Part shown: in pieces, positions 1 through 64,000 of the stretch
Numbering within the stretch: position 1 is the stretch's first letter
How the letters are laid out: every line of letters starts with the position of its first letter
NCBI GenBank assembly: GCA_045605265.1
Contig: JAZUPQ010000053.1
Span: 7,716-71,715, forward strand
DNA length: 64,000 nucleotides
From: Eubacteriales bacterium
Lineage (GTDB): Bacteria; Bacillota; Clostridia; Oscillospirales; CAG-272
Direction: 5' to 3'
Program-made: the position numbers and the translations under genes
The notes under the pieces: generated by a model
Seen by the model: the letters and a program-made list of their open reading frames with translations, nothing else
Told to the model about the DNA's origin: nothing
Database searches by the model: none

Positions 1-11
1 GTGAGATGTAC

Positions 12-40
12 TTGACTTTGCACAATCAGTATGATAAAAT
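12..40 (+). promoter_or_regulatory. sigma-A type promoter for the MATE transporter gene
   Basis: TTGACT (12-17), a 17-bp spacer, then TAAAAT (35-40) preceded by TGn (extended -10). It lies about 30 nt upstream of the ATG at 73. Confidence 0.6.
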
Positions 41-72
41 TATTGAGAAAATGACGTCGAAGGGAGAGAATT

Positions 73-1392
73 ATGAATTTAATAGAAAGCAACGTGAAAA
101 AGTTATATTTCGTATATCTTCTCTCTGCTTTAGGCAGCACGCTCATTGCGACTATATACAGTACGTTTGATATGATCTGTATAGGTCAGTATGCCGGTCC
201 TATGGGAAGCGCGGCGGTTTCTTGCTCTAATCCGTTTTGGACTATTATGCTTGCTCCGGGCATTTTGCTCGGAATGGGCGGAGCCGTAATGATGAGTAAC
301 CGAAGGGGCGGAGGAAACGAGGAATCGGCGCAGAGATATTTCTCTCTTTCAATTTATCTTTCCGTCATAATTTCGCTTATCATCTTTTTCGTCACTACCG
401 TTTTTACAAAAGAGTTGTTGATTCTTTTCGGCGCAGAAGGCGAGGTTTTGGATTTAGCCTTGACCTACATAAAACCCGTAACCTATGCTTCGCCAAGTTT
501 TGCAATATGCGCATCCGCCGCCACGTTCGTGAGAAACGACGGAGAAGCGATGCTGCCGACAGTCGCGACCGTTATAGGCGGTATTGTTAACATTCTCGGC
601 GATATTTTCTTCGTGTTTGATTTTGGGCTTGGCCTTGGCGTTCGAGGCGCGGGATTTGCAACTGCGTTAGCTCAAATTGTTTCTTTTTTGATAATCTGCG
701 GGTATTTTTTCACTCGTAAATGTAAATTAAAGTTAACAAAAGTTGACAAATTCTGGGCTAGATTGTTGAAAATTTGCACCGTCGGACTTTCTGCTTTTAT
801 TGCAGAGGTTTCCTTCGGAGGCGTTACGGTGTTCTTTAATAACCTTATTATGAAAACCCTCTCGCCCGATCACCTTGCCGTATTTGGAACGGTGTCGAGC
901 GCTCTCATTATGCTTCAATGCCTGTACGCCGCGTTGGGCACGGCGCTCCAGCCAATCGTCAGCGCGAACTTCGGCGCAAAAGAGAAGGAGCGCGTAAAAA
1001 AGGTGTTTCTGCTGTCTCTCTTATGCTCGGGTATTTTAGGAGTGATTTTCACCGTCTTGACTCAGTCCTTCTCCTTGGAAATACTCAAAATTTATATGAA
1101 CGTTTCCGACCGGGTTACAGAAATAGGTCCTGGCATTTTGAGAAAATATATGGCCGGCGTCGGCATAATCGGATTTTCGATGGTTTCGTCATACTTTTTA
1201 CAGTCGATATTATACAAAACCTCTTCTGCCGCGCTTTCAATTTTAAGAGGACTCGTTCTTCCAATTTTATTCGCAGCGTGCTTGACCTTCATATTCGGAG
1301 CAGAATCTATTTGGTTTGCCATGCCGCTTGCAGAGCTTGTAACTCTCTTTATTTCGGTATTTTTGGTTTTGAGATCTTACAAGAAGTTATAA
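73..1392 (+). CDS. MATE family efflux transporter
   Basis: 439-aa polytopic ORF with about 12 hydrophobic helices. The N-terminal layout (..LLSALGSTLIATIYSTFDMICIGQYAGPMGSAAVS..) is typical of MatE-type exporters. An RBS GGGAGAG lies just upstream. Confidence 0.8.
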   Translation: MNLIESNVKKLYFVYLLSALGSTLIATIYSTFDMICIGQYAGPMGSAAVSCSNPFWTIMLAPGILLGMGGAVMMSNRRGGGNEESAQRYFSLSIYLSVIISLIIFFVTTVFTKELLILFGAEGEVLDLALTYIKPVTYASPSFAICASAATFVRNDGEAMLPTVATVIGGIVNILGDIFFVFDFGLGLGVRGAGFATALAQIVSFLIICGYFFTRKCKLKLTKVDKFWARLLKICTVGLSAFIAEVSFGGVTVFFNNLIMKTLSPDHLAVFGTVSSALIMLQCLYAALGTALQPIVSANFGAKEKERVKKVFLLSLLCSGILGVIFTVLTQSFSLEILKIYMNVSDRVTEIGPGILRKYMAGVGIIGFSMVSSYFLQSILYKTSSAALSILRGLVLPILFAACLTFIFGAESIWFAMPLAELVTLFISVFLVLRSYKKL

Positions 1393-1394
1393 CG

Positions 1395-1423
1395 AAAAGG
1401 GATGTCTGTGACATCCCTTTTTT
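1395..1423. terminator. bidirectional intrinsic terminator between the MATE gene and apbE
   Basis: 7-bp GC-rich stem GGGATGT/ACATCCC with a 5-nt loop. It is flanked by an A-run on the left and a T-run on the right. Confidence 0.75.
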
Positions 1424-2450
1424 AGTGTTTTATAGTTTTTATTTCTCCGCTCTTTTCAACCAGTATGACCTCTATATTTTCAAATTGCTTGACGTTCTCC
1501 TCGATTTCGGAAGTCTTCATATTGAAATACGCGGTGGACAGCGCGTCGCACACGGCGCTTGAAGAATAGATTACCGTAACGCTGACATAGTCGTTTCGGG
1601 GCATCAAAGTGTCTTTATCTATGATGTGATGGTAGTTTATCCCCCCCACCGTGTAAAATCTTTGGTAATTTCCACTTGTTACAACGGAGATGTTCTTCAC
1701 CTCAAAGGTTCTAATAAAGGCAACGCTCGATAACATATCCGGATTTTGAATTCCCGTCGTCCAGCCCTTGCCGTCAGGCTTTGCGCCGATAGCTTTCAAA
1801 TTTCCGCCGAAGTCCAAAACGTAGCCCTCGCCGTACTTTTCTCTTACGTACTCTCCGATAATTTCACAGGCGTATCCTTTGCCGAGAGCTCCTGCGTCAA
1901 GCTTTAATTTTTCATCGAGCCTTGCGACCGTCAGCGTCTCCTCGTCAAGCGCGAGATTTTCGATACTTGTGTGAAGATTTGCTTCTCTTAAAATTTCCTC
2001 GCTCGGCAGAGTTGCTTCATCAGGATTTTCAATTCCGTGCGTCCTGTGTTCGTGCCAAATTGATAAAACCGAGCCGAAAGCAATATTGACTTCTCCGTCC
2101 GTCAAAGCATACATTTCCTTTGCGAAAATTAAAAAATCAAAGAGCTCCTTATCAACCTTAACTCCGTTTCGCGAGGCGTTTATACTGGCCAGGTTATTAA
2201 TGCCCTCGTATTCGTTGTATATATCGAAAAGCTTGTGGTATTTCGACATCATATTTTCTACGTCACGGCAGACGGCTTCAAAGTTCTCTGCCGTTGCGCC
2301 CGTGTAATCGTAAAATATGGAAACCGTATCGAAATATTGATAAAAAACTCTGTTTTTCGCTTTGTCCCGGTTGCTGTTCCAACCTGCCTTGCAGGAAGAA
2401 AGATTAAGCAGAAAAAAAAGACAGAGAATTACAGAAATAATTTTTTTCAT
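1422..2450 (-). CDS. apbE: FAD:protein FMN transferase (ApbE family) lipoprotein
   Basis: 342 aa with a lipobox signal peptide (LLNLSSC). ApbE hallmarks are present: 'LDAGALGKGYA' and 'TSGNYQRFY..HHIIDKDT'. Confidence 0.8.
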   Translation of the reverse strand: MKKIISVILCLFFLLNLSSCKAGWNSNRDKAKNRVFYQYFDTVSIFYDYTGATAENFEAVCRDVENMMSKYHKLFDIYNEYEGINNLASINASRNGVKVDKELFDFLIFAKEMYALTDGEVNIAFGSVLSIWHEHRTHGIENPDEATLPSEEILREANLHTSIENLALDEETLTVARLDEKLKLDAGALGKGYACEIIGEYVREKYGEGYVLDFGGNLKAIGAKPDGKGWTTGIQNPDMLSSVAFIRTFEVKNISVVTSGNYQRFYTVGGINYHHIIDKDTLMPRNDYVSVTVIYSSSAVCDALSTAYFNMKTSEIEENVKQFENIEVILVEKSGEIKTIKH

Positions 2451-2534
2451 TTTACCGCCTTTTTTGCGTCATTCCGCATTTCATTTTCTTTATTTTACTA
2501 CATTTTTATTTTGCCGTCAAGGATAAGTTTTTGC

Positions 2535-2563
2535 TTGACATCGCAATATTATTATGTTATAAT
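2535..2563 (+). promoter_or_regulatory. sigma-A promoter of alaS
   Basis: TTGACA (2535-2540), a 17-bp spacer, then TGtTATAAT (-10 at 2558-2563). The leader to the alaS ATG is only about 35 nt, which leaves no room for a T-box. Confidence 0.75.
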
Positions 2564-2598
2564 CAATAATTGCTAATAAATATTTTGGAGGTCGCACA

Positions 2599-5211
2599 AT
2601 GAAGTGGACATCGCTTAACGAACTTCGCGAGAGGTTTCTTTCATTTTTTGAAGGCAAGGGTCATTTGAGACTCCCCAGCTTCTCCCTTGTTCCAAATAAT
2701 GACAAATCTCTTTTACTTATAAATTCGGGTATGGCTCCTATGAAAAAGTATTTCACAGGTGAGGAAATTCCGCCAAGAAACAGAGTCTGCACATGTCAAA
2801 AATGTATCCGCACTCCCGATCTTGAAAGAGTGGGACATACCGCGCGCCACGGAACTTATTTTGAAATGCTGGGCAATTTCTCCTTCGGCGATTATTTCAA
2901 GAACGAGGCTATTGAATGGGCGTGGGAATTTCTCACAAAGGACCTTGAAATTCCAAAGGAATTGCTCTGGCCCTCAGTTTATGAGGAGGACGACGAGGCT
3001 TACGGAATTTGGAGAGATAAAATAGGCGTTAACGAGTCTCATATTGTAAGACTTGGAAAGTCGGACAACTTCTGGGAGCACGGCACAGGACCTTGCGGTC
3101 CTTGCTCCGAAATCTACTTTGACAGAGGCGTAAAATACGGTTGCGGAAGTCCGGACTGTAAGCCGGGCTGCGACTGCGACAGATTTATGGAAATCTGGAA
3201 CAACGTATTCTCTCAATTCAATAACGACGGTTTGGGCAACTACACCGAACTTGCTAAAAAGAATATTGATACGGGTATGGGACTTGAACGTCTCGCCTGC
3301 GTGCTTCAAGGCGTGGACAACCTGTTTGAAGTTGACACCGTTCGCAGAATTCTTGACACGGTATGCTATATCGCAGGCAAAAAATACGGCGACAACCGCG
3401 ATGACGACGTGTCAATCCGCGTAATTACCGACCATATCAGAAGTTCGACGTTTATGATTTGCGACGGCGTTATTCCATCAAACGAGGGCCGCGGATACGT
3501 GCTTCGCAGAATTTTGAGAAGAGCCTGCCGTCACGGTAAGCTTTTGGGAATCAACAGAAAATTCCTCGAAGAACTCTGTCAGGTAGTAATCGAGCTCAAC
3601 GAAAACGCGTATCCCGAATTGACAACCAAGAAGGACTATGTCCTTAAAGTTATCGCTCTTGAAGAAGATAGATTTAACGCGACTATTGACGCAGGTCTTT
3701 CTATTCTCAATTCAGTTATTGAAAATGCAAAACGCGAAGGCAAAAAGGACATTTCCGGCGCCGACGCATTTAAACTTTACGATACATTCGGCTTCCCCGT
3801 TGATTTAACTCGCGAGATTGCCACCGAGGCAGGTCTTTCTATTGACGAGGAAGAATTCAAGAGCCTTATGCAAGAGCAAAAAGACAGGGCGAGGGCTGCA
3901 AGAGGTAATATTTCAGGCTGGTCGGATGACTCAAAAGAGCTTCTCAAAACCCTTCCTGAAACCAATTTCGTTGGTTACGAAAATAACCAATGCAAAGCGA
4001 AGGTTCTCTCTATAATTTCCGACGGAGAAAAAATTGACGAAATTTCAGAAGGTGAATGTTCTATCGTATTCGACACCACCGTATTTTACGGTGAAGGAGG
4101 CGGTCAGGTAGGCGACACGGGCGTAATCGAAAGTGAAAACGCTTCTCTCTCCGTTTACGACACGAAGAAAACCAACGGAATCTATCTTCATGAGGTTAAA
4201 ATTGAAGCGGGCAAGGTAAAAATCGGCGACGAGCTAACCCTGTCAATCAACGTAGAAAGACGCGATGCAATTCGCAGAAATCACTCCGCTTGTCACCTTC
4301 TTCAAAACGCGCTCCGCGAAGTGCTTGGAACCCACGTTGAACAGGCGGGCTCTTACGTAGATGAAAAGCGCGTGAGATTCGACTTCTCCCACCTTTCTCC
4401 TCTCACGAAAGAGGAAATTGCAAGGGTTGAGGCTCTCGTGAACTCACACATTCTTCTTGCCGAAAACTGCGAGACAGTAACAACGGACATCAACACCGCT
4501 AAAAGTATGGGAGCTATGGCTCTCTTCGGTGAAAAATACGGCAACACCGTAAGAGTTGTTAAAATCGGTTCTAAATCGATTGAGCTTTGCGGAGGCACTC
4601 ACGTAAACTCCACCGGAAATATAGGTCTGTTTAAAATCATATCGGAAACCTCTGTCGCATCGGGTGTAAGAAGAATTGAAGGCACGACGGGTCTTGGCGT
4701 TCTCGCCCTTCTTTCAGATCGTGAGGCTCTCATTTCCGACGTGGCTCGCGAACTCAAAACCCAAGACACACATTCCGTTGCCAAAAAGGTCAATTCTCTC
4801 CAAGGCGAAATGAAAGAGCTCAAACGCGAGCTTGAAAGCGCCAACGCAAGACTTTCCGAGCTTAAGGGCGCAGCACTTATTGAAAACGTCAAGTCGGTTA
4901 AAGGCTTTAAACTTCTCACGGCAAAGGTTGACGTCAAGCCCGACGAGGCAAGAGCAATCTGCGACAGCTTCAAGTCCAAATATGCCGACGGCGTAGCAGT
5001 TCTTGCAACGGTATTTGCCGGAAAGCTCAACTTTGTTGCCTGCGCAGGCAGCGCGGCTGTTAAAAACGGCGCGCACGCCGGAAATATCCTTAAAGAAATT
5101 TCCATAATCTGCGACGGTCGCGGGGGCGGACGCCCGGATAGCGCCATGAGCGGCGGTAAAGATATCTCAAAGGTAGATGCTGCGCTCGCAAAAGTTGAGG
5201 AGCTTTTATAA
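2599..5211 (+). CDS. alaS: alanine--tRNA ligase
   Basis: 870 aa with an AlaRS N-terminus 'FLSFFEGKGHLRLPSFSLVP'. It carries the editing-domain motif 'HSACHLL', 'CGGTHV' and a C-terminal 'GGGGRPD'. An RBS GGAGG lies upstream. Confidence 0.97.
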   Translation: MKWTSLNELRERFLSFFEGKGHLRLPSFSLVPNNDKSLLLINSGMAPMKKYFTGEEIPPRNRVCTCQKCIRTPDLERVGHTARHGTYFEMLGNFSFGDYFKNEAIEWAWEFLTKDLEIPKELLWPSVYEEDDEAYGIWRDKIGVNESHIVRLGKSDNFWEHGTGPCGPCSEIYFDRGVKYGCGSPDCKPGCDCDRFMEIWNNVFSQFNNDGLGNYTELAKKNIDTGMGLERLACVLQGVDNLFEVDTVRRILDTVCYIAGKKYGDNRDDDVSIRVITDHIRSSTFMICDGVIPSNEGRGYVLRRILRRACRHGKLLGINRKFLEELCQVVIELNENAYPELTTKKDYVLKVIALEEDRFNATIDAGLSILNSVIENAKREGKKDISGADAFKLYDTFGFPVDLTREIATEAGLSIDEEEFKSLMQEQKDRARAARGNISGWSDDSKELLKTLPETNFVGYENNQCKAKVLSIISDGEKIDEISEGECSIVFDTTVFYGEGGGQVGDTGVIESENASLSVYDTKKTNGIYLHEVKIEAGKVKIGDELTLSINVERRDAIRRNHSACHLLQNALREVLGTHVEQAGSYVDEKRVRFDFSHLSPLTKEEIARVEALVNSHILLAENCETVTTDINTAKSMGAMALFGEKYGNTVRVVKIGSKSIELCGGTHVNSTGNIGLFKIISETSVASGVRRIEGTTGLGVLALLSDREALISDVARELKTQDTHSVAKKVNSLQGEMKELKRELESANARLSELKGAALIENVKSVKGFKLLTAKVDVKPDEARAICDSFKSKYADGVAVLATVFAGKLNFVACAGSAAVKNGAHAGNILKEISIICDGRGGGRPDSAMSGGKDISKVDAALAKVEELL

Positions 5212-5230
5212 TTAACCTTGAAATTTTTAA

Positions 5231-5265
5231 GGGTAGTTCAGGATTAAACCTGACCTACCCTTTTT
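5231..5265. terminator. intrinsic terminator after alaS, shared with the convergent small membrane protein gene
   Basis: 12-bp stem GGGTAGTTCAGG/CCTGACCTACCC with one mismatch, followed by TTTTT. Confidence 0.75.
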
Positions 5266-5268
5266 ATA

Positions 5269-5655
5269 TTACAAATCAGGAGTTGAACCGGGGTTTGAAT
5301 CCTCCGGTGTTATGCCAAACTCCTCGAAATACTTTCTTATATATTCATCAAAAATTTCCTCGGAAATCGTAAAAAGCGAAATCACGATAAGCGTTGATAT
5401 TACAAGACCGAGTATTCCAAGGGCCATGCCCACCGTTGCGCTCGATTCAAAACGTCCAGTTTCCTTTCTCGCCATTAAAGACAGGACGATGGCCACAATT
5501 CCAAAAACTATTCCTGCGTATCCAACCGAAGTACCAACCATAGAAAGTATTCCGAATATCATAGATGCAGTCGATAAAGAATTGCTTTTGGGTCTCATAT
5601 ATGGACTGTTATAATTATTATAGTGGTAGGAATTATATCCGTATCCGTTGTTCAT
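5269..5655 (-). CDS. small membrane protein (DUF4190-like: Tyr/Asn-rich N-terminus plus two TM helices)
   Basis: 128 aa with a low-complexity N-terminus 'NNGYGYNSYHYNNYNSPY', followed by two long hydrophobic segments. The function is unknown. Confidence 0.5.
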   Translation of the reverse strand: MNNGYGYNSYHYNNYNSPYMRPKSNSLSTASMIFGILSMVGTSVGYAGIVFGIVAIVLSLMARKETGRFESSATVGMALGILGLVISTLIVISLFTISEEIFDEYIRKYFEEFGITPEDSNPGSTPDL

Positions 5656-5884
5656 TTAATGCACCTCTCTTTTTTAATATTTTACCACAAAAAATATCAA
5701 ATTTCAAGTTTTGTTTTAATAAATTTTGTTTTTTATTATTTCGACTTTATATTGGAAAATTCTTAAGCAAAACTCCGTTTTGTATTACAACCTGTAATTT
5801 ACAGTTTTAACGCATTTTTTCTTTTTTCCAGGTAATAATAGGATTAAAAGAAAAGTATAGTTTACATTAAGGGGTATTTTCAAT

Positions 5885-6337
5885 ATGAATGTTGAGAAAA
5901 ACAGCGACTTTCAAAAGTTAAAAGAAAGTCACGCTCCAAAGTCTCCTATTATTAAAAATTTAATTTTTGCATTTTTGAGCGGCGGATTTATTTGCGGAGC
6001 CGGACAAGGTCTTTTCTTCCTTTTTTCAAGCATGGGATTAGAGGATAAACACGCCTATACCCTGGTCACCATTTGCTTTATATTTTTATCCGCCACTCTC
6101 ACCGCCTTTGGCGTTTTTGACAAGATTGCCAGATTCAGCGGAGCAGGTACGCTGCTCCCCGTAACGGGATTTGCCAACAGCGTAACCTCCTCTGCCATAG
6201 ACGCAAAGAGCGAGGGACTCGTGGCCGGAATTGGCGTAAAGATTTTTTCTGTTGCAGGTCCTGTAATTTTATATTCTACCTTGGCCGGCACATTCTACGG
6301 CATCATCTATTATTTTTATACAATATTTTGGGGGTAA
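5885..6337 (+). CDS. spoVAC: stage V sporulation protein AC
   Basis: 150-aa four-helix membrane protein. Its size and sequence ('FLSGGFICGAGQ', 'PVTGFANSV') match SpoVAC. It is the first gene of a spoVAC-AD-AE triplet. Confidence 0.85.
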   Translation: MNVEKNSDFQKLKESHAPKSPIIKNLIFAFLSGGFICGAGQGLFFLFSSMGLEDKHAYTLVTICFIFLSATLTAFGVFDKIARFSGAGTLLPVTGFANSVTSSAIDAKSEGLVAGIGVKIFSVAGPVILYSTLAGTFYGIIYYFYTIFWG

Positions 6338-6339
6338 TT

Positions 6340-7332
6340 ATGCGTAATATTCTTGATTTTTCAAATAATCCTCCTTCATTTATTTCTTACAGTGCAGTAG
6401 GCGGTTTTGAGGAAAGACGCGGACCTTTGGGTAAAAATTTCGACCTCTGTGACGACAGCGACCGTTTTGGGCAAACTACTTGGGAACTTGCAGAGAGTGA
6501 AATGGCAAGAACCTCTTTAAACCTAGCCTTAAATAAATCCTCTCTGTCTCCTCAAAATATAGACGTTCTTTTTGCAGGAGACCTCGAAAACCAGTGTGTT
6601 GCTTCTGCCGTCGGCCTTTATTCCTTTGGTATTCCATACGTCGGACTCTACTCGGCCTGTTCTACCTTAACCGAGGGGCTTTTACTTTGCTCGACCATGC
6701 TCTCATCCCAAAATTTTAATTACGGCGCAGTAGTTACCTCGTCTCACAACAGCGCGGCGGAAAGACAGTTCAGAACGCCCGTTGAATATGGCGGGCAGAG
6801 AACCCCCAGCGCTCAATGGACTGCCACGGCCTCCGGTGCTTTTATTCTCGGAAAGGGCGGAAAGGTTAAAATAACGGAAGCTATGGTTGGAAAAATCGTA
6901 GACGGTCTGACACTTGACGGGAGCGATATGGGGTCAGCTATGTCAAGAAGCGCTTTTGACAGTATTTACACCTATCTTTCCATTAAAAACAATGCCGACA
7001 AAATCGACCTTTTCGTCACGGGAGATCTTGGGGTTTACGGTTCTGAGGTGCTTCGGGATTTGATTTCCAGAGAAGGACTTTTCCCACCCGAAAAGCACGT
7101 GGATTGCGGTATGCTTTTGTACGATTTAAAATCGAAGGACGCCCACGCGGGAGCAAGCGGCTGCGGTTGTTCGGCAGCAACTCTCGCCTCTCACTTTTTA
7201 CCGAAGCTCGAAAACGGTGAGATTAACGAAATTTTGTTTATGAGCACAGGCGCTTTGATGAGTCCTTCAAGCCTGCTTCAAAAACAAAACATTCTCGGTA
7301 TAACGCCACTAATTCACTTAAAAGGAGAATGA
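6340..7332 (+). CDS. spoVAD: stage V sporulation protein AD
   Basis: About 330 aa with a thiolase-like fold signature ('YSACSTLTEGL', 'HAGASGCGCSA'). The ATG at 6340 follows an RBS GGGGG; the track start at 6328 is a non-ATG alternative. Confidence 0.85.
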   Translation: MRNILDFSNNPPSFISYSAVGGFEERRGPLGKNFDLCDDSDRFGQTTWELAESEMARTSLNLALNKSSLSPQNIDVLFAGDLENQCVASAVGLYSFGIPYVGLYSACSTLTEGLLLCSTMLSSQNFNYGAVVTSSHNSAAERQFRTPVEYGGQRTPSAQWTATASGAFILGKGGKVKITEAMVGKIVDGLTLDGSDMGSAMSRSAFDSIYTYLSIKNNADKIDLFVTGDLGVYGSEVLRDLISREGLFPPEKHVDCGMLLYDLKSKDAHAGASGCGCSAATLASHFLPKLENGEINEILFMSTGALMSPSSLLQKQNILGITPLIHLKGE

Positions 7333-7700
7333 AAATGTTTTTAAAAATACTTCTTGCATTTCTGTTTGGCGGTCTTTTATGCGCCATAACGCAAATAGTT
7401 ATTGACAAAACCGCCCTAACTCCCGCAAAAATATTGGTTTCGGTAGTAGTGGCCGGAGTTGTAATCGGAGCTCTCGGCTGGTTTTCTCCTCTTACGGACA
7501 TTTTCGGCTGTGGTATAACCGTCCCCCTTATAGGATTTGGAGGAAACGTGGCAAAGGGTGTCAAAGAAGCGGTGGACTCCGACGGTCTTTTGGGGGCTAT
7601 AGGAGGCGCATTCAAGAGCGCGGGAGTAGGTCTTGGAGCCTCGCTTTTTTTGGGATTTTTAGTGTCGATTTTCACCAAAGGAACTTCTAAGCGCTTGTAA
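7329..7700 (+). CDS. spoVAE: stage V sporulation protein AE (SpoVAEB-type)
   Basis: 123-aa membrane protein with 'FLFGGLLCAITQ' and 'PLIGFGGNVAKG'. It overlaps the spoVAD stop. The start could instead be the ATG at 7335, which is better spaced from the AAAGGAG RBS. Confidence 0.8.
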   Translation: MKMFLKILLAFLFGGLLCAITQIVIDKTALTPAKILVSVVVAGVVIGALGWFSPLTDIFGCGITVPLIGFGGNVAKGVKEAVDSDGLLGAIGGAFKSAGVGLGASLFLGFLVSIFTKGTSKRL

Positions 7701-7743
7701 ATAAACATTTACATCAAAAAAGTATATTTTTTTGTCTTTTCCC

Positions 7744-7772
7744 TTGATTTTTCCTTATATATATGTTATAAT
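7744..7772 (+). promoter_or_regulatory. sigma-A promoter of dnaA
   Basis: TTGATT (7744-7749), a 17-bp spacer, then TGtTATAAT (-10 at 7767-7772). Confidence 0.65.
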
Positions 7773-7832
7773 TACTTGAATAAGTATTTTAAAATATTTT
7801 ACAGAAAAAAAGGAAAGGACATTTAGGCTTTT

Positions 7833-9236
7833 ATGAGCGAATTGAATGACATCACCGCCCAGGTTCTCGCAATTATAAAAACAAATTTCAATACCACGCC
7901 CACAATCTTTAATCTGTGGTTTGATAAATTGCATCTCGTCTCGCTTTCTGAAGAAAAAGCGGTCTTTAAAACCCCCACTCCTCTCAAACAAAAAATTTTA
8001 AAAAAGCAGTATTATTCCGTGATATCCGAAGCCTTAGCCGAGGTAATTGGTTTCGACGTTGAGCTCGAGTTCGTCTTGTCGGATGAGGCTTTGAAATCCA
8101 CGGTAATAGAGGATATAGATTTTGACGAATACACCGCAGTGGAGGAAAGTCAGGAGGACCGCGAAGAAAGAGGTAAAAACATATCCCTGCTCGTCAGCGA
8201 CGATATTCCCTCTCAAAACCAAAAAATTCTTTCGGAATACACCTTTGACAACTTCATAGAAGGCGCGTCTAATAAATTTGCAAGGGCGGCTTGCTACGCA
8301 GTTGCTCAAGAGCCTACATATTACAATCCGCTGTTTATTTACGGTCATTCGGGACTCGGTAAAACCCACCTTCTTTACGCGGTAATAAACCATCTTAAAG
8401 AATATCACCCGAAATTAAAAATCGTTTATAAGAGAAGCGAGGATTTTATAAACGAGCTTATTGATGCTATTCAAAATCACGATACGACTAATTTCAAAGA
8501 AAAATACCGTACGGCAGACGTTTTGCTGATAGACGATATCCAGTTTATATCCGGAAAGGTTTCAACTCAGGAAGAATTTTTCCACACCTTCTCGACTCTG
8601 TATGAGGCAAACAAACAAATCATTCTCACAAGCGACCGTCCCCCAAAGGAAATCAAGCCCTTGGAGGACAGACTCCGCACAAGATTTGAAGGCGGACTTC
8701 TTGCAGACGTGCAGCCGCCGTCATTTGAACTCAGAACTGCTATTATAAAGAAAAAAGCAGATACTATGGGACTTCTCATTTCAAACGATATGGTTGATTA
8801 TATGGCCGAGAGACTCCAAAACAACATAAGACAAATAGAGGGCGTTTTAAAAAGACTCAATGCGCTTTACTCCCTCTCGGGCGTTTCTATCACAAAGGAA
8901 TCTATAGACCAGACGATATCGATTATAGACCCCGGTAACATTCCTACCGACGCCTTGGTTGAGAAAATTCTCACGACGGTCAGCAATTATTACAGCATAT
9001 CAGTGGATAACCTTAAATCCAAGAAAAGAAATGAGACAATCGCCAACGCAAGACATATTGCGATATATCTGATCAGAAAATTGACCGAACTTCCATTAAA
9101 ATCAATCGGCGAGATATTTAACCGCGATTATTCAACCGCAATTTCTTCAATTTCCAAGGTAGAGCTTAATATAAAAACCAAGAATAACACCAGCATGGAA
9201 ATCAAAAAACTTATAAAGGAAATAAAGAGTAATTGA
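7833..9236 (+). CDS. dnaA: chromosomal replication initiator protein DnaA
   Basis: 467 aa with Walker A 'GHSGLGKTHL', Walker B 'VLLIDDIQF' and a domain IV HTH 'ARHIAIYLIRKLT'. The canonical downstream synteny is present. Confidence 0.97.
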   Translation: MSELNDITAQVLAIIKTNFNTTPTIFNLWFDKLHLVSLSEEKAVFKTPTPLKQKILKKQYYSVISEALAEVIGFDVELEFVLSDEALKSTVIEDIDFDEYTAVEESQEDREERGKNISLLVSDDIPSQNQKILSEYTFDNFIEGASNKFARAACYAVAQEPTYYNPLFIYGHSGLGKTHLLYAVINHLKEYHPKLKIVYKRSEDFINELIDAIQNHDTTNFKEKYRTADVLLIDDIQFISGKVSTQEEFFHTFSTLYEANKQIILTSDRPPKEIKPLEDRLRTRFEGGLLADVQPPSFELRTAIIKKKADTMGLLISNDMVDYMAERLQNNIRQIEGVLKRLNALYSLSGVSITKESIDQTISIIDPGNIPTDALVEKILTTVSNYYSISVDNLKSKKRNETIANARHIAIYLIRKLTELPLKSIGEIFNRDYSTAISSISKVELNIKTKNNTSMEIKKLIKEIKSN

Positions 9237-9238
9237 TT

Positions 9239-9398
9239 TGTTAACATTTTAATGTTGAAATGTTGATAAATGGGCGTTGAAAGTGATGTTGAAAAACTCA
9301 AACTTAACATAATAAGTTTTTAACATAAAATTGTTTAAAATTAAGGAGTAAAAACCTTGAAAAATCAAGGACTTTCAAGGTTAATATATATTTCAACA
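9239..9398. other. candidate oriC segment: a cluster of DnaA-box-like TGTTGA(A/T)A(A/T) motifs plus an AT-rich stretch
   Basis: The motifs are TGTTGAAAT (9253-9261), TGTTGATAA (9261-9269, one mismatch to TGTGGATAA), CGTTGAAAG (9275-9283), TGTTGAAAA (9287-9295) and an inverted ATTTCAACA (9390-9398). A palindromic TGTTAACA lies at 9239-9246. The sequence between them is strongly AT-rich. Confidence 0.45.
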
Positions 9399-9484
9399 TC
9401 CCTTACTATTATTACGACTACAAAATTCATTTATTGATTGAAAAACGCCTATCGGCGAAAAAATCAGAAAGGATTAAATTTAAA

Positions 9485-10645
9485 ATGAAATTCACAGTTC
9501 TTAAATCGGTAATATTGAACGTTTTAACACCTGCAATGAGTACCGTTTCAAATAAAAATACTATTACTTCAATAGAAGGTGTTTTACTTGAGACTCTTGA
9601 AAACGGAAAAATACAACTTTCTACATACGATATGAATAAAGGAATCAGAGCAACCTTTGATGCTACCTCCATCGAAAGAGAGGGTAAATTCATAATCAAT
9701 GCTCAAAGATTTTATCAAACGCTCAGAGTTTTGCCCGAGGATGAGGTTACAATAGACATTAACGACAGACTTAACTGTGAAATCAGTTGCGGAGAAGCCA
9801 ATTTCTCGATTTTTGCAAACAGAGGCGAGGATTTTCCCAACCTTCCTGAACTTGTAAGCGACAAAGGATTTGAGGTTAAATCTTCCATTATTAAAAAAAT
9901 AATAAGTAAGGTGAGCCATTCAATAGCAGTTTCAGATAACAGAATTATGCTTACCGGTGCGTTTTTCAAAATAAGTAAGGAAGGAATGGAAGTTGTCTCC
10001 TGTGATAACTACACTCTTTCCAAATGTACGATGAAATGTGAAATTAACTCTCTTGACGAAGTTGAGGGAGTAACCGATTACTCTTTCATTATCCCGGGAC
10101 ACGCTATTAACGAAATGGCGAGAATTTTGCCGGATAGAGACGATTTGATCTGTAAATTCTATCTGTCCAGAAAGCACGCTATTATTAATTGTGAAAACTT
10201 GATTTTCTTTACAAGAACTATCGACTCTGATTATATAAATTATAACAGACTTATTCCCAAAGATAATAACATTTCGGTTGTAGTAGGCAGAGAAAGAATA
10301 TTAAGCGGTCTTGAAAGAGCAAATATCATCGCGGAAGAAAAAATTCAAGGCAGCGGAAGAAGCTACGTTAAGATTTCTGTAGAACAAAATTATTTGGTTA
10401 TATCCTCGTCCTCCGTAAACGGAAAGCTTATTGACGAGATGAGCTGCGTACAGGACGGAGACGATATAGAAATCGGCTTTAACTGTCGTTTCCTTATCAA
10501 TTCGATTAAGGCAAGCGAGGGCGAATGTATCAAGATTAAACTCAAATCTCCTACTCAGGCTATTACCATAGAGCCCGAAGTGGAAGACGAAGAATTTAAC
10601 TATTTCTATATGATTCTTCCTGTAAGAATGACCGAAAATCAATGA
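9485..10645 (+). CDS. dnaN: DNA polymerase III subunit beta (sliding clamp)
   Basis: The N-terminus 'MKFTVLKSVILNVL' matches beta-clamp N-termini. The ATG at 9485 is preferred over the TTG at 9434 in the ORF track, which has no RBS. The gene overlaps recF by ATGA. Confidence 0.93.
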   Translation: MKFTVLKSVILNVLTPAMSTVSNKNTITSIEGVLLETLENGKIQLSTYDMNKGIRATFDATSIEREGKFIINAQRFYQTLRVLPEDEVTIDINDRLNCEISCGEANFSIFANRGEDFPNLPELVSDKGFEVKSSIIKKIISKVSHSIAVSDNRIMLTGAFFKISKEGMEVVSCDNYTLSKCTMKCEINSLDEVEGVTDYSFIIPGHAINEMARILPDRDDLICKFYLSRKHAIINCENLIFFTRTIDSDYINYNRLIPKDNNISVVVGRERILSGLERANIIAEEKIQGSGRSYVKISVEQNYLVISSSSVNGKLIDEMSCVQDGDDIEIGFNCRFLINSIKASEGECIKIKLKSPTQAITIEPEVEDEEFNYFYMILPVRMTENQ

Positions 10646-11754
10646 TAATTAAAAAATTCCACGCCAAAAATTTTAGAAATATAGGCGAATGTGAAATAGA
10701 ATTTCATAAAGGCGTCAATATCCTTTTAGGAGACAACGCGCAAGGAAAAACCAACGCTCTTGAAGGAATATATCTTTTTTCACGCGGAAAATCACACAGA
10801 GCGAAAGAAGATAAAGAACTTATAAAATTTGGAGAAGAGGGGTTTACTGTCGGTATAGAATACGAGGATTCACTCGGCGATAATACGCTTGAATATACTC
10901 TATACGGAAGAGAACGGAAAAGACGTAAAAACGGCTATAAAATTGATAAGGTCAAGGATATGGTAGGCAATTTTAAAAGCGTTTTGTTTTATCCGGATGA
11001 TTTACAGCTTGTTAAGGCGGGACCTGACGAAAGACGCGCGTTTTTAAATGTGGCGATAAGTCAGATTTATCCTTCTTATATAAGCTTTTATGCAAACTAC
11101 CGTCATTCTCTTGAAAACAGAAACAACCTCATAAAAAAAGCCAATAACGGTATATTTGTAGACCGTGAAGAAATAGTCAGCTGGTCTATTTCTATGGCTA
11201 AGTATGCAACTGATATTTATCTTTTCAGAAAAGATTATATAAAAAAGCTGGAAATATCGGCAAAAAAAATTATGTCGGATATTTCAAATCAAAATGAAAT
11301 TTTATCTTTCAGATATAAAAACAATATAAGCGAAGATTTTGAAGAAAGAGAAAATATCGAAAACTGTTACAGACAGAAATTAACCGAAAATTTAGACAGA
11401 GAAATTGCCGCCGGAACAAGTCTTTACGGAGTACACCGAGATGATTTGGAAATTTTCATTAATGATAAAGAGGCGAGACTTTTCGCTTCTCAAGGACAGC
11501 AGAGATCTATCGTTTTGGCTCTGAAGCTAGCCGAGGGAGAGGTAAGTCTTCAGATTTGCGGCGAATATCCGGTATTCCTTTTTGACGACGTTTTGAGTGA
11601 ATTAGATGAAAAAAGAAGAAAATACGTGCTTGACGGAATTGGTGAAAGACAAATAATAATAACCTCATGCGAAAAGGAATTTATAGACGGAATAAGCGAT
11701 AAAATTATCGAGGTTAAGAACGGAGAGTACTCTTATGTATCTGCATATAGGTAA
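10642..11754 (+). CDS. recF: DNA replication/repair protein RecF
   Basis: 370 aa with Walker A 'GDNAQGKTNALE', signature 'SQGQQRS' and Walker B 'FLFDDVLSELD'. Confidence 0.93.
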   Translation: MIIKKFHAKNFRNIGECEIEFHKGVNILLGDNAQGKTNALEGIYLFSRGKSHRAKEDKELIKFGEEGFTVGIEYEDSLGDNTLEYTLYGRERKRRKNGYKIDKVKDMVGNFKSVLFYPDDLQLVKAGPDERRAFLNVAISQIYPSYISFYANYRHSLENRNNLIKKANNGIFVDREEIVSWSISMAKYATDIYLFRKDYIKKLEISAKKIMSDISNQNEILSFRYKNNISEDFEERENIENCYRQKLTENLDREIAAGTSLYGVHRDDLEIFINDKEARLFASQGQQRSIVLALKLAEGEVSLQICGEYPVFLFDDVLSELDEKRRKYVLDGIGERQIIITSCEKEFIDGISDKIIEVKNGEYSYVSAYR

Positions 11755-12001
11755 CGGACAAAGCGTAAAAGAATGTGAAATTTTAGGAATATTCGACCTT
11801 GATACCGCAACGATTTCAAAACATACTAAAAAGTATATTTCAACCCTTGAAAAAGACGGAAAGCTTGAATATACAGACTTTGATTTACCGCGAAGCTTTG
11901 TTGTGTTCGGTAAGGGAAAAAATTTAAGAGCGAAGCTTTCAAGAATTTCCTCTGCCGGATTAAAACAGAGAATAGATAATGAATTAAAAGACTACGAATA
12001 A
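11735..12001 (+). CDS. DUF370 protein (RemB/YaaB-like) in the recF-gyrB slot
   Basis: 88 aa with 'LHIGNGQSVKECEILGIFDLD', typical of the DUF370 family. Its position is the same as Bacillus yaaB. Confidence 0.75.
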   Translation: MYLHIGNGQSVKECEILGIFDLDTATISKHTKKYISTLEKDGKLEYTDFDLPRSFVVFGKGKNLRAKLSRISSAGLKQRIDNELKDYE

Positions 12002-12006
12002 TTTAG

Positions 12007-13953
<1,947 letters not shown>

Positions 13954-13982
13954 TGAAAGCAAATGAGGATAGGTAGTAAAAT

Positions 13983-16550
13983 ATGGCAAAGACATATAAA
14001 AGCGAAGATATAGAATTTCCGTTACAAAAAATTGAATTAAGGGATATGCGAAAGGAAGTAGAAACTTCATTCATCGAATATTCAATGAGCGTTATTACTT
14101 CAAGAGCTCTTCCTGACGTTCGCGACGGTATGAAGCCCGGACAGAGAAGAATTCTTTATGCTATGTACGAAGATAATCTTACATATGATAAGCCTTTCAG
14201 AAAGTCCGCTACAACCGTAGGTAACGTTTTAGGCCGTTATCATCCGCACGGAGACAGCGCAGTTTATCAGGCTATGGTAAGAATGGCTCAAAGCTTCTCT
14301 TACAGATATCCTCTTGTCGAGGGTCACGGAAACTTCGGTAACGTAGACGGAGACGGCGCAGCCGCATACCGTTATACCGAGGCGAGAATGAGTAAAGTTG
14401 CAGGTCTTATGATGAGCGACATTGAGAAAAAGGTCGTTCCTATGACAAGAAACTTTGACAACACAAGAGACGAGCCTCTCGTTCTTCCCTCCCGTTTTCC
14501 AAACCTTCTTGTAAACGGCTCCGTCGGTATTGCCGTCGGTATGGCCACGAATATTCCGCCTCACAATTTATGTGAGATAGTCGACGGTACCGTATACAGA
14601 ATTGACAACCCGGAATGTTCGGTTGACGAACTTATGGAATATATAAAGGGACCCGACTTCCCTACTGCTGCAATTATTTATGGTTCAAAGGGTATACGCG
14701 ACGCATATACGACCGGACGCGGAAGAGTTTACGTAAGAGCGAGAGCAGAAATTGAAGAGGAAAATAAGAGAATTATTTTTACCGAAATTCCTTATATGGT
14801 AAATAAAGCTCAGCTTATGGAGAGTATCGGAAACCTCTACCGCGAGAAAAAAATAGAAGGCATTACGGGTATTCGCGATGAGTCAGGCAGAGACGGAATG
14901 AGGATAGTCGTTGAATACAGGAGAGATGCAAATTCCGAGTACATTTTAAATCAACTGTACAAGTACACTCAATTTCAGGATACCTGCTCAATCAATATGC
15001 TCGTAATTGATAACGGCGAGCCTAAAACACTCTCTCTTCCCTCAATTCTTGACAAATATATAAACTTCCAAAAGAGCGTAATTGAGAGAAGAACGAGATT
15101 TGATTTGGAAAAGGCTGAAAAAGAAAAGCATATACTTGAAGGTTACAGAATTGCTACGGAAAACATCGACGAGGTAATAGAAATAATTAAAAAGAGTGAT
15201 TCTATACCTGCGGCGAAGGAAAATCTTATAGAAAGATTTGCTCTTTCCGAAGAACAGGCAAAGGCTATCGTAGAAATGACTCTCGGTAAGCTCTCAGGTC
15301 TTGAAAGACAAAAGGTTGAGGACAGGATTGAAAAGCTCACCGCTATTATAGATGAACTTAAATCAATTCTTGAAAGTGACGAAAAAATAAAAGAAATACT
15401 CAAAAATGAGCTTCTTGAAGCAAAGGCAAAATTCGGAGATAAGCGCCGAAGCGAGCTTGTTGAGGCTGTTGAGGAAATTGACCTTGAAGACCTTATAGAG
15501 AGACATACGGCAGTTATTACCGTAAGCCACACGGGATATATAAAGAGACAAAAGGCTGACGTTTACTCTGCTCAAAACAGAGGCGGTAAAGGAATTATCG
15601 GTATGACTACAAAGGAAGACGACTTCGTTGAGGACGTTATCGTAGCAAACAGCCACTCCAATCTTCTTTTCTTTACCAACAGAGGAAGAGTTTATTGTAA
15701 AAAAGCTTATCACATTCCCGAGGCGTCAAGAACTGCCAAGGGTACGAACCTTGTTAACATTATTCAGCTTATGGACGGTGAAGCGGTAACGGCTATTATT
15801 CCGATTACCGAGTTTACAGAGGGCGAATATCTTACAATGGTTACCAAATTCGGAGTTATTAAGAGAACGCTTCTTTCTGAGTTTGAATATCAAAGAAAGG
15901 GCGGTAAAATCGCTATCAATCTTGATGAAAACGACGAACTTATTTTTGTTAGACATACAAGCGGTGAGGAAAGTCTTATCATCGCAACCCGTGAAGGAAA
16001 CGCAGTAAGATTTGACGAAAATAACGTTCGTTCAATGGGAAGAACCGCTCACGGAGTTAAGGGTATTACCCTTATGGGTGATGACTACGTTGTAGGTGTT
16101 GCTCTTGTTGATGACTCAAAGACACTTCTCACAATAACCGAAAAGGGTATAGGAAAGAGGACGTCATTCTCCGATTTCAGAGAGATGAAGCACAGAGGCG
16201 GTAAGGGCGTAACCTGCCAAAATATCACTGAAAAAACAGGTAAGCTCTCTTCTATTATTACCGTTGACGACGACGATGATATTATGCTCATCACAAACGA
16301 GGGAACGATTATCAGAACCTCTGTTTCAAGCGTAAACGTATATTCAAGAACTGCAACGGGTGTAATTATTATGAGACTTTCTGAAGGCTCATATATTAAC
16401 AACGTAGCAAGACTTGAAAAGAGTGAGGATATAGAAAAAGCAAGCGAAAATGCAGAAAAAGAACTTGAAGAGGAACTTAAAAATAATCCTGAAAAACCGG
16501 TACTTAGAGAAGTAGAAAAAGCGGAACTTGCGGATGAGGAAAGCTTCTAA
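13983..16550 (+). CDS. gyrA: DNA gyrase subunit A
   Basis: 855 aa with '[17 protein letters not shown]' (QRDR context) and the catalytic Tyr context '[11 protein letters not shown]'. The C-terminal half has repeated beta-pinwheel-type segments and an acidic tail. Confidence 0.97.
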
Positions 16551-17188
16551 TGAAAAGAAATGTTTGCATTTTGTTATTATTTTGTACAATATTTTCCTTA
16601 ATTTCTTGTGGTAAAATAAAATATGATGAGAAAACGGTGATTGAAAAATCAAAGATTCTCATTGAAAACTCCGCAATTCTTAATGAAATTTATTGGGGTG
16701 AAGGAATAGGATACGATTTAGATACAAGTATGTCTAACGGATATTACTATCCCGCAAACTTGCTATCCTGTTCAAGTTACGGTATAACTACCCTCGATGA
16801 TTTAAAAATGCTCACTGCAAAGACTTTCAGTTTGGAATACAGCAATAGCATTTTTAGAGCGTCGCTGCTTGATACCGAAAACAGCGCCGGAGGTTACGTG
16901 CTGACAAGATATTATCAAAAATATTCGGATTTGGAACAAAAAAATCCCGAATGCATAATGGTATATTCAAAATATGAGCCGATGCTAAAAGACAAGGTAG
17001 AATATCTATATGACACGCTGAAAGTACTGAATTCGGATAGTGAAAAAATTTATATCTCTATTGATACTAACGTTACGCGGGACTTTGAAACACAGAAAAG
17101 AAATATCAGAATAGCGTTGGTTTTACAAAACGGCGAATACAGAATTGATTCGCCTACATATATAACATTTTTAGAAGAAAATAAATAA
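16550..17188 (+). CDS. hypothetical lipoprotein, start overlapping the gyrA stop
   Basis: 212 aa with a lipobox 'FSLISCGK'. Its ATG overlaps the gyrA TAA (TAATG). I recognise no family. Confidence 0.55.
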   Translation: MKRNVCILLLFCTIFSLISCGKIKYDEKTVIEKSKILIENSAILNEIYWGEGIGYDLDTSMSNGYYYPANLLSCSSYGITTLDDLKMLTAKTFSLEYSNSIFRASLLDTENSAGGYVLTRYYQKYSDLEQKNPECIMVYSKYEPMLKDKVEYLYDTLKVLNSDSEKIYISIDTNVTRDFETQKRNIRIALVLQNGEYRIDSPTYITFLEENK

Positions 17189-17203
17189 AGAGAGGACGAA
17201 ACC

Positions 17204-17734
17204 ATGACATTTAGTGAAAAACTCATCAGACTCAGAAAAATTAAAGGAATAACACAGGACGAATTTGCCGCAATCGTTGGCGTTTCACGTCAAGCGGTTT
17301 ATAAGTGGGAAAGCGGAAAATCCTATCCCGAAGTCCAAAAGCTTCTTGAAATCAAGAGCCTGTTTTCAATTTCAATCGATGACCTTTTAGATGAAAACTT
17401 TGAAATTGAATTGCCAAAGAAAAAGAGAAAGAAGAGACTCTCCGCCGAAAAGAAGAGAGAGATAGAAAGCAGAATCGAAAAAGAACTCATCGAGGAAAAA
17501 ATGATTCAGGAAAAACCTGTACAAAGCGAAGCTCCCGCAACTATCGCAGAGGAAGAAAAAGTTCCTGTTGCAGTTGCTCAAACCGCAGCGCCCGCGCCCG
17601 CTTCTGAGCCTGTCGCAGCAGCTCCTGTTTCCGAACCTGTTGAAAATCCCGTTTCAGAGCCGGTTGAAACACCGCAAGAAGCGGCAGAACAGAAAAAAGT
17701 AGGTCTTTTTGGAAGACTTTTCGGTAGAAAATAA
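17204..17734 (+). CDS. XRE-family HTH protein with a Pro/Ala/Glu-rich repeat region and a C-terminal amphipathic helix
   Basis: The N-terminal Cro/C1 HTH is 'IRLRKIKGITQDEFAAIVGVSRQAVYKWESGKSYP'. The middle is K/E-rich. The C-terminal part carries 'PVSEPVENPVSEPVETP' repeats and ends in 'KKVGLFGRLFGRK'. Confidence 0.7.
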   Translation: MTFSEKLIRLRKIKGITQDEFAAIVGVSRQAVYKWESGKSYPEVQKLLEIKSLFSISIDDLLDENFEIELPKKKRKKRLSAEKKREIESRIEKELIEEKMIQEKPVQSEAPATIAEEEKVPVAVAQTAAPAPASEPVAAAPVSEPVENPVSEPVETPQEAAEQKKVGLFGRLFGRK

Positions 17735-17809
17735 AAACAAAAAGGCCGAATAAATTTCACACGGTATGGTAACAATCTACATAAAAGTATAAAAAAGGAA
17801 AAACTTTAT

Positions 17810-18076
17810 ATGTTACGAGGTTATCAAAAAAGAGTTATATATCTAAAAAATACAGGAAGTGAAATTTTTAAAGAAGCATACTTTGTATTAGAGGATGAAA
17901 AACGAGTTTCTTCATCCTCTAAAAAGGCTTTGGTTGATGAGGCGAATAAAATAATAGATGAAAATTTTTATTTTAAAAAGAATAAGAAATTTATAAAAAT
18001 CATTCCCTATGTATGCTTTATCGGCGGAATGATTACAGCCTCGGTAATGTTTTTAATATACTTATTTTTTCGCTGA
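17810..18076 (+). CDS. hypothetical small protein with a C-terminal TM helix
   Basis: 88 aa with one hydrophobic segment, 'IIPYVCFIGGMITASVMFLIYLFF'. No family is recognised. Confidence 0.4.
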   Translation: MLRGYQKRVIYLKNTGSEIFKEAYFVLEDEKRVSSSSKKALVDEANKIIDENFYFKKNKKFIKIIPYVCFIGGMITASVMFLIYLFFR

Positions 18077-18107
18077 ATTTATGAAAATTTAGCAGAAACG
18101 GAATTTT

Positions 18108-19796
18108 ATGAAAAAAGAAAAAACTCAAAGGGGTGCAAATGCAAAATTGCGTATTGCATCGCTTGGCGGACTTGGAGAAGTTGGTAAGAATATTACCATT
18201 TTTGAAAGTTCAAACGATATTGTAATTATAGACTGCGGTATGGGATTTCCCGATGAGGATATGCTTGGTATAGATTTGGTAATTCCCGACATATCATATC
18301 TTGTAAAAAATGCAGATAAAATAAGAGGTATTTTAATAACCCACGGTCACGAAGACCATATCGGAGCAATTCCGTATATATTGCAGCAAATAAACGTTCC
18401 GATTTACGGAACAAGACTTTCCCTTGGAATTCTTGAAGGAAAAATAGCCGAGCATAAGCTTCCCTACGAGCCTGATTTTTATACAGTTGACGCAGGCGAC
18501 GTAGTTAATCTCGGTGCGATGAAAGCTGAATTTATTCACGTAAATCACTCAATCGCAGATGCCTGCGCAATATATTTAAAAACACCTGCCGGAAATATAT
18601 TCCATTCAGGTGACTTCAAGCTCGATGTATCTCCTATCGACGGCAAAATGATGGATATAACCAGAATAGGTGAAATTGGAAAGCAAGGAGTAGATTTACT
18701 TCTCTGTGAGTCTACTAACGCTGAAAGAGAGGGCTTTACACCCTCTGAAAGAACGGTAGGAAGCTCGCTCGAAAGAATATTTTCCTCCTATCAAAATAAC
18801 AGAATAATTATTGCTACATTCTCGTCTAACGTACACAGAGTTCAACAAATTATAAATGCGTCATACTCTCACGGAAGAAAGGTCGCAATTCTTGGCCGAA
18901 GCATGATGAATGTAATCGGAGCAGCGGCAGAGCTTGACTATATGGAGCTTCCCGATGGAGTTTTGATAGACGTCAACGATGTTAAACGTTATAAACCCGA
19001 ACAGATAACCTTGATTACAACAGGCAGTCAGGGTGAGCCAATGAGCGCGCTATACAGAATTGCGTTTTCGGAGCACGATCGCATAAAGCTCAATACGGGG
19101 GACGTAGTGGTTTTGTCATCAAGCGCAATTCCCGGTAATGAAAGATTTGTTGGAAAAATTGTAAATGCTCTCGTTAAAAACGGAGTTAAAGTCGTTAATG
19201 ACGCGGTAGAAGACGTTCACGTTTCGGGTCACGCCTGCCGCGAAGAAATAAAGCTTCTTATTGCGCTTACAAAGCCGAAATACTATATGCCAATTCACGG
19301 CGAGGAAAGACACCTTTATGCAAACAAGGAAATTGGCGAGTATATGGGTATTCCTTCCGAAAATATTTTCGTCTCGGAAATAGGAAAGGTATTGGAGCTT
19401 GATAAAAAATCCGCTAAATTCAACGGAACAATTCAAGCAGGAAAGGTGTTGGTTGACGGCAGCGGAGTTGGTGATATAGGAAACGTTGTTCTCAGAGACA
19501 GAAAGCTCCTATCGGAAGACGGACTTGTAGTTGTCGTTGCTGTGGTTGACATCAACGGCGGATACGTGGTTTCCGGGCCGGATATAGTTTCACGCGGATT
19601 TGTCTACGTCAAAGAAAACGAAGAATTGATGACTCGCGCAAAGCAAATTTGCGAACAAACTCTCAACAGAGCGATTTCAAAGAGAATGAGAGACAGACTT
19701 CAAATAAAGGGACTTATAAGAGACGATTTAGCTAAATTTATATTTAAAGAAACAAAGCGTAAGCCGGTAATTTTACCTGTGCTTATGGATATTTAA
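18108..19796 (+). CDS. rnj: ribonuclease J
   Basis: 562 aa with the metallo-beta-lactamase motif 'THGHEDHIG', a beta-CASP region and 'HVSGHA'. The length and layout are typical of RNase J. Confidence 0.92.
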   Translation: MKKEKTQRGANAKLRIASLGGLGEVGKNITIFESSNDIVIIDCGMGFPDEDMLGIDLVIPDISYLVKNADKIRGILITHGHEDHIGAIPYILQQINVPIYGTRLSLGILEGKIAEHKLPYEPDFYTVDAGDVVNLGAMKAEFIHVNHSIADACAIYLKTPAGNIFHSGDFKLDVSPIDGKMMDITRIGEIGKQGVDLLLCESTNAEREGFTPSERTVGSSLERIFSSYQNNRIIIATFSSNVHRVQQIINASYSHGRKVAILGRSMMNVIGAAAELDYMELPDGVLIDVNDVKRYKPEQITLITTGSQGEPMSALYRIAFSEHDRIKLNTGDVVVLSSSAIPGNERFVGKIVNALVKNGVKVVNDAVEDVHVSGHACREEIKLLIALTKPKYYMPIHGEERHLYANKEIGEYMGIPSENIFVSEIGKVLELDKKSAKFNGTIQAGKVLVDGSGVGDIGNVVLRDRKLLSEDGLVVVVAVVDINGGYVVSGPDIVSRGFVYVKENEELMTRAKQICEQTLNRAISKRMRDRLQIKGLIRDDLAKFIFKETKRKPVILPVLMDI

Positions 19797-19817
19797 TGCG
19801 ACACGGGGGCGGAGTAA

Positions 19818-20456
19818 ATGTTATATGTTGGTATCACAAAGGCGAGAGACATTTTTGAAAATTACTCTGCCCTTTTATCATTCGGCGAAAAAACGAAATT
19901 CAAGTCCATAAAAAATAAAAAAGAAGCTGAAATGTATGCAACGTCAAAAATTCTTTTGAGAATTATGATGAAAGAATTTTTAAATAAGGAATTTACAGAA
20001 CTTGAATATAACAGTCACGGGAAACCCTATTTAAAGAATTTTCCCTATGATTTCAGCATATCTCACAGCGAAGGCGTTTGTATTGTTTTAATAAGCGATA
20101 CCAAAAATGAAAAGGTGGGAATTGACGTTCAAAAGAACCTCACAGACGAAAAGAAGGCAGAGCGAATTTCTAAAAGATTTTTTAAGAATATTGATAATAA
20201 AATAATTGAGACTTCTTCCCTTTCAACCGAGTTTTTTATTTATGATTTAAAAGACGGACAAGTCAAGAAAAACAGAATTTTTCCAAAATCAAAAGTTCTA
20301 GAGGATTTTAATTTTAAATGGACAAGATTAGAGGCGTTTTTAAAGGCTAGGGGAACAGGATTTTGTCAGCTTGAAGAAGCTCACGAAATAAAAGATAAAT
20401 TTTCAAGCTTTGAATACGAAGATTACACAATCTCAATATGCAAAAAAGAACTGTAA
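19818..20456 (+). CDS. 4'-phosphopantetheinyl transferase (Sfp-type)
   Basis: 212 aa with PPTase motifs 'FSISHSEG', 'VGIDVQK' and 'WTRLEAFLKARGTG'. Confidence 0.7.
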   Translation: MLYVGITKARDIFENYSALLSFGEKTKFKSIKNKKEAEMYATSKILLRIMMKEFLNKEFTELEYNSHGKPYLKNFPYDFSISHSEGVCIVLISDTKNEKVGIDVQKNLTDEKKAERISKRFFKNIDNKIIETSSLSTEFFIYDLKDGQVKKNRIFPKSKVLEDFNFKWTRLEAFLKARGTGFCQLEEAHEIKDKFSSFEYEDYTISICKKEL

Positions 20457-20485
20457 AAGCTTTATGCTCTTACAGTTCTTTTTTT
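20448..20485 (+). terminator. intrinsic terminator after the PPTase gene
   Basis: 9-bp stem GAACTGTAA/TTACAGTTC with a 13-nt loop, followed by T7. Confidence 0.7.
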
Positions 20486-21032
20486 ATATGATGGAGTTAA
20501 TGAACTCCAAAATGTTTGGCAAAAATCTGATAAGTAAAATTAATATAACGATAAATAATACGCTTACAAGAACAGGAGAAAAAATTGAAACGTTTTCCTT
20601 TTCTATTTTATTTTTAACTGCGTCAAGTTGATTTTCGGGAATATAAAATTTAGCGGTGTTAAAATTTACCTCGTCGTATTTTTTCTTTTCCTCTTTCGTG
20701 AGTTTTATATAATCCTCATAACTTAATTTTTTTCTTCCTGCGATTTTTACAAAGGAGGCAAACTGTCCTTTATACGAAACAAAAAGCTTCATTAATGTCG
20801 GATTTAAAAATAACTCGCTGACGGTTTTTGAATTTTCTTCGCCTATACCTTCATACCTAACAAGCATAAACAAAACATCCTGCAAGTACTTTTTCTTGAA
20901 ATGTATGAAAAATACCGTCAAGCAAAGAGTAACGATAAGAAGAAAAATAAAAAGTCCAATGGGAAAATCTATATTAATTTTATCGTACTGATTTAAGTTG
21001 CTATTAAAAAATTTTTCAATATAATATAACAT
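20484..21032 (-). CDS. hypothetical membrane protein downstream of parB (TM helices near both ends)
   Basis: The ATG at 21032 has an AAGAGG RBS; the track start at 21056 is a TTG. The gene begins 47 nt after the parB stop, so it is probably co-transcribed. It may belong to the small-membrane-protein family often found after parB in Firmicutes, but I cannot verify that. Confidence 0.45.
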   Translation of the reverse strand: MLYYIEKFFNSNLNQYDKINIDFPIGLFIFLLIVTLCLTVFFIHFKKKYLQDVLFMLVRYEGIGEENSKTVSELFLNPTLMKLFVSYKGQFASFVKIAGRKKLSYEDYIKLTKEEKKKYDEVNFNTAKFYIPENQLDAVKNKIEKENVSIFSPVLVSVLFIVILILLIRFLPNILEFINSII

Positions 21033-21078
21033 AAAACCTCTTAATTGTAAACTCAAATTTACAATTTGCGTTGTTTAA

Positions 21079-21972
21079 TTAAATTTGGTCTAGAAACTCT
21101 TGTCCGCAGATACTCTTTAAAAGTTCGTCCAAATCCTCATTATCCTCGTAGTAAAGAGTCAGAGTTTTGTGTCTTCCCTTCTCTTCAATTTTAACCTTTC
21201 TGCCAAGATGAGATTGAACACGAAGCTCCATCTCTCTGAAATAATCGACAAAGGGGAGAGCTTCTTCTGTTTCTTCGACAGTCTTTTTTACTTTGTTGAG
21301 CTTTTTTACTTCCTCTTCTACAGCCCTTACAGAAAGGTCGCATACCTGAATTTTTTCAGCAAGCGGAAGCATCAGTTCCCTGTTTTTAAGTCCGAGAAGA
21401 GTTCTCGCGTGACCGCTGCTGATTTCGCCTCTTGCAACCATTTCCAACACCTCAGCGGGTAAATCAAGAAGCCTGAGGGCATTTGTAATAGCGCTACGGC
21501 TTTTTCCTACTTTCCTCGATACTTCTTCCTGTGTGAGTCCATAATCTGCAGCAAGCGACCTGAAAGCCATAGCTTCTTCAATAGGATTTAAGTCCTCTCT
21601 CTGAATGTTTTCAATAAGAGCTATTTCAGCTACATCCCTATCGTCTTTTTCTAAAATTATCGCAGGAATTTCGGTCAGTCCTGCTATTTTTGATGCTCTG
21701 AACCGTCTCTCACCTGCTATTATTTGATATCTGCCTTCTCCGTATTCACGCACAAGAATAGGCTGCAAAAGGCCGTTTTCACGAATAGAGGCAGCTAATT
21801 CCTCTAAGGCTGATTTGTCAAAGTTTTTTCTTGGTTGATCTCTTTTTGGATCGATAAGAGCAATTCTTAATTGCAAAACTTGATTTTCGTTATTGTTCTT
21901 CTCATCAAGAGAGTTATCTAAAAATATGGCGTCCAAGCCTCTGCCAAGTCCGCTGTTCTTTTTTCTGGGCAT
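21079..21972 (-). CDS. parB: chromosome partitioning protein ParB/Spo0J
   Basis: 297 aa with the ParB box 'IIAGERRFRA' and the HTH 'LTQEEVSRKVGKSRSAITNALRLL'. An RBS GAGGAGG is present. Confidence 0.93.
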   Translation of the reverse strand: MPRKKNSGLGRGLDAIFLDNSLDEKNNNENQVLQLRIALIDPKRDQPRKNFDKSALEELAASIRENGLLQPILVREYGEGRYQIIAGERRFRASKIAGLTEIPAIILEKDDRDVAEIALIENIQREDLNPIEEAMAFRSLAADYGLTQEEVSRKVGKSRSAITNALRLLDLPAEVLEMVARGEISSGHARTLLGLKNRELMLPLAEKIQVCDLSVRAVEEEVKKLNKVKKTVEETEEALPFVDYFREMELRVQSHLGRKVKIEEKGRHKTLTLYYEDNEDLDELLKSICGQEFLDQI

Positions 21973-22129
21973 TTCTAAGCCTCCTCATCAAATTGGTAAA
22001 AAATGGTAAAACATAATAAATTCGTAACTGCTTTTATCAGCGGTGATTATACTAGAAAATATCGAAAAAGGATAAAAAATTGACGTTTTTTCGCGATAAA
22101 TCCCGTATTTTTACGGATTTTGTCAAAAA

Positions 22130-22891
22130 CTAAATTCTTAACATCAATTCTTTTGCAACCGCTGCATATTCTAGAGAACCCTTTCCGTACGGATCGTGAT
22201 AACATATTGGTTCGCCATATCCGGGAGCTTCGGAAATACGCACGGTCCTAGAAATCGGAACTTTAAATAGCTGATCTGAGTAATATTTTTTTAATTCTGC
22301 CACAACCTGTCCCGTTAAAGTGAGCCTTCCATTATACATTGTAAGCAAAATTCCTACTATTTGTAAGTTTGGATTATATAATTGACGTATTTTTTTAATA
22401 GTATTAAGCAACTGTGACATTCCTTCCAGCGAGTAAAACTCGCACTGCATAGGTATTACTACTCCGTCAGAAGCAGACAAAGCCTTAACAGTTAACATAC
22501 CAAGAGAGGGGGGACAGTCTATAAATATGTAATCATATTGATCTTTTATAGAATCTATTGCCAATTTTGCAAAATTTTCGTCTTCTTCCAAATCATAAAG
22601 TTCGAGCTCTGCGCCTGCAAGATCAATATTAGCCGGAATGACGGATAAATTTTTGAATTTGGTCTTGATTATGGTCTCTTCAATAGAGCATTTTCCTATT
22701 ATTACATCGTAAACAGTCTTTTTTATTTTAGATTTTGATAAACCTAGGCCACTTGTAGCGTTTCCCTGCGGGTCCATATCAATCATAAGGACTTTTTTGC
22801 CCTTATTTGCGATTTGAGCAGATATATTAACGCAAGAAGTGGTTTTTCCTACTCCGCCTTTCTGATTAGAGAAAGATATAATCTTACCCAT
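22130..22891 (-). CDS. parA: chromosome partitioning ATPase ParA/Soj
   Basis: 253 aa with the deviant Walker A 'NQKGGVGKTT' and 'IDCPPSLG'. Confidence 0.93.
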   Translation of the reverse strand: MGKIISFSNQKGGVGKTTSCVNISAQIANKGKKVLMIDMDPQGNATSGLGLSKSKIKKTVYDVIIGKCSIEETIIKTKFKNLSVIPANIDLAGAELELYDLEEDENFAKLAIDSIKDQYDYIFIDCPPSLGMLTVKALSASDGVVIPMQCEFYSLEGMSQLLNTIKKIRQLYNPNLQIVGILLTMYNGRLTLTGQVVAELKKYYSDQLFKVPISRTVRISEAPGYGEPICYHDPYGKGSLEYAAVAKELMLRI

Positions 22892-22954
22892 TAAAAACTC
22901 CTTTGAGAATAATTTTACAATAAAAACACTACTAATAAATGTTTTATTGAACTA

Positions 22955-22983
22955 ATTATATCATTTTACGTTATATATGTCAA
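22955..22983 (-). promoter_or_regulatory. sigma-A promoter of parA
   Basis: Read on the minus strand: TTGACA (22983-22978), a 17-bp spacer, then TGaTATAAT (-10 at 22960-22955). Confidence 0.65.
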
Positions 22984-23033
22984 TAGAAAAGAGAAATATA
23001 TATTGTAAACAATTTTAATATAAAAAAGTTCAA

Positions 23034-23049
23034 TGTTTCACGTGAAACA
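23034..23049. other. parS: parS centromere-like site 1
   Basis: TGTTTCACGTGAAACA is an exact match to the Firmicute parS consensus TGTTNCACGTGAAACA. It is embedded in the 22-bp palindrome CAATGTTTCACGTGAAACATTG. Confidence 0.9.
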
Positions 23050-23156
23050 TTGTTTTTTTGCTTAAAAAAGTATATAAATCAATATAAAAGGGCAGGGAAG
23101 AGGGGAATAATTGGCAAGATATTACGTTAATAACAGCATAAAGTTTTAAGTAATGA

Positions 23157-23172
23157 TGTTTCACGTGAAACA
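23157..23172. other. parS: parS centromere-like site 2
   Basis: A second exact TGTTTCACGTGAAACA lies 123 bp from site 1. Confidence 0.9.
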
Positions 23173-23404
23173 CTTGCAAAATTTATTGGGATATACCGAT
23201 TTAAAAAGCTCAATTTTACCACTCTTAATAGAAAATATCACAAAATATAGATTTTGATGACTTTTTAGCCTGAAATTTATGTGATTATTAATATCAATAA
23301 TTAAACTTAGATATGAAAACAAAAAACGACTGATTTTAAGCCTCTAGGGTGATTTTTAATCAAATTTTCTGTCCTTTTGATTTATAAGGGTATATTTAAA
23401 CGCA

Positions 23405-23426
23405 TAAATGCATATATATGCATTTA
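23405..23426. promoter_or_regulatory. perfect 22-bp AT-rich palindrome, a candidate operator
   Basis: TAAATGCATATATATGCATTTA is its own reverse complement. It lies 30 bp upstream of the -35 of the 23512 gene. Confidence 0.4.
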
Positions 23427-23455
23427 AATGGATATTTATGCAACTGCGTTTTTCC

Positions 23456-23484
23456 TTGACTTTGAATATATAATGTGATATAAT
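23456..23484 (+). promoter_or_regulatory. sigma-A promoter of the histidine phosphatase gene
   Basis: TTGACT (23456-23461), a 17-bp spacer, then TGaTATAAT (-10 at 23479-23484). Confidence 0.7.
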
Positions 23485-23511
23485 ATTTTCGTTAATGAAA
23501 GGAGCAGGGAA

Positions 23512-24168
23512 ATGAAGTACGTAGAAAAAGGTAATGATATTTCAAAGAATGATAACGCAACACGAATACTTTTGGTAAGACACGGACAATCTGTTGGAAA
23601 TCTTGACGGCAAATATGTGGGGCATAGTGAATCTGCGCTTACATCTCTCGGAAGTATTCAAGCGAATGCCTGTGCTGAATTTTTAAGCGATGTAAAAATA
23701 GACGCAATATATTCGAGCAGCCTTAACAGAGCGTATAATACTGCGCTTCCTCACGGAAAAATGAGAAATTTGGAAGTTGTGAAAGATGAAAATCTCAGAG
23801 AAATCTATTTGGGTAAATGGGAAGACGAAAGTCTTGAAGTAATTATGACAAAATATAAAGAAGAATTTTTCCACGGTTGGAAAGACAATTTTGGAACGTT
23901 TACTCCTCCGGACGGTGAGAGCGTGCTCAGCCTTCAAGAGAGAATGTATGATGAGATAGAAAAAATTGCAAATTGCCACATAGGAAAGACTGTATTGATT
24001 GTGAGCCACGCGGCTGCAATCCGCTCTTTTTGGGGCAAAATTTCCAATATTCCGCCTCAAAGTCTTGCAGCAGAAACGAAATTTCCTGCTAATGCTTCTG
24101 TCTCTACCTGCTATTACTTGAATGGAAAATTCTATCCTATTGAATATTCAAATAACGCGTTTATGTAA
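23512..24168 (+). CDS. histidine phosphatase family protein (phosphoglycerate mutase/CobC-like)
   Basis: 218 aa with the catalytic 'RHGQSVGN' motif near the N-terminus and 'SHAAAIR' near the C-terminus. Confidence 0.8.
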   Translation: MKYVEKGNDISKNDNATRILLVRHGQSVGNLDGKYVGHSESALTSLGSIQANACAEFLSDVKIDAIYSSSLNRAYNTALPHGKMRNLEVVKDENLREIYLGKWEDESLEVIMTKYKEEFFHGWKDNFGTFTPPDGESVLSLQERMYDEIEKIANCHIGKTVLIVSHAAAIRSFWGKISNIPPQSLAAETKFPANASVSTCYYLNGKFYPIEYSNNAFM

Positions 24169-24190
24169 ACTCTATTTTACATAAAGAGCA

Positions 24191-24219
24191 AAAAAAGACC
24201 GATGAAACGGTCTTTTTTT
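24191..24219. terminator. bidirectional intrinsic terminator
   Basis: Stem AGACCG/CGGTCT with a 6-nt loop, flanked by A6 and T7 runs. It sits between convergent genes. Confidence 0.75.
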
Positions 24220-24225
24220 GTTGGT

Positions 24226-24963
24226 TTAATTTTTATTTAAAATACGCTTGAAAGCATCCTCGCTGTTTTTGTAAGCGGTTTCTGTTTCTTCTTTTCCAAG
24301 GTGTGACGCGAAGGCGCTTTTTGCTCTCAAACAAACAACTGTATCCTCCGGAAGGTTAGAGAAAACCGGCAGAGAACCGAGATATGTCGAGGATAGATAT
24401 GCCGCGCATTCGTCAAGCAGATTAACGTGAGAGTTACCGTCGGATTTTTCAATATACTGCTCTATATTAGCGAATAAACTATAATCTCCATCTTGAGTTT
24501 TTGCAAATTTGTTTTCACGGTACACAGATTCGGATAGAATGCAAATATAATAATTTCCGTACATTTTATTGTTTGAAAATTTCTTTTGATTCTCCTGTAT
24601 GAGCATATAGTTGACGGTATTTTCTTTATCCTTTTCGGCTTCTTTGATTTCTTCGTTTGTCAGGAGAAAAAGGTCTTGAAAGTCTACTGCGATATTTTCA
24701 TTGCCGTCATAATCCGAAACGACCTGATTCAGAGACTTTAAAGCTCTTGCGTACTCCGCTATATCGCCATCCTTGGCGGTTCTTCCAAATTCGTGAGGAC
24801 CGGCGTACATAATGTGTATATCGTATTCCGTTTTGGAACAAAACTGTAATGTACAAATTGTTATCGAAAAAATCAAAAACAGGGCCACTAGGGTATGCCA
24901 TTTATAGTAGTACCAAAAATTATCAAAGCGTTGCTTGAACGTAAGTTTTTCTTTGTTTTCCAT
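24226..24963 (-). CDS. hypothetical membrane-anchored protein
   Basis: 245 aa with one N-terminal TM helix, 'WHTLVALFLIFSITICTLQF'. No family is recognised. Confidence 0.5.
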   Translation of the reverse strand: MENKEKLTFKQRFDNFWYYYKWHTLVALFLIFSITICTLQFCSKTEYDIHIMYAGPHEFGRTAKDGDIAEYARALKSLNQVVSDYDGNENIAVDFQDLFLLTNEEIKEAEKDKENTVNYMLIQENQKKFSNNKMYGNYYICILSESVYRENKFAKTQDGDYSLFANIEQYIEKSDGNSHVNLLDECAAYLSSTYLGSLPVFSNLPEDTVVCLRAKSAFASHLGKEETETAYKNSEDAFKRILNKN

Positions 24964-25070
24964 TTTGCCGTCTCCTGAATGCTAGTATAGTTCGATTATA
25001 ACTCAAATAGAACGAAAAATCAACGCAAATATGTAAACTTTCGTATTATTTTAAAAATGAATAATTATGC

Positions 25071-25102
25071 AAAAATCCCCTGCGAATAATTTTGCAGGGG
25101 AT
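25071..25102 (-). terminator. intrinsic terminator after lysS
   Basis: 9-bp stem ATCCCCTGC/GCAGGGGAT. On the minus strand it is followed by TTTTT. Confidence 0.75.
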
Positions 25103-25113
25103 TAAGTATGTTA

Positions 25114-26628
25114 TTAGGTCTCCGGCTTCATAGTGGGGAAGAGAAGGACGTCTCGGATAGATGGAGAATCAGTGAGAAGCATAACAAGTCTGTCAACTCC
25201 GAATCCGAGGCCTCCTGTTGGGGGCATACCGTATTCAAGCGCAGTTACGAAATCATAATCGACCTCTGCGCGGCAGTTGGGTTCTTCCTTTCTCTTTGCT
25301 TGAACCTGTTTTTCAAATCTTTCTTTTTGATCGATGGGGTCATTAAGCTCGGAGAACGCGTTGCCGAACTCTGTGCAGTTGATGAAATACTCAAATCTCT
25401 CTGTAAAGAGAGGGTTTTCAGGCTTTCTCTTGGCGAGCGGACTGTTTTCTACAGGATAGTCGTAAATAAATGTAGGCTGTACGAGCTTGTCCTCGACGAA
25501 TGCGTCAAACAACTCTACGAGAACGGTGCCTTTTGTTGCATTTTCGGGTATTTCTACGTGGTGAGCCTTTGCTGCCAGACGGGCGTCTTCATCGCTCTTC
25601 CACTCGTTGTAGTCTATACCGCTATACTTTTTAACCGCCTCAACCATTGTGAGTCTTTCCCATTTTCCAAGGTCGATTTCTTTACCCTGATAGGTGATAA
25701 GAGTGCTTCCGCAAACCTCTGTTGCAAGCATCTTGTAAAGGTCTTCAACAAGGTCCATCATTCCGTAATAGTCGGTATACGCTTCGTAAAGCTCGATTGT
25801 TGTAAATTCAGGGTTATGCTTCGTATCCATACCCTCGTTTCTGAAAATTCTGCCGACCTCATAAACCTTGTTCATGCCGCCGACGATAAGTCTTTTGAGG
25901 TAGAGCTCGGTCTCGATACGGAGATACATATCAATATCAAGGGTGTTGTGGTGTGTTACGAACGGCCTCGCGCTTGCGCCTATTTCAAGCGGAACTAGGA
26001 TAGGAGTGTCAACTTCAAGATAGCCTTTGCTGTCAAGATATTCGCGAATGAGACGTAGTATCTTTGAACGTTTAACGAACGTATCCTTCACCTCGGGATT
26101 TACTATAAGGTCTACGTATCTTTGTCTGTACCTCTGTTCAAGATTTGTAAGACCGTGGAATTTTTCCGGAAGGGGAATGAGAGACTTGGCAAGGAGCATC
26201 ATAGAGGTTACATGAATCGAAACCTCTCCGGTGCGCGTTCTGAAAAGAAATCCCTCGGCTCCCACGATGTCTCCAACGTCCCATTTCTTGAACGAGGCGT
26301 AGTCATCGTCACCGAGATTGTCACGGCTTACGTAAAGCTGAATTTTGCCGTCCTCATCGAGAACGTGAGCGAAGGATGCCTTGCCCATAATTCTTCTTCC
26401 TATCATACGTCCCGCGATTTTTACCGTAATTTTCTCGTCTTCCTTTAAAGTCGGCTCTTTTTCGTTGAAAATATTTATTGCGTTTTTAGACGTGGAAGTG
26501 ACCTCGTATTTTGTGATAACAAAAGGGTTTTTTCCGCTTTCGTAAAGCGCGTTGAGTTTTTCGCGTCTTACCGCGAGCTCACTGCTTTGATTTAACACGG
26601 GGGCGGAGTTGTTTTCGTTATTAGCCAT
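25114..26628 (-). CDS. lysS: lysine--tRNA ligase (class II)
   Basis: 504 aa with an OB-fold N-domain and class II motifs 'FRNEGMDTKHNPEFT' and 'GGLGFGVDRLVMLL'. Confidence 0.96.
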   Translation of the reverse strand: MANNENNSAPVLNQSSELAVRREKLNALYESGKNPFVITKYEVTSTSKNAINIFNEKEPTLKEDEKITVKIAGRMIGRRIMGKASFAHVLDEDGKIQLYVSRDNLGDDDYASFKKWDVGDIVGAEGFLFRTRTGEVSIHVTSMMLLAKSLIPLPEKFHGLTNLEQRYRQRYVDLIVNPEVKDTFVKRSKILRLIREYLDSKGYLEVDTPILVPLEIGASARPFVTHHNTLDIDMYLRIETELYLKRLIVGGMNKVYEVGRIFRNEGMDTKHNPEFTTIELYEAYTDYYGMMDLVEDLYKMLATEVCGSTLITYQGKEIDLGKWERLTMVEAVKKYSGIDYNEWKSDEDARLAAKAHHVEIPENATKGTVLVELFDAFVEDKLVQPTFIYDYPVENSPLAKRKPENPLFTERFEYFINCTEFGNAFSELNDPIDQKERFEKQVQAKRKEEPNCRAEVDYDFVTALEYGMPPTGGLGFGVDRLVMLLTDSPSIRDVLLFPTMKPET

Positions 26629-26655
26629 TTTAGTCGTCCTTTCTTTTGTGAAAAG

Positions 26656-27132
26656 TTACTTTGCTCTGTAAATGTTTTTGATTGTTAAAACCTGCTCTTT
26701 AACACCTGCAACAACAACCCTGTCGCCTACCTTTGCTCCGATTAAGGCGATGCCGATAGGGGAAGAATCTGAAATTTTGCCCTCAAAAGGATTGGTCTCA
26801 TAAGAGCCTACTATGTGATATTTAAAATCGCATTTTCTGGTCTCATTATATCCCTCGACGAAAGAGCCTACGCTAATCTTTGTGTCGTCAATTTGAGATT
26901 CGTCAATTACCTTTGCGTTTGCGATCATCTCGCGGAGCTCCGCGATTCTGGAATGGATTTTTCCTTGTTCAGCCTTCGCTTCATCGTATTCGCTGTTTTC
27001 CGAAAGATCGCCGAATGCGCGAGCGGTTGAAATATCCTTTTTATTCTCTTCTACCTTTACGTTTACAAGATAGTCGAGTTCGTCTTGAAGGGCTTTAAAA
27101 CCCGCTTGTGTGTAAGTCTTGGTTTCTGACAT
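26656..27132 (-). CDS. greA: transcription elongation factor GreA
   Basis: 158 aa with 'GDLSENSEYDEAK' at the coiled-coil tip and 'SPIGIALIGAKVGD' in the C-domain. Confidence 0.95.
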   Translation of the reverse strand: MSETKTYTQAGFKALQDELDYLVNVKVEENKKDISTARAFGDLSENSEYDEAKAEQGKIHSRIAELREMIANAKVIDESQIDDTKISVGSFVEGYNETRKCDFKYHIVGSYETNPFEGKISDSSPIGIALIGAKVGDRVVVAGVKEQVLTIKNIYRAK

Positions 27133-27149
27133 TTTTAAAAAATCTCCGT

Positions 27150-28481
27150 TTATTTAATTAATTTATTTATTTCAGAATAAGCATCATCAAGGGCTTTTGA
27201 CATGTTTTCGCAAATGAAGTCAGGTGTAATACCGACCTTGTGATAGTTTTGTCCGCAGGGCGGATTATAATATGCTACTGTCATTGTAATCGTACTGCCG
27301 TCAGCAAAAGGAAAGGTTGTTTGCATTATTCCTTTTCCAAAGCTTTTCTCGCCGACGATTGTGACATCCAAAATTCCGGCATCGCCGAAATCTCTTACCG
27401 CAGCGGTGAAAAGTTCGCCTGCGGAAGCAGTATTTTTGTTGCAAATGACAACCGAAGGTAACAAAAATTCGTGTTCGTCTGTATCTTTTACAGGCAAACT
27501 GTAGTTATTGCTGAAAGAAACAATTTGCGTCCCCTTGGGTGAAATATAGGACAACATATCCACAACAGAACTCAAATATCCTCCGGGATTGTCGCAAAGG
27601 TCGTAGATGACTCCGACGCAACCCGCAGCTTCAAAGCTGTCGATTGCCTCCTTAAATTGTTCCGTGGTGTTTTCTTTAAAACCTGTAATTTTTATATATC
27701 CGATTTTGTTTTCATCTATTGAATAGGTTACTGAATGTTCTATGATTTTACTTCTTATTACCGTGTAGGAAATCTCTTCTCCTTCTCGGGAAACCGTGAT
27801 CTTTACCTCAGTGTCAATCTCTCCGCGAACCGCAGCCAAGGTTTTTGAATAACCCATTTCGCTGACACGAACGTCGTCCACTGCTACAATATAATCTCCG
27901 GGCAAAATTCCCGCTTTTTCTGCTCCTCCGCCGGGAGTGACAGATTCTATATGACAGGAGTTATCCAAATTGTTGAATATAACCTGCACGCCTATACCGA
28001 TAATTTCACCGCTCATATCGGTGCTGTAATCGTCATATTCGTCAGGTGTTCTGTATACTGCGTAATCGTCGCCGATTGAATAGATTAAGCAGTCGATAAG
28101 CGCCAGCGTTACGGTTTTTTCGTCTTTTAAGTCGATTTTGTCAATGAAGAATTCGAAAAAGCAATCCTTCATATCGTTTGCCAAAATTTCAGCTTCCGGC
28201 AAATCCTCTACGTAAAAGTTTTTGAACTTACTTTCAACCTGGGCGAGCCTTTGCGTATCAAAAGCGGGGAAGCGCCACTTTGCAAAATATGAGACGACAT
28301 TGTTGGCCTTGTAACCGTCGCAGCTCTCAATGTGCTCTACAAGTTCTTCCTTGTCGTAAATTGATTCCCAATCGCTGTTTAAATTTAAAAGCCAGAAGCA
28401 AGAGGAGAGAGAAAGAGCAACGGCCAAGAGTAAAACGGTAAGAAGCAACGCGCGAACGGAACGTAGTGTTTTTTTCTTCAT
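27150..28481 (-). CDS. S41 family C-terminal processing peptidase, lipoprotein
   Basis: 443 aa with a lipobox 'LSLSSC' and a PDZ-like segment 'GGGAEKAGILPGDYIVAVD'. The S41 catalytic context is 'NTASAGELF' and 'SFGKG'. Confidence 0.85.
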   Translation of the reverse strand: MKKKTLRSVRALLLTVLLLAVALSLSSCFWLLNLNSDWESIYDKEELVEHIESCDGYKANNVVSYFAKWRFPAFDTQRLAQVESKFKNFYVEDLPEAEILANDMKDCFFEFFIDKIDLKDEKTVTLALIDCLIYSIGDDYAVYRTPDEYDDYSTDMSGEIIGIGVQVIFNNLDNSCHIESVTPGGGAEKAGILPGDYIVAVDDVRVSEMGYSKTLAAVRGEIDTEVKITVSREGEEISYTVIRSKIIEHSVTYSIDENKIGYIKITGFKENTTEQFKEAIDSFEAAGCVGVIYDLCDNPGGYLSSVVDMLSYISPKGTQIVSFSNNYSLPVKDTDEHEFLLPSVVICNKNTASAGELFTAAVRDFGDAGILDVTIVGEKSFGKGIMQTTFPFADGSTITMTVAYYNPPCGQNYHKVGITPDFICENMSKALDDAYSEINKLIK

Positions 28482-28552
28482 ATTTCTTACATATACAACA
28501 ATATATACCCCGCGCAGAGCAGGGTATATAAATGTAAAATCCTTTTCAAATA

Positions 28553-29638
28553 TTAGAATTTCGTTGGCTTTGAGGTGAGATATTTCTTAACCATAAGAGC
28601 TACCTTGAATGTAACGGCGTGGTCAAACTCACGAAGGTCGAGTCCTGTTATTTTTCTGATTTTTTCAAGGCGGTATACAAGTGTGTTACGGTGAACGAAG
28701 AGCTTTCTTGAAGTCTCGGAAACGTTCAGGTTATTTTCAAAGAAGCTTTGAACTGTCATAAGAGTCTCCCTGTCAAGAGATTCAAGAGAGCCTTTTTTGA
28801 ATACCTCTTGCAAGAAAATCTCGCAAAGGGTGTTGGGGAGCTGGTAAAACAGTCTTCCGATACCCAGACTGTCGTAGGACATAACAGGCTTTTCAATATC
28901 AAAAACCTTTCCTACTTCAAGAGAAATTCTCGATTCTTTATAAGCTTTTGCAAGGTCCTTTAAGTTGTTAACGATAGAGGAAATACCAATCAAAACCTTA
29001 ACATCGTATTCGCTCTGTATTGTTTTGAGAAGCCCCGTAGCATAGTCTATACAGTCGTCGCAGTTTGTATTCACGGATATTTCCTTAACGAGAACGATAT
29101 CCTGCTCGCTTATGCTAATAACGTAATCCTTGGTTTTGTCCTTAACCTGTGCCTGTACGATTTCGTAAGGGGGAATTTGAGTGTGACCTTGGAATTTGAT
29201 AACGATAACAACTCGTTGTTCATCTGTGTTGAAATGAAGCTCGTTTGATTTTGTGTAAATGTCGCTTGGAAGAATATTATCAAGAATGATATTCTTTATG
29301 AAAGAGCCCTTGTCATATTTCTCATCGTAAAGGCTCTTTATGTTGCCGAGAGAGATGGAAAGCATTTGAGCCATTTTTCCCGCGTGGGCATCGTTGCCTT
29401 CGACAAAAACAATGCTCTCGCTTTTGCTGCTTGAAACGATATAGCGATATGTAAATCCTTCAAACACCATGTTGTCTTGGGAGAAGGAGAGTTCTTCTTT
29501 GATTCTTTGTCTTGATTCTCCGATTTTATTTAATTCGCTTGATGCTATTATAATGCCGTTCTCGTCAATAACTCCGATTGTACGACCAACAACATCCTTC
29601 ATTTGATGAATTAAAGTTTGAAATAAACGATTGGACAT
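28553..29638 (-). CDS. CdaR/PucR-family transcriptional regulator
   Basis: 361 aa. The N-terminal diacid-recognition-like domain is 'IGVIDENGIIIASSELNKIGE'. The C-terminal PucR HTH is 'TSRKLFVHRNTLVYRLEKIRKITG'. Confidence 0.8.
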   Translation of the reverse strand: MSNRLFQTLIHQMKDVVGRTIGVIDENGIIIASSELNKIGESRQRIKEELSFSQDNMVFEGFTYRYIVSSSKSESIVFVEGNDAHAGKMAQMLSISLGNIKSLYDEKYDKGSFIKNIILDNILPSDIYTKSNELHFNTDEQRVVIVIKFQGHTQIPPYEIVQAQVKDKTKDYVISISEQDIVLVKEISVNTNCDDCIDYATGLLKTIQSEYDVKVLIGISSIVNNLKDLAKAYKESRISLEVGKVFDIEKPVMSYDSLGIGRLFYQLPNTLCEIFLQEVFKKGSLESLDRETLMTVQSFFENNLNVSETSRKLFVHRNTLVYRLEKIRKITGLDLREFDHAVTFKVALMVKKYLTSKPTKF

Positions 29639-29749
29639 AGAATATCCCTTTCTTTTGAATTACCGTTTGAACAGCCCGAACACAGTAAACAAAAAAATCC
29701 TAAATTGCAAGTGTTGAAATCAAAACTTGTAAAAGGAGTTCTTTGTTAA

Positions 29750-29765
29750 AAATGTCAAAATGTCA
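29750..29765. repeat. 2 x 8-bp tandem repeat in the leader of the CdaR-like gene
   Basis: AAATGTCA AAATGTCA on the plus strand, which reads TGACATTT TGACATTT on the coding strand. It lies downstream of the predicted promoter. Confidence 0.5.
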
Positions 29766-29809
29766 TTTCGTAATCGTCAAATAATCTGTTTTTGTTAATA
29801 CTGTACTAT

Positions 29810-29838
29810 ATTCTAACTCATTTTTTGATATTTTTCAA
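29810..29838 (-). promoter_or_regulatory. sigma-A promoter of the CdaR-like regulator, giving a leader of about 170 nt
   Basis: Read on the minus strand: TTGAAA (29838-29833), a 17-bp spacer, then TAGAAT (29815-29810). Confidence 0.55.
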
Positions 29839-29919
29839 TAGTTTTTTGAAATTTATTTGTAAAAATAACAAAAAAATTTTGTAAATATTTGTTGAAAATT
29901 ACATTTTTTCAAAAGAAAG

Positions 29920-30657
29920 TTAAAGTTCAAGCTCGTAAGAAATTGCAGAAAGAGCGTAAATTGGAGCTGTTTCACAACGCAAAATACGCGGCCCAAGGTT
30001 AATAATTTCCGAGTCGAATTTTCTCGCAAGCTCTACCTCGTCCAAAGAAAATCCGCCTTCCGTTCCGACAAAGACAGCGATTTTTTCGCCCTGCCGTACT
30101 TCTTTTAAAACAGATTTAAGACTCACTGTATCGTCACCCTCGTAGCAGAATAATATTTTTGAGTTTTCCTCTCGCGCGAGAGTAAGAGCGTTTTCGTAGC
30201 TCAACGGCGAAAAAACCTCGGTTAAAATTGCTCTGCCACATTGCTTAGAGGCTTCGTTGGCGATTTTTGAAAGTCTTTCTGTTTGACGGTCTACTTTGTC
30301 GGCCTTAGGACGTTTTACGCAGCGTGACGACTCAAAGGGTATTACCTTCGTCACGCCGAGCTCGACCGCTTTTTGAACGATAAATTCAAGTTTATCTCCC
30401 TTTGGATATCCCATAAACAAGCTTATGCCGACGGGCGACTCGGTATTCTTTTCAAGGGTTGATAAAATTTCGAGCTCACATTCATCATCTCGGATTTTCG
30501 TAAGCTTGCAGGTATGAACCTTGCCGTGCATATCGCACACAGCCACCTCATCTCCCACCGCCAAACGAAGCGCTCTGGCAATGTGACGGGCATCGTTTCC
30601 GTTTATCTTGACCTTATTATCAAAAAAGTTTTCGCTTGGAACAAAAAATCTTGGCAT
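29920..30657 (-). CDS. rsmE: 16S rRNA (uracil1498-N3)-methyltransferase
   Basis: 245 aa with N-terminal 'MPRFFV' and 'ARHIARALR', and a C-terminal SPOUT knot 'LGPRILRCETA'. Confidence 0.9.
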   Translation of the reverse strand: MPRFFVPSENFFDNKVKINGNDARHIARALRLAVGDEVAVCDMHGKVHTCKLTKIRDDECELEILSTLEKNTESPVGISLFMGYPKGDKLEFIVQKAVELGVTKVIPFESSRCVKRPKADKVDRQTERLSKIANEASKQCGRAILTEVFSPLSYENALTLAREENSKILFCYEGDDTVSLKSVLKEVRQGEKIAVFVGTEGGFSLDEVELARKFDSEIINLGPRILRCETAPIYALSAISYELEL

Positions 30658-30658
30658 T

Positions 30659-31588
30659 TTAAATCTCCGTCAGGATTGCTTTTTTTACGAGAAGGGCAAC
30701 CCAATCATTTTCCTTTTCTTCCTTCAAAACCTTAAATCCGTATTTTTCGAGAGCCTTTACTACGTCGTTCTTGCTGGGCTCGATAATGCCCGACAAAATA
30801 ATCGGCGCTTCCGGCTTGATACAGTCGCTGAGATCGGGCAACATTCTGATTATGATTTCCGCAACAATATTAGCAACACAGAAGTCGTATTTTTCACTTC
30901 TGTCTATATTTTTGAGAAGGTCGGAGACCCCCACGGTGATGTTTTTACAGCCACTGTCCTTTGCGTTTTCTCTCGCGACCTTTACTGCAACGGGGTCAAT
31001 ATCATAGGCGAAAATTTCACACGCCCCCAGCTTTGAGGCGCAAATCGATAAAATTCCCGAGCCCGTTCCGACGTCTAAAACTCTCTTACCGCTTAAATCC
31101 TCGTTCTGCATAATCCGCATAACGAGCCTGGTGGTTTCGTGAGTTCCGGTGCCAAAAGCCATACCGGGATCAATTCTGATGATAACTTCGCCATCGCTCG
31201 CCTCATATTTTTCCCAAGCGGGAACGATAGTGATTTTTCCGAGTTTAATGGGCTTATAGTATTTCTTCCACGCATGCGCCCAGTCTTCCTCGTCCATTCC
31301 CTCGACGTTTAAGGCGTAGTCTATATTTTCAATATTAAAGCGCTCTTTGATAAAATTTGTGTATTCGGGAATGTTTTTTTCTTCCGGAATGAAAAGCGAA
31401 ATTTTAGCAACACTTTTATCCGCATTCAAAATGCTCTCGTCCACGAGCTCTCCGTACATTCCGTTAAGCGAAAAGTCGCTGTAATCCTCTATCATAAGTC
31501 CGTTGTCAAGCATACTCATAACAGCTGAGGCGCTGTCCAGATTTTCGGTTTTTACAGTGACGGTCAGCTTTGTCCATTTTCCTGACAT
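30659..31588 (-). CDS. prmA: ribosomal protein L11 methyltransferase
   Basis: 'IDPGMAFGTGTHETT' and the SAM motif 'VLDVGTGSGILSI' are present. The ATG at 31588 is preferred over the TTG at 31597 from the track. Confidence 0.9.
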   Translation of the reverse strand: MSGKWTKLTVTVKTENLDSASAVMSMLDNGLMIEDYSDFSLNGMYGELVDESILNADKSVAKISLFIPEEKNIPEYTNFIKERFNIENIDYALNVEGMDEEDWAHAWKKYYKPIKLGKITIVPAWEKYEASDGEVIIRIDPGMAFGTGTHETTRLVMRIMQNEDLSGKRVLDVGTGSGILSICASKLGACEIFAYDIDPVAVKVARENAKDSGCKNITVGVSDLLKNIDRSEKYDFCVANIVAEIIIRMLPDLSDCIKPEAPIILSGIIEPSKNDVVKALEKYGFKVLKEEKENDWVALLVKKAILTEI

Positions 31589-31589
31589 A

Positions 31590-32483
31590 TTAATCAATCC
31601 TCGCTATTTCGATATCTTTTTTTACTTGCTCTATAAGCTGTTCTTCAAATTCAAATTTGACTTCTTCCCTGATAAAGTCCAGAAAGTATATTCTTACCTT
31701 TTTTCCGTAAAGGTCTCCGTCAAAATCAAAAATGAAGCTCTCCGCGTGTAAGGTGCGCTCCTCAAAGGTGGGGCAAATGCCTATGTTGGTAATGGATTTG
31801 TAGGTTGCTCCGTCACAGAAAATTTCAGTCTTGTATACGCCGTTTTTAAGAGGAAGCTTTCTCTCATCTATTTCGGTATTCAGGGTAGGGAAGCCGAGTT
31901 TTTTTCCAACGCCCCTGCCGTGTACTACGGAGCTTTCGATAAAATAGGGAACGTAGAGTAAGGAGTTCGCTTCCTTTATTTTTGATTCCGTCAGTAGTTT
32001 TTTGATTGCGGAGGAAGAAATTTTTTCGTTTTCATCTAATTCGTCTTTCACGAAAAACGCCTCTTTGTTATGCTTTGAAAGTTGATCGGAAAGGTCGTTT
32101 TTATCATAGCTTGCGTTCTTACCGAATCTGAACGTTTCACCGCAAAACGCCGCACGGGTATGCAGATTTTTAATCAAAACGTCATTTACGAAGGTTTCCG
32201 CGTCCATATCTTTGATTTTTTCAAACTCGAATTCGTATATTCGGTCTACTCCCATTTCCGTAAGCAAGGAGCTGCGTTCGCTATCGGATAAAATTTTCTT
32301 GTCGCCGTGGCTTTTGGTGGGAAGGGAGGCAAATGTGAAAATCGAAAGAGGAACGCCCAGCGCGACGGCTGTTTTTTTGGCGCTTAAAATCAACTTGGCG
32401 TGTCCCTTGTGAATTCCGTCAAAACAGCCCAAAGCGACGACATTTTCATCGCCCTGTTTATCGGAGAGATATTTGATATTCAT
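31590..32483 (-). CDS. ribF: bifunctional riboflavin kinase / FAD synthetase
   Basis: 'LGCFDGIHKGH' marks the FAD synthetase part and 'GFPTLN' marks the riboflavin kinase part. The ATG at 32483 has an AAGGAG RBS 5 nt upstream; the track start at 32501 is upstream of that RBS. Confidence 0.9.
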   Translation of the reverse strand: MNIKYLSDKQGDENVVALGCFDGIHKGHAKLILSAKKTAVALGVPLSIFTFASLPTKSHGDKKILSDSERSSLLTEMGVDRIYEFEFEKIKDMDAETFVNDVLIKNLHTRAAFCGETFRFGKNASYDKNDLSDQLSKHNKEAFFVKDELDENEKISSSAIKKLLTESKIKEANSLLYVPYFIESSVVHGRGVGKKLGFPTLNTEIDERKLPLKNGVYKTEIFCDGATYKSITNIGICPTFEERTLHAESFIFDFDGDLYGKKVRIYFLDFIREEVKFEFEEQLIEQVKKDIEIARID

Positions 32484-32643
32484 TCGTGCTCCTTTCCTCA
32501 TATTTTGCTTTGAATATTATACACTAATTTCAGGCGTTTGTAAATAGTTCTTTTGCGAAATATTGGTATATTGACAAAAAGTGCTTATTTGTGATAAAAT
32601 GAGGTAAAACTAAATTAAAATAAAATAAATTTAGGAGAGAAAA

Positions 32644-34050
32644 ATGAAACTGAATTATAAAAGGACTATTCTGGTCGGTTTTGCGTTTTTCTTAATAAGC
32701 GCTTTTTGGCAAGCTTACGATGCCATCGTTCCGCTTATTTTGACAAACCACTTCGGACTCCCGCAAACCGCATCGGGAGTCGTTATGTCCATAGACAATG
32801 TACTCGCGGTATTTATGCTTCCTGTTTTTGGCGCTCTGTCCGACAGAGTTAGCACAAAATACGGAAAGAGAACTCCGTTTATAGTAATCGGAACTATCTT
32901 TGCGATAGTATCCTTTATTTGTCTGACATTTATTGACAACTATCAAATTGCAAAGCTCGTTGACGCAGGTATCCCCGCTTTGCGAGAGGGAATCACTAAT
33001 GAAGAGCTGACAGAGGTGATTTCGAAAACATTGGAGGTCACCAAGGCAAATCCTATGGCTCTCATAGGCTTTGTGGCTACCTTGCTTGTTGTCTTGCTTT
33101 CAATGGCAACCTTCCGCTCTCCCGCCGTTGCTCTTATGCCCGATGTAACAGTAAAGCCGCTTCGTTCAAAGGCAAACGCAGTTATTAATCTTATGGGTAC
33201 GGCAGGCGGCATACTCGTTCTGGTTTTGGGTATGATTTTCGCAACGGCAAAAAAAATCTATATGCAATATACAGGCTACGTAATCGCCGTTACTTCTATA
33301 ATGCTCACAGGACTTGTAATTTTCGTTCTCACGGTAAAGGAAAAGAAATGGGCGAAGGAGATGCAAGACCTCACGGCAAAAGAGGGACTCGACCAGCTGG
33401 CAGTCGCTAACACCGAGGGCGAAGCGGTGAAGGAAAGAAGCCTTACGAAAGCAGAATTCCGTTCCTTGATTTTAATTTTGGCTTCCGTCGCTCTTTGGTA
33501 TATGGGTTATAACTCCATAACCAGTAAGTATTCGGTTTACGCCTCAAATATACTTCATTTTGATTATAATTTCACTCTTATAATAGCCCAAGCAGCTGCG
33601 ATAGTTTCCTACATTCCCGTGGGAATTATATCCTCCAAATTCGGCAGAAGAAAGACGATACTCGCAGGTATTTTAATGCTTGCAACAGCTTTCTTTGTAG
33701 GAAACTTTATAACCTCTGACTCACCCGAGCTGATAATGTATCCCATTTTCGCTCTTGCAGGAATCGGCTGGGCCTCCATCAACGTAAATTCCTTCCCTAT
33801 GGTAGTTGAGCTTGCTAAGGGCTCCGAGGTAGGAAAGTACACGGGTTACTATTACACTGCGTCTATGTCGGCTCAGATTATCGCACCAATACTTTCGGGA
33901 TTCCTCTACGACCAAGTGTCTATGAGAATTATGTTCTTCGCCTTTGGTACGTTCTTTGTGGTAATGTCTTTCATAACGATGTTTTTCGTTAAGCACGGAG
34001 ACTCTATGGCGGAGAAAAAGGGCGTGCTTGAAAGCCTCGACGTTGACTAA
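32644..34050 (+). CDS. MFS transporter (GPH/SLC45-like)
   Basis: 468 aa with about 12 TM helices, 'GALSDR..TKYGKRTPF' after TM2 and a central hydrophilic loop. The substrate is unknown. Confidence 0.75.
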   Translation: MKLNYKRTILVGFAFFLISAFWQAYDAIVPLILTNHFGLPQTASGVVMSIDNVLAVFMLPVFGALSDRVSTKYGKRTPFIVIGTIFAIVSFICLTFIDNYQIAKLVDAGIPALREGITNEELTEVISKTLEVTKANPMALIGFVATLLVVLLSMATFRSPAVALMPDVTVKPLRSKANAVINLMGTAGGILVLVLGMIFATAKKIYMQYTGYVIAVTSIMLTGLVIFVLTVKEKKWAKEMQDLTAKEGLDQLAVANTEGEAVKERSLTKAEFRSLILILASVALWYMGYNSITSKYSVYASNILHFDYNFTLIIAQAAAIVSYIPVGIISSKFGRRKTILAGILMLATAFFVGNFITSDSPELIMYPIFALAGIGWASINVNSFPMVVELAKGSEVGKYTGYYYTASMSAQIIAPILSGFLYDQVSMRIMFFAFGTFFVVMSFITMFFVKHGDSMAEKKGVLESLDVD

Positions 34051-34144
34051 AATCAATCTTAAAGCAATTTCATAATATAGCGGAAAGAGGAGCAGACGAA
34101 GATCTATTCCTCTTCCTGTTTGTATAGAGCAGAAAGGGAAAAAT

Positions 34145-34993
34145 ATGCCTTTATTAATTACGTTAAGCAGCATTTTGTGTTTTTTTGTCGTATTATTTAT
34201 CGTATATGTAATTCTCCTGGTTCCGTCGAAGGACAAGAAAGAAAAATGTAAAGAATTTGCAAATTACAGATACGCTCACCGAGGGCTTCATGATGAAATT
34301 TCTCCTGAAAACTCGCTTTCGGCTTTCAAAAAAGCGGTGGATTCGGGATTTGGAATAGAGCTTGACGTCAGACTCTCGAAGGACGGCAGACTGGTCGTTT
34401 TTCACGATGATACGCTTGATAGAATGACAGGAGAAGTCGGGCCTGTTGATTCAAAGGACTACGACGAGCTTACTAACATAAAATTAAGAGGCAGCGATGA
34501 GAAAATCCCCGGCTTTGACGAGGTTCTTGAACTCGTAGACGGCAAAGTGCCTCTGCTTGTGGAAATCAAAGAGGCAAAGGGTTCTCTCGCGGTTACAAAA
34601 CAGACTTGCGAAAGGCTGAAATCTTACACGGGTGAGTATATAATCGAAAGCTTTAACCCGTTTGCCCTTCAAGAAGTAAGAAAAAATCTGCCCGGAGCGA
34701 TAGTAGGAATTTTGTCGGAGCACTTCACGAAAAACAAAACATTCCGCAACTCTGTCTTTTATATTCTTCAAACCATGCTGCTCAATGTACTCTCGCGTCC
34801 GGACTTTGTTGCCTACAACCATAGTCATGCCTCGTTTTTGCCATTCAAGCTTGCAAAGGCTCTCGGATACGTGAGATTCTGTTATACTATAACGAGTGAA
34901 GAAGCAGAGGAAAGGGCCTTAAAAAAAGATTTTGAAAGCGTAATTTTTGAAGGCTATCTTCCAAAATCCCCTTATATCAAAACGGAGAAATAA
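34145..34993 (+). CDS. glycerophosphodiester phosphodiesterase family protein with an N-terminal TM anchor
   Basis: GDPD motifs 'YAHRGLH..PENSLSAF', 'IELDVRLSKDGRLVVFHDDTLDR' and 'LLVEIK' are present. Confidence 0.8.
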   Translation: MPLLITLSSILCFFVVLFIVYVILLVPSKDKKEKCKEFANYRYAHRGLHDEISPENSLSAFKKAVDSGFGIELDVRLSKDGRLVVFHDDTLDRMTGEVGPVDSKDYDELTNIKLRGSDEKIPGFDEVLELVDGKVPLLVEIKEAKGSLAVTKQTCERLKSYTGEYIIESFNPFALQEVRKNLPGAIVGILSEHFTKNKTFRNSVFYILQTMLLNVLSRPDFVAYNHSHASFLPFKLAKALGYVRFCYTITSEEAEERALKKDFESVIFEGYLPKSPYIKTEK

Positions 34994-34994
34994 A

Positions 34995-36113
34995 ATGAAA
35001 CTGCAACTTGTCGCCACATGTCTTTTCGGACTTGAAAAGCTCTTAGGTGATGAAATAGAAGAACTTGGATATGAAAAAATATCTACCATAGATGGCAGAG
35101 TTACCTTTATCGGAGATGAAGAAGCGATTGCTCTCTCAAATATTTGTTTAAGATTTGCCGAAAGAATTTATATAAAGTTAGGCTCTTTTCACGCCGAAAG
35201 CTTTGACGAGCTTTTTGAGGGAACGAGAAAGCTGCCGTGGCCTTCTTTTATAGGCCGCGATGACGCATTCCCTGTAAAGGGACATTCAATCAAGTCTGCC
35301 CTTTTTTCGATTCCCGACTGTCAGGCGATTGTAAAAAAGGCAGTAGTTCGTTCGCTCTCCGAGGAGTACGGGATATTACATTTTGACGAGACGGGAGTAA
35401 AATATCAAATAGAATTTTTTATTCTCAACAATGAAGCCGCTTTGATGATTGACACATCGGGAACGGCTCTGCATAAGCGGGGTTACAGAAAAGAACATAA
35501 CGCCGCTCCTATTCGAGAGACACTGGCCGCCGCTATTGCAAAGCTCTCAAGGCCGAGAGAAAACGTGCTACTGTGGGATCCAATGTGCGGAAGCGGAACT
35601 ATCGCTATCGAAGCGGCGATGATTATGAAAAATATCGCCCCCGGCCTTAACAGAGATTTTGCGGCGGAGGCGTTTCCGTTCATATCTAAAAAAATCTGGA
35701 TTTCCGCAAGAGAAGAAGCGCGCGAGGGGGTAATAGAAAACACCGATTTCAGAGCCTACGCCTCGGACATTGACGAGAATGCAGTAAGGCTAGCCGAGAA
35801 AAACGCCCGTCTTGCAGGAGTTTCTGACGTGATTAAGACGTTCAAAAGCGACTTTTCCGAAATAGGAGAAGCAGGCAGACGAGGAACTATAGTCACTAAT
35901 CCTCCCTACGGTGAGAGAATGGGAAGCCTTAAAGAAGTTGAAAAACTTTACACAGATATGGGGGTAAAGTTCAGAAGCCTTGCGCCTTGGCAGGTTTACG
36001 TTATCACCTCGCACCCCTCTTTCGAAAGATTTTACGGCAAAAAAGCCGACAAGGTGAGAAAGCTTTACAATGGTATGCTGCCTTGCTATCTGTATCAATT
36101 CTTTAAAAATTAA
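34995..36113 (+). CDS. THUMP-domain class I SAM-dependent RNA methyltransferase (RlmL N-terminal/YpsC-like)
   Basis: The motifs are 'LVATCLFGLEK' (THUMP N-terminus), 'DPMCGSGTIAIEA' and 'IVTNPPYGERMG'. The ATG at 34995 lies 2 nt after the GDPD stop; the track start at 34947 overlaps the upstream gene. Confidence 0.85.
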   Translation: MKLQLVATCLFGLEKLLGDEIEELGYEKISTIDGRVTFIGDEEAIALSNICLRFAERIYIKLGSFHAESFDELFEGTRKLPWPSFIGRDDAFPVKGHSIKSALFSIPDCQAIVKKAVVRSLSEEYGILHFDETGVKYQIEFFILNNEAALMIDTSGTALHKRGYRKEHNAAPIRETLAAAIAKLSRPRENVLLWDPMCGSGTIAIEAAMIMKNIAPGLNRDFAAEAFPFISKKIWISAREEAREGVIENTDFRAYASDIDENAVRLAEKNARLAGVSDVIKTFKSDFSEIGEAGRRGTIVTNPPYGERMGSLKEVEKLYTDMGVKFRSLAPWQVYVITSHPSFERFYGKKADKVRKLYNGMLPCYLYQFFKN

Positions 36114-36195
36114 CCTGGTTTTTATTTTTTATTAACACGGACTTCATAAAGATAGTTTAAAATATATATCGCAAGTATATAGGAAAGGTGCTTTT

Positions 36196-37425
36196 ATGAA
36201 GACAAAGGTGAGAATTTTATCTTCTGTTTTGATGGTCGCGTTGATGTTGACGTTATCATCTTGTTTTCCCTCGGATTTGGGTATGAATAAGCCGTTTGGC
36301 GACGGAGATGAAAACAGCAACAGTGAAGATGATGCTTATATAAACGTTGAGGGCGGAGACAGTTACGAAATCACCATTTCAACCAATGAATCTACGAATA
36401 TTTTAGCCGCTTCAAAGGCTCTGCTTTCATCGGTAATTGTGAGATGCACATCGGGTGAGGGCTCCGGCGTAATATACGACATCGATAAAAATTCCGGAGA
36501 TGCATATATAATTACCAATTATCACGTTGTGTACGACTCTTCCACGAGCGATAAAATCAGCAAAAGTATTCAAATTTATCTTTACGGAAGTCCATACGGT
36601 CAGGTTTCCGAAAATCAGCTGGCGAAGTATGCAATCCCGGCGACCTATATTGGCGGAACAATGTACTACGACTTGGCAGTTTTGAAGATAGACGCGAGCA
36701 AAATTCTTATGGAATCCAGCGCAATCAAGGCAGATATTGCAGACTCCAACAAGGTATCGGTTCTTGAAACTGCGATTGCAATCGGCAACGCTAAGGGCGA
36801 AGGCATAAGCGCGACTCTCGGACACGTAAACGTAGACAGCGAAAATATCGTTATGCTGAGCGCCGACAACCAATCGAGAGTTACGTGCAGAGTTATGAGA
36901 ATCGATACGGCGGTAAACAGCGGAAATTCCGGCGGCGGTCTTTTTAATGACAGAGGTGAGCTGATTGGAATCGTAAACGCCAAAATGGCGGACACGACCG
37001 TAGATAATATCGGTTATGCTATCCCCTCTAACGTAGTAAAGGGAGTCGTAGATAACATCGTGTATTATTACAGAAACGGAAAAGCGGATAAATGCGTTTA
37101 CAGATGTATGCTCGGTATATCAGTAACGGTTAACGACGCAAAGGCTGTGTATAACACCGAAACGGGCAAAGTTAATATTTATGAGGAAATAGTTATCACA
37201 GAGGTTACGAGCGGCAGTCTTGTTAAAGATTATCTCAAAAAGGGTGATATAATCAACTCGATAACCATAGACGGAAATAAGCACGAGGTTGTCAGAACGC
37301 ATAACGTAATTGACTCTATGCTTAACGCCAGAGTAGGAAGCTCCGTAATTATGAACATAACAAGAGATGGACAAACCTTTGACGTTACAATTCCGATTAC
37401 AGAAGAGATGCTGACGGCATATTGA
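36196..37425 (+). CDS. trypsin-like serine protease (S1C/HtrA-like) lipoprotein
   Basis: The lipobox is 'LTLSSC'. The catalytic triad contexts are 'ITNYHVV' (His), 'DLAVLKI' (Asp) and 'GNSGGGLF' (Ser). The C-terminal domain looks PDZ-like. Confidence 0.8.
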   Translation: MKTKVRILSSVLMVALMLTLSSCFPSDLGMNKPFGDGDENSNSEDDAYINVEGGDSYEITISTNESTNILAASKALLSSVIVRCTSGEGSGVIYDIDKNSGDAYIITNYHVVYDSSTSDKISKSIQIYLYGSPYGQVSENQLAKYAIPATYIGGTMYYDLAVLKIDASKILMESSAIKADIADSNKVSVLETAIAIGNAKGEGISATLGHVNVDSENIVMLSADNQSRVTCRVMRIDTAVNSGNSGGGLFNDRGELIGIVNAKMADTTVDNIGYAIPSNVVKGVVDNIVYYYRNGKADKCVYRCMLGISVTVNDAKAVYNTETGKVNIYEEIVITEVTSGSLVKDYLKKGDIINSITIDGNKHEVVRTHNVIDSMLNARVGSSVIMNITRDGQTFDVTIPITEEMLTAY

Positions 37426-37461
37426 CGTACGGGACGGTTAAAAGAAATATAAACTACAAGT

Positions 37462-37498
37462 AGGGATTTCGGCTCGCGGCTTGAAATCCCTGTTTTTT
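37462..37498 (+). terminator. intrinsic terminator after the S1C protease gene
   Basis: 9-bp stem AGGGATTTC/GAAATCCCT followed by GTTTTTT. Confidence 0.8.
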
Positions 37499-37561
37499 CA
37501 TTGACTAAATCAAAATAATGGTATAAAATATAATTAAAGTTATTAAAAAGAGGAAATAACA

Positions 37562-38521
37562 ATGGCTTGGTGGCAGATTGCTCTGATAGTTTTAGCTTCG
37601 ATTGCGGTTTTGCTTTTTCTCATTTGCTATTTTTCATATGTCTATACGTTCAAACGCAGAAAAAAAGACATCTCTCCCTATCACCAGCTTGACGGCGAGG
37701 ATAAAAACGGCAAGAAAGCGTATTCAAGAAAAATCATAGATGAATTTTTAAAGATAAAACCCACGAAAGAGGTATATATTGATTCCCACGACGGAATTAA
37801 GCTTTACGGAGTTATTTACGAGGTGGATAAAAACGCCCCTTTTGAAATCGCTTTTCACGGTTACAGAAGTCTTGCCGTGAGAGATATGAGCGGGGGAGGC
37901 AAGGAAGTGCTTGACAGAGGCCACAACCTCCTGTTAGTTCATCAAAGAGCTCACGGAAAAAGTGAGGGGAAAACCATATCATTCGGAATTAACGAAAGAT
38001 TTGACGTTAAATCGTGGGCGGAATATATAGCAAGAGAGTACCCAAAGAGCAAAATTCTTTTGGTAGGCATTTCTATGGGAGCTTCCTCCGTAATAATGGC
38101 GGGCGAATTAAGTTTGCCCGAAAACGTGGTCGGAATTTTGGCGGACTCGCCCTACTCATCTCCTGCGGAAATAATAAAAAAAGTATCAAAGGACATAGGA
38201 TGCTTTTTGACGATGCTTTATCCTTTTGTAAAGCTCGGAGCGAAAATTTTCGGAGGCTTCAATTTGGAAGAAGCGTCGCCGAAGACGGCTGTTAAAAACT
38301 ATAAATACCCCTTGTTAATCATACACGGGGAGGGGGATAGCTTCGTTCCTTGCTCTATGAGCAGAGAGATTAAGACTATGAGAGAGGATATTCTTCTCGA
38401 AACGTTTGAGGGGGCAAACCACGGACTTTCTTACATTTGCGACACCGAGAGATACAGAAAAATCACTTGCGATTTTATAGAAAAAATTTTAGGAGAAAAG
38501 GTATATGAAGATAAAGGATAA
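37562..38521 (+). CDS. alpha/beta hydrolase with an N-terminal TM anchor
   Basis: 319 aa with the nucleophile elbow 'GISMGA' and 'IIHGEGDSFVP'. Confidence 0.75.
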   Translation: MAWWQIALIVLASIAVLLFLICYFSYVYTFKRRKKDISPYHQLDGEDKNGKKAYSRKIIDEFLKIKPTKEVYIDSHDGIKLYGVIYEVDKNAPFEIAFHGYRSLAVRDMSGGGKEVLDRGHNLLLVHQRAHGKSEGKTISFGINERFDVKSWAEYIAREYPKSKILLVGISMGASSVIMAGELSLPENVVGILADSPYSSPAEIIKKVSKDIGCFLTMLYPFVKLGAKIFGGFNLEEASPKTAVKNYKYPLLIIHGEGDSFVPCSMSREIKTMREDILLETFEGANHGLSYICDTERYRKITCDFIEKILGEKVYEDKG

Positions 38522-41390
38522 ATTACACGGATTTGTAGTTTCTAAAATATATAAAGTTCCGGAAATAGATGCAAATCTTTATGAGATGGTTTATGAAAAG
38601 AACGGAGCGGTTCTTTATTTTCTTGACCGTGAGGACGAGAATAAGACCTTTGCCATTTCGTTTAAAACCATTCCCGAAGATAATACGGGCGTCTTTCATA
38701 TAATCGAACACTCGGTTCTCTGCGGTTCGCAAAAATATCCGCTAAAAGAACCTTTTGTCGAGCTTTTAAAGGGCTCGCTTCAAACCTTTCTTAACGCGCT
38801 GACCTTTCCCGACAAAACGATGTACCCCGTCGCCACGAGAAACGACAAGGACTTTCTTAACCTGATAAGCGTTTATATGGACGCCGTGCTTCATCCCGCA
38901 ATTCTTAAAAATCCAAACATTTTCGGGCAGGAAGGCTGGCACTACGAGCTGGACGGGCAGGAAAATCTCTGTCGAAAGGGCGTAGTCTATAACGAGATGA
39001 AGGGGGCGTATTCCTCCCCCGATACCGTTGCTTCCTTTGAACTTATGAATATGCTCTATCCGGGTACCTGCTATTCTTATGAGTCCGGAGGCTCTCCGGA
39101 GGGAATACCGCAGTTGACTTATGAAAAATTTTTATCCGCTCACGCTAAATTTTATCACCCGTCGAACGCTCAAATAGTCCTCGACGGAAGCGTGAATTTG
39201 GACGCCGTTCTTTCGCTTATTGACTCATTTCTATGCGAATATGACAGGCTTGACATTGATTTTGACATAGGCGACATAGGCGATTGCCAGGAAGCGAAGA
39301 GAGAAGTTTTATATGAAATAGCTCCAAGCGAAAGCGAAAAGGATAAAACCAGAATCTCACTCGGCTTTTTAACTACGAGATTCAACGAGCCCGTCGAGAG
39401 CATGGCGCTCGGCGTAATTTTTGATGCAATATGTTCAAGTAACGAGTCGGTTCTCAAAAAAGCCATACTTGACAGCAAACTTTGCGAGGATGTTTACCTG
39501 ACGTCAAACGACGGTATTAAACGCCAATTTTTGCAGGTGAATTTCAGCAACGTAAAGGATGGAAAAAATTCGGAATTAATAGCTCTTTTCAATAAAAAAG
39601 CAGAAGAAATTTGTAAAAAAGGTATAGGCGCAGAGCTTTTGGAGGCCTCTTTGAACAGTATTGAGTTCAAGAGCAGGGAGAGAGATTTTGGAACGCTTCC
39701 AAAGGGTATCGTTTATTCAATTTGCATTACTTCCGCCAGCCTTTACGGCGGAAATCCCACACAGGAATTGAGATTTGAGGAGACGTTCGATTTTTTGCGC
39801 AAGTCGCTTTCAAGTGATTATTACGAAAATGTGTTGAAAAAGTATATTGCGGAAAACACAAGCAGAGCCTGCGTAATACTAACTCCATCAAGAACGCTCG
39901 GAGAGGAAAGAGAGAAAAAAATAAGTCTCGAACTTGAAAAAATAAAGAAAGGAATGAGCCCGGAGGAGCTTGAACAAATAAAGAAAACGGCAAAGGATAT
40001 AGAGCGGTGGCAACAAACCCCCGACAGCGAGGAAGCACTGTCAGCTCTGCCGTATCTGACTCTTGCGGACATTCCGCAGGATATAGAATGTTTGCCGATT
40101 ACCGAAGATAAAATCGGCGAAAACACAGTCCTTTATCACGAAATTAACACAGAGGGTATCGTGTATGCAAGTATGTATTTTGACATAAGCGATATGGAAA
40201 AAGAGGACATACATACTTTAAAATTGTACACCTCTATGACGAAAAAAGTGCCTACGGAAAACTATACGCCTCTGGATTTGCAAAAGGAATTAAAATCAAA
40301 TCTGGGCTCTTTGAACTTTTCATCAAAGAACCTTCTTAGAGACGGAGAAAACAAAATTTACCTTCAAATAAACGCCTCAGCCCTCGAAAGCAAAAAGGAT
40401 AAGCTTGTAGAATTGGTTAAAGAGGTTCTCTTGACTTCGGATTATGACCAAAAGGATACATTGCTTACGGTTTTGCGCCAGAGCAAGCTGTCTTTGGAGG
40501 AATACTTTGTTGAAGAAGGGCACGCAGCCGGAATGACGAGAGCTAAGGCCGGGGTTTCGGTAGACGGAGTTATCGGCGAGTATAGCGAGGGATACGAGGC
40601 GTATAAAATCACAAAGGCCCTCATAGGCAATTTTGATACTCAATCTAAAATTTGTATAGAGAAAATCAAGAGTCTTAAAAAGAAAATTCTGAACAGAGAA
40701 AGACTTATCGTAAGTCTGACGGGAAAGAAGGATGAGAAAATGGCAAAGGCCCTTGTTGATATAGTTCCGAAGGGCGAAAAAATAGTTCCTGTATGCAAAA
40801 TCCGCCCGTTTGGAATAAAAAAAGAGGGCATAGCAATTCCTGCCCAAATAGCCTTTGCAACCCAAGTAAGTAACCTTTTGTTTACAAATAGCGAGGATAA
40901 CGGGGCATATACCGTTGTTAATTCCTTGCTTTCGTACGCATACCTTTGGAACGCTGTTCGCGTTCAGGGCGGGGCTTACGGAGTAGGCTTTTCTTACAAT
41001 CCGTCAAGCTTGAATTTGGGATTTTATTCCTACCGCGACCCCACTCCAAAAAGAACTCTCGACTGTTACGGCGCCTCCTTTGAATTCATCAGAGACTTTG
41101 CAAACAGCGGCGGGGATTTGACCAGATTTATAATAGGCGCGATAGGGGAAACCACACCGCTTCTAACCCCCTCGTTAAAAGGCAGAATTTCCGACACAAG
41201 ATATCTTTCTAATATAAAAGACGAGGAAAGAAGGGCGAGACGCGAGGAGCTTTTATCTACCGACAGACAGAGCCTTTTAAAAATTGCAGACACTCTTGAA
41301 GCCCTCTCGCAAAAGTATTCGGTTTGTATAGTTGCCGGACGAGAAAAGCTCGATAAGTGCGATTTCCTTGATGAAATACTTACCTTGTAA
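38505..41390 (+). CDS. M16 (insulinase/PreP-like) zinc metallopeptidase
   Basis: 961 aa with the inverted zinc motif HxxEH, 'FHIIEHSVLCGS'. The length and two-halves layout match PreP/M16C enzymes. Confidence 0.85.
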   Translation: MKIKDKLHGFVVSKIYKVPEIDANLYEMVYEKNGAVLYFLDREDENKTFAISFKTIPEDNTGVFHIIEHSVLCGSQKYPLKEPFVELLKGSLQTFLNALTFPDKTMYPVATRNDKDFLNLISVYMDAVLHPAILKNPNIFGQEGWHYELDGQENLCRKGVVYNEMKGAYSSPDTVASFELMNMLYPGTCYSYESGGSPEGIPQLTYEKFLSAHAKFYHPSNAQIVLDGSVNLDAVLSLIDSFLCEYDRLDIDFDIGDIGDCQEAKREVLYEIAPSESEKDKTRISLGFLTTRFNEPVESMALGVIFDAICSSNESVLKKAILDSKLCEDVYLTSNDGIKRQFLQVNFSNVKDGKNSELIALFNKKAEEICKKGIGAELLEASLNSIEFKSRERDFGTLPKGIVYSICITSASLYGGNPTQELRFEETFDFLRKSLSSDYYENVLKKYIAENTSRACVILTPSRTLGEEREKKISLELEKIKKGMSPEELEQIKKTAKDIERWQQTPDSEEALSALPYLTLADIPQDIECLPITEDKIGENTVLYHEINTEGIVYASMYFDISDMEKEDIHTLKLYTSMTKKVPTENYTPLDLQKELKSNLGSLNFSSKNLLRDGENKIYLQINASALESKKDKLVELVKEVLLTSDYDQKDTLLTVLRQSKLSLEEYFVEEGHAAGMTRAKAGVSVDGVIGEYSEGYEAYKITKALIGNFDTQSKICIEKIKSLKKKILNRERLIVSLTGKKDEKMAKALVDIVPKGEKIVPVCKIRPFGIKKEGIAIPAQIAFATQVSNLLFTNSEDNGAYTVVNSLLSYAYLWNAVRVQGGAYGVGFSYNPSSLNLGFYSYRDPTPKRTLDCYGASFEFIRDFANSGGDLTRFIIGAIGETTPLLTPSLKGRISDTRYLSNIKDEERRARREELLSTDRQSLLKIADTLEALSQKYSVCIVAGREKLDKCDFLDEILTL

Positions 41391-41394
41391 AAGG

Positions 41395-41426
41395 AAAGGC
41401 GAGAACGCTAAACGTTCTCGCCTTTT
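41395..41426. terminator. bidirectional intrinsic terminator between the M16 peptidase and the P-type ATPase
   Basis: 10-bp stem GGCGAGAACG/CGTTCTCGCC with a 5-nt loop, flanked by AAA and TTTT. Confidence 0.85.
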
Positions 41427-41430
41427 AAAA

Positions 41431-43782
41431 TTATTTTATGATTTTGTTGAATAGCTTTTCTAATGGCTTTGACACAAATTGGCTGATTACCGCGAAAACG
41501 GTAGTCGCTCCCAGCATAATGAAGAACAGGCTTTTCTCTTCAAGCGCCGGAAGAAAGCCGAACATATCGGAAAGAACAAAAACAGAGAAAAGCGTTATCG
41601 CTACCGTGAGAAATCCTACGAGTCCCGCTACCATACCTCTCCATTTATTATACGGATGGCACAGGAACAAAAGGTTGATATATCCCGCCCAAATTACCAA
41701 AATCATAGCAATTGAATTTCTTACCGTAGTATCAATGCTCAAAATATTTGATATAATCAAAAGAGTGATAACGGGAACAAACAGCGGCAGAGATTTTGGT
41801 ATACTCTTTGAAAGAACGGTTTTTATGAACGAGCCCTCTATTCTGTTTCTGTTTGGCTCTACCGCCAAAAGCAAGGAGGCGAGTCCGATGATAAGCAATT
41901 CGAGTATTGTGAATTGCGACGGCTCAAAGGGATATCCCGTGAGAGTGAACATTGCGAAAATCGAAAGAGCGATTGTCAAAAACGTCTTCATCAGGAAAAG
42001 CGTTGAGGAGGCTCTTACGTTGTTTATACATCTTCTTCCCTCGTTCACAACGTCTGGAAGGGAGGTAAAGTCGGAATTAGTGAGAACGATATGCGAAACC
42101 TTGCACGCCATCTCGCTGCCCTCAGCCATAGCGATAGCGCAGTTGCTCTCCTTTAATGCAAGGGTGTCGTTTACTCCGTCTCCCGTCATAGCAACGGTGT
42201 GACCGTTCTTTTTGAGCGTTTTCACGAGAAGAACCTTCTGTTCGGGAGAAACTCTTCCGAATACTGCGTAATCCTCTGCGATAGCGGAAAGCTCCTCGTC
42301 TGAGAGATTTTCGCAGGAGATAAATTTATCTGCGTTTTGAATACCAACCTTGGCAGCTATAGAGGAAACGGTTTTGGCGTGGTCACCTGAAATAACTTTT
42401 AAGGTAACACCTTGTTCTGTGAAGGCTCTGATTGTATCAACAGCGCCAACTCTTATTCTGTCGCTAATTGTAATCATGGCAATTGCCACACCCTCTTTTT
42501 CGAGGCTTTCATGCTTCGCAAGAAGCAAAACTCTCTCTCCCAGGGACGCGTGCTCAAATATCAGATTTTCCGTTTCCTGCGACACAGGGCAGGGGGTGAA
42601 GTGGGGCGCACCTATTGAAAATGCTCCCACTCCGGCGATATTCACCGCGCTGTATTTTCTCTTTGACGAGAATGGAATTTTTTCTAAAATTTCAACGTTT
42701 TCGTTTGTGCCAAAGTATTTAACAAGAGCCTCGGAGGTGTTGTTCGTGCCTTTTGCGTTTCCTTCAACCATAGCCATAATCGACTTGATTTCTTCCTCGC
42801 TTACGTCCGAGAGAGGAATGAGGTTTGTGACCTCCATTGTTCCGTCGGTAATCGTTCCCGTTTTGTCAAGGCAGAGAACGTCCGCGCTTGCCAGCATCTC
42901 GATAGAGTACATATCCTGTACGAGAGTGTTTTTCCGTGAGAGTGTAATTACGCTCAAAGAAAGCGTCAGAGTCACGAGCAAGAACATTCCGGCCGGAACC
43001 ATACCGATGACCGATCCGCACATTTTTATGATAGATTCGCTGATGTTTCCGTTGTATTCGGTAAATGAAAAATAGTTGCAGATAAGCGTCGCAATCGCGA
43101 GAGGAATGAGAGCTATGCCGATAACCTTGATGAGTCTGTTGAGGTCGCGGAAAAGATTTGACGACGGCGCCTTAAAGCTCTTTGCAGCGCTCTCGATTTT
43201 GTGCACGTAATTATCTTTCCCCACGGCAGTTACTCTTGCGTAAACGCTTCCGCTGACCAAAAAGCTTCCCGCTAAAAGTTTGTCGCCCTCTTGCTTCTTT
43301 ATCGCATCGGATTCACCCGTGAGCATAGACTCATTGACTTCTGCAAAGCCCGAAATTACTACTGCATCGGAGAGGATTTGCTTTCCGATTTCAAGATACA
43401 TCACGTCTCCGAGCACAATCTCCTCGGCGTTGACGGAGAGGAGCTCACCGTCTCTCAGTACGATTGCCTTCGGCTCGGTTGTAACCGACAGCTTTTCAAC
43501 GGTTCGTTTAGCCTTAATCTCCAAAATCATAGCAATCAGCGTGTTTGGAATCACCACCGCCAAGAAAGTTAGATTTTTATAACTTTGAAGCGAGATAAGC
43601 AGAATACTCACTATCAAATATATCAGATTGAAGTATGTAAAAAGGTTGTCAAATATAATCCTTCCGTAGCTTTTTCCAACCTTTTCGTTAGATATGTTTG
43701 TCTTCCCTTCCGCTTTCAGCCTTTCAACCTCTTGCGCTGTCAAGCCTTCGGGAAGCAGATTTTGGGTTTCTTGATTATCCAT
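41431..43782 (-). CDS. cation-translocating P-type ATPase
   Basis: The phosphorylation motif 'DKTGTIT', 'TGES' and the hinge 'MTGDGVNDTLAL' are present, with about 8-10 TM helices. The ATG at 43782 has a GGAGG RBS; the track start at 43797 includes that RBS. Confidence 0.9.
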   Translation of the reverse strand: MDNQETQNLLPEGLTAQEVERLKAEGKTNISNEKVGKSYGRIIFDNLFTYFNLIYLIVSILLISLQSYKNLTFLAVVIPNTLIAMILEIKAKRTVEKLSVTTEPKAIVLRDGELLSVNAEEIVLGDVMYLEIGKQILSDAVVISGFAEVNESMLTGESDAIKKQEGDKLLAGSFLVSGSVYARVTAVGKDNYVHKIESAAKSFKAPSSNLFRDLNRLIKVIGIALIPLAIATLICNYFSFTEYNGNISESIIKMCGSVIGMVPAGMFLLVTLTLSLSVITLSRKNTLVQDMYSIEMLASADVLCLDKTGTITDGTMEVTNLIPLSDVSEEEIKSIMAMVEGNAKGTNNTSEALVKYFGTNENVEILEKIPFSSKRKYSAVNIAGVGAFSIGAPHFTPCPVSQETENLIFEHASLGERVLLLAKHESLEKEGVAIAMITISDRIRVGAVDTIRAFTEQGVTLKVISGDHAKTVSSIAAKVGIQNADKFISCENLSDEELSAIAEDYAVFGRVSPEQKVLLVKTLKKNGHTVAMTGDGVNDTLALKESNCAIAMAEGSEMACKVSHIVLTNSDFTSLPDVVNEGRRCINNVRASSTLFLMKTFLTIALSIFAMFTLTGYPFEPSQFTILELLIIGLASLLLAVEPNRNRIEGSFIKTVLSKSIPKSLPLFVPVITLLIISNILSIDTTVRNSIAMILVIWAGYINLLFLCHPYNKWRGMVAGLVGFLTVAITLFSVFVLSDMFGFLPALEEKSLFFIMLGATTVFAVISQFVSKPLEKLFNKIIK

Positions 43783-43859
43783 CGCGCGCCTCCGCATTTA
43801 AGTATCTTCTCCATTTTATCAAACAAATGCCCTAATGTCAATTAATTTTTACAAAACTC

Positions 43860-43888
43860 TTGACAAGATTTTGATTTTATATTATAAT
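43860..43888 (+). promoter_or_regulatory. sigma-A promoter of the ileS leader
   Basis: TTGACA (43860-43865), a 17-bp spacer, then TATAAT (43883-43888). Confidence 0.75.
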
Positions 43889-43894
43889 CTATAA

Positions 43895-44112
43895 AAACGA
43901 TGACGAAGACAGTAACCGTATTTTTAGCCAAAGAGAGTCGGGGACGGTGAGAGCCGATGCGATAGAATACGAGTGAAATCACTTCCGAGTTGCCGATGTG
44001 AAAGAACGAGTAATGTCGGCCGCAGCCCCAAGCGTTACAGAGGGGGCATATTGATAGATATGTGATTCGGTGGTATAATTTTGTCCGTTTCCGTATGGAA
44101 AACGGATTTTTC
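43895..44112 (+). promoter_or_regulatory. T-box riboswitch leader, Ile-specific
   Basis: Stem I elements are present: a GA/K-turn 'GAUGACGAAG', an AG box 'AAAGAGAG' and a distal loop 'GGUGAGAG'. The specifier context 'GUGAAAUCACUUCCGAG' carries an AUC codon at 43978-43980 followed by A. The T-box core is 'AUUCGGUGGUAUA', where UGGU would pair with ACCA. A terminator hairpin at 44084-44106 is followed by a U-run. Confidence 0.85.
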
Positions 44113-44145
44113 TATTTTGTTAACTAATTTTAGGAGAATTGAAAA

Positions 44146-47100
44146 ATGGCAGAACTTTACGGCAAGGTCTCTACAAACTTGAATTTCGTAGAGCGTGAAA
44201 AGGCTACTCGAAAATTTTGGGAAAATAATAAAATTTTCGAAAAGAGCATTGAATTAAGAGAAAAAGGCGAGAATTACACCTTCTACGACGGCCCTCCGAC
44301 AGCCAATGGAAAGCCTCATATCGGCCACGTTTTGACAAGAGTAATCAAGGACATGGTTCCGAGATATCATACAATGAAGGGCAAAAAGGTTCTTCGTAAA
44401 GCGGGTTGGGACACCCATGGACTTCCCGTTGAGCTTGAGGTTGAAAAAAAGCTTGGCATTGACGGCAAGGATCAGATTGAAAGCTACGGTCTTGAACCCT
44501 TTATCGCTCACTGTAAGGAGTCGGTTTGGAATTACAAGGGAATGTGGGAGGACTTTTCGGGCACGGTCGGTTTTTGGGCCGATATGGAAAATCCTTACGT
44601 AACCTATACGAACGACTTTATCGAGTCTGAATGGTGGGCTCTCAAAAAAATATGGGATAAAGGACTTCTTTACAAAGGATTTAAAATCGTTCCTTACTGC
44701 CCTCGCTGCGGCACTCCGCTATCATCTCACGAGGTTGCGCAGGGATATAAAACGGTAAAAGAACGCAGCGCGATAGCAAAATTCAAATGCGTAGACGAGG
44801 ACGCCTATTTCCTCGCTTGGACAACAACGCCCTGGACGCTTCCTTCAAACGTAGCTCTGTGCGTTAACCCCAAGGAATGTTATTGCAAAGTTAAAGCGAT
44901 AGACGGAAATGTCTATTATATGGCGAAGGAGCTTCTTGACGCCGTTCTTTCTCCTCTTGCGGATGAAGGACAAAAGGCTTATGAAATCATTGAAGAAATG
45001 CCCGGCTCCGCTCTTGAATACAGAGAATATGTTCCGCTCTTCGCCTGCGCGGGCGAAAGCGCGAAAAAACAGGGCAAAAAAGCTCATTTCGTAACCTGCG
45101 ACTCCTACGTAACTATGTCCGACGGTACGGGAATAGTTCATATCGCGCCCGCCTTTGGCGAGGACGACTCCAAGGTAGGCAGAAAATATAATCTTCCTTT
45201 CATTCAATTTGTTGATACAAAGGGTGAGATGACAAAAGAAACGAACTATGCGGGCGTGTTTGTTAAAGACGCAGACCCCCTTGTTCTTGCAGACCTTGAT
45301 AAAGAGGGAAAGCTTTTCTCTGCTCCCAAATTCGAGCACGACTACCCTCACTGTTGGAGATGCAACACTCCGCTCATTTACTACGCGCGCGACACCTGGT
45401 TTATAGAAATGACCAAGGTGAGAGAAAACCTTATTCGCAATAACAACACGGTAAATTGGCTTCCCGAAAGCATAGGTAAGGGAAGATTTGGCGATTGGCT
45501 TGAAAATATTCAGGACTGGGGACTTTCAAGAAACAGATATTGGGGAACTCCTTTAAATATTTGGGAATGCTCCTGCGGTCATAAGCACGCAATCGGATCA
45601 ATCGAGGAACTTAAATCTATGTCCTCAAACTGTCCCGAAAACATAGAATTGCACAGACCGTTTATTGATAACGTTACAATCAAATGCGATAAGTGCGGCG
45701 GCGAGATGAAAAGAGCGAGCGAGGTTATCGACTGTTGGTTTGATTCCGGCTCTATGCCCTTTGCGCAATGGCACTATCCCTTTGAAAACAAAGAGATGTT
45801 TGAACAGCAATTTCCCGCCGACTTTATAAGCGAAGGAGTTGACCAAACTCGCGGCTGGTTCTATTCGCTTATGGCAATTTCAACGCTGATTTTCGACTGC
45901 GCTCCGTATAAAAACGTTCTTGTTCTCGGACACGTTCTAGACAAGGACGGACAGAAAATGTCCAAGTCGAAAGGAAACGCGGTAGACCCGTTCAATGCTC
46001 TTGAACAATACGGAGCAGACGCAATCCGCTGGTATTTCTATTCAAATTCTGCTCCTTGGCTTCCTAACCGTTTCTACGGCGAAGCAGTAGTGGAAGGTCA
46101 GAGAAAGTTTATGGGTACTCTTTGGAACACCTATGCCTTTTACGTTCTCTATGCAAATATCGACGGATTTAATCCACAAAATTATAAAATAGATAAATCA
46201 ACGCTTTCGGTTATGGATAAATGGGCGCTCTCAAAGCTTAACTCCACTGTAAAGAAGGTTGATGAATACCTTGAAAACTATAAAATCACCGAGGCAACCC
46301 GCGCGCTCGAAAGCTTCGTAGACGAGCTCTCCAACTGGTATGTTCGCCGCAGCAGAGAGAGATTTTGGGTTAAGCATATGCGCACCGATAAGGTAAACGC
46401 GTATATGACGCTCTATACCTCACTCGTAACTCTTTCCAAGCTTTGCGCTCCACTCATTCCGTTTATGAGCGAGGATATTTACAGAAACCTCGTTTGCTCG
46501 GTTGATAAAGATGCTCCCGAATCGGTACATCTTTGTGATTATCCCGTTTGCGACAGCAGTTTTGTTGACGCAGAACTCGAAGAAAATATGGAAGAGGTCG
46601 TTGACGTTGTCGTACTCGGCAGAGCCTGCCGCAACAGCGCGAACGTTAAAAACCGTCAACCCGTACAAACAATGTACGTAAAGGCGGAGCGTACTCCTCG
46701 CGCGGATTTTATCGAGATTATTGCAGAGGAGCTTAACATCAAAAACGTATTATTTACAAATGACGTCAGCGAATTTACAACCTATTCCTTCAAGCCGCAG
46801 CTTCGCACGGTAGGTCCAAAATACGGTAAGTATCTTGGCGGAATAAAGAATGAGCTCCAAACACTTGACGGCAATTCCGCTATGGCCAGCCTTGAAAGCA
46901 GTGGCGAGCTTCATCTCAGCGTAAACGGCGATGATATACTCCTCACTAAAGAGGATTTGCTTATCGAAATGACCAAGAAAGAGGGCTTCGAGTCTCTTTC
47001 GGATAAGGGTGTGACCGTTGTAATCGATAAGAACCTCACCCCCGAGCTCATAGAAGAGGGTAATGTAAGAGAAATAATTTCCAAAATTCAAACAATGCGT

Positions 47101-47298
47101 AAGGATAGCGGATTTGAGGTTATGGATAAAATCAAGGTTGCCTTCTGCGGTAATGATACGATTATGGCTATCGCAAGCCGCAACGCCGAAGAAATCAAGG
47201 ATGAGACTCTTGCTATAAGCATAGAGGAAGGAACGCTTGAATTTTCAAAGGAATGGAATATTAACGGCGAGAAGGTTACCATTTCCGTTGAAAGATAA
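44146..47298 (+). CDS. ileS: isoleucine--tRNA ligase, type 2 (long, eukaryote-like form)
   Basis: 1050 aa with HIGH 'PPTANGKPHIGHV' and KMSKS 'KMSKSKGN'. The N-terminal region 'RKAGWDTHGLPVELEVEKKLG' and the overall length match IleRS2-type enzymes, not the roughly 920-aa type 1. Confidence 0.95.
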   Translation: MAELYGKVSTNLNFVEREKATRKFWENNKIFEKSIELREKGENYTFYDGPPTANGKPHIGHVLTRVIKDMVPRYHTMKGKKVLRKAGWDTHGLPVELEVEKKLGIDGKDQIESYGLEPFIAHCKESVWNYKGMWEDFSGTVGFWADMENPYVTYTNDFIESEWWALKKIWDKGLLYKGFKIVPYCPRCGTPLSSHEVAQGYKTVKERSAIAKFKCVDEDAYFLAWTTTPWTLPSNVALCVNPKECYCKVKAIDGNVYYMAKELLDAVLSPLADEGQKAYEIIEEMPGSALEYREYVPLFACAGESAKKQGKKAHFVTCDSYVTMSDGTGIVHIAPAFGEDDSKVGRKYNLPFIQFVDTKGEMTKETNYAGVFVKDADPLVLADLDKEGKLFSAPKFEHDYPHCWRCNTPLIYYARDTWFIEMTKVRENLIRNNNTVNWLPESIGKGRFGDWLENIQDWGLSRNRYWGTPLNIWECSCGHKHAIGSIEELKSMSSNCPENIELHRPFIDNVTIKCDKCGGEMKRASEVIDCWFDSGSMPFAQWHYPFENKEMFEQQFPADFISEGVDQTRGWFYSLMAISTLIFDCAPYKNVLVLGHVLDKDGQKMSKSKGNAVDPFNALEQYGADAIRWYFYSNSAPWLPNRFYGEAVVEGQRKFMGTLWNTYAFYVLYANIDGFNPQNYKIDKSTLSVMDKWALSKLNSTVKKVDEYLENYKITEATRALESFVDELSNWYVRRSRERFWVKHMRTDKVNAYMTLYTSLVTLSKLCAPLIPFMSEDIYRNLVCSVDKDAPESVHLCDYPVCDSSFVDAELEENMEEVVDVVVLGRACRNSANVKNRQPVQTMYVKAERTPRADFIEIIAEELNIKNVLFTNDVSEFTTYSFKPQLRTVGPKYGKYLGGIKNELQTLDGNSAMASLESSGELHLSVNGDDILLTKEDLLIEMTKKEGFESLSDKGVTVVIDKNLTPELIEEGNVREIISKIQTMRKDSGFEVMDKIKVAFCGNDTIMAIASRNAEEIKDETLAISIEEGTLEFSKEWNINGEKVTISVER

Positions 47299-47316
47299 CA
47301 AAAAATAAAACAAAAA

Positions 47317-47341
47317 GGGCACGCTTTTTAAAGGCGTGCCC
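47317..47341. terminator. GC-rich hairpin after ileS
   Basis: Stem GGGCACGC(U)/(G)GCGTGCCC. The T-run is on the minus-strand side (TTTTTG TTTTATTTTTT) and not after the plus-strand hairpin. It may therefore also block antisense read-through into ileS. Confidence 0.5.
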
Positions 47342-47384
47342 AACATTATCTTAACGCAAGTTTTGAAATAAATAAAAAAACCTC

Positions 47385-47413
47385 TTGACAAATATCTTTC
47401 TGTTTGTTATAAT
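47385..47413 (+). promoter_or_regulatory. sigma-A promoter of tRNA-Thr
   Basis: A consensus TTGACA (47385-47390), a 17-bp spacer, then TATAAT (47408-47413). It lies about 22 nt upstream of the tRNA 5' end. Confidence 0.8.
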
Positions 47414-47435
47414 ATAGAGCGTCGAAAGACGAAAT

Positions 47436-47511
47436 GCTGCTATGGCTCAGTTGGTAGAGCACATCCTTGGTAAGGATGAGGTCCCCGGTCCGAATCCGGG
47501 TAGCAGCTCCA
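47436..47511 (+). tRNA. tRNA-Thr (anticodon GGU), CCA encoded
   Basis: A hand-folded cloverleaf works. The acceptor stem is GCTGCTA/TAGCAGC and the D-arm is GCTC-AGTTGGTA-GAGC. The anticodon arm is CATCC-TTGGTAA-GGATG with anticodon GGT. The variable loop is AGGTC and the T-arm is CCCGG-TCCGAAT-CCGGG. The discriminator is T, followed by CCA. The T-loop reads UCCGAAU, with C at position 55. Confidence 0.88.
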
Positions 47512-47516
47512 GACAA

Positions 47517-47553
47517 CCCCAGGACACGCAAGTGTCTTGGGGCTTTGGTTTTT
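47517..47553 (+). terminator. intrinsic terminator after tRNA-Thr
   Basis: 11-bp stem CCCCAGGACAC/GTGTCTTGGGG (one G-U pair) with a GCAA tetraloop. It is followed by CTTTGGTTTTT. Confidence 0.8.
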
Positions 47554-47602
47554 CTTGGGGTAAAAATAAACAAAATTGAAAATACACAGCGATTGCACGA
47601 TA

Positions 47603-47645
47603 AAAATAAAATCAGCCTTTGATTTTGCACAAAAGGCTGATTTTA
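47603..47645. terminator. bidirectional terminator after trpS
   Basis: 10-bp stem ATCAGCCTTT/AAAGGCTGAT with T-rich tracts on both sides. Confidence 0.75.
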
Positions 47646-47660
47646 TCAATTTTGAGAAGT

Positions 47661-48656
47661 TTAGTTTACAAATCCTATCTTTCTTCTAACTTTTGAAAGG
47701 GTTTTTCTGGCATAATATGCCGCCTCGTCAGCGCCCGCCTTCATAATTGATTCAAGGTGCGCCTTGTCTTTTATGAGCCTGTTGAATTCGTCTCTGACAG
47801 AGGCAAGACCGTCTGCGCAAACCTCGCCGACCGCGAGTTTGAAATCACCGTATCCGCGCCCGTCAAATTCTTTTTCGATTTCCTCGTAGCTCTTGTTGGA
47901 AAACGCCTTGTAAATAGTCATCAGATTTGAAATTCCGGGTTTATCCTCGGAATATTTTACTACGCTGTCCGAGTCTGTAACCGCTCTTTTAAATTTACGC
48001 ATAATATCGTCCTTGGAATCAAGAATATAAACGACGGCGTTTTGGTTTTCGTCCGATTTTGACATTTTGAATTGAGGCTCTGCAAGAGACATAATTTTCA
48101 TCGTGTCCGCGGACATATAGCCTTCGGGAACCGTGAAAGTATCACCGTAAATTTGGTTAAAACGGATCGCTATATCTCTAGATAACTCTAAGTGCTGCTT
48201 TTGGTCTATTCCTACGGGAACGATATCGGTTTGATAGAGCAGGATATCTGCCGCCATAAGAGACGGATAGGTGAATAATCCCGCGTTTATGTTTGCAGAA
48301 TTTTTTGCGCTCTTGTCCTTGAATTGTGTCATTCTGGAAAGCTCGCCAAACATAGTATAGCAGTCCAAAATCCAACCCAGCTCGGCGTGAGCGGGAACGT
48401 GAGACTGAACGAAAAGAGTATTTTTCTTCTCGTCAAGACCGCAAGCCATATAGAGAGCCAAGGTCTCGTAGGTGCGCCTTCTGAGCTCGGCGGGAACCTG
48501 CCTAACAGTTATTGCGTGAAGGTCAACGACACAGTAAAACGTTTTATATTCCTCGGAAAATTTTGAAAAATTTTTAATAGCGCCAAGATAATTTCCGATG
48601 GTCAGATTTCCGGAAGGTTGAACGCCCGAAAACACTATTTTCCTCTCTTTTTCCAT
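47661..48656 (-). CDS. trpS: tryptophan--tRNA ligase
   Basis: Class I motifs 'SGVQPSGNLTIGNYLG' and 'KMSKSDEN' are present. The ATG at 48656 has a GGAGG RBS; the track start at 48722 adds 22 non-homologous residues. Confidence 0.95.
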   Translation of the reverse strand: MEKERKIVFSGVQPSGNLTIGNYLGAIKNFSKFSEEYKTFYCVVDLHAITVRQVPAELRRRTYETLALYMACGLDEKKNTLFVQSHVPAHAELGWILDCYTMFGELSRMTQFKDKSAKNSANINAGLFTYPSLMAADILLYQTDIVPVGIDQKQHLELSRDIAIRFNQIYGDTFTVPEGYMSADTMKIMSLAEPQFKMSKSDENQNAVVYILDSKDDIMRKFKRAVTDSDSVVKYSEDKPGISNLMTIYKAFSNKSYEEIEKEFDGRGYGDFKLAVGEVCADGLASVRDEFNRLIKDKAHLESIMKAGADEAAYYARKTLSKVRRKIGFVN

Positions 48657-48862
48657 AATATCCTCCATAAAAGTCCTATGTTTTATACAATTATACAACA
48701 ACAGCCGAAGTATGTCAAGCATAAAAAAATCCTAAATATATAAAAAATTTTATTTTGTTAACAACTTATTTATATTTTTGTGCTATAATACTTAACTAGA
48801 TGTGTTTAAAATATTTTTTATACTTCAGGAAGGAACGAAAAAACAAAATTTCGAACAAAAAA

Positions 48863-49840
48863 ATGGTAAAAGCTCAAAATCTTGTAAAAAGATACGGAAA
48901 TAATTATGCTCTCAACGACGTCAGCTTTGAAATCGGCGACGGCGAGATAGTAGGACTTCTCGGTCCTAACGGAGCGGGAAAAAGTACCGCTATGAATATT
49001 CTTACGGGATATCTCTCTGCTACCTCGGGCAGTGCTGAAATCGACGGAGTGAATATGCTGGAAAATCCGATAGAAGCAAAGCGTAACATAGGATTTTTAC
49101 CCGAACAGCCACCGCTTTACCCCGAAATGACGGTAATCGAATATCTCAATTTCGTTTACGAGCTCAAAGGAGTGAGTGAGGACAGGGAAACTCACCTGAA
49201 CAACGTTTTGGAGTCTGTAAGACTTCTTGACGTCAAGGGCAGACTTATCAAAAACCTGTCAAAAGGCTATAAGCAGAGAGTAGGAATCGCGCAGGCGCTT
49301 GTCGGAAATCCTAAGGTTATTATTTTTGACGAGCCTACGGTAGGCCTTGACCCAAAGCAAATCATAGAAGTGAGAAATCTGATACGCTCTCTTGCAAAGG
49401 ATCATACAGTAATTCTCTCAACACATATTTTGGCAGAGGTACAAGCAGTATGCGAGAGGGTTATTATCATAAACAAGGGCAAAATAATAGCAGACGAAAA
49501 GACTGAAGATTTGACAAAAACAATTGAGGACGGCTACCATTACAAAATCAAGGTGTGCGGACCGCAAAAGGAAGTAATCGACGGACTTGAAGCTGTCAGA
49601 GGCGTCAAGAGCGTCACCGCCACAAACGAGAGAGATGCAGATTCCTACGCTTATCTCGTTGAGAGTGAGAGAGGTGTAGACGCCAGAAAACCTATATTCA
49701 ATCTCTGCGCTGAAAAGAAATGGGCGATACTTGGAATGATGCCCGTTGGCACAGACCTTGAATCAATATTTATCAGACTTGTTGACGGCTCGGAAAACGT
49801 TAACGCCTCAACACAGAAAAATCGCAGAAAAGCGCATTGA
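48863..49840 (+). CDS. ABC transporter ATP-binding protein (ABC-2/GldA-like)
   Basis: Walker A 'GPNGAGKST', signature 'LSKGYKQR' and Walker B 'IIFDEPTVGLD' are present. The start at 'MVKAQNLVKRYG' is typical for this family; the track start at 48800 adds a K-rich extension. Confidence 0.9.
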   Translation: MVKAQNLVKRYGNNYALNDVSFEIGDGEIVGLLGPNGAGKSTAMNILTGYLSATSGSAEIDGVNMLENPIEAKRNIGFLPEQPPLYPEMTVIEYLNFVYELKGVSEDRETHLNNVLESVRLLDVKGRLIKNLSKGYKQRVGIAQALVGNPKVIIFDEPTVGLDPKQIIEVRNLIRSLAKDHTVILSTHILAEVQAVCERVIIINKGKIIADEKTEDLTKTIEDGYHYKIKVCGPQKEVIDGLEAVRGVKSVTATNERDADSYAYLVESERGVDARKPIFNLCAEKKWAILGMMPVGTDLESIFIRLVDGSENVNASTQKNRRKAH

Positions 49841-49854
49841 TAGGGGGATAAAAA

Positions 49855-50562
49855 ATGTTTGCAGTATTTAAAAAGGAATTACGCACGTATTTCACGGGTG
49901 TTATGGGATATGTATTTCTCGTGCTTTATCTTGCCCTGGGCGGCGCGATTTTTGCGTTTACAACACTGTTTTCCATGTCATCTTCCGTAACGGAGTTTTA
50001 TACATATATGCTTTTGGCATCAGGTATAATTCTCCCGCTTCTTACAATGAAATCGTTCAGTGAAGAGAGAAAAATTAAAACCGAGCAGCTTCTTCTTACA
50101 GCGCCCGTATCTATAATTTCTCTCGTGGCAGGCAAGTTCTTGGCTGCTTATTCCATGTTTGCGTCTTGTATGATATTGAATTCGCTTTATTTTCTCGTTT
50201 TGAATATATACGCTCAACTTAAATTCGCGGTGCTTTTTGGAAATTTACTGGCAATTTTGCTTGTTGGTATGGTGTTTATTTCCATAGGTCTTTTTGTATC
50301 CTCGCTTACCGAAAATCAGCTTGCCGCGGCAATCGGCACAATCGGTATTATAATAGTATTTTTGCTTATCGGACTTTTGTCGGCGCTGTTTCCAACGGCG
50401 TACGCTATCCGTTATATTCTTAACTTCATTTCAATCTTCACACGTTTCCAAGGATTCGTTAACGGATACTTTGATTTTGCTTCGGTATTTTACTATCTGA
50501 CAGTGTCATTCATATTCTTGTACTTGACAGTGAGAGTTTTTGACCGTCGCAGATATAATTAA
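49855..50562 (+). CDS. ABC-2 type transporter permease (GldF-like)
   Basis: 235 aa with 6 hydrophobic helices. It begins 14 nt after the ATPase gene. Confidence 0.8.
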   Translation: MFAVFKKELRTYFTGVMGYVFLVLYLALGGAIFAFTTLFSMSSSVTEFYTYMLLASGIILPLLTMKSFSEERKIKTEQLLLTAPVSIISLVAGKFLAAYSMFASCMILNSLYFLVLNIYAQLKFAVLFGNLLAILLVGMVFISIGLFVSSLTENQLAAAIGTIGIIIVFLLIGLLSALFPTAYAIRYILNFISIFTRFQGFVNGYFDFASVFYYLTVSFIFLYLTVRVFDRRRYN

Positions 50563-50573
50563 AGGGGCTAAGA

Positions 50574-52088
50574 ATGGAAAAAAATAAGGAAATACGCAAG
50601 GCGCAAATAGCCCAAAAGGTTTTACCGGAAGGACTTTTTGCCGTGATAATTGCTATTGCGCTGGCGGTAAACGTAATACTTTATATAGTGACGGAAGCAT
50701 TCGGACTTTATCTGTATCAACCAACGGTTGATGACCTTACACTATCCGGAAATACCGACGTTATGTTCAAAGAAGCGTTGGATAACGAAAGTAAGGTTAA
50801 AATCATCTTCTGTCAGGATGAAAAGGATATGTCTGTTCACGATACGGGAAGTTTTGTTTACAGAACTGCGGTTGAATTCGAGAACAAATACCCTGAAATG
50901 ATAGAAATTGAATATGTCAATATTCTGACCAAAAGAAACCAAAATGGCGATATAGTCGACCTTTCGCAATATCGTAAAAATAAAGAAGAAATATTTTATT
51001 CATCGGTTATATTTGAGTGTGAGGGCAGATATAAGGTGCTGACCGACCTGCTTACCTCTGTCGGATATTCCGACTTTTTCACCCTCAACACAAGGGGACA
51101 GGCAACCGCTTACAATGGAGAAGAAATTATAGCGAGTATGATTTCTTGGGTATTGACCAAAGAACATAAAACTGCGTACGTGGTAGGCGGTCACAGCGAA
51201 AAATTAGACGCATCCTTTACAAATCTTCTCGTTTGCTCGGGATATGACGTAAAGCCTCTTGATTTGAAAAGGGAAAACGTTCCCGACGATGCCAATCTCG
51301 TGATTATTTCAAACCCTGCGTCGGATTTTGAAAAGGCGGCAGAAGGCTCAAACCTTTGGAGTGAAATCCTTTGGAGTGAAATCGACAGGCTTGAGGATTT
51401 TGTGAACAAAAGAAACGGCCACCTGATCGTGACACTCGACCCTTATGCAAAGAGACTGCCCGTTCTTGAAGCGTTTTTGAGTACATACGGTATATCCGTT
51501 TCATATACCCAAAGCGAAAAGGACGGATATATACACAATATTGTAAAGGATATGCAAAACGCGATTACAAGCGACGGCTTTACTCTTGTTACGAGCTACG
51601 CCGACGACCCCGTGGCTAATAAAATCGACGACATCGTATCCAAATATTCAACAGGCGACGTAATCATAAAATCCACGGGCGCATTGGATCTTTCCGGCGA
51701 GGCAAAACCGATTTTGCTGACCTCTTCCGCGTCTTCATTGGAAGCGGGCGGAAAAACCGTTGATACGGAGGGAAGATACTGCGTAGGCGCATACAGCAAA
51801 TCCGAAAACAGAGGAACTGTATTCGTGGTTCCGAGCGCGTATATAGCCGCATCGGACTCTCTTATAACCGAGGGATATTCGAACAAAGAAATGCTTTTCG
51901 CTTTAAGCGAAACGCTCTTCGGCGCGAAAAATCTGCCATACGGTTGTAAAATCGTAGGTTACGACACTCAAACTCTTGAAAATTTGACTATGGGCGCCGC
52001 TACCGTTTACACAGTTTTATTTATGAGTATTCCTTTTGCAATCGCAGTGGTCGGAACGGTCATAATTATACGCAGAAAAAATAGGTAA
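50574..52088 (+). CDS. GldG-like ABC-transporter auxiliary protein, paralog 1
   Basis: 504 aa with TM helices at both the N- and C-termini. The layout matches GldG/ABC_transp_aux: 'DDLTLSGNT..VKIIFC', 'AYVVGGHSEKLD' and 'DDANLVIISNPASDF..GHLIVTLDP'. Confidence 0.7.
   Translation: MEKNKEIRKAQIAQKVLPEGLFAVIIAIALAVNVILYIVTEAFGLYLYQPTVDDLTLSGNTDVMFKEALDNESKVKIIFCQDEKDMSVHDTGSFVYRTAVEFENKYPEMIEIEYVNILTKRNQNGDIVDLSQYRKNKEEIFYSSVIFECEGRYKVLTDLLTSVGYSDFFTLNTRGQATAYNGEEIIASMISWVLTKEHKTAYVVGGHSEKLDASFTNLLVCSGYDVKPLDLKRENVPDDANLVIISNPASDFEKAAEGSNLWSEILWSEIDRLEDFVNKRNGHLIVTLDPYAKRLPVLEAFLSTYGISVSYTQSEKDGYIHNIVKDMQNAITSDGFTLVTSYADDPVANKIDDIVSKYSTGDVIIKSTGALDLSGEAKPILLTSSASSLEAGGKTVDTEGRYCVGAYSKSENRGTVFVVPSAYIAASDSLITEGYSNKEMLFALSETLFGAKNLPYGCKIVGYDTQTLENLTMGAATVYTVLFMSIPFAIAVVGTVIIIRRKNR
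51353..51382 (+). repeat. perfect 2 x 15-bp in-frame tandem duplication inside the GldG-like gene
   Basis: CCTTTGGAGTGAAAT repeated twice gives the protein sequence 'LWSEI LWSEI'. Confidence 0.9.
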
Positions 52089-52106
52089 GGAGAGAGACGG
52101 GACTAA

Positions 52107-53840
52107 ATGAAAAATATTTTTAGTAAGACGAACAAAAAAAGAAATAAAATAATGTCCGCTTTGACCGTTGCGCTTATCGTTTTGACGGTAGTCTTAAATC
52201 TGCTTTTTACTTATTATGGACAGAAGCACACGATATTCGCAGATGAAACCCCGGAGGGACTTTATACTCCTACGGATAAATTTATAGAGGAATGTAAATT
52301 TCTTAATGATGTCAAGGATGAAAACGGAGAAAAGGCCACTGTTAAGATCATTTTCTGTAACGACCGCGACTACATCGAAGAGAATATGGTTAGCAGAGTG
52401 ACGTATTTTGTTGCCAAGAGATTGGCCTCGGTTTATGACAATCTTGAAATCGAAAACGTAAATGTAATTCTTAATCCTACGGCGGTCGCAAAGTACAAAA
52501 CGACCTCACTTTCCGAAATACTTCCAAGCGATATTATCGTTGCTTACGGAGACAGATACAGGATAATGGGCGCAAGTAAGATGTGGGTTACGGGCAGTGA
52601 CAAAACACTGTTTTCATATAATGGCGAATACAGGCTTTTGGGACTTCTCAAATCCGTAACCGCGTTGGGTATGCCAAACGCGTACTTCGTTATCAACAAC
52701 GGTGAGACTCACTACGACCCCGACCGCAAGGAGACGGGTTATATAGACGCTGACGGCAATTTCGTTAAGGTTACGGATGAGAAATATCTCCTTGACGGAT
52801 TTGCAAATCTTCTCGCTGCTCGCGGATTGACGATTAAGCTGCTTGATTTGAGCAAGGCAGACAGAATTCCGGATGATTGCGCGCTTTTGATTATAAATAA
52901 TCCAAAGAGAGATTTCACTTACGACGAGGACAGGCTTGACGAATTTTACTATGTAAGCGACACGGAAAAATTAGACCGCTACCTTGTTGAAAAACAAGGT
53001 GCGATTATGGTAAATAAGGACTATAAAACCACCTTACCCGTATTTGAGGATTTTCTTCACGAATGGGGATTTGATTTCTCAAACGCTATCGTAAAAGATG
53101 AGGTAGACAGCATCAAGGATGAGCAAAATACCAACACCCAGCTGATATCTAAATACAATAGCGACGAAACGAGCTACGGATACGCAATATACGGTGATTT
53201 TGCCGCCTTGGGCAGCGCTCCGATAACGGTGTTTACCAATGCGGGAGCGATAAAATGCGCCTTTCCTACGTCTGCCTCCCAGCAGGAGCAGGGTACGCCA
53301 AACGCTTCAAAAAACTTTGTTTCGTTCCTGACGTCTTCCGCAAATGCTCAGCTTTACAGCAAAAACGATTTGAGCAACGATTATACTGCGCCTATGGATG
53401 ACACGGGCTCTTATAATCTCGCAGCCCTCTCGATAAGAAACGAGATTGACACGGAAAAGGACGAGAAAACCTACTCTTATTTCTTCTGCACGGCAAGCGA
53501 CGAGTTTTTCTCGAATTTGCTATTGAACAACCCTGTGTATGCAAATTATGACGTTCTTTCCTCGCTTATAGATAACATTTCAAGAATTGATATGTTTGGC
53601 TCGATGGAAATCGGCGGAACATCGTTTAACTCCTCCTCTTTCGGCGGAAAGCAGCTGGTATCTTCCGCGATGAATGAAGTGGATAAGAATATCTTTTCAC
53701 CCGACGGTAAAGAAATTGTCAGAGTAACCAAGGGAATAAATACCGCGGATAAGGTTATTCTTACGGTAATCATATTCGCCGTACCGACGGCAATCGCAGT
53801 CTTAGGCGTGGTTGTAAGAATAAAGAGAAAATTCTTGTAA
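52107..53840 (+). CDS. GldG-like ABC-transporter auxiliary protein, paralog 2
   Basis: 577 aa with TM helices at both termini. It has the same motif order as paralog 1: 'ATVKIIFCND', 'AYFVINNGETHYD' and 'DDCALLIINNPKRDF..GAIMVNKD'. Confidence 0.65.
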   Translation: MKNIFSKTNKKRNKIMSALTVALIVLTVVLNLLFTYYGQKHTIFADETPEGLYTPTDKFIEECKFLNDVKDENGEKATVKIIFCNDRDYIEENMVSRVTYFVAKRLASVYDNLEIENVNVILNPTAVAKYKTTSLSEILPSDIIVAYGDRYRIMGASKMWVTGSDKTLFSYNGEYRLLGLLKSVTALGMPNAYFVINNGETHYDPDRKETGYIDADGNFVKVTDEKYLLDGFANLLAARGLTIKLLDLSKADRIPDDCALLIINNPKRDFTYDEDRLDEFYYVSDTEKLDRYLVEKQGAIMVNKDYKTTLPVFEDFLHEWGFDFSNAIVKDEVDSIKDEQNTNTQLISKYNSDETSYGYAIYGDFAALGSAPITVFTNAGAIKCAFPTSASQQEQGTPNASKNFVSFLTSSANAQLYSKNDLSNDYTAPMDDTGSYNLAALSIRNEIDTEKDEKTYSYFFCTASDEFFSNLLLNNPVYANYDVLSSLIDNISRIDMFGSMEIGGTSFNSSSFGGKQLVSSAMNEVDKNIFSPDGKEIVRVTKGINTADKVILTVIIFAVPTAIAVLGVVVRIKRKFL

Positions 53841-53850
53841 GGAGACGCGA

Positions 53851-56772
53851 ATGAAATATATAAAGAAAAAGGTTAATCAATTTCACCTTGCAATAATTTT
53901 GAGCTGTATCTTTGCTCTTTTGGTCGGAACCGGTGTCGTTTTGGGTCTTACTTTGTTTAAAGATGAACCCAATACTCCCGCACAGAAGCCTGAGGTTTTA
54001 GAAGGAGAGAGCGTTCACTACAATTCAACCGTTGCATATCCGGTAATCGAAGAAACGGATATGCAGAGCATAACTGTTGAGAACACGGTTAAGGGCGAGG
54101 GAAACAACCCCGACCAAAAAAATTATTTTAAATTTGAACGTCCAAAACCCGGCGAAGCTATGTCTATTTATTATTCGTTAAATCACGGCGATGCCGATGA
54201 AAAAATTGAGTATATAGAATATCTTCCGGAAATATTTGATAAAGAAAATATTGATTATTCAAGCCTTTACGCCATAGAGTTAAATGACGGATATAAAGGA
54301 ATTTATAAATTGTCTTATTTGAGCAACGCCCTCGAAGTTGCATATTTTAGAGAGAGAATAGTGCTCTCAAATGACGCGGAAAAGAGAGAAAAGGAGCTTC
54401 ATGCCTACGGACTTGCAGAGGGTGAATATGCAAAAGTAACATTCGAGTATCTTGAATACAAAGATGAGAACGACAAGGTCGGAACTCTGAAAACTCACAC
54501 CATAAAAATCGGTGAGCAAAACATAAGCGGCAACGGCTACTACTTTATGGTAGACGACAGGAACTACGTATATACTTCAACGAGCAACCACTACGATTAC
54601 GCTCTTGCGGGCTTTGAGAGCTTTGTTAAATCAAACCTCGTCATCGAAGGGCTTGAAATCGATAACGGCTACGGTCCGTTCCTCACCACCAACTTCACAC
54701 AATGGGTGAACCAAATGCACGAAAATATCGGTGACAAGGTGGTTGACGGATCGAAGGTTATCGTATATAGCGACGTTATCACTCCTATAAATCTTCCGGA
54801 TGAAAGCTACGGTGCAACGGGCGTGATAGGAGACGGATATCTTCCGTCCGAATACAGTCAAATTGAGTTGGACCTTTCCGAAATGACGGGAGACTCCTAC
54901 GAAAGGCTTCACCGTATGCTCGTTGGCAAGAAAATAGGCTCTTACGAGCAAGCGCCGTTACTTATTACACTACCAACGAGAACAGGCGTGTTCAATATAG
55001 TTGAGTTTGACAAAAACGGCAAAGCGGACTACGTTTATGAGATTTGCAAAATCGAGTCAATTTTGACAAATGACGGCGAATTATGCGACACGGGTAGGGT
55101 AGTAGGTGAAAATAACCTTATAAAAGTGACCTATAACCTCAAAATCAACGGTAAAAAGATTGGCAGCAAATATCACGGCGTAATAGATATCAGCGAGGAT
55201 TTTGTAAATAGCGCTGAAAGCCAAATCAGAGCGAGCGCCATCGGCGAGCTGACGACTCCTATTTCCATTGAAGTTAATTACAGTAAAAACAACTCGGTAA
55301 ATATCCAAGGTAAAAAGGTTATGACCGAGATTGTATCCATTCTCTCTCCCGACGGCAAGGATCCGTTGAGAAGAGTTACCAAAAACTGTGTTGTGGCGTA
55401 TAAGTACAAAGTAATTGTAGACGGCGTCGTAACAGAAGAAAATAAGGTAGGCAATATTGACTTTTCAAAGGTTGACTTTACCGATGACAGCAAGAATCTT
55501 TCCGAAAAAGCCCTGTTTGCTATGATTGAAGGAAAAACAAGAGGAAAATTTAAAGACGATAAAATGGTTTTCGAAACCCAAACTTATTATTTCCAATTCG
55601 TCTACGAATTTCTTGCTTACAGCATCAAAAGTATAGACTACTTTGTTACCAAAGAAATGGTTGTTTCATTCCGTTTCCAAAACTATTCCGAGAGGGATCC
55701 GTATTACGGCGGTTCTTTGTACGAAAATTTGATTGATGACGAGAGAAAGCTATACGGACTCAACGCCTCCGCTTGCGAAAATATAGTTCAAATGCTCGGC
55801 GGAGTATCGGGAGATTCGGAGTCAAATACTGCCAACGGACTCGCCGGCACAGAGACGGTCGCCGTGGGAATAACTCCGGAAATTATGTATGATAAGGGCC
55901 TTTACGCACATACAATTTACTTTGAATTGCCCAGACTTATAACTATCAAAGACGGCTCTACGGATGAAAATCAGGTTGATGACTACGATTATTACGGCAA
56001 AATCGGTTTCAATCTTTATATAAGTCCCGAACAACCCGATAATACGAGATTTATAGCCTCCGACCTTTATGACGTGGTTGCAAAGATTGACGGAGAAAAC
56101 TTCAAGTTTTTGGACTACGAATTCACGGATTTCTGGGCTCGCCGCGATATGTTTATGATGAATATCAAGGTGATTGACGAGGTTGATGTAAAACTGGATA
56201 TGTCCGATGTTTACGGGCTTTATAGTTTTGAAATCAGACACAATGTCGAAAACAATTTTGACAAAGTGGAAGTCAAGGTCACCCCCGATCCGAGCGTTGA
56301 ATGCAGTGACAGCGAGCTTTTGGATTATATGAATGGCAAGAATGCAACTCAGGTAGATTTGGGTAATTTCTACAACTCAATTTATGAGGGAGATCCTATC
56401 GCGGACGACTTTAAGCCTGACACAATCGGCGCAGGTCTCTTCAAAGAGTGGATCAGAATGATATACTATACCGGTTATACAGGCGCTCTTAGCGAATCGG
56501 AGAAGCAAGAACTTGAAGTAAGCACCTCAAAGGCTCTCCTCACACTCTCTTTTAAGGCTAGCTCAAACGCAAACAAATACGTCTATGAGTTTTACAGAAT
56601 AAGCGACCGTAAGATAGCTGTAAAGCTATATCAGTTAAGTCCAAGCAACGTGAAAACGGACACGGTATCGGACTTTTATATTTCAACGTTTGCCTTCCAA
56701 AAGATTGTAAGAAATTTCCTCGGAATTTTAAACGGAGAAATCATTAACACCGACACGGGATACGAAGATTAA
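53851..56772 (+). CDS. large membrane-anchored extracytoplasmic protein in the slot after GldG (DUF4340-like position)
   Basis: 973 aa with a single N-terminal TM helix, 'HLAIILSCIFALLVGTGVVLGLTLF'. The rest is hydrophilic and rich in Tyr, Asp, Glu and Asn. It begins 10 nt after the preceding gene and has a GGAG RBS. The family assignment is by position only. Confidence 0.5.
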   Translation: MKYIKKKVNQFHLAIILSCIFALLVGTGVVLGLTLFKDEPNTPAQKPEVLEGESVHYNSTVAYPVIEETDMQSITVENTVKGEGNNPDQKNYFKFERPKPGEAMSIYYSLNHGDADEKIEYIEYLPEIFDKENIDYSSLYAIELNDGYKGIYKLSYLSNALEVAYFRERIVLSNDAEKREKELHAYGLAEGEYAKVTFEYLEYKDENDKVGTLKTHTIKIGEQNISGNGYYFMVDDRNYVYTSTSNHYDYALAGFESFVKSNLVIEGLEIDNGYGPFLTTNFTQWVNQMHENIGDKVVDGSKVIVYSDVITPINLPDESYGATGVIGDGYLPSEYSQIELDLSEMTGDSYERLHRMLVGKKIGSYEQAPLLITLPTRTGVFNIVEFDKNGKADYVYEICKIESILTNDGELCDTGRVVGENNLIKVTYNLKINGKKIGSKYHGVIDISEDFVNSAESQIRASAIGELTTPISIEVNYSKNNSVNIQGKKVMTEIVSILSPDGKDPLRRVTKNCVVAYKYKVIVDGVVTEENKVGNIDFSKVDFTDDSKNLSEKALFAMIEGKTRGKFKDDKMVFETQTYYFQFVYEFLAYSIKSIDYFVTKEMVVSFRFQNYSERDPYYGGSLYENLIDDERKLYGLNASACENIVQMLGGVSGDSESNTANGLAGTETVAVGITPEIMYDKGLYAHTIYFELPRLITIKDGSTDENQVDDYDYYGKIGFNLYISPEQPDNTRFIASDLYDVVAKIDGENFKFLDYEFTDFWARRDMFMMNIKVIDEVDVKLDMSDVYGLYSFEIRHNVENNFDKVEVKVTPDPSVECSDSELLDYMNGKNATQVDLGNFYNSIYEGDPIADDFKPDTIGAGLFKEWIRMIYYTGYTGALSESEKQELEVSTSKALLTLSFKASSNANKYVYEFYRISDRKIAVKLYQLSPSNVKTDTVSDFYISTFAFQKIVRNFLGILNGEIINTDTGYED

Positions 56773-56834
56773 ACTTGATTTTTTTGTATTTTAGCAGAGA
56801 AAAATATATTTTTTGAAAAAAATGGAAAAAACAT

Positions 56835-56863
56835 TTGCATTTTACAAAATAATATGTTATAAT
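56835..56863 (+). promoter_or_regulatory. sigma-A promoter of the 664-aa lipoprotein gene
   Basis: TTGCAT (56835-56840), a 17-bp spacer, then TGtTATAAT (-10 at 56858-56863). Confidence 0.65.
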
Positions 56864-56939
56864 AGTTTCTGCTTATTATAAGCGCCCGTGAAAATGGGTT
56901 AAACAGTTATTAAAAAAATAGATATATGAGGAAGAAAAA

Positions 56940-58934
56940 ATGAAAAAAATCATCTCTATGATTATGGTGGCGGTAATGCTTATCCTCTCGCTTGTGAGCT
57001 GCGCATACAGCATTGCGGACGAGGATATATCGGCGTATGCTACCATATCCGCAGAAAACAAAAAGCTTCTGGAAGCTGCATTGAAGGATTTGGCTATTGA
57101 GGACGGAGACTTCACAGCAGATGCAGAGATTAGAAACCAGAAGGTTGAGGACGCTCTTTACGCTTCGATTGCAAACAGCGTAGCCTCCGAGGAAAAAAAG
57201 ACAGAGGGTAAGGCGAGCGGACATGACCTCGTGTTCTATTCCTACTATTGTACTGCAAAGATTGACGAAAAAGACGTTGTGCTTTTTGCTTCAAATATGA
57301 AGTCGGGCTCAGAGGGAAAGTTCCAGCTCGGTATTTTGGACTCGACCAAAACTCTTGAAATCGAACTTGGCAAGCTTTTCTCTGATTTTGATTTCAAAAA
57401 CAATTCTTACAAAACCGAGAGCCCTACCGCAACAACGCTTAAAGAGGGCGACGTTGTATTTGTAAGCTACAAGTATAAGGAAAAGGTCAAGAACGACGAA
57501 GGTAAGGAAGTTGAAAAGGACGTTACGATTACAAACGAGATGATCGTAGTCGAAAAGGTGTCCGATGACGGAGTCGAGAATCTTGCTCAATACCTTAACG
57601 GTCAAGAGGGCAACAAAGTTGATACACCCAAAAACGGCGTTCAGGGCGTAGACTATACCAATATCAAGGTCGACTGGATTGCTACGGGCAAAGAGCTTGG
57701 CACCGTTAAAGACGTTACCTTTGACGAAGAAAAGAAGGTAAAGGATATCAGAGGCGCTGAATATAACCTTGAAGACGTTGAGCTTACCTACCACGTATAT
57801 CCCGTAGGATACATTGGAGTTGAGGACTACAACGGCAGAAACGTAATTGACGTAATTCTCGGCGCGCAAATCACACCCAACATCTTCTATGAAATTTTGT
57901 TCGGCGAGAAGTTCTTTGACAAGAGCGAGACCGAAAGAAATAAGATTCTTGATAAGTATACAACAAGAGATGCGGACGGCAAGAAGATGAAGCTCGGTAC
58001 TCTTATCGAGTCAATCGCTGCCGCTCATAACGATCTTGACAGCAAGGAAAAGACTCTTAAAACAGCAAAAGAAACTCTTGAAAAGAGCAAAGAGACACTC
58101 GAAACTGCTCAAAAGAATTACGATGAAGCAGCCGAGAGCGATAAGAATACCAAGCTTGAAGCTCTTAACAAGGCAAAAGAAAGCGTAAAAAAGGCAGAAG
58201 ACGCAGTTTCTACAGCGGAAAACAATCTCAAACAGTCCGAGAGAGATAAGGATGAAAAAATCAGATTGCTCTTGACTCTTGAAAACGGCAAAATGGAAAA
58301 TAAGGTTGCGGAAAGCTACAAGGAAAACGTGAGAAGCAATCTCATTGATTCGTATAACAACGAAATCAAGATGAACCTTGCAAACGAGATTTACTTCTTC
58401 TTTGAAAAATACGTTGACGTTAAGTCGTATCCCGAAAAGGCTATTGACACAACCTACGACCAGCTTATCCAAAACTATAAGTACGATTTCTACAAGGGCG
58501 ATTTCGACAGCAGTACCTCCAACTACAAGAAGTACGAGGGCAACTTCAAGAATTTCCTTATGGTAGAGGTTAAAGAGCTTAACGGCGGCAAGGATGTAAC
58601 CAATTACGATACTGCTCTTGCTCTTATCCGCAAGGATGCGGAAAACTACGTTAAGCCGGTTCTTGTGATGTATGCGATTGCAGAGGCGTTTAATTTAACC
58701 GTTACCGAAAAAGAATACGATAAGTATATGGATTCAGACAATTACGATGCTAACGTATATCAATACGGTGAAAACGCAGTTCGCTATGCTTATCAGTTTG
58801 ACAAGATAATGAACTACTTCCTTCAAGACGGCGTAACGGCCGCTGTAAACGGTGAAGGAAAGGTTAATTATAACGGTCACATTACGTATAAATTCGCTAC
58901 TCCCGCATCCGAAGAAGCAGAGGACGAAGAATAA
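56940..58934 (+). CDS. lipoprotein with trigger-factor-like architecture and a K/E-rich coiled coil
   Basis: 664 aa with a lipobox 'LSLVSC'. A segment '[13 protein letters not shown]' sits where the trigger-factor PPIase begins. A long coiled coil follows ('[31 protein letters not shown]..'). C-terminal segments ('[16 protein letters not shown]', '[27 protein letters not shown]') resemble the trigger-factor C-domain. Confidence 0.5.
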
Positions 58935-58999
58935 TTGATTTATATAGGGTGAAGTCTTCTGCTTCGCCCTATACTAATATTATAATGAAAGGGATTCTT

Positions 59000-59437
59000 A
59001 TGAAGAAGGTTGAATTGTATACCGACGGCGCTTGCCGTGGCAATCCCGGTAAGGGTGGCTGGGGAGCGATATTGGTATACGGTAAATACGAAAAAGAACT
59101 TTCAGGCGGAGAGAGAGAGACAACCAACAACCGTATGGAGTTGATTGCCGCAATCGAGGGCCTTTCCGCTCTAAAAGAGCCTTGCGAGGTTACACTTTAT
59201 TCGGATTCCAAATATCTGGTGGATGCATATTTGCAGGATTGGGTAAGCGCTTGGCGCGAAAAAGGCTGGAAAAGAGGTAAGGATGAGCTTAAAAATCCGG
59301 ACCTTTGGGAAAAGCTCTACGCATTGACAGAGACTCACAAGGTGAGCTTCGTGTGGGTGAAGGGGCATAACGGTCACGACTATAACGAGAGATGCGACAA
59401 GCTTGCGACCGAGTTTGCGGATTCGTTTGCAGATTAG
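59000..59437 (+). CDS. rnhA: ribonuclease HI
   Basis: '[22 protein letters not shown]', 'TNNRMEL', 'YSDSKY' and '[17 protein letters not shown]' carry the RNase H DEDD residues. The ATG at 59000 matches RNase HI N-termini; the track start at 58949 adds 17 residues. Confidence 0.9.
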
Positions 59438-59452
59438 AATTTAGGAGTTAAT

Positions 59453-60988
59453 ATGGGTAAAAAAGAAGTATCAAGCGTCCGCAGAAATGCCGCGCAAGAA
59501 CAAGAATTTAAAAAAATAGATAGAAAAATCGCCATTGTTGCGCTGGTTATCGCCGTTTCAATCATCGCTTTGATTGGGCTTGGCGTTCTTATAAATTATC
59601 TTGCTAACCGCGGATTTGACTATATGAGCGAAGACCTGTCTGAATATATAAAGCTCCCTGAGGAAATATATAAAGGCTTCAAAACCGATTTGAAATTTGA
59701 TGAGGTAGGAGACGCGGAAGTTGACAGACTAATCAACAAGCTTATCTGTCAAAACAAGGAAAAAGAGCCCGAAAACGAAGGCGCGAGCGTTATGAGAGAG
59801 GCGGTAGAGGTAGGAAGCGTAGTTGAAATTTTTTATAGAGGCTACACCTTTGATAAGGACGGAAACGAAATAGAGATTGAGAATTCATCTAACCTTTTTG
59901 GAACACCCTATAAGCTTGAAGTGGGATCGGGTGTGTTTATTCCGGGCTTTGAGAACGCATTGATTGGCAAAATTCCGGATGAATATCCAAGACAGCTGTA
60001 TCAGACTTTTAACGGCGTAGTTGAGGAAGGCCAGGTTGTTTATATATCGTACAGGGCGTTGTATCCCGACGGAAAAACAGGCACCTCTTATTCCGAGAGA
60101 ATAGATTTGAAATCCGGCGATATCGATGCAAAATACGGCGTAGGCTTTAAAGAATTTATCATAGGAAAAGAAATAGGCGAAAAGCTCGGAGAAAAAATCT
60201 TCAAGCTCGCGAAAGGGGACGTTGTGTACTACGATATGACCGTAGAATACGTTACCGAGCGCGATCCGAATACTCTTTCAATTGAGGCGAGATTCCCCTT
60301 GACTTACTCGGAAGAGGATTTGAGGGGTAAGACCGTAAAATTCGACGTTTATTTCCAAAGCCACGTAAAATACGAGACGGATACCTATGACGAAGACTTT
60401 ATAAAAAATGTCTTAAAACTCACAGAAAAGGACCTGGAATCTTACACGGGTGCTACCTTGATTGAAAAACATAGGTCAAAACTTCTTTCAGAGGCGAAGG
60501 CGGCCGATGAGAAAAACAGAAGCCAGATTTACGAAAACGATATCTGGGAGTATCTTCATTCCAAGGTTGAAATCATCAAATTCCCACAGAGTGAGGTCAA
60601 CGAATTCTATGAATCCGAATATAATCGGATTAAACAGCAATATAATATGAACCCGTCGGGCTACTCTTCGGTTGAGGAATTTGCCAGAGTGTATTACAGG
60701 CTTGGCCCGACAGAAAATCTCAAAGTTCATATGACGGCGATAGCCCAGAAGACCGTAGCCGAGAAAATGATGTTCTATCACATTTTGAGAAGCGAAAGAA
60801 TCATTCCAAGGGGCGATGAATTCGACAGACTCTATGAGGAAACGATTAAGGAGCAGCTTGAATATCACCAAACGGACGACAGAGAGGAATTGCTCGATTA
60901 TTACGGCGAGGATTACTTTGTTGAGACGACCTATTACAGAGTATTTTTAGAAAATATGATCAAGTGGACGAAAGAAAATTTAAAATAA
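59453..60988 (+). CDS. membrane-anchored trigger-factor-like protein with an FKBP-type PPIase-like domain
   Basis: 511 aa with an N-terminal TM helix, 'IAIVALVIAVSIIALIGLGVLI'. The segment 'GSVVEIFYRGYTFDKDGNEI...LEVGSGVFIPGFENALIGK' matches the trigger-factor/FKBP PPIase signature. The C-terminal region resembles the trigger-factor C-domain. There is no ribosome-binding N-domain. Confidence 0.65.
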   Translation: MGKKEVSSVRRNAAQEQEFKKIDRKIAIVALVIAVSIIALIGLGVLINYLANRGFDYMSEDLSEYIKLPEEIYKGFKTDLKFDEVGDAEVDRLINKLICQNKEKEPENEGASVMREAVEVGSVVEIFYRGYTFDKDGNEIEIENSSNLFGTPYKLEVGSGVFIPGFENALIGKIPDEYPRQLYQTFNGVVEEGQVVYISYRALYPDGKTGTSYSERIDLKSGDIDAKYGVGFKEFIIGKEIGEKLGEKIFKLAKGDVVYYDMTVEYVTERDPNTLSIEARFPLTYSEEDLRGKTVKFDVYFQSHVKYETDTYDEDFIKNVLKLTEKDLESYTGATLIEKHRSKLLSEAKAADEKNRSQIYENDIWEYLHSKVEIIKFPQSEVNEFYESEYNRIKQQYNMNPSGYSSVEEFARVYYRLGPTENLKVHMTAIAQKTVAEKMMFYHILRSERIIPRGDEFDRLYEETIKEQLEYHQTDDREELLDYYGEDYFVETTYYRVFLENMIKWTKENLK

Positions 60989-60996
60989 TAAAAATC

Positions 60997-61030
60997 AAAA
61001 CGCTGTACCAAATTTGGTACAGCGTTTTCT
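60997..61030 (+). terminator. intrinsic terminator after the TF-like gene
   Basis: 9-bp stem CGCTGTACC/GGTACAGCG followed by TTTT. Confidence 0.85.
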
Positions 61031-61094
61031 GTATAATGAAGATGCAGGGAGGGAATGTCTTTCCTGAAATTCAACCTTAAACGGAGAAAAAACA

Positions 61095-61406
61095 ATGAAA
61101 AATCAAATCAATACAGAATTTTATTCCAACAGAAACGGTGAAATTTTTGCATTCGTGAGTGAAAATTTCGGCAAGAGGAAATACAGAATAATCTCAAACA
61201 TTGAGACCTTCAAATATAGCGAAGATATGCTTATTTGCGAAGCGGAGAGCGGATTTGAGAGCTTTCCTTACTTCGATATATGGGATTACAACGGAGTTGA
61301 CTTTTCGGTTGTTGCAGAGGATATAATTTTTGAAAAAGACCTTGAATACGTTGGCTCTGTGGATCAGCTTGTGAGCTTCATAAACCCGACGAAAAAAGCG
61401 AGCTAA
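61095..61406 (+). CDS. hypothetical small acidic protein
   Basis: 103 aa with an RBS GGAGA. No signal peptide or recognisable motif is present. Confidence 0.45.
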   Translation: MKNQINTEFYSNRNGEIFAFVSENFGKRKYRIISNIETFKYSEDMLICEAESGFESFPYFDIWDYNGVDFSVVAEDIIFEKDLEYVGSVDQLVSFINPTKKAS

Positions 61407-61417
61407 ACTCGCTTTTT
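61392..61417. terminator. bidirectional terminator between convergent genes
   Basis: Stem GCGAG/CTCGC with A-run and T-run flanks. It overlaps the end of the 61095 CDS. Confidence 0.6.
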
Positions 61418-61423
61418 ATTGTT

Positions 61424-61990
61424 TTACGGAGCGTCAGGTCTTAATTCTCGACCTACGAGCGGGATTTGCGTAGCAAGCTTTTTAAATTTTTTGAGAATTT
61501 TCTTCTTTCTGAACCTTTTGCAGTCAATCACTAAAATCCCCGCGTTGAAAAAATCGTAACCGTTGGTACCAACGGCATTTTCGCGACACGCCCCCGCAAA
61601 ATTCTCTCCAATATCTGCAAAAAAGAGCTCGCTTATATCTCCTGCCACGGCTGTATCGCCGTCAATATAAATCGCTCTGTCCAAACTTTTCCAAGCATCT
61701 GCAATAAGAAAGCGAAAGCAGGCGGTTTTGGAATTATAATCTTTGATTGGAATAGATTTTGAGATATCAGAGAGATATTCGCTGATGTCGTTGAACTCGA
61801 TATCGAAGCTTTCGCTTTCCATAGCAAGAAGCGTGTCGACGTATTCGCCGTTGGATTCGGAGCAGAGAATGTGAACGCGATATTTGTAGTCTTTATTTGA
61901 GTTTTTTATAATGGAACGCAAAGACTCAACCGTGCATTTCATGGAAGCGTCCTCGCAGGCGAAAAATATATCAACCGTGTCCTTTTTCAT
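61424..61990 (-). CDS. glycosyltransferase family 8 protein, apparently C-terminally truncated
   Basis: 188 aa carrying the GT8 N-terminal half: 'IFFACEDASMKC', 'VHILCSE', the DxD motif 'IYIDGDTAV' and 'FNAGILVIDCKRFRKKKI'. The sequence stops where full-length GT8 enzymes continue for about another 100 aa. Confidence 0.55.
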   Translation of the reverse strand: MKKDTVDIFFACEDASMKCTVESLRSIIKNSNKDYKYRVHILCSESNGEYVDTLLAMESESFDIEFNDISEYLSDISKSIPIKDYNSKTACFRFLIADAWKSLDRAIYIDGDTAVAGDISELFFADIGENFAGACRENAVGTNGYDFFNAGILVIDCKRFRKKKILKKFKKLATQIPLVGRELRPDAP

Positions 61991-62369
61991 TATTTGTTAC
62001 CTCATTTTCGTTTTTCTATTCTGCAAAAATTATACATCAGGTGTTCCTCTCGACGCAAGGAACGAACAGTGGAAACTGAGTGGAATTTTCCGCTAGTTGA
62101 AATCTCCCTGCGGTAGAATAAGGGCGCGCTTGCGGTAGAAAACGCTGATTTCTTAAAAAATGTAAATTAATATTTACGAGAACGTGCAGTTTTGAAGAGT
62201 AAAGAGACTGTTCACGATTAGCGACCTCTTATCGTATAATATATCAGTGTGTAATTAGCGCTTATATATCTTTACTTAATATATTATATATTTATAGGTT
62301 AGAATATACAATTTGACGCGCAAGGGATTGTGCAAATTGCAAGAAAATTTTTTTGTTCATTTATTCGGC

Positions 62370-62398
62370 TTGACTTGACAAATCTTTTGTGATATTAT
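62370..62398 (+). promoter_or_regulatory. sigma-A promoter of the lipoprotein/SBP gene
   Basis: TTGACT (62370-62375), a 17-bp spacer, then TGaTATTAT (-10 at 62393-62398). Confidence 0.6.
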
Positions 62399-62449
62399 TT
62401 TAATACGATAGGATACACACAAATATATTTTAAATTAAGGAGAAAAAAC

Positions 62450-64000
62450 ATGAAAAAGAAACTGATTTGTCTGTTTTTGACGGTTGCTATGTTGCTTTCT
62501 TGTATGTTTGTTTTTGCTTCTTGTGATTTTGGCGGCGGAGGAAACGACGACGACCAAAATAACAACGATGACGACGACAAAAACAACAATAACGACGACA
62601 ATAACGACGACAATAACGACGACGATGACGGCAATCTCGATTTCGGCGGCGGCGACGGCGACGGCGACGGAGAAGAGAGCGGCTACGGCGATTGGGATAC
62701 AACAACCCTTTTGTTCCAGCTTACTCACAACACTAACTCCGAAGAGCTTCCTGCCGGTTGTGAGAGATACATGGCCGGATCGGACGAGTTCGACGATACC
62801 ATCGACGATATGGTTATGGAGCGTAACAATGCCGCATACTATGAAGCTAACGTAGAAGTTAACTATCAATACTATGATACTTCTGCTACATACTCCATGG
62901 CGGGCACCTCTCTTGCGGACGATATCTTTAGAAAGACTCACTCCGATACGGTAAGAGGCAACCCGGATATGTACGTTAACTTCCAGGCTACAATGGTAAG
63001 CTGCGCGCTTAACGGATGCTTTGCTAATATCGCTTCCGAGACAAAGGGAACTAACTACTTCAAGTTCAACGACGAAGACTATAATCCCGACTACACTCTT
63101 GAAGATGAGGAAGATATCAAGGACTATGGTTTTATGTACGACTATATGAGAAACTGCACACTTTCCAAGGATAAGATGTACATTCTCGCGTCTGACTATA
63201 TGACAGACCTTGTAAGAGCGTTCTACGTAGTACCTGTTAACGTTCAGCTTCTCAACATGGTTGGAAACGATGTTACAGGCGATAAGAACAATGACGGTGA
63301 GTTTACAATCGATGACCTTTACCAAGAGGTATGGGACAAGAATTGGGACTATGACCTTATGGCTGCTTACGCAGACGAAATTTACGAGCCGAGCCCTCTT
63401 TCCGGCGGCGGTCAGACAATTCACGACAGAGTGGGTTGGGCGCTTAATGCCGGCGGTCTTGTAGCTTCCGGTCTTGTATTTACAACACCTATCACTATCA
63501 TTAACAGAGATCTTAATGCAGCAGGCGACGATTACGAATATAGCTATCCGGAAGAGTGCCAAGGCCTTTATGACCTCGCTGATTCTCTTGCAAAGCTTGT
63601 TAAGAAGGAGGGTATCATCGTAGTTGGCGGCCAACAGGGCGCTCAACACCAGGCTGACTATCAGACTTACCACACATCCGCATTCCACGCAATTCGCGAG
63701 AGATTCTGCGATAATGGAGTTCTCTTTGGCGGCGTTATCCTTCTCGGCGCTCTTGAATTCGATCAGTACCAAGACCTTAAAGACGGCGGCGGATTCGGTG
63801 TAGTTCCTGTTCCTTTCTACAAGAAGGCTACTGCAAACGATAAGTATCTTACAAGTATCCACAACGTTGGACGCTGCGGCGCTATCGCTATCAATACACA
63901 GAACTTCTCACAATGCACAGCATTCCTTGATTATCAATCACAGAACTCAACAGAAATTCTTAACGAGTATTACGACTACCAGCTTCAATACAAGGTTGCA
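62450..64000 (+). CDS. lipoprotein, probable extracellular solute-binding protein (3' end beyond the window)
   Basis: I translated this by hand from the ATG at 62450 (RBS AAGGAG at 62437-62442). It gives 517 codons with no stop up to base 64000. The N-terminus is 'MKKKLICLFLTVAMLLSCMFVFASC' (lipobox), followed by an Asp/Asn/Gly linker and then a globular region ('..TIDDMVMERNNAAYYEANVEVNY..'). That region resembles large Clostridial ABC substrate-binding lipoproteins. The gene is absent from the ORF track because it has no stop in the window. Confidence 0.75.
   Translation, partial: MKKKLICLFLTVAMLLSCMFVFASCDFGGGGNDDDQNNNDDDDKNNNNDDNNDDNNDDDDGNLDFGGGDGDGDGEESGYGDWDTTTLLFQLTHNTNSEELPAGCERYMAGSDEFDDTIDDMVMERNNAAYYEANVEVNYQYYDTSATYSMAGTSLADDIFRKTHSDTVRGNPDMYVNFQATMVSCALNGCFANIASETKGTNYFKFNDEDYNPDYTLEDEEDIKDYGFMYDYMRNCTLSKDKMYILASDYMTDLVRAFYVVPVNVQLLNMVGNDVTGDKNNDGEFTIDDLYQEVWDKNWDYDLMAAYADEIYEPSPLSGGGQTIHDRVGWALNAGGLVASGLVFTTPITIINRDLNAAGDDYEYSYPEECQGLYDLADSLAKLVKKEGIIVVGGQQGAQHQADYQTYHTSAFHAIRERFCDNGVLFGGVILLGALEFDQYQDLKDGGGFGVVPVPFYKKATANDKYLTSIHNVGRCGAIAINTQNFSQCTAFLDYQSQNSTEILNEYYDYQLQYKVA
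62588..62623 (+). repeat. 3 x 12-bp tandem repeat (AATAACGACGAC) within the Asp/Asn linker
   Basis: There are three perfect copies encoding NNDD. A further (GGCGAC)x3 lies at 62651-62668. Confidence 0.85.

Follow-up and report, generated by a model that had tools for sequence, protein, structure and literature searches.

Within the 64,000-nt stretch of clostridial DNA analyzed here (the window) lies a cassette of five genes for an ABC ATPase, an ABC-2 permease, two GldG-like proteins and a giant membrane-anchored protein. This combination recalls the GldA/GldF/GldG transporter of Flavobacterium johnsoniae, and raises the question of what such a system is, and what it acts on, in a member of the Clostridia. 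An earlier reading of the locus, made from its letters and open reading frames (the sequence-only reading), is taken up below where our results bear on it.

Gene order and conservation of the block

In the ORF list, the five cassette genes all lie on the + strand (Table 1), with gaps of exactly 14, 11, 18 and 10 nt. The sequence-only reading had given this same arrangement, and both the coordinates and our gap measurement agree with it; family matches and hydropathy likewise bear out the composition and membrane anchors that it described. Its claim that each gene has its own ribosome-binding site holds for genes 2–5, which are preceded by Shine-Dalgarno-like purine runs (GGGGGA, AGGGG, AGGAGAG and AGGAGA), but not for the ATPase gene, where no such run occurs within 15 nt of the start at 48863, and GGAAGGA lies 29 nt upstream. 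The ATPase ORF has an alternative start at 48800; the start at 48863 is supported because gene calling also gives 325 aa for the orthologue in one related locus (L001).

Table 1. Features of the block and associated signals, in window coordinates
Feature	Position	Strand	Basis
Extended -10 promoter-like element TGcTATAAT, upstream of ATPase gene	48781..48789	+	Consensus match only
ABC ATPase, 325 aa; GldA-like/ABCA-like NBD with C-terminal extension	48863..49840	+	ABC_tran, GldA model, motifs
ABC-2 type permease, 235 aa; ~6 TM, GldF-like	49855..50562	+	Pfam, GldF TIGR03518, hydropathy
GldG-like subunit 1 (G1), 504 aa; two terminal TM helices, GIFT and beta-rich domain	50574..52088	+	
GldG-like subunit 2 (G2), 577 aa; two terminal TM helices, ancient G1 paralogue	52107..53840	+	
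Giant DUF4340-family protein, 973 aa; single N-terminal TM anchor, rest predicted extracytoplasmic	53851..56772	+	
Internal promoter-like site TTTGCA-18-TATAAT with upstream TG, in the 167-nt gap	56834..56863	+	Consensus scan and direct reading
lip664, lipoprotein, 664 aa; trigger-factor-like paralogue, coiled-coil insertion (~312-455)	56940..58934	+	
RNase HI	59000..59437	+	RNase_H; likely ATG start 59000, ORF opens with GTG at 58949
TF511, TM-anchored trigger-factor homologue, 511 aa	59453..60988	+	FKBP_C, Trigger_C, tig
Perfect 14-bp hairpin with A and T runs at its flanks; likely bidirectional intrinsic terminator	60997..61028	.	

The five ORFs are real genes rather than chance ones, since orthologues occur in the same order in all 68 loci with enough upstream sequence. 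The conserved unit, moreover, is eight genes rather than five. The trio of lip664, RNase HI and TF511 follows the 973-aa gene in 66 of 66 covered loci, RNase HI is kept at the same position in 73 loci, and all eight genes appear in the same order in each of the 57 fully covered loci, all of them from uncultured Clostridia gut MAGs. The sequence-only reading had proposed to check relatives for conservation of the gene order and of the downstream trigger-factor-like (TF-like) genes; both are retained in every covered locus. Even the outermost members of the family (L083, L086) still have the block. A divergently oriented TrpRS gene adjoins it in 54 loci; past TrpRS and past TF511 the flanks vary, with IleRS in 7 of 81 loci and the downstream genes in 0 of 81. 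A SpoVAD gene at 6328-7332 (348 bits) backs the spore-forming Firmicute context proposed earlier. That the block belongs to the housekeeping genes of a family-level clade of uncultured spore-forming gut Clostridia, and is inherited vertically, is well supported; the relatives found are all MAGs.

From its sequence, the hairpin 3′ of TF511 likely closes the block in both directions. No terminator-like hairpin was found between 56772 and 56940, and the promoter-like site in this gap suggests that the TF-like genes could have a transcript of their own, apart from the cassette.

Family placement of the cassette proteins

The ATPase matches Pfam ABC_tran (114 bits) and carries Walker A (GPNGAGKST), signature (LSKGYKQR), Walker B (IIFDEP) and H-loop (STH) motifs. 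Among NCBIfam models it scores highest with GldA (TIGR03522), but its 316 bits fall short of the 402.6 cut-off. The permease has about six hydrophobic segments and exceeds the Pfam cut-offs for ABC2_membrane_3 (34.1 bits) and ABC2_membrane_2 (31.9 bits). It aligns over its full length with GldF (TIGR03518), at 101.5 bits, below the 288.5 cut-off, and has 6124 relatives at E<=1e-5; no match to solved structures is detectable by sequence. Neither window GldG-like protein matches the NCBIfam GldG models (TIGR03521 included), nor do any of 39 G2 orthologues. Hence the type assigned by the sequence-only reading stands as a broad family, with GldA and GldF as best models, but not as equivalog status; we rejected equivalence to Bacteroidetes GldA/F/G because the NCBIfam cut-offs are missed. 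As judged from these profiles, the assignments of the ATPase, permease and GldG-like proteins hold at the broad level only.

Hydropathy places the terminal TM helices of G1 at 21-39 and 481-499 and those of G2 at 15-33 and 550-568. Against Pfam, window G1 has no match and window G2 reaches 33.0 bits (E=4.9e-8) with ABC_transp_aux (PF09822), just under the 34.7 cut-off, so that the family named by the earlier reading is not recovered from the window copies themselves; it is recovered from their orthologues, 40 of 41 for G1 and 36 of 39 for G2. G1 and G2 share 24% identity in BLASTP (E=2e-17), and their profiles align over 457 columns (hhalign probability 100%, E=7e-68). The motif order VKIIFC, G(H/N)(S/G)E, DD..L(V/L)II(S/N)NP..DF, noted earlier for both proteins, is present in their pairwise alignment. 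The AF2 model of G1 (pLDDT 86.9) has as top Foldseek matches OST48/Wbp1 (6c26_B, 1.3e-10; 6s7t_G) and the GIFT domain of IFT52 (5fmr, 5e-10). Across these GIFT structures the probability is 1.00, with E of 1e-10 to 1e-8, target TM-scores of 0.45-0.74 and identities of 14-16%. Taken together, the orthologue matches, the G1-G2 profile alignment and the predicted GIFT fold make homology of both proteins to the ABC_transp_aux/GldG family clear. A divergent second locus type (L082), in a different genomic context, likewise combines doubled GldG with DUF4340 and TF-like genes, and a third lineage (L085) has tandem GldG genes as well. Like pairs between the window and L082 share 33% (G1) and 34% (G2) identity, versus 24-27% for cross pairs, indicating that the G1/G2 duplication is older than the L082 split.

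The DUF4340 assignment of the 973-aa protein passes its cut-off (35 versus 25 bits) and is found in 30 of 32 orthologues; it covers only one segment, residues 176-264. A further ~650 residues (~330-973) have no counterpart in Pfam, even at E<=5, and include a tandem repeat (~354-450 versus ~456-540; hhalign probability 95.7). The AF2 model (pLDDT 85.3, pTM 0.79) is long and beta-rich, with no PDB match at E<0.001. This protein family is small, comprising 590 of 1.84 billion representatives at E<=1e-3.

The downstream trio

Lip664 has a signal peptide and a lipobox (L-V-S-C21) whose cysteine is invariant in 42 orthologues. TF511 has a TM helix at 28-46 behind a basic N-terminus, as judged by hydropathy, and scores 25.6 bits with FKBP_C (cut-off 21.1); Trigger_C is matched by 31 and FKBP_C by 21 of its 42 orthologues. 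Against the PDB, the TF511 profile finds trigger factors only (1t11 at 4.6e-10, 1w26, 1hxv). TF511 is thus predicted to have an N-terminal TM helix in place of the ribosome-binding domain, with FKBP-like and Trigger_C-like domains outside the membrane. By profile comparison, lip664 and TF511 are paralogues of each other (probability 99.85%, E=1.4e-30, 399 columns). Between them, RNase HI matches Pfam RNase_H (153 bits) and the NCBIfam ribonuclease HI model (210 bits, above the 160 cut-off), with AAAGGGA ahead of its ATG. It sits inside the block without an obvious link to the envelope, which we count against the explanation favored below.

What the system may act on

In identity and architecture, the cassette is very probably a GldA/GldF/GldG-type ABC system, in which an ABCA-like NBD subunit and a 6-TM ABC-2 permease are joined by a G1/G2 pair, each member with a large extracytoplasmic GIFT domain, and by a 973-aa DUF4340 partner. 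As to function, we favor an ATP-driven machine that would work at the outer face of the membrane and whose targets would be (lipo)proteins of the envelope or amphipathic components; this explanation as a whole, identity and architecture included, has a probability of roughly 55%. The sequence-only reading had proposed an envelope-spanning export or scaffold machine, which is likewise a hypothesis. A conventional (NBD)2(TMD)2 core would be built from the ATPase and permease. G1 and G2 would pair as a heterodimer, in place of the homodimeric GldG of single-copy systems, and create an asymmetric outer-face platform that docks one copy of the 973-aa protein. At the outer leaflet, ATP hydrolysis could then drive the extraction, release or handover of an envelope component that is embedded in the membrane or anchored to it, while lip664 and TF511 hold or fold the protein part of this component. 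In F. johnsoniae, GldA, GldF and the PPIase lipoprotein GldI are each needed to keep the lipoproteins GldJ and GldK stable (review PMC9127263). By analogy, the system here might serve envelope (lipo)proteins as GldA/GldF and GldI serve GldJ/GldK, and we suggest, at rather low confidence, that it works in their maturation or stabilization rather than in small-molecule efflux.

From their sequences, the two surface-anchored TF-like proteins may be the protein-folding helpers of the ABC block. Recurrence of a TM-anchored TF511-like gene directly 3′ of the DUF4340 gene in L082 (probability 97.2%, E=3.6e-11; a match of just 141 columns, in a gene cut by the contig end) counts for such a link. TrpRS is also kept beside the block, however, so synteny within one clade is weak evidence of functional coupling.

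It is also possible, if rather doubtful, that the system exports a lipid or lipid-linked polymer. An ABCA-like core would extract or flip an amphipathic envelope molecule (a glycolipid, a lipoteichoic-acid-type anchor or a lipid-linked glycan, for example), the GldG pair and the beta-rich giant would form a conduit through the wall, and the TF-like genes would be mere conserved neighbors, as the internal promoter-like site might suggest. The nearest solved relatives of the ATPase are the NBDs of the lipid exporters ABCA1, ABCA4 and ABCA3 (E 1e-60 to 1e-62), and the ABCA3 alignment reaches residue 313, regulatory extension included; this favors lipid or amphipathic cargo over protein, although NBD similarity does not define a substrate. 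The ABC-2 type of the permease fits as well, and the GIFT domain is also found in OST48, a subunit of a lipid-linked-oligosaccharide transferase complex. On the other hand, genes for glycosyltransferases, flippases or polymer synthesis are neither part of the block nor conserved beside it, the PDB comparison revealed no lipid-binding fold in the 973-aa model, and a TF-like gene turns up again in the divergent L082 locus.

An immunity pump of the ABC-2 class (DrrAB, LanFEG or BcrAB type) against antimicrobial peptides or drugs, with the large proteins as accessory shields, is improbable. Behind GldA, the ATPase scores best in NCBIfam with DrrA (208 bits) and a lantibiotic-protection ATPase (186 bits), but both scores are far under their cut-offs (312 and 310 bits). 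Sensor kinase, regulator and biosynthetic genes are absent nearby, and the block occupies the same housekeeping locus beside TrpRS in every relative examined, unlike accessory resistance cassettes. We know of no immunity pump with GldG and DUF4340 partners. Slightly less probable still is a sporulation-specific machine, acting in the intermembrane space between forespore and mother cell or in cortex or coat assembly. The genome has SpoVAD, and large membrane-anchored extracytoplasmic parts occur in some sporulation channel proteins; yet the sole promoter-like element upstream is of the vegetative sigma-A extended -10 type, no sporulation gene is conserved beside the block, and no component matches a sporulation family in Pfam or NCBIfam. 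A surface-motility apparatus like that of gliding Bacteroidetes, also discounted by the sequence-only reading, is close to excluded: despite the best-scoring GldA and GldF models, all three Gld cut-offs are missed, no other gld, spr or T9SS gene occurs in the window or related loci, and T9SS-based gliding needs an outer membrane, whereas the lineage is Clostridia.

Comparison with known systems

Sequence and structure comparison and the literature yielded no characterized transporter or solved structure equal to this system, and none with a known substrate that corresponds to it, in keeping with the sequence-only reading. The block encodes a divergent member of a widespread, functionally unsolved GldA/GldF/GldG-type ABC family, distinguished by its G1/G2 pair, anchored giant and two putative folding helpers. 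The F. johnsoniae system has the same three-part design of ATPase, 6-TM ABC-2 permease and double-TM accessory protein with a large external domain, and a near-identical GldA signature (LSKGYRQR). To our knowledge, no substrate is known for this founding system. It differs in having one GldG rather than two paralogues and no attached DUF4340 giant or TF-like foldases; the host here, unlike F. johnsoniae, is a monoderm Clostridium, and its window contains no gliding or T9SS genes.

ABC-2/ABC_transp_aux/DUF4340 cassettes elsewhere (SAR11 OG1814 with neighboring ABC genes, Verrucomicrobium, Caldicellulosiruptor Athe_2368) have the same families in the same order. For SAR11, AF-multimer predicts DUF4340 as a subunit of such a transporter (bioRxiv 10.64898/2025.12.11.693642), and the V. 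spinosum DUF4340 gene contains an essential domain (PMC12283558). The PF09822 protein Athe_2368 was detected in the extracellular proteome of the Gram-positive Caldicellulosiruptor (PMC5865380), so GldG-family proteins in Gram-positives are already on record. Compared with these cassettes, GldG is here doubled into a conserved pair, the DUF4340 protein has ~970 aa, ~650 of them without a family, and belongs to a restricted family, and the block is fixed beside two extracytoplasmic TF-like genes.

ABCA1, ABCA3 and ABCA4 (E ~1e-62) share the ABC-2/type V architecture and very large extracellular domains; these ectodomains, however, are loops of a single-polypeptide transporter, as opposed to separate GIFT and DUF4340 proteins. 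Among solved ATPases, NosF and LptB come next (1e-39). In NosDFY, LptB2FG and LolCDE/MacB, cytoplasmic ATP drives a periplasmic partner or membrane-extracted cargo, the mode that we propose here, but NosD, NosL, LptC and LolA-type partners are missing from the block and the accessory folds differ. OST48/Wbp1 and IFT52, to which the G1 ectodomain is structurally most similar, serve as scaffold subunits in unrelated eukaryotic complexes, and their functions do not transfer to G1. The GldG-IFT52 'GIFT' relationship was reportedly described by Beatson and Ponting in 2004, and the G1 match agrees with it.

TF511 and lip664 share FKBP-like and Trigger_C-like regions with Tig and lack its ribosome-binding N-domain. 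TF511 reaches 63.8 bits with the tig equivalog (TIGR00115), below the 180 cut-off, and lip664 has its extra coiled-coil insertion of ~140 aa. Like PrsA (a lipoprotein) and PpiD (TM-anchored), lip664 and TF511 would be attached to the membrane at its outer face, with an FKBP domain in contrast to the parvulin type of PrsA and PpiD.

A conserved eight-gene block in uncultured Clostridia

Here, we show that the five-gene ABC cassette of the window is real and strongly conserved, and that it forms part of an eight-gene block, the cassette being followed by genes for a 664-aa lipoprotein (lip664), RNase HI and a 511-aa TM-anchored trigger-factor-like protein (TF511). Scanning a single genome from each GTDB species with a profile yielded 108 carriers, of which 80 were retained; these, together with L001 (a related locus of the same type), are the loci counted below. 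The gene order marked out in an earlier, sequence-only reading is kept in relatives, with no cassette gene missing or out of place in 68/68 loci that have enough upstream sequence. The three downstream genes follow in 66/66 loci whose sequence extends far enough, and all eight genes are found in the 57/57 loci that are fully covered. The block is also kept in the most divergent members examined, two loci at the edge of the family (L083 and L086). Chance ORFs are ruled out, since orthologues are found in all loci. A divergent TrpRS gene adjoins the block in 54 loci, and synteny is lost past TrpRS and past the last gene (IleRS, 7 loci; downstream genes, 0). All 80 retained carriers are uncultured MAGs, recorded as Clostridia, Eubacteriales or Oscillospiraceae, and where a host is given they come from the gut of ruminants or other animals. 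With only uncultured MAGs among the carriers found, the value of the finding is limited.

The five cassette genes lie on the same strand and are tightly spaced, as first reported, with measured gaps of 14, 11, 18 and 10 nt. Each gene was also said to have its own RBS. This is borne out for genes 2–5, which are preceded by Shine-Dalgarno-like runs, but not for the ATPase gene, where no Shine-Dalgarno sequence occurs within 15 nt of the start and only an A-rich leader is seen, both in the window and in loci L001–L081. The motif GGAAGGA lies 29 nt 5′ of the ATPase ATG at 48863, and this start is supported by the L001 orthologue, likewise called at 325 aa. By hydropathy, the permease has about six hydrophobic segments, the two GldG-like paralogues (G1 and G2) have one TM helix at each end, and the 973-aa protein has a single N-terminal TM helix, in agreement with the original topology. 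Because basic residues flank the cytoplasmic sides, the positive-inside rule predicts that the large parts of these proteins face outward. The extracytoplasmic parts are the fastest-evolving ones, and the divergence of the 973-aa protein (34% identity vs 72% for the ATPase) is as expected of a surface-exposed component.

Features of the window and conservation of the block. Identities are medians over related loci, relative to the window proteins.
Feature	Position	Strand	Median identity	Remark
SpoVAD gene	6328-7332
SpoVAD gene with small ORFs on either side	5885-7708
M16C/PreP-type peptidase, 961 aa	38505-41390			M16C_assoc, PreP_C
P-type ATPase	41431-43797			strand opposite to the peptidase
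tRNA-Thr region	47385-47542			between IleRS and TrpRS genes
tRNA-Thr promoter-like site	47385-47413			perfect TTGACA-17-TATAAT, TG upstream
tRNA-Thr(GGT) gene	47436-47511
tRNA-Thr terminator hairpin	47517-47542			GC-rich
TrpRS			84%
Extended -10 element	48781-48789			TGcTATAAT, upstream of ATPase gene
ABC ATPase	48863 (or 48800)-49840	+	72%	ORF
ABC-2 permease, 235 aa	49855-50562	+	66%	ORF
G1, 504 aa	50574-52088	+	43%	ORF
G2, 577 aa	52107-53840	+	43%	ORF
973-aa DUF4340 protein	53851-56772	+	34%	ORF
Promoter-like site	56834-56863			in 167-nt gap after 973-aa gene
lip664, 664-aa lipoprotein	56940-58934		30%	lipobox Cys21 invariant
RNase HI	58949-59437		76%	likely start 59000; between lip664 and TF511 genes
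TF511, 511 aa, TM-anchored	59453-60988		31%
Strong hairpin	60997-61028			closes eight-gene block
475-aa ORF	62435-63862	-

ABC-2 genes and two GldG-like paralogues

The ATPase matches ABC_tran (114 bits, Pfam), and its Walker A, signature, Walker B and H-loop motifs, as read from the translation, are all intact. Its best NCBIfam model is GldA (TIGR03522), aligned over the full length at 316.4 bits, below the cut-off of 402.6. The nearest solved relatives are the NBDs of ABCA1/A4/A3 (E ~1e-62), followed by NosF and LptB (1e-39). The permease exceeds the cut-offs of both ABC2_membrane_3 (PF12698; 34.1 bits, cut-off 31.6) and ABC2_membrane_2 (PF12679; 31.9 bits, cut-off 27.2), and aligns with GldF (TIGR03518) over its full length at 101.5 bits, below the cut-off of 288.5. 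At E ≤ 1e-5 its relatives number more than 6000, and among the matches listed all share at least 71% identity; a search of PDB sequences with the permease family profile gives nothing significant. An ABC2_membrane permease of about six TM segments, accompanied by an NBD with intact motifs, points to an ABC-2 type transporter, probably of the type V class.

The sequence-only reading hinged on a match of G1 and G2 to GldG/ABC_transp_aux (PF09822) models, and in the window copies this is borderline: G1 has no Pfam match, and G2 scores 33.0 bits (E=4.9e-8) against a gathering score of 34.7. At E ≤ 0.01, the family is matched by 40/41 orthologues of G1 and 36/39 of G2, and precomputed PF09822 matches exist for about 20 G1 relatives. 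The G1 and G2 families align with each other over their full length in hhalign (probability 100%, E=7e-68), and the motifs listed earlier as common to the two proteins are indeed seen in their pairwise alignment. The ectodomain of the AF2 model of G1 (pLDDT 86.9) has a GIFT fold; its first matches are OST48/Wbp1 and the IFT52 N-domain (E values of 1e-10 to 1e-8), with class I glutamine-amidotransferase (GATase1) folds next. PDB sequences give nothing significant against the G1 profile, with IFT52 at E=0.86. Taken together, the orthologue matches, the G1–G2 alignment and the G1 structure model resolve the borderline GldG affinity of the window copies. Both proteins also have the TM helix at each end and the gene position, adjoining an ABC-2 permease and ATPase, of GldG-like accessory subunits. 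Neither matches the NCBIfam GldG equivalog at E ≤ 0.01, nor does any of the 39 G2 orthologues. G1 and G2 are members of the GldG family in the broad sense, and are not Bacteroidetes GldG; the window proteins miss all three of the NCBIfam equivalogs for Bacteroidetes GldA, GldF and GldG.

A giant DUF4340 protein and two trigger-factor homologues

The 973-aa protein matches DUF4340 (PF14238) at 35 bits, above the gathering score of 25. The match covers residues 176–264 (model positions 32–108 of 183) and is shared by 30/32 orthologues. As expected of a DUF4340 protein, it has an N-terminal membrane anchor and is encoded directly downstream of a gldG-like gene. There is one DUF4340 segment only: with the protein searched as three segments and as their consensus sequences, no Pfam family is found across residues ~330–973 (~650 residues) at E ≤ 5. 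AF2 gives a confident model (pLDDT 85.3, pTM 0.79) that is rich in beta structure and has very long strands, and the sequence contains a tandem repeat (~354–450 vs ~456–540). Whole-chain Foldseek of this model against the PDB returns nothing credible (best E=0.02, probability 0.06), and the family profile finds nothing significant among PDB sequences. The family is small, with 53 clusters among 5.8 billion proteins, or, by profile, 590 of 1.84 billion representatives at E ≤ 1e-3.

TF511 carries FKBP_C and Trigger_C, but where trigger factor (Tig) has its ribosome-binding N-domain, TF511 has a TM helix. Trigger_C is detected in 31/42 and FKBP_C in 21/42 of its orthologues, and the PDB matches of its profile are trigger factors only. 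At 63.8 bits against tig (TIGR00115; cut-off 180), TF511 is a homologue of trigger factor and not an equivalog. The lipoprotein lip664 is a paralogue of TF511 (hhalign probability 99.85%, E=1.4e-30) with a coiled-coil insertion of ~140 aa; its tie to trigger factor runs through the TF511 profile only. The literature searched holds no description of FKBP-type extracytoplasmic TF-like foldases such as these. The RNase HI gene keeps its place between the two paralogues in 73 related loci, although it encodes a cytoplasmic nuclease and the block is otherwise extracytoplasmic.

A second locus type (L082), from another Eubacteriales MAG (GCA_045661285.1, JAZRFI010000068.1, 3678–11541), lies in a different genomic context, adjoining MarR and another ABC exporter. 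Its identities to the window proteins are 56% (ATPase), 60% (permease), 33% (G1) and 34% (G2), and each of its GldG proteins pairs best with its own kind, so that the G1/G2 duplication is older than the split of the two locus types. Its DUF4340 protein is shorter (639 aa) and aligns with residues 589–971 of the 973-aa protein. Directly after the DUF4340 gene is a TM-anchored TF511-like gene (probability 97.2%, E=3.6e-11), cut by the contig end. This recurrence of a TF-like gene in an independent context is our best evidence that the foldases belong with the transporter. Tandem GldG-like genes of a third lineage occur on a short metagenome contig (L085). A metagenome scan with the L082-type G2 returned one 3.7-kb locus, too few for statistics on TF-like linkage.

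Possible function

Three features are new in combination here: G1 and G2 form a conserved gene pair, the DUF4340 protein reaches ~970 aa with two-thirds of it matching no family, and the link to two extracytoplasmic trigger-factor homologues is fixed. The parts list, topology, homologies and conservation of the system are observed; every aspect of function we infer. ABC-2/GldG/DUF4340 cassettes are widespread, and although gldA was reportedly described in 1997, to our knowledge no substrate has since been assigned to any of them. The window system is homologous to the GldAFG/ABC_transp_aux/DUF4340 cassettes, and by analogy probably works in a similar way. The literature searched names no substrate for GldAFG and contains no functional work on the GldG-like or DUF4340 proteins of Firmicutes, nor any study of a system with a double GldG, a giant DUF4340 protein and TF-like proteins. 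GldG-family proteins of Gram-positive bacteria are already on record (PMC5865380). In Flavobacterium, the lipoproteins GldJ and GldK depend for their stability on GldA, on GldF and on the PPIase lipoprotein GldI (PMC9127263), and membrane localisation of GldA is described as needing GldF and GldG. For a DUF4340 protein of SAR11, a preprint predicts a role as subunit of the ABC transporter encoded next to it (bioRxiv 10.64898/2025.12.11.693642), and in Verrucomicrobium a DUF4340 domain is essential (PMC12283558).

These reports on Gld, SAR11 and Verrucomicrobium proteins, combined with the TF-like linkage, lead us to favor a model in which an (NBD)2(TMD)2 core would carry a G1/G2 heterodimer, which would dock the giant DUF4340 protein. 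The assembly would use ATP to act, at the outer face, on amphipathic components or on envelope (lipo)proteins anchored in the membrane, and the tethered TF-like proteins may act as foldases. On the boldest reading, the eight genes would encode one machine in which ATP hydrolysed in the cytoplasm would power chaperone work on the far side of the membrane. Its motor, an ABCA-like ABC-2 unit, would drive a wall-spanning DUF4340 giant and an asymmetric platform of GldG1/GldG2 GIFT domains; together with the two tethered trigger-factor homologues, this assembly would have envelope (lipo)proteins as its clients, folding them, releasing them or putting them in place. We regard this one-machine reading as a long shot, with a probability of roughly 0.15. 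If true, it would mean that monoderm bacteria have an extracytoplasmic protein-maturation system driven by ATP, would explain the single phenotype common to GldAFG and the PPIase lipoprotein GldI in Flavobacterium, and would provide a first function for the GldG/DUF4340 family. The fixed G1/G2 pair implies an asymmetric accessory module, and the recurrent genomic link to tethered TF-like FKBP proteins echoes the GldA/GldF/GldI phenotype. The pair, the expanded DUF4340 protein and the TF-like link together suggest extracytoplasmic protein maturation as a hypothesis for the whole family.

It is also possible that the system exports lipids or lipid-linked polymers. This is the main rival, and the ABCA-like character of the ATPase speaks for it. 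Immunity to drugs or peptides is an unlikely role, as is one specific to sporulation. Motility is likewise improbable; gliding is rejected, as the Gld equivalog cut-offs are missed, and neither the window nor any of 86 related loci shows other gld/spr/T9SS genes. Two further candidates were rejected: a Nos-type copper system, as there is no NosD or NosL, and anti-phage defense, for which PADLOC gives generic ABC/AAA similarity for the ATPase only and nothing for the other six proteins.

Other features of the window

The presence of gyrB, gyrA and parB places the window near the replication origin. The host had been called a spore-forming Firmicute, and the SpoVAD gene (348 bits) supports this; the small ORFs on either side probably complete a spoVA operon, and the region is the only direct evidence of spore formation in the window. 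The 475-aa ORF past the block matches neither Pfam nor NCBIfam models at the thresholds applied, and is conserved beside the block in no related locus. The M16C/PreP-type peptidase and the P-type ATPase gene that follows it are unrelated to the GldG-type system. Rfam finds no riboswitch or leader in the region, the only match being a tRNA. The tRNA-Thr gene has a promoter-like site and a terminator hairpin of its own.

Follow-up and report, generated by a model that had tools for sequence, protein, structure and literature searches.

Introduction

PceT/RdhT-type proteins, the dedicated trigger factor (TF)-like chaperones of dehalorespiring Firmicutes, are one example of TF homologues that lack the ribosome-binding N-domain. 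Further duplicates without this domain were included in a survey by Wan et al. (2024, mBio, PMC11559001), in which 209 of the 390 genomes with multiple TF copies were Clostridia and the extra copies were treated as outcomes of dosage constraint and subfunctionalisation; its main text makes no mention of a transmembrane (TM) segment, signal peptide or lipoprotein. Outside the cytoplasm, Sli-FKBP of Streptomyces lividans is Tat dependent and aids the folding of secreted proteins (PMC6833217). An earlier reading of our locus, made from the sequence alone, had given PrsA-type parvulins as the known extracytoplasmic foldases of Firmicutes; among Gram-positive bacteria, extracytoplasmic PPIase lipoproteins also include this FKBP-type one. 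PrsA and Sli-FKBP together are precedents for membrane-tethered extracytoplasmic PPIase-chaperones.

Here, we report on two genes flanking rnhA in a contig from an uncultured gut member of the Clostridia, one encoding a 664-aa lipoprotein (lipoTF) and one a 511-aa TM-anchored protein (tmTF). The pair probably represents TF-derived chaperones anchored on the outer side of the cytoplasmic membrane.

Results

In the window (the whole 64,000-nucleotide stretch of DNA that was analysed), three open reading frames (ORFs) lay where the sequence-only reading had placed them, all on the + strand, as are all features below except the hairpin 3′ of tmTF: 56940–58934 (lipoTF, a TF-like paralogue; ORF, homologues, hhalign, AF2), 58949–59437 (rnhA) and 59453–60988 (tmTF; ORF, profile and fold matches). 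The rnhA frame was open from GTG 58949, and the true start is probably ATG 59000 (gene at 59000–59437), the NF001236 alignment beginning at ORF residue 18. Scores against Pfam RNase_H (E 5.9e-45) and NF001236 (210.3 bits; equivalog cutoff, 160) identify the middle gene as a bona fide RNase HI.

The triad was arranged with a promoter candidate upstream, a 15-nt gap and a terminator-like hairpin at its end. The candidate promoter that the sequence-only reading had assigned to the first gene was recovered as a pattern match at 56834–56863 (sigma-70-like; TTTGCA, 18 nt, TG-TATAAT; 10/12 matches plus an extended −10 TG), inside a 167-nt gap after the DUF4340 gene. The hairpin, a perfect 14-bp stem just 3′ of the tmTF stop codon (60997–61028, no strand assigned), is likely a terminator and possibly a bidirectional one. 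Upstream (48800–56772) were genes for an ABC ATPase, an ABC-2 permease, two bitopic GldG-like proteins (504 and 577 aa; paralogous to each other, E 2e-17) and a 973-aa DUF4340 protein. Between the DUF4340 gene and lipoTF, no terminator was detected.

tmTF opened with a K/R-rich tail predicted to be cytoplasmic (residues 1–22; 59453–59518; K/R count, pLDDT <50), with 8 K/R among its first 25 residues (8–18 in most homologues). A single TM helix followed (residues 23–52; 59519–59608; Kyte-Doolittle maximum, 3.07; AF2 helix 23–52), within the sole hydrophobic segment of the protein (residues 21–53). The family alignment held no conserved residues in the TM segment, and so nothing indicates specific docking to the translocon. 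Residues 54–111 (59612–59785; hhalign to E. coli TF) comprised a conserved juxtamembrane motif, common to the tmTF and lipoprotein families (E 1.9e-5), and a TF-type linker; Y65 and Y73 were conserved in this region.

From there on, tmTF resembled TF throughout. With the family profile, residues 72–509 matched E. coli TF 119–418 (hhalign, E 2.5e-12), so that a TM anchor stands in place of the ribosome-binding domain, as had been read from the sequence. Against PDB trigger factors the profile gave E 5e-11, and the best eight Foldseek PDB matches of tmTF were all trigger factors (top E 1.4e-9). NCBIfam tig (TIGR00115) matched residues 275–505 on model positions 202–408 (E 1.3e-17; 63.8 bits, below the equivalog cutoff of 180.2 bits). 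Pfam Trigger_C was found in 20 and FKBP_C in 16 of 26 tmTF family members; none of the 26 had Trigger_N, the ribosome-binding domain marked by GFRxGxxP, nor SurA_N or Rotamase. The profile comparison that the sequence-only reading had called for came out TF specific, with E 0.12 against E. coli PpiD and E 0.51 against SurA. On these profile and fold matches, the 511-aa protein is assigned as a true TF homologue. Its Trigger_C-type helical chaperone domain spanned residues 307–511 (60371–60985; tig, Pfam, Foldseek, hhalign), in agreement with the TF-like C-terminal helices noted earlier.

The FKBP-type domain of tmTF was split by a nested insert. Its N-terminal half (residues 112–175; 59786–59977), which contains GSGVFIPGFENALIGK, bore out the proposed FKBP signature: Pfam FKBP_C scored 25.6 bits on residues 117–173 (gathering score, 21.1). 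The C-terminal half (residues 273–306; 60269–60370; profile alignments) contains IEARFPLTYSEEDLRGKTVKFDVYF. Pocket positions of TF were retained as F168 → Y128 (26/26), G197 → G165 (26/26) and F198 → F166 (24/26), and F281, Y285 and F297 correspond to TF F217, Y221 and F233. All six tmTF residues were invariant or nearly so, which argues for selection on the PPIase site, and by alignment the domain keeps an aromatic pocket.

The insert was a beta-rich domain of about 95 aa (residues 176–272; 59978–60268), for which the alignment showed no equivalent in E. coli TF; it separated the FKBP helix GFENALIGK from the following strand, LSIEARFP. It was carried by 146 of 147 family representatives. The insert is probably a degenerate FKBP duplicate: it aligned to the outer FKBP domain over 75 columns (hhalign, E 5.9e-4), 2 of 10 inserts gave weak Pfam FKBP_C matches, and tandem-FKBP proteins were among the Foldseek matches of tmTF.

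lipoTF began with a signal peptide (56940–57002) ending in the lipobox LVSC (residues 18–21, Cys21), which confirms the lipobox reported earlier. L18 and C21 were invariant columns in 34/34 homologues (46 were retrieved). With a K/R n-region, an h-region and a lipobox (defined here as [LVI][ASTVI][GAS]C within ~35 residues of the start), the protein is predicted to be lipidated. It was modelled by AF2 at pLDDT 87.7 and was collinear with the 511-aa family except for a hairpin (hhalign probability, 99.7%; E 7.5e-27), and the alignment places it as a diverged paralogue of tmTF.

The head of lipoTF (residues 85–292; 57192–57815; hhalign against the 511-aa family) was a degenerate FKBP-like region that included the nested beta domain (E 2.1e-16), the outer FKBP N-half (E 1.5e-4) and the outer FKBP C-half (E 0.012). 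The PPIase G-F motif was lost in the family (TF G197 → D/G/K, F198 → L/V/F, Y221 → N/T/Y). A 13-residue motif (residues 167–179), taken in the sequence-only reading for the counterpart of GSVVEIFYRGY, aligned instead to VEEGQVVYISYRA in the nested insert (tmTF residues 190–202); the segment that does correspond to the FKBP N-half was a different one, of 12 residues.

Within the C-domain, AF2 placed a K/E/A-rich antiparallel helical hairpin (residues 352–446; 57993–58277; helices 352–396 and 399–446) that was not present in the 511-aa family alignment. At ~95 aa, it agrees with the K/E coiled coil of about 90 aa described before; the whole insertion was larger, at ~128 aa (family median, 129 aa; range, 98 to 175 aa). 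Its length, estimated from the helices, is roughly 65 Å. A Trigger_C-like helical chaperone module followed (residues 452–628; 58293–58823; hhalign, Pfam), and the likeness of the C-terminal helices of the two proteins held up, the C-domains of their families aligning over 181 columns (hhalign, E 1.8e-14). Direct similarity of lipoTF to TF was weak (E. coli TF, hhalign E 0.3; best Foldseek TF match, Thermotoga maritima TF, probability 0.92, E 0.043; Pfam Trigger_C in 2/34 family members; no match to tig), and its tie to TF runs mostly via the 511-aa family. None of the 34 family members matched Pfam Trigger_N, Rotamase or SurA_N.

The lipoTF-rnhA-tmTF order was kept in ~40 species of uncultured gut Clostridia, which may reflect no more than common descent in a rather shallow clade. 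Wherever a related locus extended far enough, rnhA lay 3′ of the lipoprotein gene, and the TM gene came next in 35/35. In the window, the ABC/GldG/DUF4340 cluster adjoined the triad directly 5′, as it did in 29 of the 34 related loci whose sequence reached far enough upstream, and a DUF4340 gene was upstream in three shorter loci. This adjacency is what stood of the functional link to the cluster suggested by the sequence-only reading, and it favours, as do the lack of a detected terminator before lipoTF, the similarly fast divergence of all extracytoplasmic proteins of the block and the two parallel duplications at the locus (the GldG-like pair and the TF-like pair), an explanation in which both proteins are specialised for assembling or assisting an ABC-2/GldG-like/DUF4340 envelope machine and are not general foldases. 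We consider it unlikely, however, since in seven of the 40 species (L025, L027–L030, L033 and L036) trpS was directly upstream of the lipoprotein gene and the triad was intact, with no ABC, GldG or DUF4340 homologues within the fetched 10 kb. The promoter-like site and 167-nt gap before lipoTF and the unrelated gene contexts of more distant TF-like family members also count against it; a link between triad and cluster is not obligatory.

Both TF-like proteins diverged quickly. Across related loci, their median identity was 30 to 31% (range, 25 to 43%), versus 83% for trpS, 77% for rnhA and 67 to 93% for housekeeping neighbours. Such divergence fits surface exposure but also relaxed constraint. 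It could mean that the TF scaffold was co-opted as a non-chaperone surface part (a spacer, or an adhesin-like or wall-spanning stalk) in which PPIase and holdase functions are vestigial; the fusion of relatives to surface-type Big_2 and Flg_new domains, the degenerate PPIase motif of the lipoprotein and weak matches of its long hairpin to the SEC10/PgrA surface-exclusion model and to OprM and AcrA hairpins point the same way. We hold this to be quite improbable: the tmTF pocket is near-invariant, the TF C-domain persists in full in tmTF and lipoTF alike, and the hairpin matches, all under every family threshold, are typical of coiled-coil composition.

Topology was called from sequence rules and family comparisons, and every indicator agreed on the outside of the membrane, as had been proposed. 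The K/R-rich tail (8 to 18 K/R) before the TM helix and the acidic flank after it form a positive-inside pattern. An N-terminal anchor was present in 142 of the 147 family representatives, in 33 of which a lipobox replaces the TM helix, and every member of the paralogous lipoTF family had a lipobox signal peptide. In some relatives, FMN_bind, Big_2 or Flg_new domains lay between lipobox and TF body, and one was encoded among clustered genes for Big_2 proteins that bear thioredoxin/AhpC and FMN_bind domains. A tethered TF serving nascent membrane proteins on the cis side of the translocon, its domains in the cytoplasm, would suit a chaperone that acts on nascent polypeptides and engages the secretion pathway (cited within PMC11559001), but the charge pattern, the lipobox replacements and these fusions make it highly implausible.

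The swap of the ribosome-binding domain for a membrane or lipid anchor likewise makes a location outside the membrane most likely, and on these signals the tmTF and lipoTF domains are strongly predicted to be extracytoplasmic; by the same prediction, neither protein is cytosolic and ribosome associated. The central claim of the sequence-only reading, exported and anchored TF derivatives, was supported, neither the TF similarity nor the topology analysis having refuted it.

Discussion

We suggest that the ribosome-binding N-domain of an ancestral TF was lost, the break falling precisely at the junction with the linker, and that a signal for export and anchoring was gained, that the FKBP head of the exported protein then acquired a nested second beta domain, and that a gene duplication followed, giving tmTF and lipoTF. 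Retaining the aromatic PPIase/peptide-binding pocket and the TF C-domain (an ATP-independent holdase module), tmTF would be expected to bind unfolded chains at their exit from the Sec translocon and to act as a prolyl isomerase. lipoTF, with its degenerate PPIase site and the hairpin grafted into its C-domain, would be expected to work alongside tmTF as a holdase or adaptor. By analogy with PpiD and PrsA, the pair most likely folds or holds proteins once they have been translocated, independently of ATP. The loci show TF homology, the domain anatomy, the anchor signals and a conserved gene order, and from these we infer chaperone and PPIase activity, co-operation of tmTF with lipoTF and the kind of client.

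More tentatively, and with considerable doubt on our part, the two proteins could form a heteromeric ATP-independent cradle on the trans side of the membrane that receives chains from SecYEG/YidC and is coupled in some lineages to extracytoplasmic thiol-redox/flavin modules. If so, the TF logic of a cradle at the polypeptide exit would have been transferred from the end of the ribosomal tunnel to the far side of the membrane, and the family, because it has kept sequence-level TF homology, would be a living intermediate between cytosolic TF and exported chaperones like SurA, PpiD or PrsA.

Compared with Tig (TIGR00115/COG0544), tmTF shows homology, in sequence and in fold, that begins in the TF linker, spans the FKBP domain and covers the C-domain to its end. 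Both tmTF and lipoTF differ from Tig in carrying, where Tig has its ribosome-binding N-domain, a tail and TM helix (tmTF) or a lipobox (lipoTF) and in being predicted extracytoplasmic, and tmTF in holding a nested domain of ~95 aa within FKBP. The best functional analogy for tmTF is E. coli PpiD, which likewise has an N-terminal TM anchor (N-in) and, beyond it, a helical chaperone module and a PPIase-type domain outside the cytoplasm. In PpiD, these are a SurA-like module and a parvulin-type domain, and sequence similarity to tmTF was not detectable (hhalign, E 0.12; E 0.12 to 0.6 across comparisons with E. coli PpiD and SurA). For lipoTF, the best functional analogy is PrsA, a lipobox-anchored extracellular foldase/holdase of monoderm bacteria, and the predicted tethering follows both precedents (lipobox in lipoTF and PrsA, TM helix in tmTF and PpiD). 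PrsA has a parvulin domain, is much smaller than lipoTF and lacks both the coiled-coil hairpin and the FKBP-derived head; no sequence similarity between the two was detected, and no parvulin chaperone (PrsA, SurA or PpiD) was among the top 50 Foldseek PDB matches of tmTF or lipoTF.

SlyD/SlpA proteins share with tmTF a beta domain inserted in FKBP, and SlyD was among its Foldseek matches (probability, 0.90 to 0.99). The insert-in-flap (IF) chaperone domain of SlyD is inserted in the FKBP flap loop and so differs from the tmTF insert, which lies one element earlier, upstream of the flap; SlyD is also cytosolic. Sli-FKBP is, like the proteins proposed here, an extracytoplasmic FKBP-type PPIase of a monoderm, and like lipoTF a lipoprotein, but it belongs to another phylum and is exported by Tat, and its description reports no TF-type module (the word "trigger" is absent from PMC6833217). 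With the N-domain-less duplicates censused in 2024 (PMC11559001), tmTF and lipoTF share the status of extra TF homologues without a ribosome-binding domain; unlike those copies as described there, they carry export and anchor signals.

Results

The lipoprotein gene (664 aa; 56940-58934), rnhA (162 aa as listed; 58949-59437) and the gene of the transmembrane (TM) protein (511 aa; 59453-60988) are co-oriented in the ORF listing. Pattern matching placed a promoter-like site (TTTGCA, 18 nt, TG-TATAAT; 56834-56863) in the AT-rich stretch of 167 nt that separates the lipoprotein gene from the DUF4340 gene, in agreement with the sequence-only reading, which had given the first gene a promoter of its own. 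AGGAG precedes the 511-aa gene start, 15 nt past the rnhA stop codon, and a perfect 14-bp-stem hairpin (60997-61028) follows the TM gene stop codon, so that by these patterns the three genes (the triad) look like a single transcription unit. The rnhA product is an RNase HI (Pfam RNase_H, E 5.9e-45; NCBIfam NF001236, 210 bits with the cutoff at 160); because the NF001236 alignment begins at residue 18, the true start is probably ATG 59000, 51 nt downstream of the listed GTG 58949. In every related genome rnhA lies between the two envelope-protein genes for no apparent functional reason. Its functional coupling with the flanking pair was rejected, since its product is an ordinary cytosolic enzyme that lacks any hydrophobic segment, and the placement of the gene looks inherited.

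By profile comparison and structure prediction, the 511-aa protein is a homologue of trigger factor (TF) without the ribosome-binding domain. Pfam FKBP_C matched residues 117-173 (25.6 bits; gathering score, 21.1), and NCBIfam tig matched residues 275-505 at model positions 202-408 (E 1.3e-17), with a score far under the equivalog cutoff (63.8 versus 180.2 bits). A TM-family profile built from 26 homologues matched TFs among PDB sequences (E 5e-11) and E. coli TF directly (hhalign E 2.5e-12; probability, 97.7%), residues 72-509 corresponding to E. coli TF 119-418 (linker, PPIase domain and entire C-domain); it did not match E. coli PpiD (E 0.12) or SurA (E 0.51). Searched singly with Pfam, 20 of the 26 members matched Trigger_C and 16 matched FKBP_C, and none matched Trigger_N, SurA_N or Rotamase. 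The TF pocket residues F168, G197 and F233 correspond to Y128, G165 and F297 in all 26 members, F217 and Y221 to F281 and Y285 in 25, and F198 to F166 in 24. The start of the match at TF 119, the FKBP_C score with the retained pocket, and the Trigger_C and tig matches bear out, in turn, the TM anchor in place of the ribosome-binding domain, the FKBP signature and the TF C-domain-like end that had been read from the sequence. TF residues 1-118 (the N-domain) are replaced by a disordered K/R-rich tail, a TM helix (residues 23-52, from hydrophobicity and the AlphaFold2 model) and a conserved juxtamembrane motif. The model is confident (pLDDT, 86.8; pTM, 0.73), and its best eight Foldseek matches in the PDB were all TFs, with 1W26 at the top (E 1.4e-9, 447 columns), then 2VRH, 1T11, chloroplast TIG1 and Thermotoga maritima TF; tandem-FKBP proteins and SlyD ranked after them. 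The E-values obtained exclude a chance resemblance.

The FKBP domain of the 511-aa protein is split by a beta-rich insert of ~95 aa (residues 176-272). Aligned to E. coli TF, the insert separates the FKBP helix (GFENALIGK) from the strand LSIEARFP. This site is upstream of the flap, into which the IF domain of SlyD is inserted. This nested insert is probably a degenerate FKBP duplicate, as suggested by its alignment with the outer FKBP domain (hhalign E 5.9e-4, 75 collinear columns), by FKBP_C matches to 2 of 10 isolated inserts (Pfam E 0.03 and 0.085), by a match between the outer FKBP N-half of the TM family and the nested domain of the lipoprotein (E 9.9e-5), and by the presence of FK1-FK2 proteins among the Foldseek matches. 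It is present in 146 of 147 TM-family representatives. One lipobox-bearing relative, P0025 (435 aa; L044:2814-4121, a locus in another genome), lacks the insert and may represent the state before nested insertion; its neighbourhood differs, with neither rnhA nor the lipoprotein paralogue.

Searched alone, the 664-aa protein returned nothing significant from Pfam or PDB sequences, the latter giving coiled-coil noise only (RipA, V-ATPase subunit G, keratin). Matches to TPK_catalytic, PRC, Exonuc_VII_L, RNase Y and NodT, far under threshold and mostly in the coiled coil, were likewise set aside as noise, as was one to SEC10/PgrA (34 bits; cutoff, 70) that resembles coiled-coil composition. Compared as a profile of 34 homologues, however, the lipoprotein family was collinear with the TM family (probability, 99.7%; E 7.5e-27; 394 columns), the coiled coil being the sole large gap. 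Matched regions were the nested domain (E 2.1e-16), the C-domain with the hairpin removed (E 1.8e-14), the juxtamembrane motif (E 1.9e-5), and the N-half (E 1.5e-4) and C-half (E 0.012) of the outer FKBP domain; mismatched-region controls gave E 0.74 and 0.034. The lipoprotein HMM matched 63 of 147 TM-family representatives (up to 58.7 bits), and the TM-family HMM matched the lipoprotein ORF (E 1.9e-11). On these comparisons, the 664-aa protein is a diverged paralogue of the 511-aa protein. Its direct link to TF is weak: Trigger_C matched 2 of 34 family members (best E 7.5e-5), T. maritima TF ranked third in the Foldseek list of its model (probability, 0.92, but E 0.043), and the family profile, with or without the hairpin, had no significant match to E. 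coli TF, PpiD or SurA (E 0.2-0.6). Since the nested domain is common to both paralogues, the TF-like gene would have been duplicated after the nested insertion.

The PPIase motif is degenerate in the lipoprotein (G197 to D/G/K, F198 to L/V/F, Y221 to N/T/Y, I195 deleted), as had been noted from the sequence; the segment then cited for it, '[13 protein letters not shown]', belongs instead to the nested domain, and the family alignment gives '[12 protein letters not shown]' as the true partner of 'GSVVEIFYRGY'. In the lipoprotein model (pLDDT, 87.7), residues 352-446 form an antiparallel helical hairpin. This fits the inserted K/E coiled coil of ~90 aa described earlier, but the whole insertion that contains it is longer, at ~128 aa (family range, 98-175 aa).

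The topology case rests on four independent lines drawn from sequence rules and family comparison. The lipoprotein signal peptide is classical (MKK-h-region-LVSC), and the Leu and Cys of the lipobox, already recognized in the sequence-only reading, are invariant in 34 of 34 homologues. The TM protein has 8 K/R residues ahead of its helix, where most homologues have 8-18, and the flank behind the helix is acidic; this indicates a predicted N-in, C-out orientation. An N-terminal hydrophobic anchor was found in 142 of the 147 TM-family representatives, 33 of these having a lipobox; among the five anchorless ones, three are clearly N-terminally truncated and two retain a lipobox-like Cys near the start. 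Judged from these N termini, anchor type (TM helix or lipobox) is interchangeable within the family. Given this free swap and the lack of conserved helix positions across the 26-homologue alignment, the helix seems to serve as a tether only, with no docking role.

As the fourth line, several lipoprotein members of the TM family carry, between lipobox and TF body, a further domain of a type usual in extracytoplasmic proteins: FMN_bind in P0128, P0161, P0183 and P0218 (E 2e-10 to 1e-7), Big_2 in P0177 and P0185, and Flg_new in P0122. The union of a chaperone with an FMN-binding domain is by itself unusual. At L054:1-11201, the Big_2-fused P0177 lies directly after three large Big_2 proteins with AhpC-TSA/Redoxin/Thioredoxin and FMN_bind domains and is followed by an M20 peptidase; this locus resembles a thiol-redox and flavin cluster outside the cytoplasm, equipped with a TF-like chaperone of its own.

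The window belongs to the origin-proximal part of the core chromosome (dnaA-dnaN-recF-gyrBA, parAB, several aminoacyl-tRNA synthetase genes, SpoVAD, ApbE) and holds no canonical tig or prsA within its 64 kb. Its first 44,000 positions, from a spore-former, include ApbE (1422-2450, minus strand), dnaA (7833-9236), an HtrA-like protease (36196-37425), alaS, SpoVAD, RNase J, lysS, a CtpA-like S41 peptidase, ileS and trpS, and cumulative GC skew climbs from about 10 kb onward. With ApbE, the organism has the means to attach flavin to proteins outside the membrane. Upstream of the triad, a block (48800-56772) encodes an ABC ATPase, an ABC-2 permease, two GldG-like proteins and the DUF4340 protein. 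The 504-aa protein (50574-52088; no Pfam match) and the 577-aa GldG-like protein (52107-53840; ABC_transp_aux 33.0, just under the gathering score of 34.7) are paralogues (BLASTP E 2e-17, 24% identity, full length), each with a TM segment at both ends, which gives the locus two such pairs of envelope-protein paralogues. Past the terminator hairpin, a 103-aa ORF (61095-61406) with its own terminator-like hairpin (61393-61417) had no family match (best Imm17, E 0.32), and a Glyco_transf_8 ORF (61424-61990, minus strand; 188 aa), which covers model positions 2-182 of 253, is possibly truncated or frameshifted. At 62435-63862, long overlapping ORFs on both strands, with T/I-rich or V/I-rich low-complexity translations, cover an ACG/ACA-rich tandem repeat (62543-62635; periods 12, 21 and 24).

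A word-indexed search gave only 26 TM-family and 46 lipoprotein-family clusters; an exhaustive profile search of a metagenomic library gave 384 TM-family representatives at 50% identity (E <= 1e-30), hence at least 384 clusters, and the best 150 of the 384 were all full-length matches. A locus scan seeded with the lipoprotein family (one genome per species) returned 40 loci, all from metagenome-assembled genomes of uncultured Clostridia, Eubacteriales, Oscillospiraceae or 'Ruminococcus sp.' from ruminant, deer, yak and human guts. The lipoprotein gene was followed by rnhA in every locus with room and then by the TM gene in 35 of 35, an order kept even in the most distant homologues looked up (28% identity); more distant family members have different neighbours, with rnhA and the lipoprotein gene both absent. 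Against the window proteins, median identity across loci was 83% for trpS, 77% for rnhA and 71% for the ABC ATPase, and 30% for the lipoprotein, 31% for the TM protein and 34% for the DUF4340 protein. Fast evolution of this kind, seen in the TF-like proteins, is common among exposed envelope proteins.

Discussion

In textbooks, trigger factor is a chaperone of the cytosol that binds the ribosome. Its C-domain serves as a holdase independent of ATP, and the FKBP head both isomerises prolyl bonds and offers an auxiliary binding site. With the ribosome-docking domain lost and a signal anchor gained, this module would come to sit on the trans side of the membrane; ATP is absent there, and the module could hold and isomerise chains leaving the translocon. 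The TM paralogue would be the catalytically competent foldase and the lipoprotein a PPIase-dead holdase or adaptor, whose hairpin may extend the binding surface or reach of the module. Strict co-occurrence of both paralogues in the clade suggests that they act non-redundantly, possibly jointly; their clients we infer likewise. As far as sequence analysis goes, the results support the earlier proposal of exported, anchored TF derivatives as candidate post-translocation chaperones.

That the pair serves as dedicated factors for the ABC/GldG/DUF4340 machine is improbable, though it is the best placed of the alternatives. Of the 34 loci with enough sequence upstream, 29 have the block directly ahead of the triad. 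Seven loci (L025, L027-L030, L033, L036), however, have trpS abutting the lipoprotein gene and no block homologue within the 10 kb examined; they keep the triad, so the functional link suggested earlier is not obligatory. The separate promoter-like site before the lipoprotein gene and the relatives in unrelated contexts also speak against it. The block-less loci hold the most diverged lipoproteins (25-27% identity), which points to a clade-level insertion or deletion of the 8-kb block. By the median identities above, the clade that carries the triad is fairly shallow, and its conserved gene order is therefore weak evidence of functional coupling. A surface role other than chaperoning is slightly less probable still; against it, the PPIase pocket is conserved and the C-domain has been kept. 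Tethered TF domains facing the cytoplasm are contradicted by all four topology lines and very unlikely.

Read as post-translocation chaperones, the pair would be candidate secretion foldases of abundant, uncultured gut Oscillospiraceae-like bacteria. The family, a sizeable one, keeps clear TF homology while carrying export and anchor signals; if the reading is right, a TF scaffold that works without ATP has been put to new use outside the cell, and an evolutionary bridge would lead from TF to SurA/PrsA-type modules. An exported TF would surprise specialists, its function being one that we infer for uncultured hosts.

In the literature searched, in which subscription journals are incompletely covered, we found no description of an exported or membrane-anchored TF. 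In a 2024 census, 390 of 15,241 genomes with TF had additional TF homologues, and 209 of the 390 were Clostridia; in 367 of the 390, all TF copies but one lacked the ribosome-binding motif, and the extra copies were read as products of dosage constraint (PMC11559001). Its main text mentions no transmembrane segment, signal peptide or lipoprotein (PMC11559001). If exported TFs are real, the reading of these 'N-domain-less TF duplicates' concentrated in Clostridia would need revision. Streptomyces has a documented lipoprotein foldase of the FKBP type (PMC6833217). Tethered PPIase-chaperones outside the cytoplasm are a known kind; what appears new is a predicted set of them that uses trigger factor and FKBP domains in place of parvulin.

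The extracytoplasmic PPIase-chaperones PrsA, PpiD and SurA are parvulin based and, to our knowledge, have no detectable sequence link to TF. For the task proposed here, E. coli PpiD combines a TM anchor, and PrsA of Bacillota a lipid anchor, with a parvulin domain. The TM protein falls outside the Tig equivalog, lacking the N-domain, scoring under the cutoff and being, by prediction, not cytosolic. Nor is it a member of the parvulin chaperones: it would work like PpiD or PrsA, yet it descends from trigger factor.
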